From positions 8,767 to 72,766 of the forward strand of contig JBBIKX010000001.1 of assembly GCA_037445205.1 (NCBI GenBank): 64,000 bases of DNA, given 5' to 3'. Below are positions 1 through 64,000 of the stretch, piece by piece. The notes beneath the pieces were generated by a model. The model did no database searches and was not told where the DNA came from. It was given only the letters and a program-made list of their open reading frames with translations. Source of the stretch: Candidatus Wildermuthbacteria bacterium. GTDB lineage: Bacteria; Patescibacteriota; Minisyncoccia; Minisyncoccales; PEYH01. The first letter of the stretch is position 1, and each line of letters opens with the position of its first letter. Both the position numbers and the translations under genes were made by a program.

Positions 1-121
1 GGGCGGAAAGGTGAAGGATTTGCCGGGCATAAGATATAAAATAGTAAGGGGAAGGCTGGATACTGCGGGCGTTGAGGGGAGGAAACAATCGCGCAGCAGG
101 TACGGCGCAAAGAAAGGATAA
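1..121 (+). CDS. rpsL: 30S ribosomal protein S12, C-terminal fragment (gene starts upstream of window)
   Basis: Frame 2 translates to [39 protein letters not shown], the conserved S12 C-terminus; followed by rpsG-fusA as in the str operon. Confidence 0.85.
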
Positions 122-131
122 TTTTTAGAAA

Positions 132-590
132 ATGTCAAAAAGCAAAAAGAAAAGAGAAGTTGATCCGGATTATCTTTATGGAAGCTCTACAGTTGCCAAG
201 CTCATTAATTACATAATGAGAAAGGGCAAAAAAACCACAGCCCAGAAAATTGTTTATGGCGCTTTTGAGGTTTTAAAAGAAAAAACCAAGAAAGATCCGC
301 TTGAGGTTTTTGAAAGCGCTTTGCAAAATGCAGCGCCGATTTTGGAGGTAAGACCAAAAAGGATTGGGGGAGCGACATATCAGGTGCCAGTGGAAGTAAC
401 GCCCAAAAGAAGATTGATTCTGGCAACTCGCTGGATTATAGCGGCTGCGAAAACAAGGAAGGGGCCTATGAAAAATAATCTGGCGACAGAGATTCTTGAA
501 GCGGCCAACAATACAGGATCGGCAATCAGAAAGAAAGAAAACACTCATAAAATGGCCGAGGCAAACCGCGCTTTCGCTCATTTTGCCTAA
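132..590 (+). CDS. rpsG: 30S ribosomal protein S7
   Basis: 152 aa; S7 family motifs; str operon context. Confidence 0.95.
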
Positions 591-651
591 TATGGTAAAT
601 ATTTGCATTTAAGGCAGAACTGCCTTTTTTAATTGTAAAATTATAAAACTT

Positions 652-2772
652 ATGCCAAGAACCCATTCCTTAGAAAGATATAGAAATATAGGCATTATTG
701 CCCACATTGACGCAGGAAAAACAACAGTTTCCGAACGCGTTTTATTTTACACGGGAATTTCTCACAAAATCGGAGAAGTTCATGAAGGAGCAACAATTAT
801 GGATTGGATGGAGCAGGAAAGGGAAAGGGGGATTACCATCACCGCGGCCGCCACCACTTGTTTTTGGGTTCCGGTTGAAAAAGAAACCGGACAGGATAAT
901 CAGGAAAGGCAAAAAAATCAGTATAGAATAAATATTATTGATACTCCCGGGCATATTGATTTTACAGCGGAGGTGCAGAGATCTTTGAGAGTGCTGGACG
1001 GGGCAGTGGTTGTGTTTGACGGAGTGGCGGGGGTTGAAGCGCAATCAGAAACCGTCTGGCGCCAAGCCGACAAGTTTAAAGTTCCAAGAGTCTGCTTCAT
1101 AAACAAATTAGACAGAATGGGCGCTTCGTTTGAAAACAGCCTGCAGTCAATTCGGGACAAGCTCACTCCCAATGCCGTGGCTATTCAAATTCCCATCGGC
1201 ATTGAATCCACTTTTAAAGGAGTGATAAATCTTATTACAATGAAGGCCTTAAGGTTTGAGGGAGAGCATGGAGAAAAAGTGATTATAGAAGAAATCCCTC
1301 AAGATTTGAAGGAAGAAGCGAATAAACGGAGAAAGCAAATGCTTGAAAAAATAGTTGCCGAAGATCATGATTTGCTTGAAAAATATCTGGCCAACCAAGA
1401 AATTTCTCCCTCAGAAATAAGAAACACCTTAAGAAAAAGCGTCATCAACTACAAATTAGTTCCCGTACTTTGTGGTTCCGCCCTGAAGAACAAAGGAGTG
1501 CAGGGATTGCTTGATGCCGTTATTTATTATCTTCCAAATCCTCTTGATTTGCCTCCGGTTCAGGGGACTGATCCAAAAACAGGAGAAATAGTTGAGAGAA
1601 AATCAGAAGACAATGAGCCATTTTCTGCTCTGGCTTTTAAAATTGCCACAGACCCATTCGTGGGAACATTAACTTATTTTAGAGTTTATTCAGGAACGCT
1701 TAAGGCGGGTTCCACTATTTTTAACACTACCACCCAAGAAAAAGTGCGACTTGGAAGAATTGTAAGAATGCATGCCAATCACAGAGAAGACATAACAGAG
1801 CTTTATGCGGGAGATCTGGCAGCGGCTGTCGGTTTAAAAAATGTAAGCACCGGTCATACTCTGTGCGATATGGATCGTTTGATCGTTCTTGAAAAAATAA
1901 CCTTTCCCGAGCCGGTTATTTCTATCAGAATTGAGCCCAAGACCAAGGCCGATCAGGAAAAAATGGATACTGCCCTTAGAAAATTGGCTGAAGAAGATCC
2001 GACTTTCAGAATTAAAGTTGATCCCGAAACTGAAGAGACCATTATTTCCGGCATGGGAGAACTTCATTTGGAAATTATCGTTGAAAGAATGAAAAGAGAA
2101 TTTCAGGTTGAAGCCAATGTTGGAAAACCCCAAGTTGCTTATAAAGAAACAATTACCATGCAGGCCGAAGCAGAAGGAAAATATATCAGGCAGAGTGGAG
2201 GCAGGGGGCAGTATGGTCATGTCTGGATTACTGTTGAGCCAAGAGAGAGGGGAGAAGGATATGAATTCGTTGATAAAATCAAGGGAGGCATTATTCCAAG
2301 AGAATTTATTCCCGCCGCAGAAAAAGGGATAAAAGAGGCGCTGGAGAAAGGAGTAGTCGCAGGGTACCCTTTGGTTGATATTTTGGTTACTCTTTTTGAT
2401 GGTTCTTTTCACGATGTCGATTCGTCGGAAGCTGCTTTTAAAATCGCAGGTTCCATTGCCCTGCAGGATGCGGTTAAAAAAGCAAAGCCGGTGCTTTTGG
2501 AGCCCGTTATGAAGCTTGAAGCGGCTTTTCCTTCGGAATATTTTGGAAGCGTAATCGGCGATTTAAATTCCCGGAGAGGAAAAGTCTTTGAGACGCTGGA
2601 CAGAATGAATTTAAAAATCGCCAGAGCATATCTGCCCTTGGCGGAAATGTTTGGCTATGCGACCACGATCAGATCATTGACTCAGGGGCGCGGATCATTT
2701 ACTATGGAATTTGACCATTATGCGCAGGTTCCATCAAACATCGCGCAAAATTTAATGGGAGTAAAAAAATAA
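652..2772 (+). CDS. fusA: Elongation factor G
   Basis: 706 aa; [13 protein letters not shown]1 motif, DTPGHIDF; EF-G domain order. Confidence 0.97.
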
Positions 2773-2776
2773 ACAT

Positions 2777-3049
2777 ATGGATTTCAGCTTGATTAAAAGA
2801 ATACTGGCCAAAGAAAAAACAAAAATTGTCATCGTGGAAAACGGCGTACCCACAATGATTATTTCAAGCATTGAAGATTATCTTTCAGGAGAAGAGAAAA
2901 CCGCCAAAGAAAAAATCGGCATGGAAAAAATCGGCATGGAGGAAAAAAAAGAAAGCTTTTTATCCGCTCCCAAGAGAGAAGAAGATGTTTTTTTGCCCAA
3001 AAGCGGGGAATTTACCGAGGAGCTGACTATTGATGATTTGCCTCTTTAG
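2777..3049 (+). CDS. Small acidic hypothetical protein; N-terminus resembles Phd/YefM antitoxin fold (weak)
   Basis: 90 aa ORF between fusA and tuf; N-terminal KIVIVENGVPTMIISSIEDY pattern; acidic C-terminal tail; contains EKIGMEKIGME tandem duplication. Confidence 0.4.
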   Translation: MDFSLIKRILAKEKTKIVIVENGVPTMIISSIEDYLSGEEKTAKEKIGMEKIGMEEKKESFLSAPKREEDVFLPKSGEFTEELTIDDLPL

Positions 3050-3093
3050 TGCTATATTCTGTATGAGCGTCACTTGATGATTGATTTCTGTTA

Positions 3094-3130
3094 TCAATCC
3101 TTGGGCGCAAAAAGGATTGACTTTTATTTT
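3094..3130 (+). terminator. Intrinsic terminator after small ORF (stem TCAATCCTT/AAGGATTGA plus T-run)
   Basis: 9-bp perfect stem, 9-nt loop, followed by CTTTTATTTT. Confidence 0.55.
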
Positions 3131-3144
3131 AAAAATAATATAAT
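3117..3144 (+). promoter_or_regulatory. Sigma70-like promoter for tuf (TTGACT - 16 nt - TATAAT)
   Basis: Near-consensus -35/-10 hexamers about 30 nt upstream of tuf ATG. Confidence 0.5.
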
Positions 3145-3172
3145 TAAAAAAAATTAAACAAAATTAATACAT

Positions 3173-4372
3173 ATGGCAGAAAAAGAAAAATTTGAGCGCA
3201 CAAAACCGCACCTTAATGTAGGAACCATTGGGCATGTTGATCATGGAAAAACTACACTAACGGCTGCAATTTTAAAAGTCCTGAAACTTAAGGGTCTTAG
3301 AGCGTCTGAAAAAGACGTTGATCAAATTGACTCGGCGCCGGAAGAAAAAGCGAGAGGACTTACAATCAACATCACTCACGTTGAATATGAAAGCGACAAA
3401 AGGCATTACGCCCACATTGACTGTCCGGGGCACGCCGATTACATCAAAAATATGATTACAGGCGCAGCCCAGATGGATGGGGCTGTTCTTGTTGTTTCAG
3501 CGGTGGATGGCCCGATGCCTCAAACTCGCGAACACATACTTTTAGCAAGACAGGTGGGCGTTCCCGCAATCGTTGTATTCTTAAACAAATGCGATTCGGT
3601 GGATGATCCAGAAATGATTAATCTTGTGGAATCTGAGATAAGAGAGCTTTTGAAGAAATATAATTTCCCCGGAGATCAGACTCCCATTATCAGGGGATCT
3701 GCGCTTAAAGCCCTTGAGGCAAAATCTGCTGATGATGAATCTGCAAAGCCCATTCTTGAATTGGCAAAAGCACTTGATGAACACGTGCCTGAGCCGGTCA
3801 GAGAAAAAGACAAGCCATTTTTAATGGCCGTTGAAGATGTTTTCTCAATTGCGGGCAGAGGCACTGTTGCTACAGGAAGAGTTGAAAGGGGAATGGTAAA
3901 ATCCGGCGAGGAAATAGAAATAGTCGGGATCAAGCCCACAAGCAAAACAACGGTTGTGAGCATTGAGATGTTTAATAAAATCCTTGACGAAGGATTTGCC
4001 GGAGACAATGTTGGAATTCTTTTAAGGGGTCTTAAAAAGGAGGACATCGAGAGAGGGCAGGTTTTGGCAAAAACCGGCTCAATCACCCCTCATGCCGAAG
4101 TTGATGCAGAGGTTTATATTTTGACAAAAGAAGAGGGCGGAAGACACACGCCGTTTTTTGCCGGCTACAAGCCCCAATTTTACGCCCGAACAGCGGATAT
4201 TACCGGAGAGGTGACTCTTCCTCAGGGAACAGAAATGGTTATGCCCGGTGATACCGTCAATTTGAAAATTAAATTGATTGTGCCGGTGGCCATTGAAGAA
4301 AAACAAAGATTTGCCATCAGAGAAGGAGGAAAAACAGTGGGCGCGGGAGTAGTCACAAAAATAATCAATTAG
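3173..4372 (+). CDS. tuf: Elongation factor Tu
   Basis: 399 aa; [22 protein letters not shown] motifs. Confidence 0.97.
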
Positions 4373-4396
4373 TTCTGGATTTTAAAAAATAAATAA

Positions 4397-4732
4397 ATGA
4401 TAGCCAAGAAAAAGCAAGAAGAAACAGTCAAGCCGCGACTTAGGATTAAGCTTAGGGCTTACGATTATAAAGTTTTAGACAAGAGCAGTCATCAAATAGT
4501 GGAAACTGCCTTGCGTCACGGCATTGAATTTTGCGGGCCTATTCCTTTGCCCACGGAAATTCACAAATACACCGTTAATCGCTCAAGCTTTATTCATAAA
4601 GACGCGAGAGAGCAGTTTGAAATGAGAATTCACAAAAGATTGATAGATGTTTCAAGCCCCAGCCAGAAGTTTATTGAAGCGCTGACAAGTCTGACTTTGC
4701 CGAGCGGAGTGGATGTACAGATCAAGATGTAG
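4397..4732 (+). CDS. rpsJ: 30S ribosomal protein S10
   Basis: 111 aa; RIKLRAYDYKVLD motif. Confidence 0.95.
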   Translation: MIAKKKQEETVKPRLRIKLRAYDYKVLDKSSHQIVETALRHGIEFCGPIPLPTEIHKYTVNRSSFIHKDAREQFEMRIHKRLIDVSSPSQKFIEALTSLTLPSGVDVQIKM

Positions 4733-4805
4733 AAAAAAGAGAAAAAATTAATTATGAGCAAATCATCTTAGGTTAAAAGAGGATTTTGGCAGCCACAAAG
4801 GTAAA

Positions 4806-4832
4806 ATACCGGGCGCAAAACCCGGTATTTCG
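4806..4832 (+). promoter_or_regulatory. Stem-loop (ATACCGGG/CCCGGTAT) plus U-tract between rpsJ and rplC; possible attenuator/terminator
   Basis: 8-bp perfect stem, 7-nt loop, then TTCGTTAAAAAG, in a 123-nt intergenic gap inside the S10 operon. Confidence 0.4.
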
Positions 4833-4855
4833 TTAAAAAGATATCAAAATAATTT

Positions 4856-5446
4856 ATGCCGTTTATCTTGGGAAAAAAAATTGGGATGGCGCAAGTGTGG
4901 CGGGACAAAAAGGTGGTGCCGGTTACAATTATCGGGGCCGGGCCTTGCGTTGTTACCCAATTAAAAAATCAGCGAAAAGACGGATATCAATCAATACAGA
5001 TCGGCTTTGAGAAAATCACCAAGGAAAAAAAGATTAAAAAAACGCAGAAAAACAAGCCATATAGATGGTTAAGGGAGTTCAAAAAAGATCCGGGCGAATA
5101 TAAGTTGGGCGATGTTCTGGACGTTTCAAGGTTTAAGATTGGAGAGAAAGTAAAGATTTCGGGCATTTCGAAAGGGAAAGGATTCCAGGGAGGAGTAAAA
5201 AGGTGGGGATTCGCGGGAAGGAATGCCACCCATGGAGTAAAGCATGAACATAGAACAATTGGTTCCACGGGGAGTTGTTTGCCCGAAAGAGTGAGAAAAG
5301 GAAAAAAAATGCCCGGCAGAATGGGACAGGACAGGATAACGGTAAAAAATCTGGAGATTATGGAAATTGATCAAGAGAAAAACTTGATTGCCGTCAAAGG
5401 AGCGGTTCCGGGCAGCAAAGATACATTATTAGAAATCAGGAATTAA
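4856..5446 (+). CDS. rplC: 50S ribosomal protein L3
   Basis: 196 aa; L3 family, operon position. Confidence 0.95.
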   Translation: MPFILGKKIGMAQVWRDKKVVPVTIIGAGPCVVTQLKNQRKDGYQSIQIGFEKITKEKKIKKTQKNKPYRWLREFKKDPGEYKLGDVLDVSRFKIGEKVKISGISKGKGFQGGVKRWGFAGRNATHGVKHEHRTIGSTGSCLPERVRKGKKMPGRMGQDRITVKNLEIMEIDQEKNLIAVKGAVPGSKDTLLEIRN

Positions 5447-5477
5447 ATAAAAACGGGGCAGTTTGTATTAAAATTTT

Positions 5478-6119
5478 ATGTTGACAGACGTTTACAATCA
5501 AAAAGGCGAAAAAACAGGGCAAGCGCAACTGCCCAAGGAGATTTTTGGAGTAAAATTCAGAGCTGATTTGGTGCATCAGGTGTTTTCTTCCATGGTTTCA
5601 AACAAAAGAAGGCCCATCGCTCACGCAAAAGACAGGGGAGAGGTGAGGGGCGGAGGGAAAAAGCCCTGGCGCCAGAAAGGAACGGGCAGGGCAAGACATG
5701 GTTCGATCAGGTCTCCTTTATGGAGAGGCGGCGGGGTTACTTTTGGTCCAAGAAACGAAAGAAATTTTAAAAAAAGCATACCTAAAAAAATGAAAAGGTC
5801 AGCGCTCTTTTCCGTTTTGTCAGCCAAATTAAAAGATAATGAAATTATTGTTTTAGATAATCTTTTCCTGAAAGAACCCAAAACAAAATTAATGGACGAA
5901 ATCCTTGATAATCTTAAAAAAGCCGGTTTAAAGCAAAAAAACTGCTTGATTATTCTTCCAAAAAAGGATAAAAATATAGGACTGGCAGCAAGGAATATCG
6001 CGAAAATAAAAACCGCCCAAATAAATAATTTTAACATTTTAGACATACTTTCGTTTAAATACCTGCTTTTTACAAAAGAAACCATCGGCGCGATGAAAGA
6101 AACATTGATAAAAGATTAA
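5478..6119 (+). CDS. rplD: 50S ribosomal protein L4
   Basis: 213 aa; operon position after L3. Confidence 0.93.
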   Translation: MLTDVYNQKGEKTGQAQLPKEIFGVKFRADLVHQVFSSMVSNKRRPIAHAKDRGEVRGGGKKPWRQKGTGRARHGSIRSPLWRGGGVTFGPRNERNFKKSIPKKMKRSALFSVLSAKLKDNEIIVLDNLFLKEPKTKLMDEILDNLKKAGLKQKNCLIILPKKDKNIGLAARNIAKIKTAQINNFNILDILSFKYLLFTKETIGAMKETLIKD

Positions 6120-6120
6120 T

Positions 6121-6525
6121 ATGGCTCCATTGAGAATTTTTAAACAAAAAAAAGAAAGCCCCAAAGAAAAAAAGAAAGAAGAAAAGAAAGAAACCGCAGA
6201 GAAGGTTGTCAAACAGGAAATTTCCAAACCAAGCAAAGTAAGAATGATTGCGTGGAGGGTTGTAAAAGCGCCTCATATTACAGAAAAGGCGACCATCGGG
6301 GAAGAAAGCCGCAGGTATATCTTTAAAATTTTTGAAAGGGCTAATAAGACTGAAACCAAAAAAGCCATTGAAGAAATTTTTAATGTGAAGGTTGAGAAAG
6401 TGAGGATTATTAATGTCCCAAGAAAAAAAAGACAGCGGGGAAGAGTGCGCGGATGGAAGGGGGGATATAAAAAAGCGATAGTGACGTTAAAAGAAGGATA
6501 TAAAATTGAAATTTTATCACGATGA
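6121..6525 (+). CDS. rplW: 50S ribosomal protein L23 (Lys-rich N-terminal extension)
   Basis: 134 aa; L23 core after K/E-rich N-terminus. Confidence 0.9.
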   Translation: MAPLRIFKQKKESPKEKKKEEKKETAEKVVKQEISKPSKVRMIAWRVVKAPHITEKATIGEESRRYIFKIFERANKTETKKAIEEIFNVKVEKVRIINVPRKKRQRGRVRGWKGGYKKAIVTLKEGYKIEILSR

Positions 6526-7352
6526 TAGGGTTTGGCAAAAAAAACATAAGCAGAGGGAAAAAGCTAAAAAGGATTGATCTTTCGGGATTATCTAAAAAGA
6601 AACCCCAAAAAAGCTTGATTTTTTCTTTGAAAAAAAAGTCGGGCAGAAATTTTCAGGGAAGGATTACAGTAAGGCATCGGGGCGGAGGATCAAAAAAATT
6701 TTATCGCATGATTGATTTTTCCCAGAAGAAAATGAACATTGCGGGAAAGGTAGCGGCCATTGAATATGATCCAAACAGGACGGCTTTTATTGCCTTGATA
6801 GAGTACCAAGACAAAACCAAGGGATATATTTTGGCTCCTCAAAAGCTGAAAGAGGGCGATGAGATAATAGTGTCTGAATCAGCGCCTATAAATCCCGCCA
6901 ACAGAATGAAGCTGAAAAATATACCCGTTGGAACAGAAGTCCATAACATTGAATTGCAGCCCTTTGGCGGGGGAAAAATTGTTCGCTCCGCGGGCAGCTC
7001 TGCAACTGTTTTGGCGCAGGAAGGAGGATATGCTCACCTTTTATTGCCCTCAAAAGAAATAAGGAAAATTCATAGCGAATGTTTTGCAAGCATCGGAGCG
7101 CTTTCTCATCAGGAGCATAGATTTATCCGCATTCCCAAAGCAGGCACGATGCGTCTTAAAGGCAGAAGGCCGCAGGTCAGGGGCACTGCGATGAATCCGG
7201 TTGATCATCCCCATGGCGGCGGAGAAGGAAGAACAGGAATTGGCATGCCCCATCCAAAAACTCCTTGGGGAAAGCCGGCCTTGGGAGTAAAAACAAGAAA
7301 GAGAAAACATACCAACCAGTTTATCCTTCAGAGAAGGTCAAAGAAAAAATAA
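6522..7352 (+). CDS. rplB: 50S ribosomal protein L2
   Basis: 276 aa; GRNxxGRITxRHRGGG motif. Confidence 0.95.
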   Translation: MIGFGKKNISRGKKLKRIDLSGLSKKKPQKSLIFSLKKKSGRNFQGRITVRHRGGGSKKFYRMIDFSQKKMNIAGKVAAIEYDPNRTAFIALIEYQDKTKGYILAPQKLKEGDEIIVSESAPINPANRMKLKNIPVGTEVHNIELQPFGGGKIVRSAGSSATVLAQEGGYAHLLLPSKEIRKIHSECFASIGALSHQEHRFIRIPKAGTMRLKGRRPQVRGTAMNPVDHPHGGGEGRTGIGMPHPKTPWGKPALGVKTRKRKHTNQFILQRRSKKK

Positions 7353-7388
7353 CAAACAACCAACAATTAATAAATTATTTTAATTATT

Positions 7389-7730
7389 ATGGCGAGATCA
7401 TTAAAGAAAGGCCCATACATTGATAAAAAACTGATAGAAAAGATTAAAAAAACTGCGCCGGATTCGAAAACCATTATCAAAACATGGGCAAGGGATTGCA
7501 CCATTGTTCCGGAGATGATCGGGCGGTCCATTAATGTCCATAACGGGAAAGATTTTATAACCGTAAAGATAAGCGAAGAAATGGTTGGACATAGATTGGG
7601 AGAGTTTTCGCCGACTACGAAATTCGTAAGGCATGGAGGGAAAATGCAGAGAGATTTAGAGGCAAAAACCGAAGCAAGGGCGTTGCCTCAAAAAGAGACA
7701 GCAGGATTGCCCAAAGATAACAAAAAATAA
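7389..7730 (+). CDS. rpsS: 30S ribosomal protein S19
   Basis: 113 aa; MARSLKKGPYID N-terminus. Confidence 0.95.
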   Translation: MARSLKKGPYIDKKLIEKIKKTAPDSKTIIKTWARDCTIVPEMIGRSINVHNGKDFITVKISEEMVGHRLGEFSPTTKFVRHGGKMQRDLEAKTEARALPQKETAGLPKDNKK

Positions 7731-7738
7731 TCGCTTGT

Positions 7739-8161
7739 ATGGAAAAAAAAGATGTAGTGGCAAAATTAAATCATTTGAGGGTCGCGCCAAGAAAAGCAAT
7801 GCTTGTGGTTGATTTGATAAGGGGAAAGTCAATTAAAGAGGCGCTTGCTGTTTTGGATTTAGCCAATAAAAAATCAGCCCTGCCCGTTAAGAAATTATTG
7901 AACTCCGCCCTTGCCAACGCTAAAAATAATTTTCATTTAAGCGAAGAAAATTTATATATTTCAAAAATAGTCGTCAATCAGGGCCCAAAATTAAAAAGGT
8001 GGATTGCAAGGTCAAGAGGGCAGGCAAATGAAATCCAGAAGAAGACCAGCCATATTATTCTCGTGCTTTCAGAAAAAAAGAAACCAAAAAGCCCAAAAGA
8101 AAGGAAAATTGACAAAGGCGATAAAAAGCAAATTAAAAATAAAAAGAAGTGGAATAAGTAG
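7739..8161 (+). CDS. rplV: 50S ribosomal protein L22 (Lys-rich C-terminal tail)
   Basis: 140 aa; L22 core; operon position. Confidence 0.93.
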   Translation: MEKKDVVAKLNHLRVAPRKAMLVVDLIRGKSIKEALAVLDLANKKSALPVKKLLNSALANAKNNFHLSEENLYISKIVVNQGPKLKRWIARSRGQANEIQKKTSHIILVLSEKKKPKSPKERKIDKGDKKQIKNKKKWNK

Positions 8162-8175
8162 CATTTATTTATCTT

Positions 8176-8874
8176 ATGGCACACAAGGCTAATCAAAAAA
8201 GTTTAAGAATTGGATATATCGAGGGTTGGGATTCGCGCTGGATAAGCAATCAAAAGTTTCCCAAATATCTGGAGGAGGATTTTTTGATCCGCCGATTTCT
8301 TGAGAAAAAGCTGAGAGATGGAGCGGTGGAGAAGATAGAGATAGAGCGTTTCCCCGGGAAATTGAATATTGCCATTAATACTGCCAGACCGGGCTTGATA
8401 ATCGGGAGGGGAGGAAGGGGAGTTGAGGATCTGAAGGTTGCCATAGAAAAACTTTTGCTCAAAAAAAATGATTCAAAAAAAGAAGCAAGAGGAGTAAGAA
8501 TAGAGATAAAGGAAATAAAGAATCCCTGGATCAGCGCTCCTGTTGTCGCCCAGTGGGCGGCCCAGAGAATAGAAAAAAGATTACCTTATAGAAGAGTGTT
8601 GAAAGAGGCATTATCCAGAGTGATTAATTATAAAGAAGTTCAGGGAGTAAAAATTGAAGTATCAGGGAGACTAAACGGAGTTACCATTGCAAGAAGGGAA
8701 TGGATGCAGAAAGGCAAATTGCCAAGGCAAACTCTGAGGGCAGATATTGATTATGGCTTTGCGCAGGCATATTGCACTTACGGAGTAATAGGAGTAAAAG
8801 TATGGATATATAAAGGAGAGAAGTTTCAACCCCAAGGATTAAAAAACCACAATGCTTTATCCAAAAAAGGTTAA
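8176..8874 (+). CDS. rpsC: 30S ribosomal protein S3
   Basis: 232 aa; KH domain region GLIIGRGG. Confidence 0.95.
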
Positions 8875-9259
8875 ATATAGGAAAATGCAGAGAGGAAAAA
8901 GCAAAGGCATAGAGAGCCGGGGCGTAGATTTGTCCTTTGGTCAGTTTGGATTGAAAGCGCTTGAAGCCCAGTGGATAACGGCGCGCCAGCTTGAAGCGGC
9001 AAGAAGAACAATAGTTTACTATCTTAGAAAGGGCGGAAAGCTTTGGATAAGAATTTTTCCCGATAAACCTGTTACCAGCAAAGGCGTTGAAGTTCCCATG
9101 GGCGGAGGGAAGGGAGCGGTAAGTCATTATGTTTTTTCCGTGAGGCCGGGTAGAATTATTTTTGAGTTGGCAGGCGTTGATGAAAGTATTGCGCGGGAAG
9201 CTTTCACAAAAGCGGCGGCAAAATTCCCCATTAAAACAAAGTTTATAAAAAAGGATTAA
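8852..9259 (+). CDS. rplP: 50S ribosomal protein L16
   Basis: 135 aa; [12 protein letters not shown]-terminus. Confidence 0.95.
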
Positions 9260-9325
9260 TCCCCGCGTCCGGAGGAGCATTGACAGAAACGGTAAAAATC
9301 ATTATGAAAGAGTTTTAAAATATAA

Positions 9326-9532
9326 ATGATAAAAACAAAGATAAAAGAATTAAGAAGTAAAAATAAAGAAGATTTAGGTCGGCTGCTTTTAAACTTGCGA
9401 GAAAAGCTAAGGCAATTAAAATTTGATTTGGCTTCGGGGAAAATTAAGAATGTAAGCGAAATAAGAAAAATAAGAAAAGAAATAGCCCAGATTTTGACGG
9501 TTCTTGAAGAACATACGGATCAAAAAGTTTAA
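9326..9532 (+). CDS. rpmC: 50S ribosomal protein L29
   Basis: 68 aa helical protein; operon position. Confidence 0.85.
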   Translation: MIKTKIKELRSKNKEDLGRLLLNLREKLRQLKFDLASGKIKNVSEIRKIRKEIAQILTVLEEHTDQKV

Positions 9533-9553
9533 TAATTTTTACATACAGCCAAT

Positions 9554-9787
9554 ATGGCAAAAAAGAAATTAATCGGAAAAATCGTCTCTTCTAAAATGCA
9601 GAAAACAGTCGTTGTAGAGGTTGAAAGAATGAAATTTCATTCCAAGTTTAAAGTGCGCCATAAAATGCATAAGAGGTATAAAGTTCATAATGAGGATCCA
9701 GAATATAAGGTGGGGGATAGGGTGATTATTGAAGAATCTTTGCCAATCAGCAAAGAAAAGAGATGGAGGATTATAAATAAGGTTTAA
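9554..9787 (+). CDS. rpsQ: 30S ribosomal protein S17
   Basis: 77 aa; operon position. Confidence 0.9.
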   Translation: MAKKKLIGKIVSSKMQKTVVVEVERMKFHSKFKVRHKMHKRYKVHNEDPEYKVGDRVIIEESLPISKEKRWRIINKV

Positions 9788-9815
9788 TTTTTAATTCAAG
9801 GCGATAATCAAAGCT

Positions 9816-10187
9816 ATGATTCAATTAAGAACAATGCTGACCGTTGCGGACAATACCGGAGCAAAAATAGTGCAGTGCATCCGTGTTTTGGGCGGGAGTA
9901 CGCGCCGATACGCTCGATTGGGTGATATCATAGTTGCGGCTGTCAAAAAAGCAGAACCAAGAAAAATTGTTAAAAACCACGAGGTAGTAAGGGCGGTAGT
10001 GGTCAGGCAAAGGAAAGCGTATAGAAGGGTTGATGGTTCTTACATAAAGTTTGATGAAAATGCGGTGGTGATTTTAGATGGCAAAACAAAAAATCCAAAA
10101 GGGGGGAGAATTTTCGGACCGATCCCCCGCGAGATAAAAGAAAAAGGTTTTGAAAAAATTATAACCCTTTCTCCGGAAGTTGTATAA
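9816..10187 (+). CDS. rplN: 50S ribosomal protein L14
   Basis: 123 aa; [17 protein letters not shown]. Confidence 0.95.
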
Positions 10188-10211
10188 ATTTAAGACGATA
10201 AACTAATTTTT

Positions 10212-10520
10212 ATGAAGTTGAAAAAAAGCGATACAGTATTAATAATATCGGGAGATGACAGGGCAAAGAAGGGAAAGATCATAAAAGTTATACCATCAAA
10301 GCAAAAAATTGTGGTGGAGGGCGTGAGCATTCAGAGGAGACATCAGAGGCCGAAAAAAGAAGGAGAAAAAGGGCAAATTGTAGAAAAGCCGGCGCCTATT
10401 TCTGCCTCTAATGCAAAATTGATTTGCCCGCGATGTCAAAAACCAACCATGATATCGCGAAAAATAATGCAGAATAAAAAAAGAAGAGTGTGTAAAAAGT
10501 GCAATCAAATGATTGACTAA
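10212..10520 (+). CDS. rplX: 50S ribosomal protein L24 with C-terminal Cys4 zinc-ribbon in place of the usual tail
   Basis: 102 aa; KOW N-terminus; C-terminal CPRC...CKKC. Confidence 0.85.
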   Translation: MKLKKSDTVLIISGDDRAKKGKIIKVIPSKQKIVVEGVSIQRRHQRPKKEGEKGQIVEKPAPISASNAKLICPRCQKPTMISRKIMQNKKRRVCKKCNQMID

Positions 10521-11088
10521 AGATATGACCGTAAGAATAAAAGAACAATTTGGAGAAAAGATAAACCTGAAAATGAAGGAGCTTTTTGGATATCGAAGCC
10601 GTCTTTCAGCGCCCAAGATAAAAAAGGTTGTTGTAAATGTCGGATTCGGAAATTTGGTGGCTAACAAATCAAAGCAAGAGAGAGAAAAAATATACGAAGA
10701 AATAGCCAAAGATTTAGCGATCATAACCGGGCAGAAACCGATTGCCACCAGAGCAAAAAAATCCATTGCGGCTTTTAAAGTAAGAAGCGGCATGGCTTTA
10801 GGCGCCAAAGTAACTCTTAGGCGCCAGAAAATGAATGATTTTTTGGAAAGATTGATTAATATCGCCCTTCCCCGCACAAGGGATTTTAAGGGCATTGATC
10901 TTAAATGTATTGATCAGGGAGGCAATTTGAATTTTGGAATTAAAGAGCAGATTTCTTTTCCCGAGATTGCCCCGGAAAAGATTAAAAGAATTTTTGGTTT
11001 TGAAATTACCATAGTGACAAGCGCAAAAAGCCCAAAAGAGGCGATAGAATTATTTAAACTGCTTGGCTTTCCCTTAAAAAATCAATAA
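10513..11088 (+). CDS. rplE: 50S ribosomal protein L5
   Basis: 191 aa; operon position. Confidence 0.93.
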   Translation: MTKDMTVRIKEQFGEKINLKMKELFGYRSRLSAPKIKKVVVNVGFGNLVANKSKQEREKIYEEIAKDLAIITGQKPIATRAKKSIAAFKVRSGMALGAKVTLRRQKMNDFLERLINIALPRTRDFKGIDLKCIDQGGNLNFGIKEQISFPEIAPEKIKRIFGFEITIVTSAKSPKEAIELFKLLGFPLKNQ

Positions 11089-11097
11089 GATTTAAAT

Positions 11098-11283
11098 ATG
11101 GCTACAGAAGCGCAAATATACAAATCTTTAAAAAATCCGAAATTCAGCTCAAGAATTATGAGAAGATGTTTTAGATGCGGAAGAAAAAAGGGATATCTGA
11201 GAAAATTTGGCCTTTGTAGAATTTGTTTCAGAGAATTAGCGCATAAAGGCCTTATTCCCGGAATCAGAAAATCAAGCTGGTAA
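11098..11283 (+). CDS. rpsN: 30S ribosomal protein S14, zinc-binding type Z
   Basis: 61 aa; [20 protein letters not shown] zinc motif. Confidence 0.9.
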
Positions 11284-11305
11284 ATTACATTTATTAAAAA
11301 AAGAT

Positions 11306-11692
11306 ATGGATTCAATCGCAGAAATGCTAATTAGGATAAAAAACGCCCAATCCGCAGGGAAGCCGACGGTGGATGTTGATTATTCTTCCGTAAAATATCA
11401 AATAGCGAATATTCTTGTAAAGAAGGATTTTCTTGAGGCGGTGGAGCGGAAATTCAAAAAGCAAAAAAAGTTTTTAAGATTAATTTTAAAATATGTAGAC
11501 AAAGAGCCGAAAATGAGGGGAGTAAAAAGGATTTCCAAGCCGGGGAGAAGAGTTTATTTGCCGTCTAAAAAAATAAAATCTTCAAAAGGAGTTTTTAGCG
11601 TTGTTATTGTCTCTACCTCTCAGGGGATAATGTCTCACATAGACGCGCGAAAGAAGAATTTGGGAGGAGAAATTATTTGTGAAGTCTGGTAA
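11306..11692 (+). CDS. rpsH: 30S ribosomal protein S8
   Basis: 128 aa; operon position. Confidence 0.93.
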   Translation: MDSIAEMLIRIKNAQSAGKPTVDVDYSSVKYQIANILVKKDFLEAVERKFKKQKKFLRLILKYVDKEPKMRGVKRISKPGRRVYLPSKKIKSSKGVFSVVIVSTSQGIMSHIDARKKNLGGEIICEVW

Positions 11693-11694
11693 AT

Positions 11695-12246
11695 ATGTCC
11701 CGCTTATCAAAAAAACCAATTGTTATTCCCGCCGGCATAGAAGCCGAGATTTTGCAAGGCACGATTAGGATAAAAGGCCCCAAGGGCGAGCTTTCTTTTA
11801 CTTTACATCCAAAGATAGAGATTTTAAAAGAGAGCAAAAAAATAAAAATTAAGACAAAAACCCTGACAAAGAAAACGAAATCTCTTTTGGGCCTTAGTAT
11901 AAGAATGATTTGCGCAATGATTGAGGGGGTTATTAAGGGATATGAAAAACAGTTAATAATAGAAGGAGTTGGATATAAGGCGAACGTAGAAGGAGAAGAT
12001 TTGATTTTGGAGGCGGGCTTCTCTCATAAGGTGAAAATGAAAATTCCCGAGGGCCTGAAAATAACTGTTGCCAAGAATGTTATCAGCATCTTGGGCGCAG
12101 ACAAGCAGGTTGTTGGCGAATTTGCCGCCAGAATTAAAAAAATAAAACCGCCCGAGCCGTATAAAGGAAAGGGGATTAGATATGCAAACGAAAAAATCAA
12201 AAAGAAATTTAGCAAAAAAGCAACTGCGGCCGCCAGCGCCGCTTAG
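11695..12246 (+). CDS. rplF: 50S ribosomal protein L6
   Basis: 183 aa; operon position. Confidence 0.93.
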   Translation: MSRLSKKPIVIPAGIEAEILQGTIRIKGPKGELSFTLHPKIEILKESKKIKIKTKTLTKKTKSLLGLSIRMICAMIEGVIKGYEKQLIIEGVGYKANVEGEDLILEAGFSHKVKMKIPEGLKITVAKNVISILGADKQVVGEFAARIKKIKPPEPYKGKGIRYANEKIKKKFSKKATAAASAA

Positions 12247-12262
12247 CGGATTCATATAAAAA

Positions 12263-12688
12263 ATGCCCAGCAAATTATCAAAAATTAAAAAAAGAATAAG
12301 AAGGCATAAAAGATGCAGAGCAAAGATTTTTGGCACGGCGCTAAAACCGCGACTTTGCGTTTTTCGCTCAAATAAACATATTTATGCGCAGTTGATTGAT
12401 GATGAAAAAAGAAAAGTATTGCTGTCGGCAAGCGATTTTGAAGTTAAGGGCCAAAAAAACAAAGCGCCATCTTTAAAAATTAAGGATAAAAACAAAAATG
12501 ATTCAAAAAAAGAGGATATTTTGCAAAGCGTTAAAAGGTCTATTGCTTATAAGGTTGGAGCTTTAATCGCCCAAAAAGCTTTTGCCAAAAAAATCAAAAA
12601 AATAGTCTTTGACAGGGGCGGATATAAATATCATGGCCGGGTTAGAGCGCTTGCAGAGGGAGCGCGCAACGAAGGTCTGGAATTTTAA
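12263..12688 (+). CDS. rplR: 50S ribosomal protein L18
   Basis: 141 aa; operon position. Confidence 0.9.
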   Translation: MPSKLSKIKKRIRRHKRCRAKIFGTALKPRLCVFRSNKHIYAQLIDDEKRKVLLSASDFEVKGQKNKAPSLKIKDKNKNDSKKEDILQSVKRSIAYKVGALIAQKAFAKKIKKIVFDRGGYKYHGRVRALAEGARNEGLEF

Positions 12689-12693
12689 TTTTT

Positions 12694-13170
12694 ATGGAAA
12701 AAAAAGGTTTTAGAAAATTTAATCAAAAGCCGGCGGATGATTTTGTTTCCGAGTTTTTGGAAGTGAGGAGGGTGACAAAGGTTACAACCGGAGGGAAGAA
12801 ATTAAGATTTCGCGGCATTGTTGTTATAGGCGATAAGAAGGGAAAGGTTGGTTTGGGAGTGGCAAAGGGAAAAGATGTCGCCCAGGCGATTGAAAAAGCA
12901 GAAGCATCGGCAAGAAAAAATATAATTGATGTGCCCATCGTTGAGGGAACCATACCGCACGAAGTTATGGCAAAATTCGGCGCGGCAGTTATTCTTTTAA
13001 GACCCCAAAGAAAAGGAAGGGGGTTGGTTGCGGGCGGAACAGTGAGGGTTATTTGTCAGCTTGCAGGCATTAAAAACATTTCTTCAAAAACCCTTGGAAC
13101 AACAAGAAACAAGCTGAATAACGCCCGGGCAACTCTTAGAGCGATAAAGCAATTAAGGATAAAAAAGTAG
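12694..13170 (+). CDS. rpsE: 30S ribosomal protein S5
   Basis: 158 aa; followed directly by L15 (no L30). Confidence 0.93.
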   Translation: MEKKGFRKFNQKPADDFVSEFLEVRRVTKVTTGGKKLRFRGIVVIGDKKGKVGLGVAKGKDVAQAIEKAEASARKNIIDVPIVEGTIPHEVMAKFGAAVILLRPQRKGRGLVAGGTVRVICQLAGIKNISSKTLGTTRNKLNNARATLRAIKQLRIKK

Positions 13171-13173
13171 TTT

Positions 13174-13617
13174 ATGCAAATTCACCAGATTAAGCCAAAA
13201 AATCCCCGCAAAAGGAAAAAACGGATCGGAAGGGGAGGCAAAAGAGGGGTTTTTTCCGGAAAGGGAACCAAAGGACAGAAATCGCGCGCAGGAAGAAGAA
13301 TGCAGCCCCTTATCAGAACCCTCATTAAAAAATATCCAAAACTCAGAGGATATAGCTTTAAGGCAAAAAATAAAAATCAAAATTCAAAAATCGCCGCTTT
13401 GAATATAGAAACCTTAGAAAAACAATTTCAAGACGGGGATAAGGTTTCTTTTAAGAGTTTGCTTGAAAAAAGAATAATTCGTAAAATAAAAGGAGCAGCG
13501 CCCAGAGTAAAAATTTTAGGAAGGGGCAATTTAAACAAAAAAATTACAATTGAAAAATGCATGGTTTCCAAAACCGCCCGGGAGAAAATTAAAAAAACGG
13601 GCGGAAAGATTTTATAA
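13174..13617 (+). CDS. rplO: 50S ribosomal protein L15
   Basis: 147 aa; Gly/Lys-rich N-terminus. Confidence 0.9.
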   Translation: MQIHQIKPKNPRKRKKRIGRGGKRGVFSGKGTKGQKSRAGRRMQPLIRTLIKKYPKLRGYSFKAKNKNQNSKIAALNIETLEKQFQDGDKVSFKSLLEKRIIRKIKGAAPRVKILGRGNLNKKITIEKCMVSKTAREKIKKTGGKIL

Positions 13618-13620
13618 TTT

Positions 13621-14913
13621 TTGAAAATGTGGTCTGGCAAGCTTTTACAAATTTTTAAAATACGCGATTTAAGGAAAAAGATTTTCTTCGTTTTGCTGAT
13701 TTTTATTGTTTTCAGAATGATGGCAAACATTCCCGCGCCGGGAGTAAATACGGAAAATTTAAAAGAATTCTTTCAAAGATTTCAGGTCTTTGGCCTGATG
13801 AATATTTTTGCGGGCGGGGCGATGGAAAATGTTTCTATCGCCATGCTTGGATTGGGTCCCTATATTACAGCTACCATTATTTTTCAGCTCTTAACCCTTA
13901 TTTTTCCAGCTCTTGAGAGAATGTATAAGGAAGAAGGCGATGCGGGGAGAAAAAAATTCAATCAATATGCAAGAATTGTAACTGTGCCGCTGGCTCTTGT
14001 TCAGGCATATGCGATGCTTTCCTTTTTTCAAAAACAGAACGCGGTGAGTTTTGATTCTTCGTTTTCTCTTTTGGCGTCTGTGGTGGCGGTGACGGCGGGC
14101 AGTATTTTTCTGATGTGGCTTGGAGAATTAATTACAACAAGGGGTATCGGCAATGGCGTATCCCTTTTAATTTTTGCGGGAATTGTCGCGCGCCTGCCCC
14201 TAAATATCTGGGAAATAATGGTGAAATGGGAACGTTCCCAAATTCCATTCTATGCTTTGTTTTTGGCATCAATATTCGCGATTATATTCGGAGTTGTTTT
14301 TGTGACAGAGGCCAGAAGGAATATTCCCGTCTCCTACGCCAAAAGGGTGAGAGGGTCAAAAATTTATGGAGGGGTTTCTACGTATCTTCCTATGAGTGTT
14401 AATCCTGCGGGGGTTATTCCGATTATTTTCGCCCTTTCCATTATGATTTTTCCGGGGATGATCGCTAATTTTTTAACGGGCGCAGGGGGCAAAGTTGGTC
14501 TTGTTGCTCAGGCAATAGCGAATTTTTTTGATCCCCAAAAACATCCCTTTGGGCATGGCGCTATGTATTTCGCCCTTGTTTTCATCTTCACATATTTTTA
14601 TACGATGGTTACTTTTGATCCCAAAACTATTTCTTCTAACTTGCAAAAAATGGGCGGATTTGTTCCCGGTATTAGGCCCGGAACATCAACGGTGCAACAT
14701 CTTTCATTCATACTGCACAGGGTTTTATTTATCGGAGCCCTTTTTCTAGCCGCGATCGCTGTCATGCCTTCTATTATTCAGGGAATAACAAGAATAACTG
14801 CTCTGCAGTTTCTAATCGGGGGTACTTCTGTTTTGATTATGGTGAGCGTTATTTTGGAAATGGTGAAGCAGATTAATTCTCAGCTCCAGATGCGGGAGTA
14901 CGAAACAATTTAA
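13621..14913 (+). CDS. secY: Preprotein translocase subunit SecY
   Basis: 430 aa, 10 TM. Confidence 0.95.
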   Translation: MKMWSGKLLQIFKIRDLRKKIFFVLLIFIVFRMMANIPAPGVNTENLKEFFQRFQVFGLMNIFAGGAMENVSIAMLGLGPYITATIIFQLLTLIFPALERMYKEEGDAGRKKFNQYARIVTVPLALVQAYAMLSFFQKQNAVSFDSSFSLLASVVAVTAGSIFLMWLGELITTRGIGNGVSLLIFAGIVARLPLNIWEIMVKWERSQIPFYALFLASIFAIIFGVVFVTEARRNIPVSYAKRVRGSKIYGGVSTYLPMSVNPAGVIPIIFALSIMIFPGMIANFLTGAGGKVGLVAQAIANFFDPQKHPFGHGAMYFALVFIFTYFYTMVTFDPKTISSNLQKMGGFVPGIRPGTSTVQHLSFILHRVLFIGALFLAAIAVMPSIIQGITRITALQFLIGGTSVLIMVSVILEMVKQINSQLQMREYETI

Positions 14914-14936
14914 TTGCGCCTCTTTTGACCTAAAAC

Positions 14937-15656
14937 ATGTCGGAGTTAAAAAAAATAGACAGCCAGAGGATTATTATTGTTATTGGACCTCCGGGATCGG
15001 GCAAGGGAACTCAGGCAATTCTTCTTGCCGATAAATTGGGGTTATATTATTTTGAAACAAGCAAAATAATAGAGCTTAACGTGATGAATGCAAAGAAAGG
15101 AGAGTGGCAGATGGTTGAGGGTAAAAAATATTTTCTTGAAAACGAAAAAATAATATGGGAGAAAGGGGGATTGTGCAGTCCGCCGATAGTAACTTTTTGG
15201 GTCAAGGAAAAAATTAAAAATTTGGCAAACGAAAATCAAGGTATTATTTTTGCGGGTAGTCCTAGAACTATTTACGAAGCAGAAAACCTAATGCCTCTGC
15301 TGGAAAAACTTTATAAAAAAGAAAATATCAAGATTGTTTTGTTAGATTTGCCCCCGGAGCAGACATTGTGGCGCAATTCAAGAAGAAAAATCTGCACATT
15401 AATGCGCCATCCGATTATTTATCATCAGGAAACAAAAAAACTGAAAATTTGCCCGCTCGACGGCTCTAAGCTGGTGACAAGAGTGGGGCTTGACAGTAAA
15501 AAATCAATCAAATTAAGAGTTGAACAGTATCAAATCAGAACCTTTCCGGTTATAGACTATCTCAAGAAAAACCAATACGAAGTTGTAAAGATAAACGCGA
15601 TGCCCGCTCCATCAATAGTTTTTTCCGATATTTGCGACGCACTTGATATAAAATGA
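14937..15656 (+). CDS. adk: Adenylate kinase (with internal insertion)
   Basis: 239 aa; IIVIGPPGSGKGTQA P-loop. Confidence 0.9.
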   Translation: MSELKKIDSQRIIIVIGPPGSGKGTQAILLADKLGLYYFETSKIIELNVMNAKKGEWQMVEGKKYFLENEKIIWEKGGLCSPPIVTFWVKEKIKNLANENQGIIFAGSPRTIYEAENLMPLLEKLYKKENIKIVLLDLPPEQTLWRNSRRKICTLMRHPIIYHQETKKLKICPLDGSKLVTRVGLDSKKSIKLRVEQYQIRTFPVIDYLKKNQYEVVKINAMPAPSIVFSDICDALDIK

Positions 15657-16405
15657 GAGAAATTCCCGTTAAAACCAAAGAAGAAATAGAAATTATGGCC
15701 AGGGCCGGAAAAATCCTGGCTTTAATTTTAGATTCTTTAAAAAAAGAGATTCGAGCCGGCATAAAAACAAAAGATTTAGACTTAAAGGCCCGTCAATTAA
15801 TTAATTTTTACAAAGCGAAGCCAGCTTTTCTGGGATACGATAATTTTCCGGCTGTTTTATGCGTTTCCGTGAACGACATAATCGTCCACGGAGTGCCCTC
15901 TGATCATCAATTAAAAACAGGGGATATTATAAGCCTGGATCTTGGAATAAAATATGGCGGTTTTTATGTTGATATGGCGGTTACGATGCCGGTTGGAAAA
16001 GTTGATTCCGAGGCCTTAAGATTGATAAAAACCACAAAAAAAGCGCTCAAAAGAGCAATCAAAAAAGTCAGGCCCGGGAACACTTTTGGCGATGTCAGCA
16101 ACACTATTCAAAGATATATTGAGAAGCGGGGATTTTTTGTGATAAAAGATCTGTGCGGGCATGGCATCGGGAAAAAGCTTCACGAACCGCCGGAAATTTT
16201 AAATTATGGCAAAAGAAAAACAGGTCCTTTGTTGCGCGAAGGAATGGTTTTTTGTATAGAGCCAATGGCTTCAATCAGCGCTGAAAAAACAAAAAAATCC
16301 GATGATATCTGCGGATACAAAACGATTGATGGATCTCTGTCCGCCCATTTTGAACATACAGTGGCAGTGACAAAAAATGGGGCAAGGATTCTCACTAAAA
16401 TTTGA
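15653..16405 (+). CDS. map: Methionine aminopeptidase type I
   Basis: 250 aa; pita-bread fold metal ligands. Confidence 0.93.
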   Translation: MREIPVKTKEEIEIMARAGKILALILDSLKKEIRAGIKTKDLDLKARQLINFYKAKPAFLGYDNFPAVLCVSVNDIIVHGVPSDHQLKTGDIISLDLGIKYGGFYVDMAVTMPVGKVDSEALRLIKTTKKALKRAIKKVRPGNTFGDVSNTIQRYIEKRGFFVIKDLCGHGIGKKLHEPPEILNYGKRKTGPLLREGMVFCIEPMASISAEKTKKSDDICGYKTIDGSLSAHFEHTVAVTKNGARILTKI

Positions 16406-16461
16406 CGATTGGATCATATTATATTACTATAAAGAATCCCAAAAAAGATAAGGAGGTAGTG
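16402..16461 (+). promoter_or_regulatory. Promoter (TTGACG - 17 nt - TACTAT) plus conserved leader ending in AAGGAGGTAG for cassette A
   Basis: Leader ATATTATATTACTATAAAGAATCCCAAAAAAGATAAGGAGGTAG is near-identical to the leader at 56351-56387. Confidence 0.45.
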
Positions 16462-16839
16462 ATGAGAAGGATAACGCTTTTAGTAGGACTAGTTCCGCTT
16501 TCGCTCTGCACGGTTTTGGCGAGTCATTTCCTTGAGCTGCGCGGTTTCCATTACGAGCAAGCCGCTGTCTTATTTCTTCCTTTCTTAATATGGCTGACCT
16601 TATTGCGGCTTGTGGAAGGGTCAAGGGCTTGGATAGCTTGGATCGGATTTGGAACCGCCAGCGCATTGGGCGGTTTCGTTGTTTTTTCGGTGGTTCTGCA
16701 TCATCTTGCAGAGTGGAAAATAGGCCTTTGTCTCATCATGTTAGTTGCCTACTGTTTTGCCTGTGGGTTCGTTGGCCTGCTTGGTTACGATATCTGGAAG
16801 CTACAGCGCCACAATCGCGACAAGAAGAAAAAATCGTAA
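16462..16839 (+). CDS. GC-rich small membrane protein (about 4 TM), cassette A
   Basis: 125 aa from ATG 16462, 8 nt after AAGGAGG; GC far above flanks; hydrophobic. Confidence 0.6.
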   Translation: MRRITLLVGLVPLSLCTVLASHFLELRGFHYEQAAVLFLPFLIWLTLLRLVEGSRAWIAWIGFGTASALGGFVVFSVVLHHLAEWKIGLCLIMLVAYCFACGFVGLLGYDIWKLQRHNRDKKKKS

Positions 16840-16882
16840 CAAAGCAGAGCCGGGCAGATGGGGAAATTGAGGTTGGGATGTC

Positions 16883-16916
16883 GGGGGCATAGCTAGGCCC
16901 CCTTTTTCTTTTTTTG
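16883..16916 (+). terminator. Intrinsic terminator (GGGGGC/GCCCCC stem plus T-run) ending cassette A
   Basis: GC hairpin followed by TTTTTCTTTTTTT. Confidence 0.55.
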
Positions 16917-16961
16917 AAAAAGATGATAGAATAAAAAAGATAAAGAATTAATTTAAAAAAA

Positions 16962-17696
16962 ATGAAACTATCAATAATTATTCCCGCGTACAACGAAGAA
17001 AAAAGACTGCCCAAAACGCTTTTATCGATAGATAAGCATTTGAAAGGACAATCTTATGAATATGAGATTATTGTTGTAAGCGATGGTTCAAAAGACGACA
17101 CCGCAAAGATGGCTAATGATTTAAAGCCCAATGTTTCAGGCCTGAAAGTGATTGACAACAAGGAAAATCACGGCAAGGGATATGTCGTGAGGCAGGGAAT
17201 GCTTGAGGCAAGAGGAGATTATCGCATTTTCAGCGATGCTGATAATTCTACCACCATTGATCAGGTTGAAAGAATGTGGCCTTGGTTTGAAAAAGGATAC
17301 GACATCGTCATAGGATCAAGAGATGTTGAGGGTTCTGTTTTAAATCCTCCCCAGCCCTGGCTCAGAAAAGTTATCTTTGGAGGAGGGTTCAAGCTGGTCA
17401 GAAAATTTATAATCGGCCTTTGGAATATAAATGATACCCAGTGCGGCTTTAAATGCTTTACAAAAAAAGCCGCGGAAGACATTTTCTCTTCTTCAAAAAT
17501 TGACGGCTTTGCGTTTGATGTGGAAATACTGGTTTTGGCGAAGAGAATGAAGCATAAAATCAAAGAAATACCAATTACCTGGATAAATGACGTTGAGTCA
17601 AAAGTGAAATTAAAACATGTTTTCAAAATGTTTTTGGAAATGCTTAAATTGAGAAAGGATTTAGTTTTTGGAAAATATGGAAAAAGAAGAATCTAA
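16962..17696 (+). CDS. Family 2 glycosyltransferase (dolichyl-/polyprenyl-phosphate sugar transferase-like)
   Basis: 244 aa; IIIPAYNEE...VVSDGSKDDT, DxD-type GT-A signatures. Confidence 0.8.
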   Translation: MKLSIIIPAYNEEKRLPKTLLSIDKHLKGQSYEYEIIVVSDGSKDDTAKMANDLKPNVSGLKVIDNKENHGKGYVVRQGMLEARGDYRIFSDADNSTTIDQVERMWPWFEKGYDIVIGSRDVEGSVLNPPQPWLRKVIFGGGFKLVRKFIIGLWNINDTQCGFKCFTKKAAEDIFSSSKIDGFAFDVEILVLAKRMKHKIKEIPITWINDVESKVKLKHVFKMFLEMLKLRKDLVFGKYGKRRI

Positions 17697-18726
17697 TCCA
17701 TTTCCGTCACAGCTGCGCTATGATTTGGTTTCAAAAGACTGGGTAATTATCGCCACGGGCCGGGCAAAAAAACCCCAGCTTTTTAAGCAGGCAAGAAAAC
17801 CCCAACAAGCAGTCAGGAGAAAAGATTGCCCATTTTGCAAAACAGAAACGCAATTGTTGCCCACCCTTGTTTTTTCCAATGGAAAAAGACAAGACCTGAA
17901 AAAAAACAATGGCAAAATTCCAAAAAATTGGACAACCGTCGTTATTCCCAACAAATACCCGGCCCTTTTACCCCACCCCGATCTTGGTAAAAAAATGGAA
18001 GGCGGGCTTTATCAAACAATGAACGCGGTCGGTTTTCACGAGGTTGTGGTTACCAGAAATCATCAAAAAACAATGGCAAAGTTTTCTTTAAAGGAAGCAA
18101 AAGAACTTATGGATGTTTATCAGGCAAGATATCTTGATTTAATGAAGAAAAAATTCGTAAATTATATTTCCATATTTCATAACCATGGCCAGGCGGCCGG
18201 CGCCTCCATAGAACATCCTCACTCTCAAATTATTACAACGCCCCTGATCGATTCGGATTTAAACAAAGCGCTTATCAACGGCCATAGATATTTTAAGAAA
18301 TTCAAAGAATGCATCTATTGCAGGATGAATAGATGGGAAATAAGAGCGAAAAAAAGAATTATTTTTGAAAATAAAAATTTTATTGCCGTTTGCCCTTTTG
18401 CCTCTAAAGCCGCTTTTCAGGTCATTATATCGCCCAAAAAACACCTTTCTTATTTTGAGCGAATAACAGAAAAAGAAAAAATTGATTTGGCAGATGCTTT
18501 TAGAACGGCTTGCGCAAAGCTTGAAAAAGGCCTAAATAGCCCCGCTTATAATTTTTATCTTCACACCGCCCCTTGCGACAGAAAAAAATATCCCTTTTAT
18601 CATTGGCACTGGACTATTATTCCCAAGACATCGACTTGGGCCGGTTTTGAAATCGGCACAAGAATTGAAATTTCCACCATTGAGCCCGAAAAAGCAGCGC
18701 AGTATTTAAGAGAACAAAGGACTTAA
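17668..18726 (+). CDS. galT: Galactose-1-phosphate uridylyltransferase-like HIT-family nucleotidyltransferase
   Basis: 352 aa; N-terminal RYDLVSKDWVIIATGRAKKP, CPFC zinc motif, HPHSQ active-site motif. Confidence 0.7.
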   Translation: MENMEKEESNPFPSQLRYDLVSKDWVIIATGRAKKPQLFKQARKPQQAVRRKDCPFCKTETQLLPTLVFSNGKRQDLKKNNGKIPKNWTTVVIPNKYPALLPHPDLGKKMEGGLYQTMNAVGFHEVVVTRNHQKTMAKFSLKEAKELMDVYQARYLDLMKKKFVNYISIFHNHGQAAGASIEHPHSQIITTPLIDSDLNKALINGHRYFKKFKECIYCRMNRWEIRAKKRIIFENKNFIAVCPFASKAAFQVIISPKKHLSYFERITEKEKIDLADAFRTACAKLEKGLNSPAYNFYLHTAPCDRKKYPFYHWHWTIIPKTSTWAGFEIGTRIEISTIEPEKAAQYLREQRT

Positions 18727-18840
18727 GTTTTTTGTAATGGGGAAAAATATATCTGGAAAGCATAGAGGGGGTTGGCACGAGATTTACGCTTGTTTTTCCG
18801 TTTGCAAGACAGAGCTACTTAAAATCAGCTCAAAAGTCTT

Positions 18841-19587
18841 ATGAATAAAACAATAATTATAGCAAACTGGAAATGCAATCCGAATTCTCTAAAAGAGGCA
18901 AAAAATATTTTTGGAAAAATCAAAAAATCCCTTAGCCGTTTTAAAAAGATAGAAATAGTGGTTTGCGCGCCATTTGTCTATCTTTTTTCTTTAAAAAATA
19001 TCGCGGGAGGGAATATTCTTCTGGGCGCCCAAGATGTTTTTTGGGAAGAGGGGGGAGCGTTTACAAGCCAAATTTCTTCTTTAATGCTTAAAGACGCCGG
19101 ATGCAAATACGTGATAATTGGCCATAGCGAAAGAAGGAGATTCGGAGAGAGCGATGTAACGATAAATAAAAAGATTAAGAAGGCGATTTCTTTTGGGTTA
19201 AATGTTATTTTTTGTGTTGGGGAAACAAAGGAGGAAAGAGAAAAAGGAAGGACGTTTGAAGCGGTGTCAGGGCAGTTAAAAATTGGGTTGGGCGGTGTAT
19301 CAAAAAACTTGACGAAAAATATCATTATCGCCTATGAGCCGGTTTGGGCGATAAATCCGGGAAAACCCTGTTTATATGACGACGCCATGACAATGAATAT
19401 TTTTATTAAAAAAAATCTTGTTAAAATTTTTGGAAAGAATTTTTCCCAGAAAATAAGAATAATTTACGGAGGGAGCGTTGATTCCCAAAACGCAAAAGAT
19501 TATATAGAAAAAACGCTTATGAAAGGATTATTGGTTGGATCCGCTTCTTTAACAGAAGATTTTATAAAGATAGCAAAAAAAATATAA
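18841..19587 (+). CDS. tpiA: Triosephosphate isomerase
   Basis: 248 aa; IIANWKCN, IIGHSERR, AYEPVWAI. Confidence 0.9.
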   Translation: MNKTIIIANWKCNPNSLKEAKNIFGKIKKSLSRFKKIEIVVCAPFVYLFSLKNIAGGNILLGAQDVFWEEGGAFTSQISSLMLKDAGCKYVIIGHSERRRFGESDVTINKKIKKAISFGLNVIFCVGETKEEREKGRTFEAVSGQLKIGLGGVSKNLTKNIIIAYEPVWAINPGKPCLYDDAMTMNIFIKKNLVKIFGKNFSQKIRIIYGGSVDSQNAKDYIEKTLMKGLLVGSASLTEDFIKIAKKI

Positions 19588-19635
19588 TTTCTTGTTTTCG
19601 CCTGACCTTTTTGATAGTATATACAAAGAAATTTT

Positions 19636-20145
19636 ATGAAAGACATAACTTTCGGAAGGTTTTTTAATCCCACAAAGGGCTATATTGATTTTTCAGAAGT
19701 TTTAAATGAAATCTTTTTTTATTTTCAGGAGAGGCCGGAAAAATTTTATGAAGTTGTTTTGGGCTGCGATTCGTCTTCCCAAAAAGAGCCATTTTTTCCT
19801 GTGGCCATTGTTGTTTTAAGAAGAGGGGAGGGCGGAAGGTTTTTTTTGAAAAAAATCAAATATCGCCATAGAAAATTTTATAATCATCAACAAAGGATTT
19901 TAGAAGAAGTTTTTTTGTCCTGTCAGATGGCGCTTATCATAAAAGATAGGATTAACAATGAAATCAGGGGGAAAATACCAAATTTAAAATTGGAATTTAA
20001 ATATATCCATGCCGATGTGGGAACAAATGGATTGACCCGCGATATGATAAAGGAAGTGGTTGGATTGATCAAGGGGAACGGATTCGAGGCAAAAATCAAG
20101 CCCGAATCTTTTGCGGCTACGATTGTAGCCGATCGCTACTCCTAA
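19636..20145 (+). CDS. Hypothetical protein, possibly DUF458/YkuK RNase H-like family
   Basis: 169 aa; GCDSS...VAIVVLRRGEGGRFF pattern; assignment from memory only. Confidence 0.55.
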   Translation: MKDITFGRFFNPTKGYIDFSEVLNEIFFYFQERPEKFYEVVLGCDSSSQKEPFFPVAIVVLRRGEGGRFFLKKIKYRHRKFYNHQQRILEEVFLSCQMALIIKDRINNEIRGKIPNLKLEFKYIHADVGTNGLTRDMIKEVVGLIKGNGFEAKIKPESFAATIVADRYS

Positions 20146-20164
20146 AAAATCAATAAAAAAGCCA

Positions 20165-21970
20165 ATGAACAGCGCAGGCAAGATTCGTCAAAAATTTCTT
20201 AAGTTTTTTGAAAAAAGGGGACACAAAATCGTGCCATCATCTTCTCTTTTGCCCGCTGACCCTTCCGTTCTTTTTACCACCGCCGGCATGCAGCAATTTA
20301 AGCCCTACTTTTTGGGGGAAGAATCGCCCCACGGGGACAAGACGACAAGCTGCCAGAAATGCTTGCGCACTTCAGATATAGAGAGCGTGGGCGATGAAAG
20401 CCATCTGACATTTTTTGAAATGCTTGGAAATTTCAGCTTCGGAACTTATTTTAAAAAAGAGACTATAAAGATGGCGATTGATTTTTTAGTTGAAGAATGT
20501 AAATTGCCGATTAAAAATATTTGGGTAACAGTTTTTGGAGGAGAGGCTGGTATGCCGCCGGATGAAGAATCTCCGAAAATCTGGCAGGAGATTGGGATTC
20601 CTCCAGAAAGAATTTATTCTTTTGGAAAAAAAGATAATTTTTGGGGGCCTACGGGAAAAGAAGGTCCCTGCGGCCCGACTACTGAAATCCACTATGATTT
20701 GAGAGGCGGTTTTTGTTCCAAAAAAGAAAAATGCATGCCCGGCTGTAAATGCCAGAGATTTGTAGAGGTTTGGAATTTGGTGTTTAACCAGCACTATCAA
20801 AATGAGGACGGAAGCCTTGAGGCGTTAAGAAAAATTGGAGTTGATACGGGTATGGGACTGGAAAGATTAACGATGATCCTCCAAAACAAAAAATCAGTTT
20901 TTGAATCAGATCTTTTTTGGCCGATAATGAAAGTGATTGAGTCCAATTGCAAAAAAAAATATGAAACAGCGCCAAGACATTTCAGAATTATTGGCGATCA
21001 CCTGAAGTCATCTTGTTTTCTGATATCAGAGGGGATAACGCCCTCTAAAATTGAAAGAGGATATGTTTTAAGGCGTCTTTTGAGAAGATCTATGCGTTAT
21101 GGTAAAATGATAGAGTTAAAAGAAGAAGGATGGAGGCAAATTCTTGGCCAGATAATTGATCTTTATAAAAAAGATTATCCCGATATTTTTTACAATCAAA
21201 AGAAAATTTTTTCCATAATATCCGAGGAAAAAAGCAGATTTGACAAAACAATTCAGGAGGGAATCAGGGATTTTGAGAGATTAATCGCCGATTCTAATGG
21301 AAAAATAACGGGCAAAGAGCTCTTTGATCTTTCTGCAACGCATGGCCTTCCCTTGGATTTGATTCAGGATATTGCTTTTGAGCGGGGCATTCAATTTGAT
21401 AAAGACGGCTTTAACAGGGCGTTAAAAAAACATCAGGAGGTTTCGCGCGCCGGAGCAAAGAAAAAATTTGGAGGTCTCGGGGTGGACAGTTTGGAAAATG
21501 AACAGGAAATCAAAGAAGCAAAAAAACTTCACACGGCAACCCATATTCTTCACGCCGCGCTAAGAGAAATTTTGGGCAAAGAGGTAAAACAGATGGGTTC
21601 TGACATTACTCCTCAGAGGTTAAGATTTGATTTCTCTTTTAAAAGAAAGCTTGAAAAAGACGAGCTTGAGAAGATAGAAAGCTTTGTAAATAAGAAAATT
21701 AAGGCAAATCTTTCGGTCTCTAAAAAAGCAATGCCCTTAAAAAAAGCCCTTAGCGTCGGAGCGCTCGCTTTTTTTAAAGAAAGGTATCCGCAAACCGTAA
21801 ATGTTTATTTGATAAGAGATCCAGAAGGCAAAGCGGGATTTCTTTCAAGGGAAATTTGCGCAGGTCCTCATGTAAACGGAACTTTAGAGATAGGAGGGTT
21901 TAAAATCCTCAAAGAAGAAGCAGTGGGTTTAGGAATCAGAAGAATCAGGGCAGTAGTCGGAAAAAAATAA
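20165..21970 (+). CDS. alaS: Alanyl-tRNA synthetase (compact: catalytic + editing, no C-Ala domain)
   Basis: 601 aa; TTAGMQQFKPYFLG; editing HxxxH (HTATHILH) and CAGPHV motifs. Confidence 0.93.
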   Translation: MNSAGKIRQKFLKFFEKRGHKIVPSSSLLPADPSVLFTTAGMQQFKPYFLGEESPHGDKTTSCQKCLRTSDIESVGDESHLTFFEMLGNFSFGTYFKKETIKMAIDFLVEECKLPIKNIWVTVFGGEAGMPPDEESPKIWQEIGIPPERIYSFGKKDNFWGPTGKEGPCGPTTEIHYDLRGGFCSKKEKCMPGCKCQRFVEVWNLVFNQHYQNEDGSLEALRKIGVDTGMGLERLTMILQNKKSVFESDLFWPIMKVIESNCKKKYETAPRHFRIIGDHLKSSCFLISEGITPSKIERGYVLRRLLRRSMRYGKMIELKEEGWRQILGQIIDLYKKDYPDIFYNQKKIFSIISEEKSRFDKTIQEGIRDFERLIADSNGKITGKELFDLSATHGLPLDLIQDIAFERGIQFDKDGFNRALKKHQEVSRAGAKKKFGGLGVDSLENEQEIKEAKKLHTATHILHAALREILGKEVKQMGSDITPQRLRFDFSFKRKLEKDELEKIESFVNKKIKANLSVSKKAMPLKKALSVGALAFFKERYPQTVNVYLIRDPEGKAGFLSREICAGPHVNGTLEIGGFKILKEEAVGLGIRRIRAVVGKK

Positions 21971-21979
21971 TTTTAAATT

Positions 21980-23215
21980 ATGGCCAATATAAAAATTTAT
22001 GATATACGTCCGCCAAGGAAAGTAAAAAAAATAAGCCCGGATAAGGAAGTTTTAAAACAGCCAAAAAAATCCGACGCGAAAGCAAATATCAAAAAAATAT
22101 CAATAATATTTATTTTTTTTATCATTCTTTCCTTGGTTGTCATACAATTTTTTAACGCCTCAAAAGCGACTATATCAATATGGCCAAAAACTCAGGAAAA
22201 TGAATATCAGGTTTTTATAACAGCCGTTCCTCAGCAAAAAGAATTTGATGTTCTTGCCCAAACAATTCCCGCAACTGTTTTAGAAAAAGAAGAAGTGTTA
22301 ATAAAGGAATTTCAGTCGCCCAAGATTAATATTGGAGAAAAAGCGAAGGGCACGATCCGCGTCCACAGCAAACATCATTTGCCGACAACCCTTATCGCCA
22401 ATACAAGATTTTTGTCTTCCACCGAACCGACCCGTCAATTCGTCGCTTTAAAGCGATTTACGGTTCCGGCGGGAGGTTACGTGGATGTGGATGTTGTCGC
22501 CAGCGAGGCGGGAAGCGATTATAACATAGGACCCTCCACTTTTTCCATTCCGGGATTAAGAAATTTTTCTCCTCCGGAACTGTATTATAATCTTTACGGA
22601 AAATCCTCGGAAGAAATGACAGGAGGCGGCAATAAGGAAATTTTTAAAATTGACAAAAAGGCTGTTGAAAAAGCAAAAGAGGTTGCAGAAAAAGAAGCCC
22701 GGGAAATGATACAAAAAGAATTAGAAAAGCTTGCCGGTCAAGACAAATTATTGCAAAAAAGCATTTATAAAGAAATATTAGAATCATCTGCGCCATCCGC
22801 CCAAGAGCAGGAACAAAAAGAATTTTTCACATACAAAGTAAAGATTAGGGGCAAGGCTTTGATTGTTAAAAATTCCCAACTTTCGGATTTCATTATAAAA
22901 TATCTTTCGCTTAAAATGCCTCGTGATAAAGATGTCAACAAAGAAAAAATTGCCATAAAAAATTTTTCTGAAAATATTGATAAGGAAAATAACATCACCA
23001 TTGATTTGACCATTGCGTCTTATATCTTTTCTAAAATAGAAGATATGGCTATAAAAGAGATGAGTCGCAACCAGAGAGTGTCTAACATCAAGCGATACTT
23101 AACAGAAATTTATCCCCAGATGCAAAAAGAGCCCAAAATCAAAACCTCTCCATTTTTTCTAAAAAAACTTCCCGAGAGCTCCGAAAGCGTGGAAATTCAA
23201 ATTAAATTCGAATGA
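21980..23215 (+). CDS. Hypothetical N-terminally membrane-anchored (predicted extracytoplasmic) protein
   Basis: 411 aa; single TM near residues 40-58; no recognisable domain. Confidence 0.7.
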   Translation: MANIKIYDIRPPRKVKKISPDKEVLKQPKKSDAKANIKKISIIFIFFIILSLVVIQFFNASKATISIWPKTQENEYQVFITAVPQQKEFDVLAQTIPATVLEKEEVLIKEFQSPKINIGEKAKGTIRVHSKHHLPTTLIANTRFLSSTEPTRQFVALKRFTVPAGGYVDVDVVASEAGSDYNIGPSTFSIPGLRNFSPPELYYNLYGKSSEEMTGGGNKEIFKIDKKAVEKAKEVAEKEAREMIQKELEKLAGQDKLLQKSIYKEILESSAPSAQEQEQKEFFTYKVKIRGKALIVKNSQLSDFIIKYLSLKMPRDKDVNKEKIAIKNFSENIDKENNITIDLTIASYIFSKIEDMAIKEMSRNQRVSNIKRYLTEIYPQMQKEPKIKTSPFFLKKLPESSESVEIQIKFE

Positions 23216-23218
23216 TGC

Positions 23219-23247
23219 TTGACCTTTTTGTGCAATATTGCTATACT
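23219..23247 (+). promoter_or_regulatory. Sigma70-like promoter for infA (TTGACC - 17 - TATACT)
   Basis: Hexamers with 17-nt spacing about 45 nt upstream of infA; TTGTC/GACAA inverted repeat follows. Confidence 0.45.
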
Positions 23248-23292
23248 TTTTTACATTGTCCGGATTTAAAAAGACAATTTAGGAAGTAGCAA

Positions 23293-23511
23293 ATGTCTAA
23301 AAACAAAGCCCACAAGGTAGACGGAATGGTAATTGAATCTCTGCCCAATGCAACTTTTAGGGTCAAGCTTGATGATGGAAGGGAAATTTTGGCGCATCTT
23401 GCGGGCAAATTAAGAATATATAGAATAAGGGTTCTGCCCGGAGACAGGGTTGTGGTAGAACTACCATCTTTACAAGACCTAAGAGGCAGAATCACATACA
23501 GAAAAAAATAA
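23293..23511 (+). CDS. infA: Translation initiation factor IF-1
   Basis: 72 aa; S1-like OB fold. Confidence 0.93.
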   Translation: MSKNKAHKVDGMVIESLPNATFRVKLDDGREILAHLAGKLRIYRIRVLPGDRVVVELPSLQDLRGRITYRKK

Positions 23512-23525
23512 AGTTTTTTTGAAAT

Positions 23526-23639
23526 ATGAAGGTGAGACCATCAGTAAAAAAAATTTGTCAAAAATGCAAAATCGTCAGAAGAAAAGGACGAATTTATGTT
23601 ATTTGCGAAAATAAAAAACATAAGCAAAGACAGGGATAA
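23526..23639 (+). CDS. rpmJ: 50S ribosomal protein L36 (zinc-ribbon type)
   Basis: Manual translation [37 protein letters not shown] (37 aa, below ORF-track cutoff); classic infA-rpmJ-rpsM order. Confidence 0.9.
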
Positions 23640-23641
23640 TT

Positions 23642-24031
23642 ATGGCCAGAATTTCAGGGATAAATCTCCCCGACAATAAAAAAATAGAAGTTGGATTGTC
23701 CTATATATACGGAATAGGCCCTTCTTTGAGCAAAAAAATTATAAAAGAGACCAAGATCAGCGCCGCTAAAAAAGTTTCTGAACTTAGCGCCGAAGAAGTC
23801 AGCAGAATTCAGGATTACATCATTAAAAACTTTAAAGTTGAGGGGGATTTGAAAAGAGAAACGATGATGAATATCAAAAGATTAAAGGAAATCAGTTGCT
23901 GGCGCGGGATAAGACATATAAAGAAATTGCCGACAAGAGGCCAGACTACCAGAGTGAATTCAAGAACCGTCAGGGGAAACGTGAGAAAGACGGTTGGTTC
24001 GGGGAGAAAACCGCCTCCCGCTCCTACCTAA
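23642..24031 (+). CDS. rpsM: 30S ribosomal protein S13
   Basis: 129 aa; MARISGINLP N-terminus. Confidence 0.95.
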   Translation: MARISGINLPDNKKIEVGLSYIYGIGPSLSKKIIKETKISAAKKVSELSAEEVSRIQDYIIKNFKVEGDLKRETMMNIKRLKEISCWRGIRHIKKLPTRGQTTRVNSRTVRGNVRKTVGSGRKPPPAPT

Positions 24032-24045
24032 TAAACTAAATTAAT

Positions 24046-24498
24046 ATGGGAAAGAAAAAAGTCATTAAACAAACAGAAGAAGAAGTTTTAAAAGAGAGAG
24101 AAGAGCTTGAAACAAAGATTCAAAAAATTTCTCCGACAAAATCAATAAAGAAGATTAATTCAGGCATAATTTTTATTACTTCTACTTACAATAATACAAT
24201 CCTTACGCTGACCGACCGCAAGGGCAATGTTTTGTCTTGGGTTAGCGCGGGCAAAATAGGATTTAGGGGGACAAAAAAAGGAACTCCTTACGCGGCGGTA
24301 AAAGCCGCAGAGGTTCTGGTTGGCGCAATAGAGAAAATAAAACTGGACGAGGTTGAGGTAAAGATAAAAGGCATTGGAACAGGCAGAGAATCAGCCCTGA
24401 GAACTTTAGCGGGAAGGGGAGTGAATATTGTTTCCATAGAAGACATCACACCTATTCCTCATAATGGTTGCAAAAGGCCCAAGCCCCGCAGAGTTTAA
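24046..24498 (+). CDS. rpsK: 30S ribosomal protein S11
   Basis: 150 aa; operon position. Confidence 0.95.
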   Translation: MGKKKVIKQTEEEVLKEREELETKIQKISPTKSIKKINSGIIFITSTYNNTILTLTDRKGNVLSWVSAGKIGFRGTKKGTPYAAVKAAEVLVGAIEKIKLDEVEVKIKGIGTGRESALRTLAGRGVNIVSIEDITPIPHNGCKRPKPRRV

Positions 24499-24524
24499 AC
24501 AACAAGGATTAATCATGGATAAAA

Positions 24525-25169
24525 ATGGAAAAAAAACCACAATGCAGAATTTGTAGAAGAAGGCAGAAAAAGCTTTTCTTAAAGGGAGATAAGTGCAATT
24601 CTCCCAAATGTCCCATTATAAAAAAACCATATCCCCCCGGCACGAAAAAGAAAAGAAGGATGGGCGGTTTTTCCGAATATGCCAAAGAGTTGCAGGAAAA
24701 GCAAAAATTAAAGAATTATTATAATTTAAGCGAGAAACAGCTTAATAAATACATCAAAGATATTTTGGAGAAAAGCCGCAAGGGATCTTGGAAGGCCCAA
24801 GACGCCACAGAATCTTTAATAAAAAGATTAGAATTGCGCTTGGACAACGTTGTTTATCAAATGGGATTGGCAGAATCAAGAAAGGCGGCCAAGCAAGTCG
24901 TTTCACATGGCCATCTTTGGGTTAATGGAAAATCAATAGACATACCCAGCATTGAACTTAAAAAGGGAGACAAGATAAGCGTTAGGCCCCATTCCCTTAA
25001 AAAGAATATATTCAAAGACAAGGAAGCTTTGATAAAAAAACATCAACCTCCAGTTTGGATTAAATTTGATGCGGAAAAGTGGAGCGGGGAAATTATTGGT
25101 TTCCCCTCGGTAGAGGTTGCGGCCCCGCCGGCGGATATTACTGTCGTTTTCGAATTCTATTCGAAATAA
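24525..25169 (+). CDS. rpsD: 30S ribosomal protein S4 (with N-terminal zinc ribbon)
   Basis: 214 aa; CRICRR...CNSPKC; S4 domain. Confidence 0.95.
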   Translation: MEKKPQCRICRRRQKKLFLKGDKCNSPKCPIIKKPYPPGTKKKRRMGGFSEYAKELQEKQKLKNYYNLSEKQLNKYIKDILEKSRKGSWKAQDATESLIKRLELRLDNVVYQMGLAESRKAAKQVVSHGHLWVNGKSIDIPSIELKKGDKISVRPHSLKKNIFKDKEALIKKHQPPVWIKFDAEKWSGEIIGFPSVEVAAPPADITVVFEFYSK

Positions 25170-25198
25170 AAATTTAAAATTAATTCATAAACAAAAAT

Positions 25199-26152
25199 AT
25201 GATTCCCTTGCCCACTATTATGAAAATAACGCAGAAAAATGAAAATTATGCTGAATTTATGATCGAGCCGCTTTATCCGGGATATGGCATTACTCTTGGC
25301 AATACTCTCCGCAGAGCGCTTTTTTCCTCGCTGGAGGGAGCGGCGCCGACAGAGGTTAAAATTAAGGGAGTGCAGCACGAATTCTCTACTATTCCGGGAG
25401 TCATAGAAGATGTGATTCACATTTGCTTAAACTTAAAAAAACTTAGATTCAAAATTTTTGGCGATGAACCAATAAGGGCAACGCTGAAAATAAAAGGGCA
25501 GAAAGAAGTAAAGGGGGGCGATTTTGAATTGCCTTCTCAACTGGAATTAGTGAATAAAAACCAGCATATCGCCAGTTTGACCAAAAAAGACGCAGAATTG
25601 GAAATGGAAATTATAGTGAAAAATGGCATTGGCTATGAAACCAGGGAAATGAGATCAAAGGAAAAACTGCCCGTAGGTCAAATATCACTGGATGCAATTT
25701 ATACACCCATAAGAAGGGTTAATTTCAGGATAGAAAATATGCGCTTTGGCGAAAGAACAGATTTTGATCGGTTATTTGTTGAAATTGAAACCGACGGCAC
25801 TATACAGCCCCAAGAAGCGCTTTTGAAAGCAAACGATGTTTTAATAAAGCATTTTCAATTTGTAGCCAATGAAGGGGTGGGATTTTTAACAGACAAGGCC
25901 TCGGAAGAGAAAAAAGAAAAAAAGAAAACTGCAAAAAAAGAAGAATTTCAAGATATTTCTAAAATGCCGATATCCCAGCTTAAGCTGTCCAACAGAACCA
26001 TTAATGCTTTGTCGGGCGCGCACATTAAGACAGTTGGAGGGCTTTTAAAGAAAAAAGAAAAAGATCTTCTTGGGCTTGAGGGCTTGGGGCAAAAGGGGAT
26101 TGAGGAAATCAAAAAAATACTAAAAACATTAGATATAGAGATAAAGAAATAG
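25199..26152 (+). CDS. rpoA: DNA-directed RNA polymerase subunit alpha
   Basis: 317 aa; NTD dimerisation and CTD. Confidence 0.95.
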   Translation: MIPLPTIMKITQKNENYAEFMIEPLYPGYGITLGNTLRRALFSSLEGAAPTEVKIKGVQHEFSTIPGVIEDVIHICLNLKKLRFKIFGDEPIRATLKIKGQKEVKGGDFELPSQLELVNKNQHIASLTKKDAELEMEIIVKNGIGYETREMRSKEKLPVGQISLDAIYTPIRRVNFRIENMRFGERTDFDRLFVEIETDGTIQPQEALLKANDVLIKHFQFVANEGVGFLTDKASEEKKEKKKTAKKEEFQDISKMPISQLKLSNRTINALSGAHIKTVGGLLKKKEKDLLGLEGLGQKGIEEIKKILKTLDIEIKK

Positions 26153-26158
26153 AGGTTT

Positions 26159-26509
26159 ATGTGGAAAAGAAAAAAAGGAAGAAAATTTCATAGAGAGAAA
26201 GATCAGAGGAAGGCCTTTATAAAGTCTTTGCTTGGGGCGTTGATTATGAAAGAAAGAATTGAAACAACGCAAGCCAGAGCCAAAGAAATTTCCGGATTGG
26301 CGGAGAAATTAATCACCAAAGCCAAAGCGGGAGGCTTAAGTTCAAGGAGATTAACATCCAAAATTTTATCATACAAAGCGTCCAAGAAATTATTTGAGAA
26401 ATTAGCGCCTCAATATAAAGACAGGAAAGGAGGATATACCAGAGTTTTAAAAACAGGTCATAGGAAAGGAGATGGCGCCAAAAAAGCAATTATTGAATTC
26501 GTAAAATAG
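26159..26509 (+). CDS. rplQ: 50S ribosomal protein L17
   Basis: 116 aa; after rpoA. Confidence 0.9.
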   Translation: MWKRKKGRKFHREKDQRKAFIKSLLGALIMKERIETTQARAKEISGLAEKLITKAKAGGLSSRRLTSKILSYKASKKLFEKLAPQYKDRKGGYTRVLKTGHRKGDGAKKAIIEFVK

Positions 26510-26513
26510 TTAT

Positions 26514-26888
26514 ATGAAAAGCATTATCAAGAGAAAAACACACATCATTGACGCCAAAGATCGATCGCTTGGGAGATTGGCCAGCGAAATTGCGCTTTTG
26601 CTTCAGGGAAAGCACAAACCCGATTACGCTCCTCACAAAGATATAGGCGATAGGGTAGTTATCAGAAATTTGGATAAAATTAAATTTAGCGGACGAAAAA
26701 TTGACAAGAAAAATTTTTACTATCACACAACTTTTCCCAAGGGCTTGAAAACAACCCCTCTTAGAAAGTTTTTGGAGAAAAACCCATTTAAAGTTTTAGA
26801 GCTGGCTGTTTTGGGAATGCTCCCCAAGAATAAACTTAGAAAAAGAATGATCAGCAGGTTAAAGATTGAAGATTTTTCTAAAAATTAA
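26514..26888 (+). CDS. rplM: 50S ribosomal protein L13
   Basis: 124 aa; L13-S9 pair. Confidence 0.93.
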   Translation: MKSIIKRKTHIIDAKDRSLGRLASEIALLLQGKHKPDYAPHKDIGDRVVIRNLDKIKFSGRKIDKKNFYYHTTFPKGLKTTPLRKFLEKNPFKVLELAVLGMLPKNKLRKRMISRLKIEDFSKN

Positions 26889-26893
26889 ATCAT

Positions 26894-27367
26894 ATGCCAA
26901 GAAAAAAAACTAAAAAAACAAAAGATCCGGTAAAAGTCAAGGCGAAAGAGGAATTGAAGCAGAAGAAAAGCAAAGAAGATCGCTATATAGAAGCTGTTGG
27001 TCGCCGAAAAAGAGCAATTGCAAGATTAAGATTTAAAAAACACGAAGGGAAGGAAATTTTTATAAACGATAAAAAATTATTTGAATATTTTCCCCCAAAA
27101 GAATTGCAAGAAATTGTTTTTTCTCCTCTTTACAAAATAAATCTTTCTGAAAACTTTAAAATTACAATCAAGGTCAAGGGCGGGGGAGTCCGCGCGCAGG
27201 CAGAGGCAATAAGGCATGCATTGGCGCGGGCGCTTGTTAAGAGCAATGAAGATTTCAAAAAAAGATTAAAAAAGGCAGGATTCCTTACGCGAGATCCCCG
27301 CGAAAGAGAAAGAAAAAAGTTTGGACTTAAGCGGGCAAGGAGAGCTCCGCAGTGGTCTAAACGATAA
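26894..27367 (+). CDS. rpsI: 30S ribosomal protein S9 (Lys-rich N-terminal extension)
   Basis: 157 aa; C-terminal ...GLKRARRAPQWSKR. Confidence 0.93.
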   Translation: MPRKKTKKTKDPVKVKAKEELKQKKSKEDRYIEAVGRRKRAIARLRFKKHEGKEIFINDKKLFEYFPPKELQEIVFSPLYKINLSENFKITIKVKGGGVRAQAEAIRHALARALVKSNEDFKKRLKKAGFLTRDPRERERKKFGLKRARRAPQWSKR

Positions 27368-27389
27368 AGACTTAATTTTTAAACGCAAC

Positions 27390-27415
27390 AAACCCCGCTC
27401 CTAAGCGGGGTTTTG
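27390..27415 (+). terminator. Intrinsic terminator after rpsI (CCCCGCT/AGCGGGG plus TTTT)
   Basis: 7-bp GC stem and U-tract. Confidence 0.6.
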
Positions 27416-27419
27416 GCAC

Positions 27420-27447
27420 TTGATCGCGGCTGAGAATAGGCTATAAT
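27420..27447 (+). promoter_or_regulatory. Sigma70-like promoter (TTGATC - 16 - TATAAT) for HTH gene
   Basis: Consensus -10, good -35, 20 nt upstream of ATG. Confidence 0.5.
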
Positions 27448-27467
27448 TAATGTAATTCGTAAAAATA

Positions 27468-27710
27468 ATGGAAAACAATCAAAAAGAGCCAAAAAAAATT
27501 CCGTTATTTAATACTTCAAGGCATGCAAGGAAAATAAAAGCGACAACTCTTTTAACGCCACAAGAAGTGGCAGAAAGATTAAGGTTAAAGCGCTCTACCA
27601 TTTGGGAATATATTCGCAAGGGAAAAATAAAAGCAATAAGATTCAATAAAAGAACTTGGCGCATTCTGGAAAAAGATCTTAATAGGTTTCTGAAGCAATG
27701 CAGGCGATAG
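27468..27710 (+). CDS. Small helix-turn-helix DNA-binding protein, excisionase/MerR-like (HTH_17-type)
   Basis: 80 aa; LLTPQEVAERLRLKRSTIWEYIRKGKIKAIRFNKRTWRI matches the excisionase-family HTH pattern. Confidence 0.65.
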   Translation: MENNQKEPKKIPLFNTSRHARKIKATTLLTPQEVAERLRLKRSTIWEYIRKGKIKAIRFNKRTWRILEKDLNRFLKQCRR

Positions 27711-27807
27711 ATATATTTTGCTATATTGACTCAGGTCAAATCAATCGTATCTGAACTTTTTGATTTCATATGGTTTTTTGGGCTTTTGTCCGGGCGCAGC
27801 AGTGAAT

Positions 27808-27840
27808 GCCCTCCGAGCAATCGGAGGGCTCTTCTTCTTT
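27808..27840 (+). terminator. Intrinsic terminator (GCCCTCCGA/TCGGAGGGC plus TCTTCTTCTTT)
   Basis: 9-bp perfect stem, GCAA loop. Confidence 0.6.
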
Positions 27841-27860
27841 CAAGAATTAAAATTTAAAAG

Positions 27861-29303
27861 CTATCTTAAAATCTCATTATTTGAATAAAACTTGTCTTTT
27901 TCCAAAACAAAAAGAGTTTTTTTCTCGCCAATCCATAAAATCTTTGCGTTGTTAAACTCTGATATTTGCCAGATATTGACCGGTTTTCTATCATCAATTT
28001 CTATTATAAAAATTCCGCTGCGCCCGGAAAAAATTAAATGATTCAAGCCCAGCCAAAAAATTTCATTCACTGGTTCCTTAAATTCAGCCAATTTGACGAT
28101 TTCCATTTCTTGGCGATGGGGTTGCTCATATTCTTTTTCTAAATAAAAAATTTCTATTTGATTGCCTTTCAAGATAGATATTTTTCTGTTTTCTTTATCC
28201 GCCAAAACCTTGTTTACATTTTCAGAGACTTTGTAAAAAATATGCGTTTTTGGATTTATATAGTAAAGATTCTCATCGCCCAGGACAAAAAACCGGGAAT
28301 TTGGGTAAGCAAAAATTTTATAACTTTTTTCATTCATTTCCAGGGGTTTCAAATTCAATATTTCCGAAACAATAATGATATGGTCTCTTATAAATGTTTT
28401 GTACAAAAAACCGCTGCTGCCCAGTAAAATCAAATCGCCGTTTAAAAAAGAAAAATCCATTATTTGGTCATCAAAAAAGGCTTCATTCATTAGCGATATT
28501 TGGTTAAGCTGTTCGTCAAGCGTCCAAAGGCGATCTTTTTTATTGTTTTTTACATCATCGCCGATAAAAACAATTTCGTTTTGATTTTGAGGATTAAATT
28601 TGGCTGATTTTAGGGAAAACTCAATTTCAATGGGAATTAATTTGTTTTGAGAGATATCTACTAAAAATATCCTTTTCTGTTTATCAAGGGCTGCCTCAAA
28701 AATAATTTTTTTTTCGTCCCCTGACCAGATGACTTCGTTTATGGTCAAAGATGTTTTTGGCTTTTTTATCTTGAAATGCGGGATTAGCTGGTCTTCTGAA
28801 AAAAGCTGGCTGATTTTCGAGTCAAAATGGCTCAATAGCAATATTCTCCTTTCTTCCTTTTCTGCTCCTTGGTCTGCGACAGAAAAACGCCCCGAGGGAG
28901 AGAAAAATATTTCTTTAATGTTTTCATAAGAAAAGGAAAAATTTATATTTTGAGGGATAAGAAGGATATTTTTCGCTTCAGTCACCATTGATTCTTCTAT
29001 GGTAAGAATTTTTTCCCATTTTTGATAATTATCCCTTTCTATCCTTATATGATAATCTCCGGGCAAAAGGTTATTCAAAAAAACCGAACTAAAAATTGGG
29101 TTTGTTTTTTTAATAAGGCGGTCGTTTATATAAATTTTGGCTGTTGATGGTTCGCTTTTAAGATAAAGTCCTCCCAAATGAACGATTTTATATGAAGCGA
29201 AATCAAAACGATATCCGTTTATATAAAAAAGAGTCAAGGGGGCGCAAGTTAAAAAAGCCAACGAAAGCGCTAAAAGCAGAATTTTTTTATGAAGCTTTTT
29301 CAT
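27861..29303 (-). CDS. Secreted/membrane-anchored PEGA-domain protein with beta-propeller-like repeats
   Basis: 480 aa; N-terminal signal/TM; PEGA-like segment KSEPSTAKIYINDRLI...LPGDYHIRIERDNY. Confidence 0.7.
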   Translation of the reverse strand: MKKLHKKILLLALSLAFLTCAPLTLFYINGYRFDFASYKIVHLGGLYLKSEPSTAKIYINDRLIKKTNPIFSSVFLNNLLPGDYHIRIERDNYQKWEKILTIEESMVTEAKNILLIPQNINFSFSYENIKEIFFSPSGRFSVADQGAEKEERRILLLSHFDSKISQLFSEDQLIPHFKIKKPKTSLTINEVIWSGDEKKIIFEAALDKQKRIFLVDISQNKLIPIEIEFSLKSAKFNPQNQNEIVFIGDDVKNNKKDRLWTLDEQLNQISLMNEAFFDDQIMDFSFLNGDLILLGSSGFLYKTFIRDHIIIVSEILNLKPLEMNEKSYKIFAYPNSRFFVLGDENLYYINPKTHIFYKVSENVNKVLADKENRKISILKGNQIEIFYLEKEYEQPHRQEMEIVKLAEFKEPVNEIFWLGLNHLIFSGRSGIFIIEIDDRKPVNIWQISEFNNAKILWIGEKKTLFVLEKDKFYSNNEILR

Positions 29304-29384
29304 AATTTAACTTATTCTATCATAAAATATCCTTTTTTGAAGCAATTGCCAAAAATGCTTTTTTAGTTTAAGATTAAAAAATCT

Positions 29385-30653
29385 ATGGACGAAAAATTTA
29401 TCATTGCCGGCAATAAACCGCTGAAAGGAGAAATTGAGGTCGGCGGCGCGAAAAACGCCACCTTTCCAATCTTGGCCGCCTCTCTTTTAACCGAAAAGCC
29501 ATGCGTTATAGACAATATACCTCTTATAGAAGACATTCTTAAAATGATAGAAATCATTAAAGAGTTGGGAGCAGAGGTTTTTTGGCTTGGAGATCGGAAG
29601 ATAAAGATCGTTGCGCGAAACATAGATCTTAAAAAACTAAACGAAGGTTTAGTGAAGAAATTAAGAGGATCGGTGCTTATTGCGGGATCTCTTTTGGCCC
29701 GATTTGGGGAAATAAAAATTCCCCAGCCGGGCGGATGTTTAATCGGCGCAAGGTCTATTTCCACCCACCTTGATTTATTTTCCCAATTGGGCGTAAAAAT
29801 AGATTTTCAGGATGATGGGTTTTTATTCCAAGCTCCTTTAAATATTTCTGCAAAAGAAGTTATTTTAAACGAATGCAGCGTTACTACCACCGAAAATGCC
29901 TTGCTTTTTCTCGCAAACAGACCGCAAGAAATTATTATTAAAAACGCTGATGGAGATTATCCCGTGCAAGAGCTGGCAAGGGTTTTGCAAAAAATGGGCG
30001 TCAAGATAGGGGGTTGGGGGACTCATACTATTTTGATTAAGGGAGCTAAAAAATTAGAGGGATTTGAACATAAAATAATGTATGATCCTTTAGAAGCAGG
30101 GACGTTTATTCTGCTTGCCGCAGCCACCAAGAGCAATATAATTATAAAAAATGTTGAGTTCAGATTTTTGGAAATGGTCTTGAAAAAATTAAAAGATTTC
30201 GGATTGCCGTTCGAAATTATTGATGAGAAAACAATTAAAGTTAGTCCGTGGCATCATTTAATTTTGGACAAATTGCAGGCTCTTCCGTACCCGGGCCTGC
30301 CCACAGACCTTCTGCCATTATTTGGCGTTTTGGCTACTCAGGCCGAGGGGCTGACGCTTTTACACGATCCTCTTTATGAAAATAGATTGAAATATTTAGA
30401 AGAATTAAATAAAATGGGAGCGCAGATTATTTTTGCCGATCCTCATCGGGCGATTGTAAAAGGTCCTACTGCGCTTTTTGGGATAGAAATTAACAGTCCG
30501 GATATAAGAGGCGGGGCTTCCCTGATTGTCGGCGCCTTGCTCGCCAAGGGGAAGACAATCATAAGTAATATTCATCAGATAGACAGGGGATACGAAAAAA
30601 TTGAAGAAAAGCTTCAAAAAATCGGCGCTGATATAAAAAGAGTAAAAGAATAA
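29385..30653 (+). CDS. murA: UDP-N-acetylglucosamine 1-carboxyvinyltransferase
   Basis: 422 aa; KGEIEVGGAKNA, EPSP-synthase fold. Confidence 0.93.
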   Translation: MDEKFIIAGNKPLKGEIEVGGAKNATFPILAASLLTEKPCVIDNIPLIEDILKMIEIIKELGAEVFWLGDRKIKIVARNIDLKKLNEGLVKKLRGSVLIAGSLLARFGEIKIPQPGGCLIGARSISTHLDLFSQLGVKIDFQDDGFLFQAPLNISAKEVILNECSVTTTENALLFLANRPQEIIIKNADGDYPVQELARVLQKMGVKIGGWGTHTILIKGAKKLEGFEHKIMYDPLEAGTFILLAAATKSNIIIKNVEFRFLEMVLKKLKDFGLPFEIIDEKTIKVSPWHHLILDKLQALPYPGLPTDLLPLFGVLATQAEGLTLLHDPLYENRLKYLEELNKMGAQIIFADPHRAIVKGPTALFGIEINSPDIRGGASLIVGALLAKGKTIISNIHQIDRGYEKIEEKLQKIGADIKRVKE

Positions 30654-30671
30654 TCCAAAACAATAAAAATT

Positions 30672-31679
30672 ATGATTGTAAGAAAAATAGGAATAGATCT
30701 GGGGACCTGCAATTCATTGGTTTATATTCCCAAAAAAGGAGTGATGCTTAATGAGCCGACAGTTGTTGCCGTATCTATGGATGATAATAAAATTTTGGCG
30801 GTAGGCAGGGCGGCCAAAGAAATGACGGGCCGCACGCCAGATACTATAAGAGTTTATCGCCCTCTAAAAGATGGCGTAATCGCCGATTATACGGTCACTT
30901 TGGTGATGCTTAAATATTTTATTAACAGCACAAAACCATGGTATCAGGTTTTTAAGCCAGAACTTGTTATTTCTGTGCCTGCGGGTATTACCTCCACCGA
31001 AAAGAGAGCAGTGATAGAGGCTGCTATGGAAGCGGGCGCAAAGGCGGCTTATGTCGCAAAAGAACCCATTTTGGCAGCCATAGGGGCCGGTATCCCCATT
31101 AACAGCTGTTCGGGCCATCTGATCATTGATATTGGCGGAGGAACCACAGAGGTGGCTGTTATATCTCTTGGCGGGATAGTAACCGCGCATTCGGTGCGTA
31201 TGGCGGGAGATAAAATGAATGCGGCCATATCCGACTATATAAAAAAGAAATACAACTTGGCGATAGGCGAACAAACCGCAGAAGATATAAAAATAAAAAT
31301 CGGCACTGCTCTTTCTGAAAGAAAAGAAATGTTTATAGAGGCAAAAGGAAGAGATTTGATTTCCGGACTTCCAAGGGTGATAAAATTTTCATCAAATGAG
31401 GTATGCGAGGCCATTTCAAACGTTTTAAGCGATATAGTTCAGGCAGTAAAAATGGTTTTAAAAGAAACGCCCCCTGAGCTTGCCGCAGATATTATGGATA
31501 AGGGGATGGTGCTTTCCGGAGGCGGTGCGCTGCTCAGGAACATAGATCAATTAATTGCGAAAATGACAGGAGTGCCTTGTTTTGTGGCGGATGAACCGCT
31601 ATTTTGCGTTGTAAAAGGAACGGGAGTGGTTTTGGAAAATTTGGAGACATATAAAAAGAGCATTATGACAAAACATTAA
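30672..31679 (+). CDS. mreB: Rod shape-determining protein MreB (paralog 1)
   Basis: 335 aa; IGIDLGTCNSLVY, actin-fold motifs. Confidence 0.9.
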   Translation: MIVRKIGIDLGTCNSLVYIPKKGVMLNEPTVVAVSMDDNKILAVGRAAKEMTGRTPDTIRVYRPLKDGVIADYTVTLVMLKYFINSTKPWYQVFKPELVISVPAGITSTEKRAVIEAAMEAGAKAAYVAKEPILAAIGAGIPINSCSGHLIIDIGGGTTEVAVISLGGIVTAHSVRMAGDKMNAAISDYIKKKYNLAIGEQTAEDIKIKIGTALSERKEMFIEAKGRDLISGLPRVIKFSSNEVCEAISNVLSDIVQAVKMVLKETPPELAADIMDKGMVLSGGGALLRNIDQLIAKMTGVPCFVADEPLFCVVKGTGVVLENLETYKKSIMTKH

Positions 31680-31686
31680 TAATTTT

Positions 31687-32598
31687 ATGATTATAGGACA
31701 CCAAAAAGAATGGGAGTTCTTAAAAAAAAGCGCAGAGAAAAGAAGCTTATCCCATGCCTATCTTTTTTATGGGCCCCAAAGCGTGGGCAAGAGGAAAGTG
31801 GCAATGGAATTTGCAAAATATCTTAATTGTAAAGATCATATTAAAAATAACCCATGCCAGAAGTGCATAGTCTGTTATCAGATAGAAGGAAAATTTTATC
31901 CGGACCTGTCTTTGGTGGAAAAAAAATTGGACGAACAAGCAATAGGCATAGAGCAGATAAAAGATTTAAAAGCGAAACTTTCTTTATCCTGCGCTCTTGA
32001 AGGTCATAAGACAGCGATAATTGATCAAGCCCATCTTATGACCCACGATGCGCAAAACGCCCTTTTAAAACAGCTAGAAGAACCCAAAGGCAAAACGATT
32101 ATTATCTTGATTGCAGAGCATCCTCATCGTCTTCTGGGAACAGTTCTTTCAAGATGCCAAAAAATAAGATTTTCCCCCGTGCCTTCATATTTAATAAAAG
32201 AATATTTTCCGAAAAACGAAGCGTTAAAAGAAAATCATTTATATGCATTGGGGAGGCCCGGAATTGTTTTTGGTGCCTTAGCCAATCCCCAAACAGACGC
32301 CAAAAGAAAAAAACTGGAACAAGATATGATACAATTAAAACAGGCAAGTTTTCATGAAAGATTCTCTTATGCAAAAAAAATAATTAAAAACGGCGGGGAA
32401 ATCTCTGAAATATTTGGAATTTGGATTCTTTATCTAAGAAACCTTATGCAAAATTATTTAGAGAAGAAAAAAAACAATATTTGGAATTTAAAAGAATTAA
32501 GAAAAATTATATCTTTGGCTCAGGAAATGCAACATCTTATAGATACCTCTAATGTGAACAAACAATTAGCGCTAGAATTATTTTTAATGGAAATATGA
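31687..32598 (+). CDS. holB: DNA polymerase III delta-prime subunit
   Basis: 303 aa; AYLFYGPQSVGKRKVA Walker A, zinc-module C-x2-C. Confidence 0.85.
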   Translation: MIIGHQKEWEFLKKSAEKRSLSHAYLFYGPQSVGKRKVAMEFAKYLNCKDHIKNNPCQKCIVCYQIEGKFYPDLSLVEKKLDEQAIGIEQIKDLKAKLSLSCALEGHKTAIIDQAHLMTHDAQNALLKQLEEPKGKTIIILIAEHPHRLLGTVLSRCQKIRFSPVPSYLIKEYFPKNEALKENHLYALGRPGIVFGALANPQTDAKRKKLEQDMIQLKQASFHERFSYAKKIIKNGGEISEIFGIWILYLRNLMQNYLEKKKNNIWNLKELRKIISLAQEMQHLIDTSNVNKQLALELFLMEI

Positions 32599-33149
32599 AC
32601 AATTTAGTGAACAATTTTAAAAACGAGATGGAAAAAATATCAACTTTTTTTAGAAACGAATTGCAAAGATTAAGAACGGGCAGAGCGAGCCCCCTCATCG
32701 TGGAAGATATTTTAGTGGATTGTTACAACACAAAAATGAAGTTAAAACAGGTGGCGGCTATTTCTTGTCCGGAGCATCGCCAGATTCTTATCCAACCATG
32801 GGACAGGACAATCACAGAGCATATTGTTAAAGCCCTTAGCGCAAGCGATCTTGGCACAAGTCCGATTGTAGACAAGCAGTTTATCAGGATTAACTTGCCC
32901 TCGCTCACAGAAGAGTTTCGCAAGAATTTAATAACCCAGATTTCCAGAAAAGAAGAAGAATCCAGGGAGGCAATTAGAAAATGGAGAGATTATTTCTTAA
33001 AAGAATTACAAAAGCAGTTTCAAGAAAAGCAGATTTCCGAAGACGATAAATTCAGGACAAAAGATGAAATACAAAAAATAGTGGATGAATACAACAAAAA
33101 ATTAGCGGATATTGCCAAATTAAAAGAAAAAGAAATTTTAGAATCCTAA
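32595..33149 (+). CDS. frr: Ribosome recycling factor
   Basis: 184 aa; RRF family. Confidence 0.93.
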   Translation: MNNLVNNFKNEMEKISTFFRNELQRLRTGRASPLIVEDILVDCYNTKMKLKQVAAISCPEHRQILIQPWDRTITEHIVKALSASDLGTSPIVDKQFIRINLPSLTEEFRKNLITQISRKEEESREAIRKWRDYFLKELQKQFQEKQISEDDKFRTKDEIQKIVDEYNKKLADIAKLKEKEILES

Positions 33150-33152
33150 TTT

Positions 33153-34274
33153 ATGATTGCTTTTATCGTTGCTATTTTTATTTTAAGCTTCCTTATTTTT
33201 ATCCACGAACTTGGGCATTTTCTTGCCGCAAAAAAAGCCAATATTTTGGTTGAAGAGTTTGGATTTGGATACCCGCCAAGAATATTTGGAAAGAAAATCG
33301 GCGAAACGATATATTCGCTAAACATTATTCCCTTCGGGGGTTTTGTAAAAATCAGGGGAGAGAGCGGGCCCTTAGAAGACAAAAATGCGGACAAAAGGAG
33401 TTTTTTCTTGCAAAAGCCAAAAATGAAGGCAAAAATTCTTTTAGCGGGCGTTTTGGCGAACGCTTTTTTGGCGGTAGTTATTTTTTATTTTATTCTGATA
33501 AGCCAAAATTTCTCCTTTCATCTTCCGTCTTTTTATAATCATCGCTTTATTTTCGGGGAGCAGAAAAGTTTTCCCGCAGTGGCGCTGGTGCTTGATGATT
33601 CCCCCGCCCAAGAATCAGGGCTTAGGATATACGATTTGATTATTTCAGCCAATGATCAGTATATTTCAGGTGCCCGTCAATTTATTGATTTTATCAACCA
33701 AAGAAAGGGCGAGACAGTCGCGCTTCATGTTAGGAATTTAAATGATAATCTGGAAAAGACGATTATGGTGTCTTTGCCTATCAATGCGCCAGATAAAAAA
33801 GTCTTGGGGGCGGGAATTCAGGATATGATAAATATAAGATACAATTCTGGCTTAGAAAAAATCTTTTCGGGATTTTTTCATTCAATTAATATCATTGATT
33901 ATTCCTTCGCCATCTCGGGAAATTTGATTAAACAATCATTTGCTACAAAAGAGATAGCTCCTCTCGCGAATTTGGCAGTAGGTCCGGTGGGCATAATCGC
34001 TTTGACAAAAAATATTCTTAGCGGAGGGGTTTTGGCGCTTTTGAATTTCTTGGCAATTTTTTCGCTGGGCTTGGCGCTGGTAAACGTCCTGCCCATTCCG
34101 GCGGCAGACGGGGGAAGATTGGTTTTTGTAGCATATGAGGCCATATTCAAAAAAACCGCTCCGCCTAAATTTGAAAGGAATTTCAACCTTGTGGGATATA
34201 TTTTCCTTATTGTATTGTCAATTATCATCGCCGCAAAAGATATTATCCAATTTAGGGATATTTTATTTAAATAA
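33153..34274 (+). CDS. rseP: Site-2 protease RseP-like zinc metalloprotease (with PDZ)
   Basis: 373 aa; HELGHFLAAK HExxH in TM; PDZ-like middle. Confidence 0.85.
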   Translation: MIAFIVAIFILSFLIFIHELGHFLAAKKANILVEEFGFGYPPRIFGKKIGETIYSLNIIPFGGFVKIRGESGPLEDKNADKRSFFLQKPKMKAKILLAGVLANAFLAVVIFYFILISQNFSFHLPSFYNHRFIFGEQKSFPAVALVLDDSPAQESGLRIYDLIISANDQYISGARQFIDFINQRKGETVALHVRNLNDNLEKTIMVSLPINAPDKKVLGAGIQDMINIRYNSGLEKIFSGFFHSINIIDYSFAISGNLIKQSFATKEIAPLANLAVGPVGIIALTKNILSGGVLALLNFLAIFSLGLALVNVLPIPAADGGRLVFVAYEAIFKKTAPPKFERNFNLVGYIFLIVLSIIIAAKDIIQFRDILFK

Positions 34275-34286
34275 CCTTGTTTTTAT

Positions 34287-35540
34287 ATGAGGCAATCGCA
34301 ATTATTTTATAAAACAGAAAAAGTTTTGCCGGACAAAAAAGAGGCGATATCCCATGAGCTTTTAAAAAAAGCCGGCTTTATAAACCAATTGGCTTCAGGG
34401 CTTTATAGTTTATTGCCGCTGGGGTTTTTAGTCCATAAAAAAATTGAAAATATCATTCGCGAAGAAATGAAGAATATCGGCGCCCAAGAAGTATTTTTGC
34501 CCGCCCTGCAGCCAAAAGAAATTTGGGAAAAGACAAAAAGATGGAATACTATTGATCCTCCGCTCTTTAAGCTAAAAGACAGGCACCAAAAAGAATTTGC
34601 CCTTGGGTCTACGCATGAGGAAGTAATCAGCGATCTTGCGCGCCTTAAAATTAAATCTTACCGAGATTTGCCGGCGGCGCTTTTTCAGATTCAAACAAAA
34701 TTCAGAAACGAATTAAGATTTTCCGGGGGTCTTTTAAGGGCCAGAGAGTTTGTTATGAAAGATCTTTACAGCTTCCATCGAGATAAAGAAGATTTTGAGA
34801 AATATTATAAAAAGGCTATGGGCGCCTATCTTAAAATTTTTAAGCGATGCGGACTTAGGGCGGTTGTAACAGAAGCTTCGGGACAGGGATTTACAAAATC
34901 CGCTACTCACGAATTTCAGATTTTAACGCCGGCCGGCGAAGATAAAATAATTTTTTGCAAAAATTGTGCTTTTTCTCAAAATCAAGAAATCGCCCGGCAA
35001 AATGAAGGAGAAAAATGTTTAAATTGCAATAAGGGCGTTTTAGAGCTTAAGAGGGGAATAGAGGTGGGAAACATTTTTCCTTTGGAAGATAAGTATTCCA
35101 ATGATTTTGACCTTTATTTTGTTGATAAAGACAATAAAAAAAAGCCCGTTATTATGGGATGTTATGGAATCGGACTGGGAAGGTTGATGGCCGCCGCTGT
35201 TGAGATAAACTGCGATAAAAAAGGAATTGTCTGGCCAAAAGAGATAGCGCCCTACAGCGTGCATTTGCTTGCCATAGATTTAAAAGATAAAAAAGTTTTT
35301 CATCAGGCGGAAAGTTTTTATCAAAGTTTACAAGGCGCGGGTATGGGGGTATTATATGACGACAGACCGCAGACAAGCGCAGGAGAGAAATTTTTTGAAT
35401 CAGATTTGATAGGGATACCCAAAAGAATTGTTATCAGCAAAAAAACGCTGGGCGGGAATAAAATAGAATTAAAAGAGCGAAAGAGCGACAATTTGAAACT
35501 GATCAGCCGGAAACAGGCGTTAGGAGAATTAAAATTATGA
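34287..35540 (+). CDS. proS: Prolyl-tRNA synthetase (short form without editing insertion)
   Basis: 417 aa; class II aaRS motifs. Confidence 0.9.
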   Translation: MRQSQLFYKTEKVLPDKKEAISHELLKKAGFINQLASGLYSLLPLGFLVHKKIENIIREEMKNIGAQEVFLPALQPKEIWEKTKRWNTIDPPLFKLKDRHQKEFALGSTHEEVISDLARLKIKSYRDLPAALFQIQTKFRNELRFSGGLLRAREFVMKDLYSFHRDKEDFEKYYKKAMGAYLKIFKRCGLRAVVTEASGQGFTKSATHEFQILTPAGEDKIIFCKNCAFSQNQEIARQNEGEKCLNCNKGVLELKRGIEVGNIFPLEDKYSNDFDLYFVDKDNKKKPVIMGCYGIGLGRLMAAAVEINCDKKGIVWPKEIAPYSVHLLAIDLKDKKVFHQAESFYQSLQGAGMGVLYDDRPQTSAGEKFFESDLIGIPKRIVISKKTLGGNKIELKERKSDNLKLISRKQALGELKL

Positions 35541-36604
35541 TAAAAAATTTATTTTCAAACTTTGGAAAAGATATTGCCATAGATCTGGGTACGGCCAATA
35601 CGCTGGTTTATGTGAAAGGAGAGGGGATAGTAATTCGGGAACCCTCGGTTGTGGCGCTCAACCAAAAAACTGGAAAAATTTTGGCAATTGGACAAGAGGC
35701 AAAGAAAATGATCGGCCGCACGCCTTCCCATATTTTGGCAATCAAACCGCTAAGGAATGGCGTCATATCCGATTTTGAAGTGGCAGAGCAGATGTTAAGG
35801 TATTTTATTCAGAAATCATATAAAAGGAATATTGTTTTTCCAAGGCCCCGAATTATTATTGGCATTCCATGCGGGCTGACAGACGTAGAAAGAAGGGCAG
35901 TCAGAGATGCCGCAAAAAATACCGGAGCAAAAAGCGTATTCTTGGTGGAACAGCCGATGGCCAGCGCAATCGGCGCAAGGCTGCCCGTTAACGACCCCGG
36001 AGGAAATTTTGTTGTTGACATTGGGGGAGGCACTACTGAAATAGCCGTTATATCTCTTGGCGGGATAGTTCTTTCCAAGAGCTTGAAAATCGCGGGAGAT
36101 AAATTAAACGACGATATCATCAATTATGTCCAAGAAGAATATCGTCTTTTGATAGGGGAAAGAACCGCAGAGCAGATAAAAATGCATCTTGGAAGCGCTT
36201 GCCATGTAAAAGAAAAAGAAGGCGCTCCCGTAAAAAAGGAATTGCCAATGAGGGGGCGAAATCTTATTACCGGCCTTCCCGAAGAAGTAATTATTACGCA
36301 AGATGACGTGCGCAGGTCTCTTGAGAAATCAATAAAAGAGGTTGTTATGGCAGTAAAGGATACAATCGAGGCAACCCCTCCCGAGCTTGTTTCCGATATT
36401 ATGACTAAAAATATTTATCTCTCAGGAGGAGGAGCGCTTTTGAAGGGAATAGATGTTTTGATATCAAAGGAAACGAGGATTCCGACAAAAATTGTGGAAG
36501 ATCCCTTAACTGCGGTTGTGAGAGGTGCGGGCATGGTTTTGGAAAATCTTGAGATATTCAAAGATGTTTTAACCCAGCCCCAAGAAGTTCAGATTCCGCA
36601 ATAA
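35537..36604 (+). CDS. mreB: Rod shape-determining protein MreB/Mbl (paralog 2)
   Basis: 355 aa; IAIDLGTANTLVYV. Confidence 0.9.
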   Translation: MIKNLFSNFGKDIAIDLGTANTLVYVKGEGIVIREPSVVALNQKTGKILAIGQEAKKMIGRTPSHILAIKPLRNGVISDFEVAEQMLRYFIQKSYKRNIVFPRPRIIIGIPCGLTDVERRAVRDAAKNTGAKSVFLVEQPMASAIGARLPVNDPGGNFVVDIGGGTTEIAVISLGGIVLSKSLKIAGDKLNDDIINYVQEEYRLLIGERTAEQIKMHLGSACHVKEKEGAPVKKELPMRGRNLITGLPEEVIITQDDVRRSLEKSIKEVVMAVKDTIEATPPELVSDIMTKNIYLSGGGALLKGIDVLISKETRIPTKIVEDPLTAVVRGAGMVLENLEIFKDVLTQPQEVQIPQ

Positions 36605-36611
36605 TAAAAAA

Positions 36612-36899
36612 ATGATCACAGAAAAAGAAGTAATACATATTGCAGGGCTCGCGCGCATTAATCTTTCAGAAAAAGAAATTGAAAAGATGAAAAATGAACT
36701 TTCTTTGATTTTGGAATACATCAAGAAATTAAAAGAGCTTGATTTAGAAAATGTTTTGCCGACCACGCACTGCGCGGAATTAAAAAATATTACAAGAGAG
36801 GACATTTCGTCCAAAAGAGACGAGAGGGTGGCTGACTCTTTAAAAAATCTGGCTCCTCAAAAAGAGCAGAAATATATTAAAACAAAATCAGTTTTTTGA
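36612..36899 (+). CDS. gatC: Asp/Glu-tRNA amidotransferase subunit C
   Basis: 95 aa; precedes gatA. Confidence 0.85.
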   Translation: MITEKEVIHIAGLARINLSEKEIEKMKNELSLILEYIKKLKELDLENVLPTTHCAELKNITREDISSKRDERVADSLKNLAPQKEQKYIKTKSVF

Positions 36900-36900
36900 A

Positions 36901-38340
36901 ATGAATTTTTCTGACCTATCTATAAAGGAGATTCATAATGGGTTAAAAAGCAAAAAATTTTCCTGCCGGGAGTTAACCGATTTTTATTTGAGCAAAATTG
37001 AAGAGTGGAATCCGAAAATCAATGCCTATCTTTGGATTTTTTTTGATCAGGCGCGCTATCTTGCTCAAGAAATTGATGAATTAATAGCGCAGGAGAAAGA
37101 GATCCATCTTCTTTCGGGAATTCCCTGCGCGATCAAAGACAATATTGCAATAAGGGGCCAAAAAGCGAGCGCCGGCTCCAAAATACTCAAAAATTATATT
37201 GCACCCTATGATGCGTTCGTTATAGAAAAGTTGAAGTCAAAAAATAGCGTTATACTCGGGAAAACTAATTTAGATGAGTTTGCGGTGGGCTCTTCGGGAG
37301 AACATTCCGCATACGGGCCCACAAAAAATCCCTTAGACCATAAACTTGTTCCGGGCGGATCATCTTCGGGATCAGCGGCGGCAGTCAGCCAAAAAATGTG
37401 CGTTTTTTCATTGGGTTCGGACACGGGCGGATCCGTGAGGCAGCCCGCCTCATTTTGCGGAGTTGTGGGATTAAAACCAACCTATGGGGCGGTTTCTCGG
37501 CATGGATTGATAGCTATGGCTTCATCGCTGGATCAAATAGGCCCCATCGCAAAAACAGTTGAAGATGCAGAAATCGTTTTTGAGGCGATTAGAGGACAAG
37601 ACAAAATGGATTCAACCAGCTTTGAAAAAAAAGAAGAAGATTTTGAAAAGAAGCTTCAGGCAGAGAAATTTAAAATCGGAATCGTGAAAGAAGGGATGGG
37701 CGAGGGGATAGACAATGAAGTTCTTGCGTCTTTTAAAAAAACGATAGAAAATATAAGAAAAGAAGGAGTCAGCCTGGAAGAAATTAGCCTGCCCCACCTG
37801 CATTACGGACTCGCCTGTTATTATATTTTGATGACTGCGGAAGTTTCAAGCAATCTTGCAAGGTATGATGGAATAAAATATGGCCAATCAAAGAAAGACG
37901 CAAAAAATCTTTTAGATATTTATTTTGAAACAAGGAAAGAGTTTTTTGGACCGGAGGTGAAGCGAAGAATAATGCTTGGGACTTACTGTCTGTCATCGGG
38001 CTATTACGAGTCTTATTATTTAAAAGCCCAAAGAACAAGGACAAAAATAGTAGAGGATTTCAAAAGCGCATTCAAAAAAGTGGATTTGCTGTTAATGCCC
38101 ACCTCCTCCACTCTTCCATTCAGATTGGGCGAGAGGATAGACAATCCTTTGTCAATGTATCTTGCAGATTTGTTAACCGTTCCTGTTAATCTTTCAGGGC
38201 TTCCCGCCATTTCCATCCCTTTCAAGGACAAAAAGAAATTTCCGATAGGCATTCAGCTTATTGCTCCGGCCTTTGGAGAAAAAAAGATATTTGAATTTGG
38301 AAAATTTTTTGAGAAAATATGTCAATCCAAAACAACATAA
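36901..38340 (+). CDS. gatA: Asp/Glu-tRNA amidotransferase subunit A
   Basis: 479 aa; amidase signature GGSSGGSAAAV. Confidence 0.93.
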   Translation: MNFSDLSIKEIHNGLKSKKFSCRELTDFYLSKIEEWNPKINAYLWIFFDQARYLAQEIDELIAQEKEIHLLSGIPCAIKDNIAIRGQKASAGSKILKNYIAPYDAFVIEKLKSKNSVILGKTNLDEFAVGSSGEHSAYGPTKNPLDHKLVPGGSSSGSAAAVSQKMCVFSLGSDTGGSVRQPASFCGVVGLKPTYGAVSRHGLIAMASSLDQIGPIAKTVEDAEIVFEAIRGQDKMDSTSFEKKEEDFEKKLQAEKFKIGIVKEGMGEGIDNEVLASFKKTIENIRKEGVSLEEISLPHLHYGLACYYILMTAEVSSNLARYDGIKYGQSKKDAKNLLDIYFETRKEFFGPEVKRRIMLGTYCLSSGYYESYYLKAQRTRTKIVEDFKSAFKKVDLLLMPTSSTLPFRLGERIDNPLSMYLADLLTVPVNLSGLPAISIPFKDKKKFPIGIQLIAPAFGEKKIFEFGKFFEKICQSKTT

Positions 38341-38945
38341 TCAATATTCCCAATTACGATTTTGAGGGGTTATTTTCTTATCTTTTAAGGATTGTTCAGG
38401 GATTTAAAATTCCCTTCATTGTTGTTTCTTTAATATTGCTTGCCGGAATTGTATATTTTATGGTTTTTACGGATTATCTTTATTACAAATACTTTGAGCA
38501 ATGGGAGGAATATACCAAATGGAAAGCGATGCATAAAATTCCCCGCAGAAAAAAAAGGAAAATCATCCAAAAGGAAAATCCGCTCTCCATGGCGCCGTCC
38601 CTGCCCGCAGAAGAGTCAATCATAAAAGAATCAAAACCGCCGGGGGAGTGGGAAAGGATTTTTGAAAAGCTTAAAAGCCAAAAAGGCATTGATTATAAAT
38701 TGGCGCTTGTTGACGCAGACAGATTGCTTGCCAAAAAATTAGAAGAAGCGGGAATCGCGGGAAGGAATTTAGATCAGCAAATAGAAAATGTTCCTCCGGA
38801 TTTTAAAATGGATTTGTCCCAGATTAAAAAGGCGCGAAATCTTTTAAAAGAGGTATTTTTGGAAGAAAAAAAGAAGACTGCGAAAAGCTCTGTTAAAGAG
38901 GCAATTGAGGTGTATAAAAATGCGTTTGACGCAGTAAAAATTTGA
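38319..38945 (+). CDS. Hypothetical membrane-anchored protein
   Basis: 208 aa; one TM; overlaps gatA end by 22 nt. Confidence 0.6.
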   Translation: MSIQNNIINIPNYDFEGLFSYLLRIVQGFKIPFIVVSLILLAGIVYFMVFTDYLYYKYFEQWEEYTKWKAMHKIPRRKKRKIIQKENPLSMAPSLPAEESIIKESKPPGEWERIFEKLKSQKGIDYKLALVDADRLLAKKLEEAGIAGRNLDQQIENVPPDFKMDLSQIKKARNLLKEVFLEEKKKTAKSSVKEAIEVYKNAFDAVKI

Positions 38946-38976
38946 TTTTTTCTAAAAATCAATATATAAATACGAT

Positions 38977-39050
38977 AGCGGGGTGGACCAGTAGTAGGTC
39001 GCGGGTCTCATAAGCCCGAAGCGTTGGTGCAATTCCAGCCCCCGCTACCA
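38977..39050 (+). tRNA. tRNA-Met (anticodon CAT; could be initiator, elongator or Ile2-lysidine type) with encoded CCA
   Basis: Hand-folded cloverleaf: acceptor AGCGGGG/CCCCGCT, anticodon loop CTCATAA, ends ACCA. Confidence 0.85.
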
Positions 39051-39084
39051 GTTTAAAAATAAAAAATTTTAATTTTTCTCTGTG

Positions 39085-39156
39085 GCCGGTGTAGCTCAGT
39101 GGCAGAGCAAACGTTTCATAAGCGTTGGGTCGTTGGTTCAATTCCAACCACCGGCA
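39085..39156 (+). tRNA. tRNA-Met (anticodon CAT), second copy/isoacceptor, no encoded CCA
   Basis: Acceptor GCCGGTG/CACCGGC, anticodon loop TTCATAA, T-loop TTCAATT. Confidence 0.85.
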
Positions 39157-39175
39157 AAAATTGAGAATATATTAT

Positions 39176-39250
39176 GGACCCATGGTGTAGCCCGGTTAAC
39201 ACATCTCCCTGTCACGGAGAAGATCAGGGGTTCAAATCCCCTTGGGTCCG
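39176..39250 (+). tRNA. tRNA-Asp (anticodon GTC)
   Basis: Acceptor GGACCCA/TGGGTCC, anticodon loop CTGTCAC, T-arm AGGGG-TTCAAAT-CCCCT. Confidence 0.9.
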
Positions 39251-39253
39251 CAA
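39235..39253 (+). repeat. Direct repeat copy 1 (AATCCCCTTGGGTCCGCAA) = 3' end of tRNA-Asp; putative attL
   Basis: Identical 19-mer recurs at 40465-40483. Confidence 0.7.
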
Positions 39254-39305
39254 TACGAGATTTGTCAAAGATTCTGTTTCGCAATCAACGCGGAAGTGAC
39301 AATTT

Positions 39306-40373
39306 ATGAAAATTTCTGATTTAAATTTTAGTAATTTCAATAGACAAATTAAATTTTCAATGAAAGCAATACTAAGCGATTTTAAATATTTCTATTTATC
39401 GATTTTTTTCTTTGGAATTCTTTTGTTTTTCATTCCTGAAATTTGTAGCGCTAATTTCCTTATAGGAGGATTTTTTATGTATAGTTTCTCTTTGTTGGCG
39501 CCCGTTATTTTCACGGGCGTTTGGGCCATAGAAGCCTTAACTATCAAGAATAAATTAGGGGGGACGCCACAAAAAGCACTATTTACTGCTTTAGTGGTAA
39601 ATTTGGCCACCAGCCTATCGGGCTTTGTTTTGGTTAAAAAAAACTTCTTGGCGGAATACACCCTATATAACGAATCTCTTACATTAATGATTTTTTTCCT
39701 TCTATCTGTTTTTGTTGAAATGTTAATGTTGCATTTTTGCTATAGAGAAGAATCTTGGCATAAAGTAATTATTGCTAGCTTTTTAATGAATCTGAAATCT
39801 TACTTTTTTTTAGCGTTTTTCTTGATAGGAGATTTTACAATCATAGGCGGGGCTATTATTTTAGTTATTGTCGTCCCCTATTTTTTCACAAAAGCTTTTA
39901 GGATGTTAGCCCCGGACAGAGAGTTTTTAAAATTTTTTAAAATAAGATCAGGCATCTTAATTCATTTCCTTTCCATTGTTCTAATCGGTTTGGTGTTTAT
40001 AGGAACCATAAAGGCGATAGATAAAGCGTTTCTTAAGCAAAGAAGAGAGGTGATAAAAGAGCATGAGGTAATGTCTAACATGCTTCAGATAAGCTCCAAG
40101 GCAGAATTGATCTATGCATACAAAGGAAGTTATGAATCATTAAATTGCGACTATGACGAAGAAATAAAAAGTGCTTGCAAGAATATTGAAAAGAAGACAG
40201 GCGCCAGGCTCACTATTCATACATCTGAAAACAGATATTGCGCCTATATTAAATTAATTTATTCTGAAAAATGGTATTGCGCAGATAATATTTCTGGACT
40301 TATCCCTGGGAAAATTAATATTAATCCCTCTATTTTGGGGTATTGTGATGGTAAGACTTTTATTTGTCCATAA
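39306..40373 (+). CDS. Polytopic membrane protein with Cys-rich C-terminal extracytoplasmic domain (island 1 cargo)
   Basis: 355 aa; 6-8 TM then a about 100-aa domain with 8 Cys. Confidence 0.7.
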   Translation: MKISDLNFSNFNRQIKFSMKAILSDFKYFYLSIFFFGILLFFIPEICSANFLIGGFFMYSFSLLAPVIFTGVWAIEALTIKNKLGGTPQKALFTALVVNLATSLSGFVLVKKNFLAEYTLYNESLTLMIFFLLSVFVEMLMLHFCYREESWHKVIIASFLMNLKSYFFLAFFLIGDFTIIGGAIILVIVVPYFFTKAFRMLAPDREFLKFFKIRSGILIHFLSIVLIGLVFIGTIKAIDKAFLKQRREVIKEHEVMSNMLQISSKAELIYAYKGSYESLNCDYDEEIKSACKNIEKKTGARLTIHTSENRYCAYIKLIYSEKWYCADNISGLIPGKININPSILGYCDGKTFICP

Positions 40374-40464
40374 ATATTAGCTTATTTGTAAGAATTAGAT
40401 GTGTTGTCCACAATTTTTTAGAGTAAAAATAATTGATTAATTTTTCCATCGGTATCAGATTATT

Positions 40465-40483
40465 AATCCCCTTGGGTCCGCAA
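40465..40483 (+). repeat. Direct repeat copy 2 of tRNA-Asp 3' end; putative attR of island 1 / attL of island 2
   Basis: Perfect 19-nt match to 39235-39253; the GC-rich block starts immediately after. Confidence 0.7.
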
Positions 40484-40503
40484 CGATACAAATTTCTTAC
40501 CTT

Positions 40504-40531
40504 AAAGCCGCGCTCCAGCGTGGCTTTTTTT
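40504..40531 (+). terminator. Intrinsic terminator (AAAGCC GCGCT..AGCGT GGCTTT plus T7)
   Basis: GC-rich hairpin and TTTTTTT directly after the repeat. Confidence 0.55.
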
Positions 40532-40589
40532 GGTTGAAATTTTTTTTGATTCTGATAGATTGAAAAAATAACCAAAAGGAGGTGAGACA

Positions 40590-41588
40590 GTGTCTTGCGA
40601 TACAGCCGTTATCGTGAATGTGCAGGCGGGCGCGGGAATGACTCGCTGGAAGTTGGCGCATCTTATGCGCCAGTTAAACCGCATTCTTTCTGTGCCCAAG
40701 AGTTGTGTCTGGCTGACTCGGGAAACCGGCGAGAGCAGCGCCACATCCCTGGCATCTTTTGCCCAAAGCAGAGGGGCCAAAGCAGTGATTGTCTTTGGCG
40801 GAGACGGCACGGTTCATCAGGCAGTAAACGGCCTGAAACTGCCCGATCCTTCAATCTCTGTTGGCATTGTGCCCTGCGGTACGGCCAACGTGGTTGCTTC
40901 CTGCCTTGGAATGCCAAGAAATGTCAAAGCGGCGCTGGAAGTCATAAGGGCCGGAATGACAAGAAAGATCGATCTGGGAATCCTGGAGGGAGATGGCCTT
41001 CCAAGATACGCGGTTTCCACGCTAAGCGTGGGACTTGACGCGATGATAAACGAACTGGCGCATCGTGTTAAGCCCCTGTTTCGGAAATACCATCTGCCAT
41101 CCATCTTGGGCTACATTCCGCCTCTTCTTAGATACACTCTTAATGAAGTTCCGCTCTACGATGTAGCTGTCAAAAAGGATGGATTGGTTTTTTGCGAAAG
41201 GATATCCTTTCTGGCAGTAACAAACACTCCATGGTATGGAGGCGGATTGGTGGACAGAACTGCCAAGCTTGACGACGGGCTGTTTAACATGATATGCGCC
41301 AGAAAGATCAGGTCCCGCGATCTTCCCTGGTGGATGTTTCAGATGTGGCAGGGAAATCACATCTATTATCCCAAGGTTTTTCTGCCCTGCTCTTCGTTTT
41401 CAGGATTAAGCATAAGTTCTGACTTTCCCTTGCCCGCGCAGATTGACGGACAGATTCTGCCCGCCCGGAAGAACATCGCAATCTCTGTCGTTCCCCGCCT
41501 CCTGCAGGTTTTCGCACCTTTGCCCCAACCAGAAAGAACAAAGCATTCTGGTTGGGGTTGTTTTTTTGATATGTCCAGGTTCAGATAG
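40590..41588 (+). CDS. Lipid kinase of the YegS/BmrU/DgkB family (diacylglycerol-kinase catalytic domain)
   Basis: 332 aa, GTG start 8 nt after AGGAGGTG; VIVFGGDGTVHQAVNGL (GGDG) and VTNTPWYGGGL; about 57% GC. Confidence 0.8.
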   Translation: MSCDTAVIVNVQAGAGMTRWKLAHLMRQLNRILSVPKSCVWLTRETGESSATSLASFAQSRGAKAVIVFGGDGTVHQAVNGLKLPDPSISVGIVPCGTANVVASCLGMPRNVKAALEVIRAGMTRKIDLGILEGDGLPRYAVSTLSVGLDAMINELAHRVKPLFRKYHLPSILGYIPPLLRYTLNEVPLYDVAVKKDGLVFCERISFLAVTNTPWYGGGLVDRTAKLDDGLFNMICARKIRSRDLPWWMFQMWQGNHIYYPKVFLPCSSFSGLSISSDFPLPAQIDGQILPARKNIAISVVPRLLQVFAPLPQPERTKHSGWGCFFDMSRFR

Positions 41589-41647
41589 ATATTGACCAAA
41601 ATATTCTTTTATGATATAATTTGGATATCCTAAGGAGGTGATGCGTG

Positions 41648-41815
41648 ATGAAGGCGGGTATAGTGATTTTCCGGCATACACAAGTAGAAACGCTGCAGGC
41701 GACGGTTAACGCGTTTCTCAAGGTTCACGCTCCACATATGGAGAACCTTGAGCATCAGCTGGTAGTGACTCCAGACGGCACTATCGTCTTGACCCTGCTT
41801 TATCGGGCTAAGTAG
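41648..41815 (+). CDS. Small GC-rich hypothetical protein (55 aa)
   Basis: Manual translation MKAGIVIFRHTQVETLQATVNAFLKVHAPHMENLEHQLVVTPDGTIVLTLLYRAK; TAAGGAGGTG SD 6 nt upstream; below ORF-track cutoff. Confidence 0.5.
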   Translation: MKAGIVIFRHTQVETLQATVNAFLKVHAPHMENLEHQLVVTPDGTIVLTLLYRAK

Positions 41816-41837
41816 GGTTCGTAAGGAGGGAGGAACG

Positions 41838-42101
41838 ATGCGTAAGCTCTTTGCGGCGATTGTCGGACTCTACCGTCGGCTCTGGATGATTGAGCCCCGC
41901 CGTTTCAAACGGGGACAAATCATCCAGTTCGAAGACTGGCGCGATGGCATTAGAGTTGCCAAAGCCAGATACCTGGTTCTCGGCAATACACCCTCCGAGA
42001 AGAGGTACGTCCTGGAGGGTGTTGGGCCCGGCAACAAGGGGAGGCGCGAGCGCCTTCGCTTCCGCTGGGTTGACAAACACGCACATTTGGTGCGCGGCTG
42101 A
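41838..42101 (+). CDS. GC-rich hypothetical basic protein (87 aa)
   Basis: GTAAGGAGGGAGG SD; no known domain. Confidence 0.55.
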   Translation: MRKLFAAIVGLYRRLWMIEPRRFKRGQIIQFEDWRDGIRVAKARYLVLGNTPSEKRYVLEGVGPGNKGRRERLRFRWVDKHAHLVRG

Positions 42102-42111
42102 AATGCCTGTT

Positions 42112-42155
42112 CCGCCCGGGACTAAGGAGGAGTTCCGGGCGGTTGTTGTTTTTTG
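42112..42155 (+). terminator. Intrinsic terminator (CCGCCCGG/CCGGGCGG plus TTGTTGTTTTTTG)
   Basis: 8-bp GC stem, long loop, U-tract after the 87-aa ORF. Confidence 0.6.
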
Positions 42156-42204
42156 ATGAAGTTTCTGGTATCGTATCAAGTATCGCACATTGGGAGGTGG
42201 AACG

Positions 42205-42348
42205 GTGCACAAATGGGTAATCTTTGCGGTAGTGGTGATCCCAAGCATTCTCATCGGTTCCCTTATCTGCCTTTTCCAAGGAAAGGGCAGAAGAGTGTGG
42301 TCCTTCGCTAAGGGGAGAGTCTTTGCTTGGGCGGAAACGGATTGGTGA
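42205..42348 (+). CDS. Tiny hydrophobic membrane peptide (47 aa), GTG start
   Basis: VHKWVIFAVVVIPSILIGSLICLFQGKGRRVWSFAKGRVFAWAETDW; GGGAGGTGG SD 5 nt upstream; hairpin AACCGGC...GCCGGTT downstream. Confidence 0.4.
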   Translation: MHKWVIFAVVVIPSILIGSLICLFQGKGRRVWSFAKGRVFAWAETDW

Positions 42349-42352
42349 ACAC

Positions 42353-42369
42353 AATCCTCTTGGCACTTG
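42353..42369 (+). repeat. Degenerate third copy of the tRNA-Asp 3' repeat (AATCCTCTTGGCACTTG, 11/17 match) at the right edge of the GC-rich island
   Basis: Aligned by eye to AATCCCCTTGGGTCCGC; sits where GC-rich DNA reverts to AT-rich. Confidence 0.3.
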
Positions 42370-42439
42370 TTAACCGGCGCATCTTCTGATGGGCCGGTTC
42401 ATCTTTTAACAAAAAATGCTCCATTTTTTGATTTGATTT

Positions 42440-43519
42440 TTGTTTGTTTTTGAATTAGAATTAATATATAAAATGGATTTAAAAAGCATTAAAAAGAAAG
42501 CAAAAAAGGAGATTGAATCGGCAAAAGATTCTGTTGCGCTAAAGCATATTTTTCAAGATTTTTTCGGCAAAAAGGGCGAGATTGCCGTCATTTTAAGCTC
42601 TCTTAAAAATCTTCCCCAAAAAGAAAGAAAGGACAAGGGAAAAATTATAAATGAAGTAAAAAAAGAGGTTCTGGAAATGATTGCAAAAAAAGAAAATAAT
42701 TTGAAAAAAATTGAGGCGGCTTTGGACGCAAAAGAGGAGTGGATTGATATAAGCTTTCCCTCAAAAAAAATTCCTCTGGGACATCTTCACCCCCTTACCC
42801 AAGCCAGAAGAAAAACAGAGGAAATTTTTGAAAAACTTGGATTTTCTGTGATTGAAGGACCCCAGATAGAAACAGAGTGGTATAATTTTGACGCCCTAAA
42901 CATTCCCAAAGATCATCCCGCGCGGGACAGGTGGGACACTTTTTGGCTCAGGGAGTCAGAAAGTCAAAAGTCAAAGGTCAAAAGTCAAAGGTTATTGTTA
43001 AGAACCCACACAAGTCCGGTTCAAATCCGCTATATGGAAAAAAACAATCCTCCCTTGCGGATTATTGTTCCAGGCAGAATATTCAGATACGAGGCGACAG
43101 ACGCTTCTCATGAAATAAACTTTTACCAGCTGGAAGGATTAATGGTTGATTCAAAAGTAACCCTTGCCGACTTTAAAGGAGTGATGGAAAAATTTTTCCA
43201 GATGTTTTTTGGCGATGAGGCCAAGATCCGGCTAAGGCCCAGCTATTTTCCCTTTACCGAACCGAGCGTTGAAATTGATATTAGCTGCCGGATATGCAAA
43301 CAAGAGGGATGCAGCGCTTGCGGCCGGAAGGGCTGGGTTGAAATAGCGGGCGCAGGCATGGTTCACCCAAATGTTTTTAAAGCAGCCAACCTTAACCCTA
43401 AAAATTGGCAGGGATTTGCGTTTGGAATAGGTCTTGATAGGTTGGCTATGATGAAATACAGGATTAATGATATAAGATTGTTCTATGGGGGAGATCTGCG
43501 GTTTCTTGAGCAATTTTAA
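42440..43519 (+). CDS. pheS: Phenylalanyl-tRNA synthetase alpha subunit
   Basis: 359 aa; class II motifs; internal ESQKSKVKSQ insert encoded by a short tandem repeat. Confidence 0.93.
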   Translation: MFVFELELIYKMDLKSIKKKAKKEIESAKDSVALKHIFQDFFGKKGEIAVILSSLKNLPQKERKDKGKIINEVKKEVLEMIAKKENNLKKIEAALDAKEEWIDISFPSKKIPLGHLHPLTQARRKTEEIFEKLGFSVIEGPQIETEWYNFDALNIPKDHPARDRWDTFWLRESESQKSKVKSQRLLLRTHTSPVQIRYMEKNNPPLRIIVPGRIFRYEATDASHEINFYQLEGLMVDSKVTLADFKGVMEKFFQMFFGDEAKIRLRPSYFPFTEPSVEIDISCRICKQEGCSACGRKGWVEIAGAGMVHPNVFKAANLNPKNWQGFAFGIGLDRLAMMKYRINDIRLFYGGDLRFLEQF

Positions 43520-43528
43520 TTTAACATA

Positions 43529-45595
43529 ATGATATTTTCGTATAACTGGATACAGTCATTTTTTACTGAAAAACTGCCCAAGCCTCAAGCATTGGCAGAG
43601 CTTTTGGAGCTTCACAGCTTTGAAGTAAAAGAGACAAAAAAAATCGGGAGAGATTTTTCGCTTGATATAGATATAATGCCGAACAGGCCCGACTGTTTTT
43701 CTCATTTGGGCATTGCAAGAGAATGTTCTGCCATTCTTGGATTAAAAACCAAGAATAATCAGCCAAAAATAGTTTCAGAATTTTCGTTTAAAAATCTCAA
43801 AAAGAAATCTAATCTGATTTCCGTGGAAATTAAAGATCAAAACGATTGTTTTAGATATACGGGGGCGTTTGTCGGGGGCATTAGTGTTGGTTTTTCTCCG
43901 AAATGGATGCAGCAAAGACTTTCCGTTTGCAATATTCAGCCGATTAACGGCATAGTTGATGTGGCGAACTACACAATGCTTGAAACGGGCCAGCCCATAC
44001 ATATTTTTGATTATGATAAAATCGCGGGCAAAAAAATTGTCGTAAGACGCGCCCGAAAAAACGAGAAAATTTCCGCTCTTGATGGGAAAGAATATAGCCT
44101 CGATCAGGATATTTTGGTAATTTCCGATGAAAAACAACCTTTGGCGATAGCGGGAATTAAAGGCGGAAATATCGCAGCAATTGACGAAAAAACAAAAAAC
44201 ATCTTTATTGAATCCGCGACTTTTGACCCTTTGGTTATAAGAAAGGCGTCTTATAAGCTGAAATTGAAAACAGATGCTTCTTTGAGATTTGAGCACGGGC
44301 TTGATTACAATATGACGGAATCGGCGATCAATAAAGCGATATCTTTTGTAAAAAAAACTTCGTCCAAGGATGCTAAAATTTTCAAAATAGATATTTTTGA
44401 GAAGTGTCCGCCCAAAAAAATTATAAAACTTGATTTTAACTTTGCAGAAAAACTCTTGGGCGTAAAAATTTCTCCAAAAAATACAGAGAACATATTAAAA
44501 ACGCTTGGAATAAAAGTTTTTAAAAAAACGAACAGCACTTTTGATTTAGAGATTCCCTTTGAAAGGGGCGATCTCTGCCTGCCCTCCGACATCGCGGAAG
44601 AAATTATAAGAATTTACGGATTAGAAAGAATAAAACCCACTTTGCCCCTTGGAGTTTTAGTCCCTCCCCAAAAAAACGACGAACTTTTTTGGGAAAACCA
44701 GGTTAAAAATTCTTTGAAAGAAATGAATTTCTTTGAAATTTACAATTATTCTTTCATCAAAAAAAACGATGGAAAAAATTATTTTTCTCTTGTTGAGCTT
44801 GAAAATCCGGCAAGCGAACAATTCCAATATCTCAGGCCAACGCTTTTAACGGGGCTTATAGAAAATTTAAAAATCAACACTCCAAATTACAAGGAAATAA
44901 AAATTTTTGAGCTGGAAAAAGTTTTCCAAAAATCAATCAGCGGAGAAATTTTTGAAAAGAAAATGTTGTCTGGCCTGATTTGGGAAAAAGGGGCAAAAAA
45001 GGGGAGATTGGAAAACGAATTCGCCCATATCAAGGGAATTTTAGACACGCTTTTGAATAATTTGGGGATAAGCGATTATTATTTTAACGAATACAAACCA
45101 AATCCTTCGGAGATGAAATTATCATTTTGGGATAAAAACCGCGTAGCAGAAATTTCTCTTATGAGCGGGAAAAAAATTGGATTTCTGGGAGCGATTTCTT
45201 TGGATATTCTTGGGGGCTATAAAATTGAGGAACCGGTTATGGCTTTTGACATAGATTTTGAAAAGCTTTGGACGGAGTGCAGCGAAGAGTGCGAATATCG
45301 TCCTGCCTCAAATTATCCCTGCGCTATACGCGATATTGCGGTTTTAGTTCCAAGAGAAACAAAAATAGGCGAGGTTTTAAATGCAATACAGAAAGCCGGC
45401 GGAGAAAAGATAAGAGATGTGGATTTGTTTGATTTCTACGAGGGGTCTCAAATTCCCCAAGGAAAGAAGAATCTTGCATTCCATATCATATTTCAATCAG
45501 ACGATAAAACATTAAGCGGCAAGGAAGTTGATTCATTGCATAAAAAAATAATCGGTTTTCTTGAGAAAAAAGAAGGATGGGCGGTGAGAAAATAA
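43529..45595 (+). CDS. pheT: Phenylalanyl-tRNA synthetase beta subunit (compact)
   Basis: 688 aa; B3/B4 and B5 domains; follows pheS. Confidence 0.93.
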   Translation: MIFSYNWIQSFFTEKLPKPQALAELLELHSFEVKETKKIGRDFSLDIDIMPNRPDCFSHLGIARECSAILGLKTKNNQPKIVSEFSFKNLKKKSNLISVEIKDQNDCFRYTGAFVGGISVGFSPKWMQQRLSVCNIQPINGIVDVANYTMLETGQPIHIFDYDKIAGKKIVVRRARKNEKISALDGKEYSLDQDILVISDEKQPLAIAGIKGGNIAAIDEKTKNIFIESATFDPLVIRKASYKLKLKTDASLRFEHGLDYNMTESAINKAISFVKKTSSKDAKIFKIDIFEKCPPKKIIKLDFNFAEKLLGVKISPKNTENILKTLGIKVFKKTNSTFDLEIPFERGDLCLPSDIAEEIIRIYGLERIKPTLPLGVLVPPQKNDELFWENQVKNSLKEMNFFEIYNYSFIKKNDGKNYFSLVELENPASEQFQYLRPTLLTGLIENLKINTPNYKEIKIFELEKVFQKSISGEIFEKKMLSGLIWEKGAKKGRLENEFAHIKGILDTLLNNLGISDYYFNEYKPNPSEMKLSFWDKNRVAEISLMSGKKIGFLGAISLDILGGYKIEEPVMAFDIDFEKLWTECSEECEYRPASNYPCAIRDIAVLVPRETKIGEVLNAIQKAGGEKIRDVDLFDFYEGSQIPQGKKNLAFHIIFQSDDKTLSGKEVDSLHKKIIGFLEKKEGWAVRK

Positions 45596-45631
45596 CTTCA
45601 AAATTAAGTTTTGATAATAAAAATATAATAT

Positions 45632-47557
45632 ATGACAAAAAAAGATAAGGCCTCGGAGGGTTATAGTGCAAAAGATATTTTTGTATTGAAAGGATTGGAG
45701 CCGGTGCGCAAAAGACCGGCGATGTATATTGGCTCAACGGGGCCAGACGGGCTTCATCATCTAATTTGGGAATGTTTGGACAATGCCATTGATGAGGCGA
45801 TGGGAGGATACGCTACAGAAATTGAAGTGGTTTTATTGCCCAAAAACCGGGTAAAGGTTACTGACAACGGCCGCGGGATTCCTGTTGATATTCATCCCCA
45901 GACCAAAAAATCTGCCCTTGAAACGGTGATGACGACCCTTCATGCAGGCGCAAAATTTGACAGGAAAGTATACCAAATTTCAGGGGGACTGCATGGAGTC
46001 GGAGTTTCTGTCGTATGCGCTCTTTCTTCCTGGATGAGGGTTGAAGTATGCCGTCAGGGACATCGCCATTCCCAAGAATACGAGAAAGGCAAGCCCCAGA
46101 CGAAAGTGAAAAAAGAAGGAACTTGCAGACAATCCGGCACCGCTGTAATTTTTGATGCCGACCCGGAAATTTTTTCTCAAATCAAATATGACAGAAAAAG
46201 GGTCATTTCTCATTTGAGGAGACAGGCATATCTTACAAAAGGCGTGAGAATAAAATTCAAGGATTTGCGCGAAGGAGAATTTGAATACACTTTTTATTTT
46301 GAAGGCGGGCTCCGTTCCTACATAAAGTTTTTAATCGGCAACAATACTCCTCTTCATCAGGGCGTTTTTTACGTCCAAAAGGAAAAGGACGGAATTATTT
46401 CAGAGGCCGTATTCCAGTATACGCAGGAAAGAGAGGGCTGGGAGGAGGGTTTCGCGAATAACATTTATACAGTTGAGGGAGGTAGCCATTTAACCGGCTT
46501 TCGCTCCGCCTTAACGCGCAGCCTGAATGATTACGCCAAAAAGAATAACTACATAAAACCAGAAGAAGATGGTTTTTCCGGCCAAGACGTGAGAGAGGGT
46601 TTGAACGCGGCTGTTTCCGTGAAAATTAAAGAACCGCAGTTTGAGGGCCAGACAAAAACAAAACTTGGAAATCCCGAGGCAAAATCGGCGGTAGAGTCAG
46701 TTGTGGGAGAGGTGCTCAGCGATTTTTTGGAGAGAAATCCCCAAGATGCCCGGTTAATTGTGGAAAATTGTCTTTTAGCCGCAAAAGCGCGTCAGGCGGC
46801 AAGGGCGGCGCGCCAGACAATCCTTCGCAAGGGTATTTTAGATGGATTGAGCCTTCCCGGAAAACTGGCCGATTGCATTATGCGCAATCCGAGCCAAGCA
46901 GAGCTTTTTATCGTAGAGGGAGAGAGCGCGGGCGGCTCTGCAAAAATGGGAAGAGATAGGAAATTTCAGGCGATCCTCCCCCTTAGGGGAAAAATTTTAA
47001 ATGTTGAAAGGGCGAGGCTTGATAAAATTTTGTCATCTGAAGAAATCAAAGCGCTTGTAATTGCATTAGGCACTGCCATTTCTCAGGATTTTGAAATAGA
47101 CAAGATAAGGTATCATAGGATTATCATTATGACCGATGCGGATGTAGATGGCGCTCATATAAGAACTCTTCTTTTAACGCTTTTTTACAGATATTTTAAG
47201 CCGGTGATAGATATGGGATATCTTTATATCGCCCAGCCTCCGCTTTATAAAATCCAATCGGGAAAGATTGTAAAATATGCCTACACAGAGGGTCAGAAAG
47301 AAAAATTCATAAAAGAGATCCAGAAAGGAGAAGTGAAAAATATTAATATACAAAGGTATAAAGGTTTGGGAGAAATGAACCCCGATCAGCTCTGGGAAAC
47401 GACAATGAATCCTTCCCAGAGAATGTTAATGCGGGTAGCAATTGAAGAGGCCAAAGAAGCCGATAAGATATTTGATATTCTGATGGGCAAGGAGGTTTTT
47501 CCAAGAAAAAAATTCATTCAGGCGCACGCCAAAAGCGTCAAAAACTTAGATATTTAA
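45632..47557 (+). CDS. gyrB: DNA gyrase subunit B
   Basis: 641 aa; GHKL ATPase, TOPRIM EGDSAGG, PLRGKILNVE. Confidence 0.95.
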   Translation: MTKKDKASEGYSAKDIFVLKGLEPVRKRPAMYIGSTGPDGLHHLIWECLDNAIDEAMGGYATEIEVVLLPKNRVKVTDNGRGIPVDIHPQTKKSALETVMTTLHAGAKFDRKVYQISGGLHGVGVSVVCALSSWMRVEVCRQGHRHSQEYEKGKPQTKVKKEGTCRQSGTAVIFDADPEIFSQIKYDRKRVISHLRRQAYLTKGVRIKFKDLREGEFEYTFYFEGGLRSYIKFLIGNNTPLHQGVFYVQKEKDGIISEAVFQYTQEREGWEEGFANNIYTVEGGSHLTGFRSALTRSLNDYAKKNNYIKPEEDGFSGQDVREGLNAAVSVKIKEPQFEGQTKTKLGNPEAKSAVESVVGEVLSDFLERNPQDARLIVENCLLAAKARQAARAARQTILRKGILDGLSLPGKLADCIMRNPSQAELFIVEGESAGGSAKMGRDRKFQAILPLRGKILNVERARLDKILSSEEIKALVIALGTAISQDFEIDKIRYHRIIIMTDADVDGAHIRTLLLTLFYRYFKPVIDMGYLYIAQPPLYKIQSGKIVKYAYTEGQKEKFIKEIQKGEVKNINIQRYKGLGEMNPDQLWETTMNPSQRMLMRVAIEEAKEADKIFDILMGKEVFPRKKFIQAHAKSVKNLDI

Positions 47558-47561
47558 GGTT

Positions 47562-49058
47562 ATGAGCTATATTGTTAAAATAATATTTTTTTGGAAAAGA
47601 ATTTATTTGCTGATAATGATTATCTGTTTTTCTTTATTCGCAGAGTTTGCGTTGGCAGAAGAAATTAAACAAGAAATATATGTCCCCAAAATAGAAATAG
47701 GCGATGGAATTACTCATTTAGCCAGAAAAACAATAATTGAATTTATAAAAAGAGAGGGTATTGACCCCAGAATTACGGTTCCGCACTTGGTTTATATTGA
47801 GGATCGTCTTGCGATAGAAAAAGGAAAGAAAACTATTTATTTAAAAGATTTTTCGCCAATAAATTTTTCCAGTGAAGAAATATCTAGGGCGATAAATAAA
47901 GCGTTGCTGCTTAACGAAAAGCAGATTTTAAGCTTAGAGCACTACGCTCTGTCCGTAAGCGCATATTTTGACTTAATAGTTAATAATAAGTTGCGGTTTA
48001 ATATAAAAAAAATTTCCGATTATAATTTGCCCCAGATAACCGGATTAGGATATCGCTTTATTGTTTACAAAGACAATATTTTTTTATTAGACATAGAGAA
48101 AAAAATAATGATTTTAGATATAGCGAATTCTAAAACCCCGAAGTTAATTGCCGAATTTTCTCCACCCCCTGGGGCTCGATGTAATAATCTTGCCTCTCTA
48201 CAAGACAATTTGATCGCTCTTTTTTGCTGGAATTCTTTTTCCGAGAGAATAATCTATTTTCTCGAGGTAGACAATCCTTTTGATTTGAAAATTATTTCAG
48301 AGTATAAGTTCGGCAAGGGAAATCTTATGGGAAATGCCGCTATAAAAGATTCTTTGCTTTTTTTGAGCGATTATAATCTATTTGAGGCAATAGACGTAGG
48401 CGATATTAAAACACCAAAATTAATTTTTAAACATGAATTTGATGATAGCTTTGAGCCGGTGAATATAACAAAAAAAGATAATCTTTTAATAGTCGGCTAT
48501 GATAAAAACTCTCCCCAGATCTTATGGTTGTTTGATGCCAAAAATTTTGAAATAAAAGAATTAGAAATACAAAACGAGAAAGCGATAAAACATCGCTATT
48601 TTTGGAGAAGCAGGGAAGGAAAAAACTGGCTCTTGGGTTCGCCCAGTATTTATTATTATTTTCCTTCATTGCTATTTATCAACTCCAAGGATATTTCTTT
48701 GGGAAAAAATAGCGGAATCTTGAACGTTAAGCCCTTTGAATTTCAATGTCCTTTATTAGAAAATCCAATTTTTGACTATGATAGCAAAGATGATGTCGTA
48801 TATCTTTATGTTCGCAGCCGCTATTTGAGAGACCCGACAAACAATATAACAGAATGTTGTGATGAGAATCTTTATATTTTGGATTTTAATGCTATTGGAG
48901 AAGAGCCACTAAAAGAGATTATAAATATCGGAAAATCCCCAGTTCTATTTAAAAATATGAACCTACAAAAGAGTAGATTATTTACTGTAACCGACTCCTT
49001 AACGACTTCTTGGCAAAAACTGGAAATTTATCAATTAATAAAAACTATCCATCCTTGA
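47562..49058 (+). CDS. Secreted beta-propeller protein with LVIVD-like repeats
   Basis: 498 aa; N-terminal TM/signal; repeated ...D(I/V)xxxKTPKLI... blades. Confidence 0.7.
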   Translation: MSYIVKIIFFWKRIYLLIMIICFSLFAEFALAEEIKQEIYVPKIEIGDGITHLARKTIIEFIKREGIDPRITVPHLVYIEDRLAIEKGKKTIYLKDFSPINFSSEEISRAINKALLLNEKQILSLEHYALSVSAYFDLIVNNKLRFNIKKISDYNLPQITGLGYRFIVYKDNIFLLDIEKKIMILDIANSKTPKLIAEFSPPPGARCNNLASLQDNLIALFCWNSFSERIIYFLEVDNPFDLKIISEYKFGKGNLMGNAAIKDSLLFLSDYNLFEAIDVGDIKTPKLIFKHEFDDSFEPVNITKKDNLLIVGYDKNSPQILWLFDAKNFEIKELEIQNEKAIKHRYFWRSREGKNWLLGSPSIYYYFPSLLFINSKDISLGKNSGILNVKPFEFQCPLLENPIFDYDSKDDVVYLYVRSRYLRDPTNNITECCDENLYILDFNAIGEEPLKEIINIGKSPVLFKNMNLQKSRLFTVTDSLTTSWQKLEIYQLIKTIHP

Positions 49059-49092
49059 CAGGGAATAAAAGAGGGATTATTCTAAAGCAATA

Positions 49093-49114
49093 AGCCCCAA
49101 AAAAGGGCTTTTAA
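49093..49114 (+). terminator. Intrinsic terminator (AGCCC/GGGCT plus T-run)
   Basis: Short hairpin and TTTT after the LVIVD gene. Confidence 0.5.
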
Positions 49115-49163
49115 AAAATGCGTTTATCGTCCTAAATTCCCCCTAGATTCTTTTAATAAAAAT

Positions 49164-49364
49164 ATGAATTTCTCATCTTTTCCCAAAAAGATCCTTAATT
49201 ATTTCAAAGAGGTCAAAACAGAAACAAAAAAAGTCAATTGGCCTACAAAAAAAGAAGCGACTAAATACACCTTAATTGTTATTGCTGTTATTGTTGTTGT
49301 TTCTGTCTTTCTGGGCTTTTTGGACATTATTTTTACCCTTATTTTAGATAAATTCATTTTTTAA
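49164..49364 (+). CDS. secE: Preprotein translocase subunit SecE
   Basis: 66 aa; single C-terminal TM; precedes nusG. Confidence 0.85.
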   Translation: MNFSSFPKKILNYFKEVKTETKKVNWPTKKEATKYTLIVIAVIVVVSVFLGFLDIIFTLILDKFIF

Positions 49365-49367
49365 ACT

Positions 49368-49913
49368 ATGCCCAAGCAACAATTGCCCGAACAGCGAAAA
49401 TGGTACGCAATCCACACATATTCGGGATATGAAGATGCGGTTTCAAGAAATCTCAAGCAGAGGATTGAGTCTTTGGGAATGGAAGATAAAATTTTCAGCG
49501 TTCTGGTTCCCAAAGAAAAAAAAATTAAAATTAAGAACGGAAAACGATATTCCATTGAAGAAAAAATTTATCCGGGATATGTTTTGGTAGAAATGATTGT
49601 CACAGACGATTCTTGGTATGTGGTCAGAAACACTCCCAATGTTACGGGATTCGTCGGCGCTGGCACTACGCCCGTGCCTCTTTCCGAAGAGGAAATATCG
49701 GTTCTGAAAAATAGGATGGAGGGAGAGACGCCCAAATACCAGATAAGTTTTAAAATAAGCGACCATGTAAAAATTATTGATGGCCCTTTCAAAGATTACG
49801 AAGGAAAGGTTTCAGAAATAAATCAAGACGAGGGAAAAATTAAGGTAATGATAAATCTATTTGGAAGAGATACGCCAGTTGAATTAGATTCCCTGCAAGC
49901 CAAAAAAATATGA
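49368..49913 (+). CDS. nusG: Transcription antitermination factor NusG
   Basis: 181 aa; NGN and KOW domains. Confidence 0.93.
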   Translation: MPKQQLPEQRKWYAIHTYSGYEDAVSRNLKQRIESLGMEDKIFSVLVPKEKKIKIKNGKRYSIEEKIYPGYVLVEMIVTDDSWYVVRNTPNVTGFVGAGTTPVPLSEEEISVLKNRMEGETPKYQISFKISDHVKIIDGPFKDYEGKVSEINQDEGKIKVMINLFGRDTPVELDSLQAKKI

Positions 49914-49990
49914 TTCCCGCCTTCGGCAGGACCCCGTCTTTCTCTAACGAGAAATTATGATTCCCGCCTTCGGCAGGACCCCGTCTTTCT
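49909..49990 (+). repeat. Tandem direct repeat: 35-nt unit TATGATTCCCGCCTTCGGCAGGACCCCGTCTTTCT x2 (period 47 nt) in the nusG-rplK spacer
   Basis: Copies at 49909-49943 and 49956-49990; each opens a mini-[14 protein letters not shown]... Confidence 0.7.
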
Positions 49991-50006
49991 AAAAACTTTA
50001 AAAATT

Positions 50007-50429
50007 ATGAAAAAAATACAAACAAAAGTTAAACTCCATATCGCCGCCGCTCAGGCTAATCCCGCCCCTCCTATCGGTCCCGCCCTTGCGCAACACGGAA
50101 TAAACATCGCTGACTTTTGCCAGAAGTTTAATGCCGCAACTAAAAATCTGGCAGGTTATCAGATTCCTGTTGAAATATCAATATACGAGGACAGGACTTT
50201 TAATTTTAAAATAAAACAGCCCCTTGTCAGCGATCTTTTAAAAAAGGCAGCGGGCATTGAGAAAGGGTCGGGCGAGCCGAATAAAATTAAGGCTGGAATA
50301 ATCACCAAAGAGCAGTTAAAAGAGATTGCCCAGAAGAAATTAGACGATTTAAACACAAAAAACATTGATGCCGCAATGAAAATTATTGAAGGACAGGCAA
50401 GATCAATGGGAATTGAAATTAAAAATTAG
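50007..50429 (+). CDS. rplK: 50S ribosomal protein L11
   Basis: 140 aa; [14 protein letters not shown] motif. Confidence 0.95.
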
Positions 50430-50434
50430 TTTTT

Positions 50435-51265
50435 ATGACCCAGTTTGACGAGCAGTATAAACAAGCAATCTGGGAAGTAATGAACGGAGGTACGGAAATT
50501 TACAGCGCAAGACAGAAATGTCATACCAAAGCTTTTCCGGGCATAACCTTTAATTTAGACAAAGGATTTCCTCTGCTTACTTTGAGAAAAATTCCTGTTA
50601 AAATTTTTGTCGCTGAACAATTCTGGTTTTTGATGGGCGAAAAAGACCCCAAGGTTTTTTTAAAAAAATTTACTGCCATATGGGATGATTTTGCCGATCA
50701 AAATGGATTAGTTTTGGGCGCTTATGGCTATCGCTGGAGGAAGCATTTTGGGAAAGATCAAATAGCCAATTTGTTGAGCCTTCTTTCCCAGGATCCAAGT
50801 TCGCGTCACGGAGTTGTGGTGGCGTGGGATCCCTCAGACGACATCAGGACCCTTGATTCAAAAAAGAAAAACGTTCCCTGCCCCTATACTTTCACTGTTA
50901 ATATTATCGGCAATAAGCTTCATATTCATATTATTATAAGGTCAAACGATATGATTCTTGGCTGTCCTCACGATATTGCGGGATTTGCGCTTTTGCAAAG
51001 GATTTTGGCCGGAAAGCTGGGGGTAAAGACAGGAAAGCTTACTTGTTCCATCAGCAATGCCCACATTTACGATATTCATTACAATGCGGCATGGGAGATG
51101 CTTGAAAGAAAAAACAATCATCCCGAAATTATTTTGGACGCAGAAGAAAATTGGTTTGACAGGGCGGAGAAGGGAGATGAATCGCTTGCTCAAGAAATTA
51201 TAGATACCATTGCAAGACAATATAGCCCGATGAATCCCATTAAGGGCTTAAAAATTATTTTATAA
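50435..51265 (+). CDS. thyA: Thymidylate synthase (ThyA type)
   Basis: 276 aa; folate-dependent TS motifs. Confidence 0.93.
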   Translation: MTQFDEQYKQAIWEVMNGGTEIYSARQKCHTKAFPGITFNLDKGFPLLTLRKIPVKIFVAEQFWFLMGEKDPKVFLKKFTAIWDDFADQNGLVLGAYGYRWRKHFGKDQIANLLSLLSQDPSSRHGVVVAWDPSDDIRTLDSKKKNVPCPYTFTVNIIGNKLHIHIIIRSNDMILGCPHDIAGFALLQRILAGKLGVKTGKLTCSISNAHIYDIHYNAAWEMLERKNNHPEIILDAEENWFDRAEKGDESLAQEIIDTIARQYSPMNPIKGLKIIL

Positions 51266-51270
51266 ATTAT

Positions 51271-51777
51271 ATGAAAATAATTTTAGTAATGGCAATCACG
51301 CTTGATGGGAAAATTGCCAAGACAAAAGACCATTTTCCAAACTGGACGTCAAAGGAGGATAAAAACTTCTTTGCCAAAATTTCAAAAAAGCACAAGGTCG
51401 TCTTAATGGGAAAGAACACTTTTGATACCTTCAAAAAACCGCTCAAAGACAGATTAAATGTGGTTTTTACAAATAAAAAAAATCTGGCGAAGATAAAAAA
51501 TGTAATGTGGGTTTCGGGCAAAATAAGTCCGATTTTAAAAAAGCTGGAAAAGAGGGGATATAAATCGGCGGTTCTTGGCGGAGGAGCAATGTTGAACGCA
51601 GAGTTCTTAAAGGAAAAATTGATAGATGAGGTTATAGTCACAATCAATCCCAAAATCTTTGGGCGAGGGATATCTTTGTTTGAAGGAGATTTTGATATTG
51701 ATTTAAAACTTTTAAAAGTGGAAAATATTAATAAAGATACGATAGCTCTTCGTTATAGGCCGGTGTTTTGTAATTAA
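51271..51777 (+). CDS. folA: Dihydrofolate reductase
   Basis: 168 aa; MKIILVMAITLDGKIA N-terminus; adjacent to thyA. Confidence 0.85.
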   Translation: MKIILVMAITLDGKIAKTKDHFPNWTSKEDKNFFAKISKKHKVVLMGKNTFDTFKKPLKDRLNVVFTNKKNLAKIKNVMWVSGKISPILKKLEKRGYKSAVLGGGAMLNAEFLKEKLIDEVIVTINPKIFGRGISLFEGDFDIDLKLLKVENINKDTIALRYRPVFCN

Positions 51778-51786
51778 ATTAAAAAT

Positions 51787-52443
51787 ATGCCCCTATCAAA
51801 ACCTGAAATCATAAAATCCATCCAAGAAGAGAAAATTAAATTTGAACCGTCTCTTGATAAATTTCAGCTTCAGCCCCATTCCATTGATTTGCGGCTTGGT
51901 TGGAATTTTTATATACCAAAAAACTGGGCAATCACGGAAAAGGGAAGGGTTGGCGTAAGTATTGATTATTTGGACACGCAATCCCAAAAAGACAACTTTG
52001 ATTTAATCAAATTAAAACCCGGTCAGTATTTTGAAATTTTGCCAAAAGAATTCATTATTGCTTCGACAATGGAAAAGGTGGTTATAGAAGCCGATAAGCT
52101 AATGGCATTGTTGTATCCCAGAAGCTCTTTTACAAGAAAAGGGTTGTTCATTGCCAGCGGAATCGTTGATGTAAAATACAGCGGATATCTGGCTCTTTCA
52201 GTGATAAACAATACAGAAACCCAGATTATAAGGCTATATCCGGGCGAAAGAGTGTGCCAGCTGGTCTTTCATTTTTTAAGCTCTGCTTTGTCGCCAGAAG
52301 AGGCAATTAAGCACGGGATAAGCGATTCCAAATATTTAAAAGCGGCTCCTTATTCTCTTGAGGCAAAAAGCGACAATCAGGAAGAAATAGATCTAATCAG
52401 ATTTGGAAAGATTGGCGAATTGAAAGAAAAATTCAAATTATAA
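51787..52443 (+). CDS. dcd: dCTP deaminase
   Basis: 218 aa; dUTPase-like fold. Confidence 0.9.
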   Translation: MPLSKPEIIKSIQEEKIKFEPSLDKFQLQPHSIDLRLGWNFYIPKNWAITEKGRVGVSIDYLDTQSQKDNFDLIKLKPGQYFEILPKEFIIASTMEKVVIEADKLMALLYPRSSFTRKGLFIASGIVDVKYSGYLALSVINNTETQIIRLYPGERVCQLVFHFLSSALSPEEAIKHGISDSKYLKAAPYSLEAKSDNQEEIDLIRFGKIGELKEKFKL

Positions 52444-52449
52444 AAGCCG

Positions 52450-52908
52450 ATGGGAAAAGAAGGAATAAAATATCCCTATTTGCCGGAAGCAAGAGAAATA
52501 AAATTTGTTTCAGAAAAAAATATTTTTATCAGGGAGGCGAAGAAAATTTGCAAAAAGAAAGGATGCATTGCGCATCCAACAGGGGCGGTTTTGGTCAAAA
52601 AGAATAAAATCATAGGGAAGGGGACTAACGCCGCAAAAAAAATAAAAGATTGTCCAAGGGCTTTGAAAAAAAGCAAGACCGGCCAAGATTATCATTTATG
52701 CAAAAAAATTTGCCTGCAGGAAGGACACGCAGAAGCGATGGCGATTAAAAGCGCAAAAGAAAAAAAGGAGAAAATCAGAGGAGCAGATTTATATCTTTAT
52801 GGCCATTGGTGGTGCTGTAAAGATTGTTGGGATAAAATCATCAAAGAAGGGATAGGAGAGGTTTATTTAATTGAAAACGCTTTTGATAAATTTCATAAGC
52901 GAATATGA
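52450..52908 (+). CDS. Deoxycytidylate (dCMP) deaminase, CDA zinc family
   Basis: 152 aa; HAEAMAI and CCKDC zinc ligands. Confidence 0.8.
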   Translation: MGKEGIKYPYLPEAREIKFVSEKNIFIREAKKICKKKGCIAHPTGAVLVKKNKIIGKGTNAAKKIKDCPRALKKSKTGQDYHLCKKICLQEGHAEAMAIKSAKEKKEKIRGADLYLYGHWWCCKDCWDKIIKEGIGEVYLIENAFDKFHKRI

Positions 52909-53540
52909 AAAAAAATCCTTATCTTGGAAAATTCATAGTTTTTGAAGGGCTGGACGGGTCCGGACAAAGCACCCAAGCATCAAAACTGGTGGATTATTTC
53001 AATGAAAAAAACCAGATATTTAAATTTGGGCATACCGGAGCGCATCTTACCAAAGAGCCGACATCCGGAATTATTGGAGGATTAATCAGGGGCCAGCTAT
53101 CTTTTGACTGGAAATCTTCTCAAGAATGCCTCCAGCTTTTATTTGCGGCAGATCGGGCGTACCATCTAGAAAAGGAGATTTTGCCTCTTTTGGAAATGGG
53201 CGTAACGGTGGTTTGCGATCGTTATTTTTTTTCTTCTTGCGCCTTCGGGGCGCTGGAGGCCGATCAGGAATGGCTTTTAAAAATCAATGAAAAGTTTCTT
53301 TTGCCTGATTTGATATTCCTGCTTGCTGTTTCTCCCAAAATCTGCATTGAAAGAATAAAAAGAAATCGTTTTGAAATAAATCTTTTTGAAAACGAAGAAA
53401 TATTAAAAAATGTGTGGGAGAAATACTTGATATTGGCACATCAAAATAAAAACACGCATATTATAGACGGGGAACGGCCGATCAATGAGATTTTTGAGGA
53501 GATTAAAGAAATAACTGATAGGAAATTTAACCAACGATGA
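52905..53540 (+). CDS. tmk: Thymidylate kinase
   Basis: 211 aa; FIVFEGLDGSGQSTQ P-loop. Confidence 0.9.
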   Translation: MKKNPYLGKFIVFEGLDGSGQSTQASKLVDYFNEKNQIFKFGHTGAHLTKEPTSGIIGGLIRGQLSFDWKSSQECLQLLFAADRAYHLEKEILPLLEMGVTVVCDRYFFSSCAFGALEADQEWLLKINEKFLLPDLIFLLAVSPKICIERIKRNRFEINLFENEEILKNVWEKYLILAHQNKNTHIIDGERPINEIFEEIKEITDRKFNQR

Positions 53541-55024
53541 TAAATTCATCAAAAAAATATATTCCCGTCATCGGGCTTGAAATACATACGGAATTAAAAA
53601 CTAATTCCAAAATGTTTTGCGGGTGCAAAAACGATTCGCAGGAAAAAGAAGCGAATTTGAATATTTGTCCTGTTTGCATGGGTCATCCCGGCACTCTCCC
53701 CGTTATAAACAAAACAGCGATTCGTTTTGTCATAAAAACAGGGATTGCTCTGAATTGTAAAATTACAAAAGAGTCGCGATTTGAAAGAAAAAATTATTTT
53801 TATCCCGATCTTCCAAAAGGATATCAGATTTCTCAATACAAAGAGCCGTTTTGTTTTAATGGCTTTTTAAAAATAAATAATAAAAAAATAAGAATTAGAA
53901 GGGTTCATTTGGAAGAAGATACTGCCCGCCTGATACACTCCAAAAATGGATATTCGCTGATTGATTTCAACCGCGCCGGCATTCCTTTAATGGAGCTTGT
54001 AACGGAGCCGGACATAGAATCTTCTAAAGAGGCATCAGACTTCGCAAAAAAACTTCAGTTGATCCTGAGATATTTAAATGTTTCCAGCGCTGACATGGAA
54101 AAAGGGCAATTGAGAGTGGAGGCAAATATTTCATTAATAAACGCAAATTTTAAAGCAAAAAACGCAAAACTAGGAACAAAGGTGGAGATCAAAAATTTAA
54201 ATTCGTTTAGGGCAGTTGAGAGGGCGATAGAATATGAAATAGAAAGGCAAAAGGAGTTACTATTAAATGATGAGAGGGTGGCGCAGGAAACAAGAGGATG
54301 GGATCCTCAATCAGAAAGAACCTTTCCCCAGAGAGAAAAAGAAGAGGCGCATGATTACCGCTACTTTCCAGAGCCGGATTTGCCCCAGATTTATATAAAA
54401 AAAGACTATCTGGAGGCGATAAAAAAAGGAATTCCCGAACTTCCCGATCAAAAAATAAAAAGATTAAAAGAAGAATTTTTTGTTAACGAACAATCAGCCC
54501 AGATTCTTGTCTCTAACAGAGATTTAAGCGAGTATTTTGAAAAATCGGCAAGCGAGCTTTTAAGATGGTCAAAAGACAAAAGATTAGATCAAAAGAGCCA
54601 AAAAGAATTGATACAGAGCGCCGCCAACTATCTTTTGACAGATTTACTCGGCTGTCTTTCAGGGAAAGAATTTTCAGAAAAAGATTTTCCCATAACGCCT
54701 GAAAATTTCGGAGAGTTTATCGCTCTTGTCCGCGATAAAAAATTCACAAGCAAAATGGCAAAAATTCTTTTAGGAGAGATGTTTGATTCCGGCCAAGATC
54801 CCTCAACCATAATAAAAAAAAGAGGATTAATCCAGACGGACAACGAAGATGAGATTAAAAAAATAGTGCAAAAAATAATTTCATCAAATCCTCGGGCATT
54901 TGAAGATTATAAAAAAGGAAAAGAAAATGCTCTTCAATTCATGATTGGACAAATGATGAAAGAAACTAAAGGCACTATAAATCCCCAGATGGCAAAGAAA
55001 GCGTTGATTGATTTTTTAAAATAA
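53537..55024 (+). CDS. gatB: Asp/Glu-tRNA amidotransferase subunit B
   Basis: 495 aa; IGLEIHTELKT...MFCGC N-terminus. Confidence 0.95.
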   Translation: MINSSKKYIPVIGLEIHTELKTNSKMFCGCKNDSQEKEANLNICPVCMGHPGTLPVINKTAIRFVIKTGIALNCKITKESRFERKNYFYPDLPKGYQISQYKEPFCFNGFLKINNKKIRIRRVHLEEDTARLIHSKNGYSLIDFNRAGIPLMELVTEPDIESSKEASDFAKKLQLILRYLNVSSADMEKGQLRVEANISLINANFKAKNAKLGTKVEIKNLNSFRAVERAIEYEIERQKELLLNDERVAQETRGWDPQSERTFPQREKEEAHDYRYFPEPDLPQIYIKKDYLEAIKKGIPELPDQKIKRLKEEFFVNEQSAQILVSNRDLSEYFEKSASELLRWSKDKRLDQKSQKELIQSAANYLLTDLLGCLSGKEFSEKDFPITPENFGEFIALVRDKKFTSKMAKILLGEMFDSGQDPSTIIKKRGLIQTDNEDEIKKIVQKIISSNPRAFEDYKKGKENALQFMIGQMMKETKGTINPQMAKKALIDFLK

Positions 55025-55135
55025 TATATAATACTTAAAATCCAGAATAAGGAGGTGGTCGCCGGGATACAGTCCAAAGAGGGCGAGGGGCGTTTTCGGA
55101 AGCAAAACCGGATCTTTCTTGCGAAAGGAGCATCG

Positions 55136-55333
55136 ATGCCAGCAGTAAATCTTGTTAACGTGGCGAGGTCATTGCCGGACGAAGAGGCGGAGAGGCTTTT
55201 GCTCATCGAGCAAAGCAATCCTGATTGCCTCAGGGCGCTTTTTGCGGTCGTTCTGAGCGCCGGAACGCTGGAAAAAGCTGTTCCTCTGATCCAACGAGTT
55301 CTTGCTGGCGCACCCTTGTTTCCGGGCGGATGA
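55136..55333 (+). CDS. GC-rich small hypothetical protein (65 aa), cassette C
   Basis: MPAVNLVNVARSLPDEEAERLLLIEQSNP...; AAAGGAG SD 7 nt upstream; second AAGGAGGTGG at 55050; shares locus with the miaA 3' end on the opposite strand. Confidence 0.45.
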   Translation: MPAVNLVNVARSLPDEEAERLLLIEQSNPDCLRALFAVVLSAGTLEKAVPLIQRVLAGAPLFPGG

Positions 55334-56341
55334 AACTGGATGGGGCTCCCTTCGGGAGCCCCCTTGTTTTGTTAAAAAAGTATTTATTATTTTTCTGGCT
55401 TTTTTTTTATCCCCAACCCAATTTACTCTTTTGTCTTTTTTAAACCAGGTTATTTGTCTTTTGGCGTAACTTTCAATTGCTTTTTGGAGCATTCCGACCA
55501 TTTCATCATAGCCAATTTTTTTTTGAAGATAGCAAGCAATATATCTGTATTCCAATCCAAATTCTTCAAGCCGTTTCCAGGAAACGCCGTCTTTTCTTAG
55601 CGCTCTGACCTCTTTTATCATCCCCTGATTTAATCTTTTGTATAGCCGTTTTCTGATTAAATTTTTTAGCTCTTTTTTTTCTTTCTTGATGCCGATAATG
55701 AGCAAATCAAACAATTGGCTTTTTTTTATGACGGGTACCGGTTTTTTTGATTTCAAAACTATTTCAATTGCCCGGATTAATCTGCGGGGATTTTTTTTAT
55801 CAATAATTTTTGCCCGCCGCGGGTCCAGTTTTTTTAACATTTGATAAAGCTGGTTTGGCAATTTTTTTTCCAGTTTTTTCCTTAATTTCCAGTCCGGCGG
55901 AATTTTTGGGATGACGATTCCGTCAACGACTGATTGAATATAGAATCCGGTGCCGCCGCAAAGAATGGGCAGCTTATTTCTCTTATGGATTTCCCTTATT
56001 TTTTTTAATGCCATTTTTTGATACTGGGCGACCGTAAATTTCCTTTTTGGAGAAGCAACATCCAAAAGATGATGTTGGATGCCTCTATAAAGATATGACT
56101 GTTTTGAAATTTGAGATTTAGGACTTGGAGTTTGTTTAGAAATTAGAAATTTGGAATTAGAAATTTTATCTCGTGGAACCTTCCCGGTTCCGATATCCAT
56201 TTTGCGATAAACCTGACGGGAATCGGCCGAAATCACCTCTCCGTTAAAATTTTTTGCCAGTGCTACCGCCAAATCGCTTTTTCCCGAAGCAGTGGGTCCA
56301 AGAATAACTAACAATATTTTTCGGTCCGTTTTTTTTGACAT
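55169..56341 (-). CDS. miaA: tRNA dimethylallyltransferase with about 75-aa aberrant C-terminal extension read through a GC-rich cassette
   Basis: 390 aa; ILGPTASGKSDLA P-loop; canonical C-terminus (...RQITWFKK...) reached about 75 aa before the stop. Confidence 0.88.
   Translation of the reverse strand: MSKKTDRKILLVILGPTASGKSDLAVALAKNFNGEVISADSRQVYRKMDIGTGKVPRDKISNSKFLISKQTPSPKSQISKQSYLYRGIQHHLLDVASPKRKFTVAQYQKMALKKIREIHKRNKLPILCGGTGFYIQSVVDGIVIPKIPPDWKLRKKLEKKLPNQLYQMLKKLDPRRAKIIDKKNPRRLIRAIEIVLKSKKPVPVIKKSQLFDLLIIGIKKEKKELKNLIRKRLYKRLNQGMIKEVRALRKDGVSWKRLEEFGLEYRYIACYLQKKIGYDEMVGMLQKAIESYAKRQITWFKKDKRVNWVGDKKKARKIINTFLTKQGGSRREPHPVSSARKQGCASKNSLDQRNSFFQRSGAQNDRKKRPEAIRIALLDEQKPLRLFVRQ
55342..55374 (+). 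terminator. Intrinsic terminator with UUCG tetraloop (GGGGCTCCC-TTCG-GGGAGCCCC plus CTTGTTTTGTT)
   Basis: 9-bp GC stem, TTCG loop, U-tract; lies inside the extended miaA reading frame on the other strand. Confidence 0.6.
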
Positions 56342-56387
56342 AATCCCAAGAATATTATATCATTATAAATCCCAAAAAGGAGGTGGT
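56335..56387 (+). promoter_or_regulatory. Promoter (TTGACA - 17 - TATCAT) plus conserved leader and AAGGAGGTGG for cassette B
   Basis: Consensus -35; leader ATATTATATCATTATAAATCCCAAAAAGGAGGTGG is near-identical to the cassette A leader. Confidence 0.45.
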
Positions 56388-56389
56388 TA

Positions 56390-56683
56390 ATGTCGTATTA
56401 TTTAGCAATAATGTTTATGTTGCTAAGCGCAGGCTTTGCAAGTGCGGGGTTTAGGGTGATCCGTTATGCCCTTCGAGGAAAGCTGACAGGCACTATGCTT
56501 GATAGAGGCATGATACTCGGTACTGTCATCGTGCTTGTTGGAGTGGGGCTCGCCACGATTCCCATCATCTTCCAGAGCGGGATAAGATGGTGGTGTCTTG
56601 CGCTGGCGCTTGTGGAGGCAGTGGTCTGTATTGGGCTCTGGATGCTGCATGTCTTCTCGTCTGCGTCAATGGATTCACCCTAA
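56390..56683 (+). CDS. GC-rich small membrane protein (3 TM), cassette B
   Basis: 97 aa; strong SD; about 50% GC; opposite orientation between miaB and miaA. Confidence 0.6.
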   Translation: MSYYLAIMFMLLSAGFASAGFRVIRYALRGKLTGTMLDRGMILGTVIVLVGVGLATIPIIFQSGIRWWCLALALVEAVVCIGLWMLHVFSSASMDSP

Positions 56684-56694
56684 GGCGTGGATTG

Positions 56695-56730
56695 CGAGGG
56701 CTCTCTTGTGCGGGGGCCCTCCTTTTTTAT
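56695..56730 (+). terminator. Intrinsic terminator (GAGGGC/GCCCTC plus T6) ending cassette B; the miaB stop codon sits in its T-tract
   Basis: GC hairpin and TTTTTT. Confidence 0.55.
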
Positions 56731-58061
56731 TCCATCAATTTTCCTCTCAGTCCGTATGGACCAATGTTTATTATTTTGGCTTTAACAAAATTTCCTAAAA
56801 TATTTTTATCTGATTTCAATCTAATGGTTTGATAATGCCTTGTTTTTCCGACATAAAAATCATTTTTTTTGGTGAGTATCAAAACTTCCGCGGTTTTTTT
56901 AAAAAACTTCTTGTTAAAATTTAAAATGGTTTTTTTTAATACTTTGAATAATTCTTTTTCTCTTGTTTTTTTCTTAAAGTTGGGGACATCGTCGTTTAAA
57001 TGAAGGGCGGCTGTTTGAGGCCTTTTAGAATAAGCCGCAATATATCCAAACGCAAATCCGATTTTTTCAAAATTATTTTTTGTATTTTCAAATTGTTTTT
57101 TGGTCTCGCCGGGAAATCCTACAATTACATCAGAAGATACAGCCACTTCTTTTTCGATGCCGCATCTGTATTTTTTAAAATTATTTCTTATTTTTTTAAT
57201 AAGCGCTTTATATTGAGATACAGTGTAGGGCCTATTCATTTTTTTAAGGATTTCATTGTCTCCTGATTGAATTGGAAGATTAATATAGGGCGTTACTTTA
57301 TGGCATTTTGCCATTGTTTTAATTAGTTCGTCGCTTAAATCTTTTGGATGAGAAGAGGTAAATCTTATCCAAAAATTCCCCTCAATATCATTTATCATTT
57401 TAAGAAGCGTTGGAAAATTTATTTCTTTTTCTTTTTTCACTTTAAGGTTTGTGTTTTGGATTTTACCATTATAGGAATTGACATTCTGTCCCAACAGCCA
57501 TACTTCTTTTGCTCCGCTTAAAACGGCCTTTTTTATTTCACAAATAATATCTTGGGCCGGCCTTGAGATTTCTTTTCCTCTTACATAAGGTACGACGCAA
57601 TAACTGCAGAAATTATTGCACCCGGTCATTATCGGAATATAGGCAACAACAGGGGATTGATATTTAGGCATTAATTCAAAATAGTGTTTTTTTTTGAATT
57701 CAACCGACCTAATTTTAAAACCAAGCTTTTTTAATATCTCGGGCAATTTGGGAAGCTCATTTATGTCAAAGATTTCATCGCAGAATTTATTAAGTTCTTT
57801 TTTGTCTTTTTCTAAGATACATCCCGTTAAAATAATTTTATATTTTATATTTTTATTTTCATATTTGAGCCTTATCTTTTTAATTCGAGCGCTTGCTCGA
57901 TCTATCGCCGACTGTCTGACTGAACAGATATTAAACACTATCAAATCCACCCCATCGCATTTATTGGCATGATTAAATCCTGATTTTTCCAAAACGCCTG
58001 CGATTCTTTCGGAGTCAGATTTATTCATTTGGCACCCAAAAGTGATAATATGATATTTCAT
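56727..58061 (-). CDS. miaB: tRNA methylthiotransferase (MiaB/RimO radical-SAM family)
   Basis: 444 aa; MTTF CxxxC and radical SAM CNNFCSYC motifs, TRAM C-terminus. Confidence 0.9.
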   Translation of the reverse strand: MKYHIITFGCQMNKSDSERIAGVLEKSGFNHANKCDGVDLIVFNICSVRQSAIDRASARIKKIRLKYENKNIKYKIILTGCILEKDKKELNKFCDEIFDINELPKLPEILKKLGFKIRSVEFKKKHYFELMPKYQSPVVAYIPIMTGCNNFCSYCVVPYVRGKEISRPAQDIICEIKKAVLSGAKEVWLLGQNVNSYNGKIQNTNLKVKKEKEINFPTLLKMINDIEGNFWIRFTSSHPKDLSDELIKTMAKCHKVTPYINLPIQSGDNEILKKMNRPYTVSQYKALIKKIRNNFKKYRCGIEKEVAVSSDVIVGFPGETKKQFENTKNNFEKIGFAFGYIAAYSKRPQTAALHLNDDVPNFKKKTREKELFKVLKKTILNFNKKFFKKTAEVLILTKKNDFYVGKTRHYQTIRLKSDKNILGNFVKAKIINIGPYGLRGKLME

Positions 58062-58092
58062 ATCTTTTCTTTAAGATAAACGCTAAAGAATA

Positions 58093-58536
58093 TTATTCTC
58101 CGATTATTTGAATCTGGATATTTCTTTTTTTAGGATAAGCGAGTTCTATGAAAAGAATGCTCTGCCATAAGCCGAGCTGCAGCTTTCCTTCAATTATATT
58201 TAGGCAGACGCTTGTTGGTATATGCAATGCTCTGCAATGAGAGTGGGCGTTCGGTTTCTCATCCGGACACATATTTACGGTTCTTATTTCAAAATTATTG
58301 TGATTATACGCTTTATTTTTCGGAGAACAATGCTCTAAGTGTTCTTTAATGTCCTGTAAAAGCAACGGTTCGTTTTCATTTACAAAAACAGAGGCGGTTG
58401 TGTGAAGAGACTGAATATTAATAATTCCGTTTTTTACCGCAGTTTTTTTGGTTATTTCTTTAATCCTTTCCGTGATATCGATAATTTGAAGTTCTTCGAC
58501 GGTATCAATAGAGATAATCGAATTTTTGATAATCAT
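58093..58536 (-). CDS. YjbQ/UPF0047 family protein (secondary thiamine-phosphate synthase-like)
   Basis: 147 aa; HTTASV motif, size typical. Confidence 0.75.
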   Translation of the reverse strand: MIIKNSIISIDTVEELQIIDITERIKEITKKTAVKNGIINIQSLHTTASVFVNENEPLLLQDIKEHLEHCSPKNKAYNHNNFEIRTVNMCPDEKPNAHSHCRALHIPTSVCLNIIEGKLQLGLWQSILFIELAYPKKRNIQIQIIGE

Positions 58537-60287
58537 TTTTTTTCTTTGATTTCTTTTTTTATTTTTTCAATGAAATCACGCAATGAAATAACACCTAAAT
58601 TTCCTTTTTCTCTGCTTCTCATGCTTATTTTTTGTTCTTTTTCTTCTTTATCCCCGGCAACAACAACGTAAGGAATTTTTTGAATTTCAGCTTCCCTTAT
58701 TTTTTTAGAAAGCGTTTCATTATCGTCTTTAATTTCCACTCTGATACTTTCTTTTTCTAATGCGTTTTTTATTCCTTGGGAATAAATCAAATGCCTTTGA
58801 GCAATCGGCATTATTGAAACCTGGACCGGAGAAAGCCAAAGGGGCAAAGCGCCTTTATAATGCTCTAATAAAAACGCAATGGTTCTTTCAATCGCGCCGA
58901 TTGAAGAACGATGAATCACAATCGGTTCTTTTTTTGAGCCGTCTTGGTCGATATAAGAAAGATTGAATCTTTTTGAGGCTAAAAAATCGTATTGCACGGT
59001 AAAAGCGGTTTCTTCTTTGCCGGCGAAATTTTTTATTTGAATATCTATTTTGGGCCCATAGAAAGCGGCTTCACCCTTTGCCTCAAAAAAAGGAGATTTT
59101 CTTTCGATTAAAACATCTCGCAAAATATTTTCCGCGAGAAGCCAGGATTTTTTATCCTGATAATATTTTTTAGCATTTTTTAGGTCGCCCAAAGACAATC
59201 TGTATCTGTAATTTTTATTTTTTTCCAAGCCCAGGGCGAAAGATACGCATTCTATCAAATCCAGAACTTTTTTAATTTCTTCTTTTGCCATTTCTTTTTG
59301 GCAGATGATATGGGAATCCGCCAAACAAAAAGATCGCACCCTCATCAGACCGGTTAATTCCCCGGATTTTTCGTATCTATACTGCTTTGCCAATTCGGCC
59401 AAGCGGAAAGGAAGATCTCTGTAAGATCTTGGAGCGTCAAGGTAAAGTTGATAATGATGCGGGCAGGTCATTGGTCTTAGAATCAGCTTTTCTTCGTCAA
59501 CCTGCATCACTGGATACATCGCATCTTTATAATAAGGGTAATGTCCGGAAACTTCATATAGAGCAACGCGAGCCAGATCGGGTGTGTAAATATGCATATA
59601 GCCCCTTTTAATTTCTTCTTCAACTATAAACCTTTCCAGTTCTCTTCTGATTATTGATCCCTTGGGCGTGAAAAGGGGTAATCCTTTGCCTACCAATTCG
59701 GAGAATGTGAACAAATTAAGCTTTTTTCCAATTATCCTATGGTCTCTTTTTTCCGCTTCTTTAATCAGTTCAAAGTGATTATCCAGTTCTTTTTTATTTT
59801 TAAAAGCAACCCCATAAATTCTTGTCATCATTTTATTCTTTTCGCTGCCCCTCCAATAAGCGCCCGCAATCTTAGTTAATTTAAAACAATCTTCTGGAAT
59901 TTCTTTTGTTGATTTTATATGCGGACCTCCGCACAAATCAATAAAATTTCCTGATTCATATATCGTAACCATTTTTTCTTTAAGCTCTTTGATCAGTTCA
60001 ATTTTATACGGTTGATTTTTAAAGATCTTTTTTGCTTCAATTTTAGAAACAAATCTTTTTTTAAATTTGATATTTTGTCGAATTAATTCTTTCATTTTTG
60101 TCTCAATTCTTGATAAATCATCAACGCTAAATCCGCTCCCATCTGAAGTCGTAGCGGGCAAGTCAAAATCATAATAAAATCCATTTTCAATAACCGGACC
60201 TATGCCAAACTTTGCTTTAGGATAAAGTTCTTTAACCGCATGCGCCATTATATGCGCCAGCGAATGTCTGATGGTGTCTAATTTCAT
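58533..60287 (-). CDS. thrS: Threonyl-tRNA synthetase (no N-terminal TGS domain)
   Basis: 584 aa; HSLAHIMAHAV editing motif; class II core. Confidence 0.95.
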   Translation of the reverse strand: MKLDTIRHSLAHIMAHAVKELYPKAKFGIGPVIENGFYYDFDLPATTSDGSGFSVDDLSRIETKMKELIRQNIKFKKRFVSKIEAKKIFKNQPYKIELIKELKEKMVTIYESGNFIDLCGGPHIKSTKEIPEDCFKLTKIAGAYWRGSEKNKMMTRIYGVAFKNKKELDNHFELIKEAEKRDHRIIGKKLNLFTFSELVGKGLPLFTPKGSIIRRELERFIVEEEIKRGYMHIYTPDLARVALYEVSGHYPYYKDAMYPVMQVDEEKLILRPMTCPHHYQLYLDAPRSYRDLPFRLAELAKQYRYEKSGELTGLMRVRSFCLADSHIICQKEMAKEEIKKVLDLIECVSFALGLEKNKNYRYRLSLGDLKNAKKYYQDKKSWLLAENILRDVLIERKSPFFEAKGEAAFYGPKIDIQIKNFAGKEETAFTVQYDFLASKRFNLSYIDQDGSKKEPIVIHRSSIGAIERTIAFLLEHYKGALPLWLSPVQVSIMPIAQRHLIYSQGIKNALEKESIRVEIKDDNETLSKKIREAEIQKIPYVVVAGDKEEKEQKISMRSREKGNLGVISLRDFIEKIKKEIKEKK

Positions 60288-60329
60288 AACGATTAATTAT
60301 ATTATTAATTTTTCAGGATTTTTTCAAAT

Positions 60330-61928
60330 TTAGGAAAGAGGGATATTGATGTAAAACAAAGAACCCTTCTCTGTTTTTTTGGGGGTTGCCCAGACAATTC
60401 CCCTATGAAGTTCGGTAAACTTTCTTGCGATATAAAGACCCAGCCCCGCCCCTCCTGTCCAGCTTTCTTCGCCCGCTTTTCCCCGCATAAAGCTTTGGAA
60501 GAGATTTGCAGCTTCTTCTTCGCTCATTCCAAGCCCCGTGTCAGAAATTTTTATAAGCGCCCTGTTTTCTTTAACAGTGCTGATAATTTCTATCCCGCCC
60601 TTCTCTGTGTATTTGATTGCGTTATCAATAATATTTATAAAAACCTGCCTTATTTTTTCTTTGTCTAACGACATTAAAGGAAGAGGAATATTCTTTTTAT
60701 ATCTTAAATACAGATCTTTCTGATGGGCGGCAATTTTTAATTGTTCCACCACTTCTCCAATTAAATCCTCAAGCGAGGTTTTTTCAATGTTCATTTCCAT
60801 TTTTCCCGCTTCAATCCGGGAGATGTCTAAAAGATCCTGCACAAGCTTATTAAGCTGGGAAACCACCTGAAAAGAATTTTTTATTGGTTTTTTGATTCCC
60901 CGCGAAACTTCTCCGTAGTTTTCTTCAAGAACCATTGAAAGGTAGCCGCGAACGATGGTTAAAGGGGTTCTCAATTGGTGCGAGGCAATAGAAATAAATT
61001 CTGTTTTCGCCTTGTCCAGCTCCGATAATTTTTCATAAGCAATTTTCAGTTTTTTCGCCATTTCCTCCATTTCTTTCCTCTGCTTTATTTCCCTGAGAAC
61101 GCTTCTTATAAGCAAAACTCCAAAAATCAAAAAAACAAAAAACACAAATCCCTTCCACATATACTGCCAGAGGTGAACCGCGTCAAAAATGTTAAAAAAC
61201 AAAACGATGCTTATAATGCCTACAATCAGGGCGGCAATTACAACCTTTATGTCAAAAAGTCGGTGCTTGACGATGGCATAGGAGAGTATTAGCGGGTAAA
61301 ACGCAACAAAAAAATTTCCATAGGGCGGAAAAGAAATTCCATACCACAATGGAAAATTTGTTGCGCCCCCTCCAAACCCAATTATTATTGCCAGAAAAAT
61401 ATATTTTATCTGGTTGCGGATATCGTTAGATGATTTTTTATAGACTTTTAAAAGTTCGTAGCAGGTGTAAGCAATTATCGCGCCGTATGCCCCAAAAAGA
61501 TAAATGGTGTAGACAGGTCCGGCTATCGGCCACCAGGGAAAATTAAGCTGGGGTTTTACATTTTTTACAAAAAGAGGGCTGAAGCTGAATAGAAATAAAA
61601 TTGCTGTAAGCAGGTATCCAGAAATAATGACCGCCCTTCTTTTTTTATGTAAATCATAAATTGTAAAAATCCAATGAAGGAATGTTATCGGTATGAAAGT
61701 TGATCCAATACTTAAGCATTTCGCCCAAAATAACGCAGTTTCTTTATTAAGACTTAGCTGCCAGAAACCGTAACTGACTCCCCAAAAAACAAGCGCGACA
61801 TTCATTAGCAAAAAAGTTTTATGGGAAAGCTTTTTTGGATTTTTATAGAATACAAAAAAACCGAAAATTATAGCCGATAGTCCGTTGATAAAACCAGATA
61901 AAGCGAATATATTCATATACAAAAACAA
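60330..61928 (-). CDS. Membrane sensor histidine kinase (multi-TM sensor, HisKA, HATPase_c); no cognate regulator in window
   Basis: 532 aa; about 6 N-terminal TM; ASHQLRTPLT H-box; G1/G2 boxes. Confidence 0.85.
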   Translation of the reverse strand: MFLYMNIFALSGFINGLSAIIFGFFVFYKNPKKLSHKTFLLMNVALVFWGVSYGFWQLSLNKETALFWAKCLSIGSTFIPITFLHWIFTIYDLHKKRRAVIISGYLLTAILFLFSFSPLFVKNVKPQLNFPWWPIAGPVYTIYLFGAYGAIIAYTCYELLKVYKKSSNDIRNQIKYIFLAIIIGFGGGATNFPLWYGISFPPYGNFFVAFYPLILSYAIVKHRLFDIKVVIAALIVGIISIVLFFNIFDAVHLWQYMWKGFVFFVFLIFGVLLIRSVLREIKQRKEMEEMAKKLKIAYEKLSELDKAKTEFISIASHQLRTPLTIVRGYLSMVLEENYGEVSRGIKKPIKNSFQVVSQLNKLVQDLLDISRIEAGKMEMNIEKTSLEDLIGEVVEQLKIAAHQKDLYLRYKKNIPLPLMSLDKEKIRQVFINIIDNAIKYTEKGGIEIISTVKENRALIKISDTGLGMSEEEAANLFQSFMRGKAGEESWTGGAGLGLYIARKFTELHRGIVWATPKKTEKGSLFYINIPLS

Positions 61929-61983
61929 ATCCCCCGGAGGTGCGTTAGTTCATTTTAACACCTTTTGGGGGATAGAGACAACG

Positions 61984-62859
61984 TTATGCTGGTTTATAGA
62001 CACGGTTTACCAGCACTTGGCGGGCAAACGTCACCCTCCATGTCGGGCCTACGAATCCGACTTCCCGGAGCAGTTGTTCCCATTGCGGAATTGCGAGGAA
62101 GGTGTATGTTCCTTCTTTTCCCTTTCTTTGTATTTCAAGGGCGTGACGAAGTATGCTTGTGCCCTGAAGAATTCGGCTAAAATCCCGATTTCTTATGTAG
62201 GGCAGAGGATTGAGCATGTCAGGAAGAGAAGCGACAAACACCCATTGGAAGTGAACGTTTTGTCTGGGAGTAGACCAGACGATATGTCCTCCGGGCTTGA
62301 GCACCCTATGCATCTCTCTGAAAACTTCCCTCATGGCCCTTATGCCTTTTTCGCTTCGAAAGTCAGTTGCATAGGGGATAACTAAATTTGCGATAATTCC
62401 ATCAAAGTGGTTATCGTCGAAGGGAAGTTCTTCGCCAAGATGAGCGAAAACAAGATGCATGGGCAACGTGGGGTGAAGAGATTGCGTTTTCCGCGCCGGA
62501 TCAAGAACTATATCCAGACCAACTACCAATTTGATAGTTCTGCCGGATTTGTTCCATGCCAAGAGAGCCATCTTGGCGGGTCCGCAGCCTACATCCAGCC
62601 AAACTTCGTTAGCTTTGGGCTGGATTAATCCGGCGACTGTCGTTGTAAGGTTGTGGTAGGGTCTTGCCTTTTCCAGGTTTTTGTAAATCCTTGCGTAATC
62701 CCTCCAAAACGCCAACTCTTGTCCCCAAGAGCGGATCCTTCCTCTTGTGAAGGGCGAAAGCCCGTTCTCATTTGCTTCCAGCCACTCTTCTATGCTCTCC
62801 GTGCTTAATCCTTCTCCAAAGCACGGCCCAAGGATCTCTGATATGCTTTTGGTTTTCAT
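61984..62859 (-). CDS. GC-rich class I SAM-dependent methyltransferase (small-molecule/UbiE-like rather than DNA MTase)
   Basis: 291 aa; LDVGCGPAKMA motif I; no (D/N)PP(Y/F); own TTGACA-17-TATAAA promoter and AAGGAGGTAAGGA SD upstream. Confidence 0.8.
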   Translation of the reverse strand: MKTKSISEILGPCFGEGLSTESIEEWLEANENGLSPFTRGRIRSWGQELAFWRDYARIYKNLEKARPYHNLTTTVAGLIQPKANEVWLDVGCGPAKMALLAWNKSGRTIKLVVGLDIVLDPARKTQSLHPTLPMHLVFAHLGEELPFDDNHFDGIIANLVIPYATDFRSEKGIRAMREVFREMHRVLKPGGHIVWSTPRQNVHFQWVFVASLPDMLNPLPYIRNRDFSRILQGTSILRHALEIQRKGKEGTYTFLAIPQWEQLLREVGFVGPTWRVTFARQVLVNRVYKPA

Positions 62860-62939
62860 TCCTTACCTCCTTGCTTGCCCGATAAATCAAAGGGCTGTGT
62901 TTATTTTTTATAGCCGTATAGCAGGAATTTGTCAATTTT

Positions 62940-64000
62940 CTATTCTTCAATGATTTCTTCTATTTCCTCGGCAATAATTTTTGGGATTTCGTTTTCAAAA
63001 TTAACGCGGCCCGAAATGAAAACAACTTTATTTTCCTGCAGGGCGGCCGGATTTTTTTCAATGATGCTTGGAAAAATAACCGTTTCTATTTTCTCTGAAA
63101 GGTCCTCAATTTCAACAAAAAGCATTGGTTTGCCGTTCTTGGTGATAATTCTTTTTATTTTGTTGATGAGTCCGCCAATCTTTATTCTGGTCCCCGGCAT
63201 AATTTTTTTGACAAACGAGATGGGAAAATTATTTTCTTTATTTACGCCATTTTGGTAAATCTTTACTATGGGAGTTGTTTTTTCAGCGATTATTTTCTCC
63301 ATAGACCTTAGAGGATGTCCGGAAATATAAAGGCCCAGCAGTTCTTTTTCCCACAAAAGCTTTTCTTTTTCATGGGCATCTTGGCAATCTTCCATTTTCA
63401 GGCCGGGATTAATTTTGGGCAATCCGTCAAAAAGCCCTTTTTGCCCGTTAGATTTTGACTTTTTAAGCTCTCTATTATATTCAAGCAATCTCTCCAAATT
63501 TTTCAAAAGCTTGTTTCTTTTTTCGAGGTTGTCAAAAGCTCCCGCCTTGATAAGCGCCTCCATTGATTTTTTATTGAGATCTTTGCAATCTATGCGATGG
63601 ATAAAATCGCTGATTGATTGGTACTTGCCATTTGATTTTCGTTCTTTGACGATTGTTTCTACGATATTGTGCCCCACGTTCTTAATCGCCAAAAGCCCAA
63701 AGCGGATCTGATTTTTTCCTACCACGCTGAAGTTTTCAAAGCTTTCATTGATGTCGGGACCAAAAACTTCAATTTTCATTCTTTTGCATTCTTCCAAAAG
63801 AAAAGCGATTCTTTCCACGTCCTGTTTTTCGCAAGCCAAAACAGACGCCATAAACTCCACCGGAAAATGCGCTTTTAAATACGCGGTTTGATGCGCAATT
63901 GTCGCGTATCCGACGCTGTGGCTTTTGTTGAATCCATAACTTGCGAACGGCAAAAACCATTGCCATATTTTCTGGGCGATTTCTTTTTTAATGTCTTGAG
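62940..64000 (-). CDS. dnaE: DNA polymerase III alpha subunit, C-terminal portion (gene continues beyond window end)
   Basis: YGFNKSHSVGYA motif; reading frame stays open upstream to the window edge; OB-fold tail. Confidence 0.85.
   Translation of the reverse strand, partial: QDIKKEIAQKIWQWFLPFASYGFNKSHSVGYATIAHQTAYLKAHFPVEFMASVLACEKQDVERIAFLLEECKRMKIEVFGPDINESFENFSVVGKNQIRFGLLAIKNVGHNIVETIVKERKSNGKYQSISDFIHRIDCKDLNKKSMEALIKAGAFDNLEKRNKLLKNLERLLEYNRELKKSKSNGQKGLFDGLPKINPGLKMEDCQDAHEKEKLLWEKELLGLYISGHPLRSMEKIIAEKTTPIVKIYQNGVNKENNFPISFVKKIMPGTRIKIGGLINKIKRIITKNGKPMLFVEIEDLSEKIETVIFPSIIEKNPAALQENKVVFISGRVNFENEIPKIIAEEIEEIIEE

What the first reader, a model, noticed from the sequence alone, without database searches (positions are those of the whole stretch)
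56335..56730. Mini-cassette B: GC-rich 97-aa membrane protein in opposite orientation between miaB and miaA, sharing the cassette A leader
The miaB-miaA pair is normally a tight co-directional operon. Here a + strand unit splits them. It has a TTGACA -35 overlapping the miaA start codon, the conserved leader, AAGGAGGTGG, a 3-TM ORF and a GC hairpin terminator whose T-tract contains the miaB stop codon. The precise nesting between essential tRNA-modification genes suggests a site-specific or selfish insertion.
Basis: seen in the sequence. Interest (0 to 1): 0.65.

Follow-up and report, generated by a model that had tools for sequence, protein, structure and literature searches.

The report
Inserted small membrane gene splitting miaB–miaA
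A self-contained little gene, with its own promoter, strong ribosome-binding site, terminator and a 97-residue three-helix membrane protein, sits backwards between two tRNA-modification genes that abut or overlap in related Patescibacteria; it is a lineage-specific orphan gene, and nothing shows it to be a mobile element.

Summary
These are a near-consensus promoter overlapping the miaA start codon, AAGGAGGTGG, a 97-codon ORF with three hydrophobic helices, and a terminator whose T-tract holds the miaB stop.

In 31 related Patescibacteria loci (MiaA 52-64% identical), miaB and miaA abut or overlap. The 385-bp unit is therefore a derived insertion. It is shared only with one close relative, represented by two contigs whose MiaA is 95% identical.

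The protein is an orphan, with no homologue in searches of 5.8 billion clusters and 1.84 billion representatives. It evolves at dN/dS about 1.1.

The unit is not alone. The composite promoter-leader pattern (TTGAY-N17-19-TANNNT-N3-7-AATCC, then GGAGG) occurs exactly three times in the window, in front of cassette A, cassette B and a third cassette at 16402. All eight GC-rich genes carry 6-11-nt Shine-Dalgarno sequences, and all 64 core genes carry none. One member of this class, a lipid-kinase island, keeps both traits in distant relatives, so "recent foreign DNA" is too simple.

I found no recombinase next to the unit, no target duplication, no inverted ends beyond a 10-nt pair formed by the ribosome-binding site and the terminator tail, and no second copy. 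The best description is a moron-like, autonomously expressed accessory gene. A selfish or site-specific insertion is not supported.

The parts
56335..56363 (+). Cassette B promoter: TTGACA, 17-nt spacer, TATCAT. The -35 hexamer overlaps the miaA start codon (56339-56341, - strand).
   Evidence: 11 of 12 consensus positions. Conserved in L001.
56342..56378 (+). Leader motif as a direct repeat: AATCCCAAGAA (56342-52) and AATCCCAAAAA (56368-78). The second copy lies between the -10 box and the Shine-Dalgarno sequence, and is shared with cassette C16. Cassette A has AAATCCAGAA.
   Evidence: D3.
56377..56386 (+). Shine-Dalgarno sequence AAGGAGGTGG, with 9 nt complementary to the canonical 16S rRNA tail, 3 nt before the ATG.
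56390..56683 (+). ORF of 97 aa, a predicted three-pass membrane protein. It is an orphan with 89% aa identity to P0002 of L001/L002.
56696..56731 (+). Intrinsic terminator: a 10-bp hairpin (56696-56721) plus CTTTTTTATT. The miaB stop codon (56727-56729, - strand) lies in the T-tract. No T-run follows the hairpin on the - strand, so it looks unidirectional.
56362..56390 (-). Promoter-like site on the opposite strand (TTAACC, 17 nt, TATAAT) about 20 nt upstream of the miaA ATG. It is a candidate new promoter for miaA, inside the AT-rich head of the cassette.
   Evidence: 10 of 12. The -10 box is conserved in L001. Function is inferred.
55391..56341 (-). miaA (IPP transferase). The core of 317 codons is given here; the open frame runs on to 55169.
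56727..58061 (-). miaB (UPF0004, radical SAM and TRAM domains), 444 aa.
55004..55375 (+). Cassette A, same architecture. Promoter TTGATT-17-TATAAT (55004-55032), AAATCC, an orphan AAGGAGGTGG (55049-58), an ~80-nt leader, ORF 55136-55333 (65 aa), and terminator 55342-55362.
16402..16915 (+). Cassette C16, same architecture. TTGACG (which contains the TGA stop of the map gene), 17 nt, TACTAT, AATCCCAAAAA, AAGGAGGT, ORF 16462-16839 (125 aa, hydrophobic, GC 0.48), hairpin 16883-16902 and a T-run.

Best explanation
Cassette B is a real, autonomous, monocistronic gene for a small three-pass membrane protein. It was gained by insertion of about 385 bp (56342-56726) into the formerly overlapping miaB/miaA junction, in the recent ancestor of this genome and its close relative.

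It works like a phage 'moron'. It has its own sigma-70-type promoter, its own intrinsic terminator and a composition unlike its neighbours, and it sits between genes that are adjacent in relatives.

Shown:
- The ancestral overlap of miaB and miaA, and the presence of the unit only in this lineage.
- The promoter, Shine-Dalgarno, ORF and terminator anatomy.
- An intact ORF in both alleles, and orphan status.
- Fast protein evolution.
- Membership of a genome-wide class of GC-rich, Shine-Dalgarno-led genes in a genome whose core genes lack Shine-Dalgarno sequences.
- Reuse of one promoter-leader design in three cassettes with unrelated ORFs.

Inferred:
- A transcript of about 355 nt starts near 56366-56370 and ends in the U-tract.
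- Translation depends on the long Shine-Dalgarno sequence because the GC-rich mRNA is structured.
- The K/R-rich loop (residues 22-39) is cytoplasmic.
- The insertion broke miaB-miaA translational coupling. miaA is now served by the opposite-strand promoter in the cassette head, or by read-through that is antisense to the cassette, because the hairpin terminates only the + strand.

The protein's role is unknown. My best guess, at low confidence, is a dispensable envelope or defence-type accessory factor under weak or diversifying selection. This resembles the small membrane exclusion proteins encoded by phage morons.
For: - Anatomy.
- Tight or overlapping miaB-miaA in 31 related loci: read directly.
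- Same unit at the same place in L001/L002.
- Coding signals: ideal Shine-Dalgarno-to-ATG spacing, and an ORF that fills the transcript. The open frame has a 1.6% chance in shuffles. The annotated frame has the best codon score of six frames in both alleles. Three hydrophobic helices are predicted.
- Class membership: 8 of 8 GC-rich genes have Shine-Dalgarno matches of at least 6 nt, against 0 of 64 core genes, Fisher p = 8e-11. The same trend holds in relatives: 46 Shine-Dalgarno-led ORFs, median length 79 aa, mean GC excess +0.055, p = 3e-10.
- Shared promoter-leader: three occurrences of the composite pattern against 0.13 expected.
- A second, unrelated small gene in the same slot and orientation in L005/L111 is under purifying selection, with dN/dS 0.21. 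That shows such nested genes can be real proteins.
- The definition of a moron comes from PMC3594210.
Against: - dN/dS is about 1.09 (about 11 nonsynonymous and 3 synonymous changes), against 0.06-0.27 for neighbouring genes. That is significantly above 0.1 (p = 3e-5) and above 0.27 (p = 0.014).
- The changes include L44P, V47G and S18E in predicted helices, and a 14-nt indel rewrites the C-terminal tail.
- Only two alleles exist. No homologue, family or structure match was found.
- There is no expression or proteomic evidence.
- The AF2 model has low confidence.
- The source and the mechanism of insertion are unknown.
Confidence: 0.6

Rival explanations
1. The unit is transcribed, but the ORF product is functionless or decaying. 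What selection now keeps are the regulatory parts: a new promoter for miaA on the opposite strand, and a terminator shielding miaB. The GC-rich body drifts neutrally.
For: dN/dS is about 1.1, with radical substitutions in predicted helices and an indel at the 3' end. The protein is an orphan. A promoter-like site for miaA lies inside the cassette head. The Shine-Dalgarno sequence is weakened in L001, AAGGAGATGG.
Against: The ORF is still open in both alleles (1.6% chance in shuffles). Codon scoring picks the annotated frame in both alleles. Residues 57-86 are invariant at the protein level. dN/dS of 1.1 from 14 changes is not distinguishable from 0.5 (p = 0.14). Another GC-rich class member, a methyltransferase, also shows 0.65.
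Confidence: 0.2
2. It is a structured non-coding RNA. GC-rich intergenic islands in AT-rich genomes often are, and the ORF would then be incidental.
For: The segment is a GC-rich intergenic stretch with its own promoter and terminator. The MFE z-score is -2.2. dN/dS is about 1. Eleven single-sided changes keep predicted pairs.
Against: There is no Rfam match, even at E up to 10. Zero compensatory double changes were seen. The alifold structure was fitted to the two sequences, and transitions often preserve G-U pairs by chance. A 9-nt Shine-Dalgarno sequence at 3 nt from an ATG opens a frame that spans the whole transcript and encodes three segments of transmembrane length. Frame-specific codon scores favour the annotated frame.
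Confidence: 0.08
3. It is a selfish or site-specific mobile cassette. A mobile unit would target the miaB/miaA junction.
For: The nesting between stop and start codons is precise. A different small gene occupies the same slot and orientation in L005/L111. Cassette A is swapped for a 26%-identical allele between genomes whose flanking DNA is 95-96% identical. Three cassettes share a promoter-leader design.
Against: It is single copy. There are no target-site duplications, and the only inverted repeat at the ends is the 10-nt pair formed by the ribosome-binding site and the terminator tail. The immediate neighbours are miaA and miaB, with no recombinase next to it. No copy was found in any searched collection. 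The 3' hairpins are ordinary terminators with no shared sequence. The allele swap includes the miaA 3' end, as expected for homologous recombination through flanking genes.
Confidence: 0.07
4. It is a type-I-toxin-like module. A membrane-active peptide would have its mRNA held in check by antisense transcription (miaB read-through) and by pairing of its 5' Shine-Dalgarno sequence with the 3' terminator tail.
For: A perfect 10-nt inverted repeat, AAAAAGGAGG (56374-83) and CCTCCTTTTT (56718-27), brackets the unit (I5). It is kept in L001. The hairpin does not terminate the - strand, so antisense read-through is possible. The product is hydrophobic.
Against: At 97 aa with three helices, it is larger than typical type I toxins. 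No dedicated antisense RNA gene is evident. An A-rich leader pairing with a terminator U-tract is a common folding artefact, and the CCTCC is part of the terminator stem. There are no homologues or multiple copies.
Confidence: 0.05

Closest known systems
Phage morons (e.g. HK97 gene 15 element)
   Same: It is an independent transcription unit with its own promoter and terminator. It is inserted between two genes that are adjacent in relatives, and its GC content differs from its neighbours. The definition is in PMC3594210. From my own knowledge, such elements often encode small membrane proteins.
   Different: It sits in a cellular Patescibacteria chromosome between housekeeping genes, not in a phage or prophage. 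There are no phage-family hits. Its GC-rich, Shine-Dalgarno-led character is a class trait that also occurs in vertically inherited genes here.
Putative mobile promoters / promoter propagation (Matus-Garcia et al. 2012, PMC3488235)
   Same: [quoted passage not shown]
   Different: Similarity is about 70% over 40-55 nt. That is below the published criterion of at least 80% identity over 50-100 nt. Much of the similarity is in functional boxes (-35, -10, Shine-Dalgarno) plus the AATCC(C)A motif.
Integron gene cassettes
   Same: They are short single-gene units with a hairpin-forming 3' end, and several units have unrelated ORFs.
   Different: Each unit here has its own promoter. The 3' hairpins are plain GC stems with T-runs and share no sequence. 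The units are scattered, not arrayed next to an integrase and attI.
Type I toxin-antitoxin loci
   Same: It is a small hydrophobic ORF with a strong Shine-Dalgarno sequence, potential 5'-3' pairing and potential antisense transcription.
   Different: The product is 97 aa with three helices. No dedicated antisense RNA gene is evident, and there is no family membership.
Lineage-specific orphan (ORFan) genes in bacterial genomes
   Same: There are no homologues. The gene is short, compositionally atypical, under relaxed constraint, and present only in very close relatives.
   Different: It is unusually well equipped, with a near-consensus promoter, a 9-nt Shine-Dalgarno sequence and a terminator. 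It is nested inside a formerly overlapping gene pair, and its promoter-leader design recurs at two other cassettes.

Membership tests
Phage moron | Own promoter and own terminator (independent transcription unit) | tested here: met
   The promoter matches 11 of 12 consensus positions, and there is a 10-bp hairpin plus T-run. This is sequence evidence only, with no transcript data.
Phage moron | Lies between genes that are adjacent in related genomes | tested here: met
   miaB and miaA abut or overlap in 31 related loci.
Phage moron | Nucleotide composition differs from the surrounding genes | tested here: met
   GC is 0.51 and GC3 0.56, against 0.32-0.37 and 0.29-0.35 in the flanks.
Phage moron | Resides in a phage or prophage genome | tested here: not met
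   The flanks are gatB, miaA, miaB, yjbQ and thrS. The window carries a secY-adk-map segment, tRNA genes and tRNA-synthetase genes. There are no PHROG, phage or IMG/VR hits.
Putative mobile promoter (PMP) | [quoted passage not shown] | tested here: not met
   A versus B is 70% over 40 nt. Gapped alignments of about 55-60 nt are well below 80%. The downstream ORFs are non-homologous.
Integron gene cassette | attC recombination site at the 3' end, and a promoterless ORF | tested here: not met
   The 3' ends are unrelated GC hairpins with T-runs. Each unit has its own -35 and -10 boxes. The attC check was by inspection only.
Integron gene cassette | Adjacent integron integrase and attI, with cassettes in an array | tested here: not met
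   The neighbours are miaA and miaB. The three cassettes lie at 16.4, 55.0 and 56.3 kb.
Insertion sequence / MITE | Terminal inverted repeats, target-site duplication and multiple copies | tested here: not met
   There is no target-site duplication. The only bracketing inverted repeat is the 10-nt pair formed by the Shine-Dalgarno sequence and the terminator tail. No repeat family includes the body of the unit.
Type I toxin-antitoxin | Small (typically under 60 aa) single-helix hydrophobic toxin | tested here: not met
   The product is 97 aa with three predicted helices. The size criterion is from my own knowledge.
Type I toxin-antitoxin | Dedicated antisense RNA overlapping the toxin mRNA | tested here: inconclusive
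   Only weak - strand promoter-like sites are present (56426->56397, 9 of 12; 56390->56362, 10 of 12). Read-through from miaB is possible. There is no transcript data.
Known structured RNA families (Rfam 15) | Match to a covariance model | tested here: not met
   Nothing reached gathering score. At E up to 10 there are only scattered matches of 11-22 bits to unrelated families.

The most novel reading that the evidence does not exclude
This Patescibacteria lineage has a previously undescribed way of installing and expressing accessory mini-genes. A reusable promoter-leader module of about 55 nt (TTGAY, 17-19 nt, TANNNT, AATCC(C)A, then AAGGAGGT) is joined to unrelated GC-rich ORFs and a terminator. 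These self-contained units are dropped into gene junctions, with boxes overlapping the neighbours' start or stop codons. They form a separate translational class, Shine-Dalgarno-dependent and GC-rich, alongside a Shine-Dalgarno-less AT-rich core genome. The class would be maintained by selection or biased recombination rather than by recent transfer.
Probability: 0.12. Interest if true: 0.75.

Novelty: new variant of a known kind. Interest (0 to 1): 0.45.

Why it matters
Patescibacteria genomes are small and tightly packed, and how they gain new genes is poorly understood. This locus shows a clean gain. A complete transcription unit for an orphan membrane protein was inserted exactly into a formerly overlapping, translationally coupled gene pair for tRNA modification, and an unrelated gene independently occupies the same slot in another lineage.

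The locus also exposes two classes of genes in one genome. Core genes are AT-rich and lack Shine-Dalgarno sequences. A minority class is GC-richer, mostly short, and carries very long Shine-Dalgarno sequences. Three members of that class share a promoter-leader design.

If the class distinction is maintained by selection, it bears on how translation initiation is partitioned in organisms that mostly do without Shine-Dalgarno pairing. It would also give a simple sequence signature for finding accessory or recently born genes in uncultivated bacteria.

Tried and rejected
- Homology searches for the 97-aa protein gave nothing useful. I used the word-indexed search of 5.8 billion clusters and an exhaustive phmmer of 1.84 billion representatives. 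The only extra hit, P0003, is a repeat protein matching GFxVxRY..G.LD by chance.
- Pfam, PHROGs, PADLOC, NCBIfam and PDB sequence searches found nothing.
- Phage tblastn, plasmid blastn and IMG/VR protein and leader-pattern scans found nothing.
- The cassette A protein has no word-sharing candidate at all.
- Rfam gave nothing at gathering score or at E up to 10. I considered RNase P or tmRNA because of a GAGGAAAG stretch and the GC-richness. I rejected them: there is no model hit, ARAGORN finds no tmRNA, and the weak RNase MRP match is in cassette A at 10.8 bits.
- I tested whether GC-richness simply reflects amino-acid content. It does not, because GC3 is also raised.
- I tested 'recent horizontal transfer' as the explanation for the GC-rich class. 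I rejected it as a general explanation. The lipid-kinase island keeps its position, GC-richness and Shine-Dalgarno sequence in relatives as diverged as the flanking core genes, and native MraZ is also Shine-Dalgarno-led in relatives.
- Covariation analysis was uninformative with two alleles.
- I did not take the AF2 model to fold search, because its confidence is too low.
- The genome and metagenome scans with MiaA found no relative between 67% and 95% identity. The time of insertion is therefore only loosely bounded.
Full report
**1. Observation**

The region reads exactly as described.
- The promoter is TTGACA (56335-56340), a 17-nt spacer and TATCAT (56358-56363). It matches 11 of 12 consensus positions and is the best promoter-like site in 54800-57000.
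- Its -35 hexamer shares two bases with the miaA start codon (56339-56341, - strand).
- AAGGAGGTGG (56377-56386) is followed 3 nt later by ATG 56390. The frame stays open for 97 codons, to TAA 56681-56683.
- A 10-bp hairpin (56696-56721) is followed by CTTTTTTATT. The miaB stop (56727-56729, - strand) lies in that tract.
- AAGGAGGTGG occurs only twice in 64 kb, against 0.08 expected. The other copy is in 'cassette A' at 55049.
- The window has GC 38.7%. The ORF has GC 0.51 and GC3 0.56, against 0.32-0.37 and 0.29-0.35 for miaB and miaA. The excess is therefore not just amino-acid content.
- Hydropathy gives three hydrophobic segments and a K/R-rich loop at residues 22-39. A low-confidence AF2 model (pLDDT 61) gives helices at 2-30, 38-62 and 66-93.

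**2. Surroundings**

The window belongs to a Patescibacteria (candidate phyla radiation) genome. The best-named relatives of its MiaA are Nealsonbacteria, Pacebacteria and 'Patescibacteria group' MAGs.

The local gene order is tmk, gatB (+), cassette A (+), miaA (-), cassette B (+), miaB, yjbQ, thrS (-).

Cassette A has the same build:
- promoter TTGATT-17-TATAAT (55004-55032)
- AAATCC
- an AAGGAGGTGG with no start codon at usable spacing
- a leader of about 80 nt
- a 65-aa ORF (55136-55333) with its own AAGGAG
- a terminator at 55342-55362

**3. Relatives: insertion or native?**

One close relative is represented by two contigs, L001 (GCA_964383555.1) and L002 (SRR11582140). It has the same gene at the same place, 89% identical in protein, with the same promoter, leader and terminator and the same raised GC.

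Nothing else was found between 67% and 95% MiaA identity.

Among loci with MiaA 52-64% identical:
- 29 have a miaB-to-miaA gap of at most 25 nt or an overlap, and in 2 more the matches overlap.
- Direct reading of L004, L086 and L112 shows the miaA ATG lying inside the last codons of miaB.
- The ancestral state is therefore an overlapping, probably translationally coupled pair. The 385 bp at 56342-56726 are a derived insertion.

There are two exceptions:
- L005 and L111 have a homologous pair of about 90-aa proteins, unrelated to cassette B, in the same slot. The orientation is the same, with GATAAGGAGGTGG and a terminator abutting the miaB stop. Their dN/dS is 0.21.
- L088 has a co-directional 196-aa gene inserted between miaB and miaA.

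The convergent gatB-miaA gap (the cassette A slot) ranges from 18 to 1963 nt. It holds arrays of small genes.

**4. Coding or not?**

For coding:
- The Shine-Dalgarno sequence is long and well spaced.
- The ORF fills the transcript. An open frame of this length after the ATG arises in 1.6% of shuffles.
- Under a codon model trained on the two enzyme genes of the GC-rich class and their homologues, the annotated frame scores best of six. This holds in both alleles, and likewise for cassettes A and C16.

Against strong protein constraint:
- Window versus L001 gives about 11 nonsynonymous and 3 synonymous changes, dN/dS 1.09. The values for tmk, gatB, miaA, thrS and miaB are 0.06-0.27.
- That is significantly above 0.1 and 0.27, but not above 0.5.
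- The changes include L44P, V47G and S18E. A 14-nt indel rewrites the tail.

For an RNA there is little evidence:
- There is no Rfam match, even at E up to 10.
- The fold z-score is -2.2.
- No compensatory double changes were seen.

I conclude it is most likely a translated but weakly constrained, or diversifying, orphan gene.

**5. It belongs to a class**

Scanning all starts shows that 64 of 64 core genes have at most a 5-nt match to AAGGAGGTGAT in the 25 nt upstream. Most have essentially none.

All eight GC-rich genes have 6-11-nt matches (Fisher p = 8e-11):
- cassette B
- cassette A
- a third cassette, 'C16' (ORF 16462-16839, 125 aa, hydrophobic)
- the four genes of a GC-rich island at 40590-42348
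- a methyltransferase at 61984-62859

In relatives, 46 distinct ORFs led by a Shine-Dalgarno match of at least 7 nt have a median length of 79 aa. They are GC-richer than their locus in 91% of cases.

The composite pattern TTGA[CT]-N17-19-TANNNT-N3-7-AATCC occurs exactly three times in the window, against 0.13 expected and a maximum of 2 in 200 shuffles. The sites are C16, A and B, each followed by GGAGG. B and C16 share the 11-mer AATCCCAAAAA between the -10 box and the Shine-Dalgarno sequence.

Their proteins are unrelated.

**6. Is the class foreign?**

Not simply.
- The lipid-kinase (DAGK/YegS-like) gene of the island has homologues of 54-56% identity at the same position upstream of pheS-pheT-gyrB, in L163 and L164.
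- That divergence matches the flanking core genes (pheS 60%, pheT 45%).
- In those relatives the gene is still GC-rich (0.45-0.50 against 0.32-0.40) and still Shine-Dalgarno-led.
- MraZ, a native regulator, is also Shine-Dalgarno-led in relatives.

GC-richness plus a Shine-Dalgarno sequence is therefore a long-lived class trait of unknown cause. For cassette B it supports class membership rather than proving recent import.

Independent evidence for recent gain is its absence from all more distant relatives and its orphan status.

**7. Mobility**

I found nothing that marks a selfish or site-specific element.
- There is no target-site duplication. The only bracketing inverted repeat is AAAAAGGAGG/CCTCCTTTTT, formed by the Shine-Dalgarno sequence and the terminator tail.
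- No repeat family includes the body of the unit.
- No recombinase lies next to it.
- No copy was found in phage, plasmid or IMG/VR collections or in the 164 fetched loci.

The exchange of cassette A looks like homologous recombination through conserved flanks. The flanking DNA is 95-96% identical, yet 55038-55414 has no blastn match and the two proteins are 26% identical. The exchanged segment includes the miaA 3' end. Divergence along the locus is mosaic, with dS from 0.025 to above 1.

**8. How it most likely works**

Shown:
- the anatomy
- the derived insertion
- class membership

Inferred:
- A monocistronic mRNA of about 355 nt.
- Shine-Dalgarno-dependent translation of a structured GC-rich message, in a cell whose other mRNAs initiate without Shine-Dalgarno pairing.
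- A three-pass membrane product.
- Loss of miaB-miaA coupling. miaA would be served by a - strand promoter-like site (TTAACC-17-TATAAT, 56390 to 56362) that leaves a very short leader.
- Alternatively, miaA is reached by read-through from miaB. No T-run follows the hairpin on the - strand. That read-through would be antisense to the cassette.

The closest functional analogy is the phage moron: own promoter and terminator, atypical GC, and a position between genes adjacent in relatives (PMC3594210). It fails the membership criterion of residing in a phage.

The shared leader resembles 'putative mobile promoters' (PMC3488235). It falls short of their criterion of at least 80% identity over 50-100 nt.

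**9. Verdict**

It is a new variant of a known kind, and moderately interesting. The more intriguing and unexplained result is the two-class genome and the reused promoter-leader.

Noticed in passing
window 16402-16915 (+): A third mini-cassette, C16, lies after the map gene. Its -35 TTGACG contains the map TGA stop. It is followed by TACTAT, AATCCCAAAAA, AAGGAGGT, a 125-aa hydrophobic GC-rich ORF (16462-16839) and a hairpin plus T-run. The promoter-leader design is the same as in cassettes A and B.
   Followed up: partly
window 40520-42400 (+): A GC-rich island (up to 63% GC) holds a DAGK/YegS-like lipid kinase (40590-41588) and three small Shine-Dalgarno-led ORFs (41648-41815, 41838-42101, 42205-42348), with hairpin terminators. 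The kinase keeps its position, GC-richness and Shine-Dalgarno sequence in distant relatives L163 and L164.
   Followed up: partly
window 55169-55390 (-): The miaA frame has no stop at the usual place. It runs on for 73 extra codons, antisense through cassette A's terminator and ORF, giving 390 aa. L001 MiaA is 317 aa. One base fewer in the A6/T6 run at 55374-55379 would create a TAA, so this may be a homopolymer error or a real extension.
   Followed up: partly
window 55038-55414 vs L001 8644-9025: The cassette A region, together with the miaA 3' end, has no blastn match between genomes whose flanking DNA is 95-96% identical. The two small proteins are 26% identical, yet about 40 nt of the 5' leader (GGAGGTGGT...CAGTC..AAGAGGCGAGG) is conserved.
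   Followed up: partly
window 47562-49058 (+): A 498-aa AT-rich ORF without any Pfam hit lies after gyrB. The segment (about 47572-49027) is absent from L001.
   Followed up: no
window 49905-49990 (+): Two 39-nt copies with a 47-nt period (AAAWTATGATTCCCGCCTTCGGCAGGACCCCGTCTTTCT) lie between ORFs 49368-49913 and 50007-50429, which correspond to the NusG and L11 genes annotated in L001. The repeat is also present in L001.
   Followed up: no
L004, L007-L009, L091-L101 and others (miaB): In many related lineages the MiaB match ends near residue 376. For example, L004 MiaB is 339 aa. These proteins appear to lack the C-terminal TRAM domain, while the genes overlap miaA.
   Followed up: no
L088 193-994: A co-directional 196-aa gene is inserted between miaB and miaA. 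It is flanked by palindromes containing GCGATCGC.
   Followed up: no
gatB-miaA gap in L003-L119: The convergent gap varies from 18 to 1963 nt. It holds arrays of small genes, each with a long Shine-Dalgarno sequence (AAAGGAGGTGA/G). These include MraZ and several recurring unknown families.
   Followed up: partly
window 44981-62943 vs L001: Divergence is mosaic. dS is 0.025-0.10 around the methyltransferase, cassette B, miaA and the histidine kinase. It is 0.2-0.3 for gatB and tmk, 0.5 for miaB, and above 1 for thrS and yjbQ. This implies frequent recombination between related lineages.
   Followed up: partly
window, all genes: Core genes have essentially no Shine-Dalgarno sequence: 64 of 64 have at most a 5-nt match. 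Every GC-rich gene has a 6-11-nt match.
   Followed up: yes
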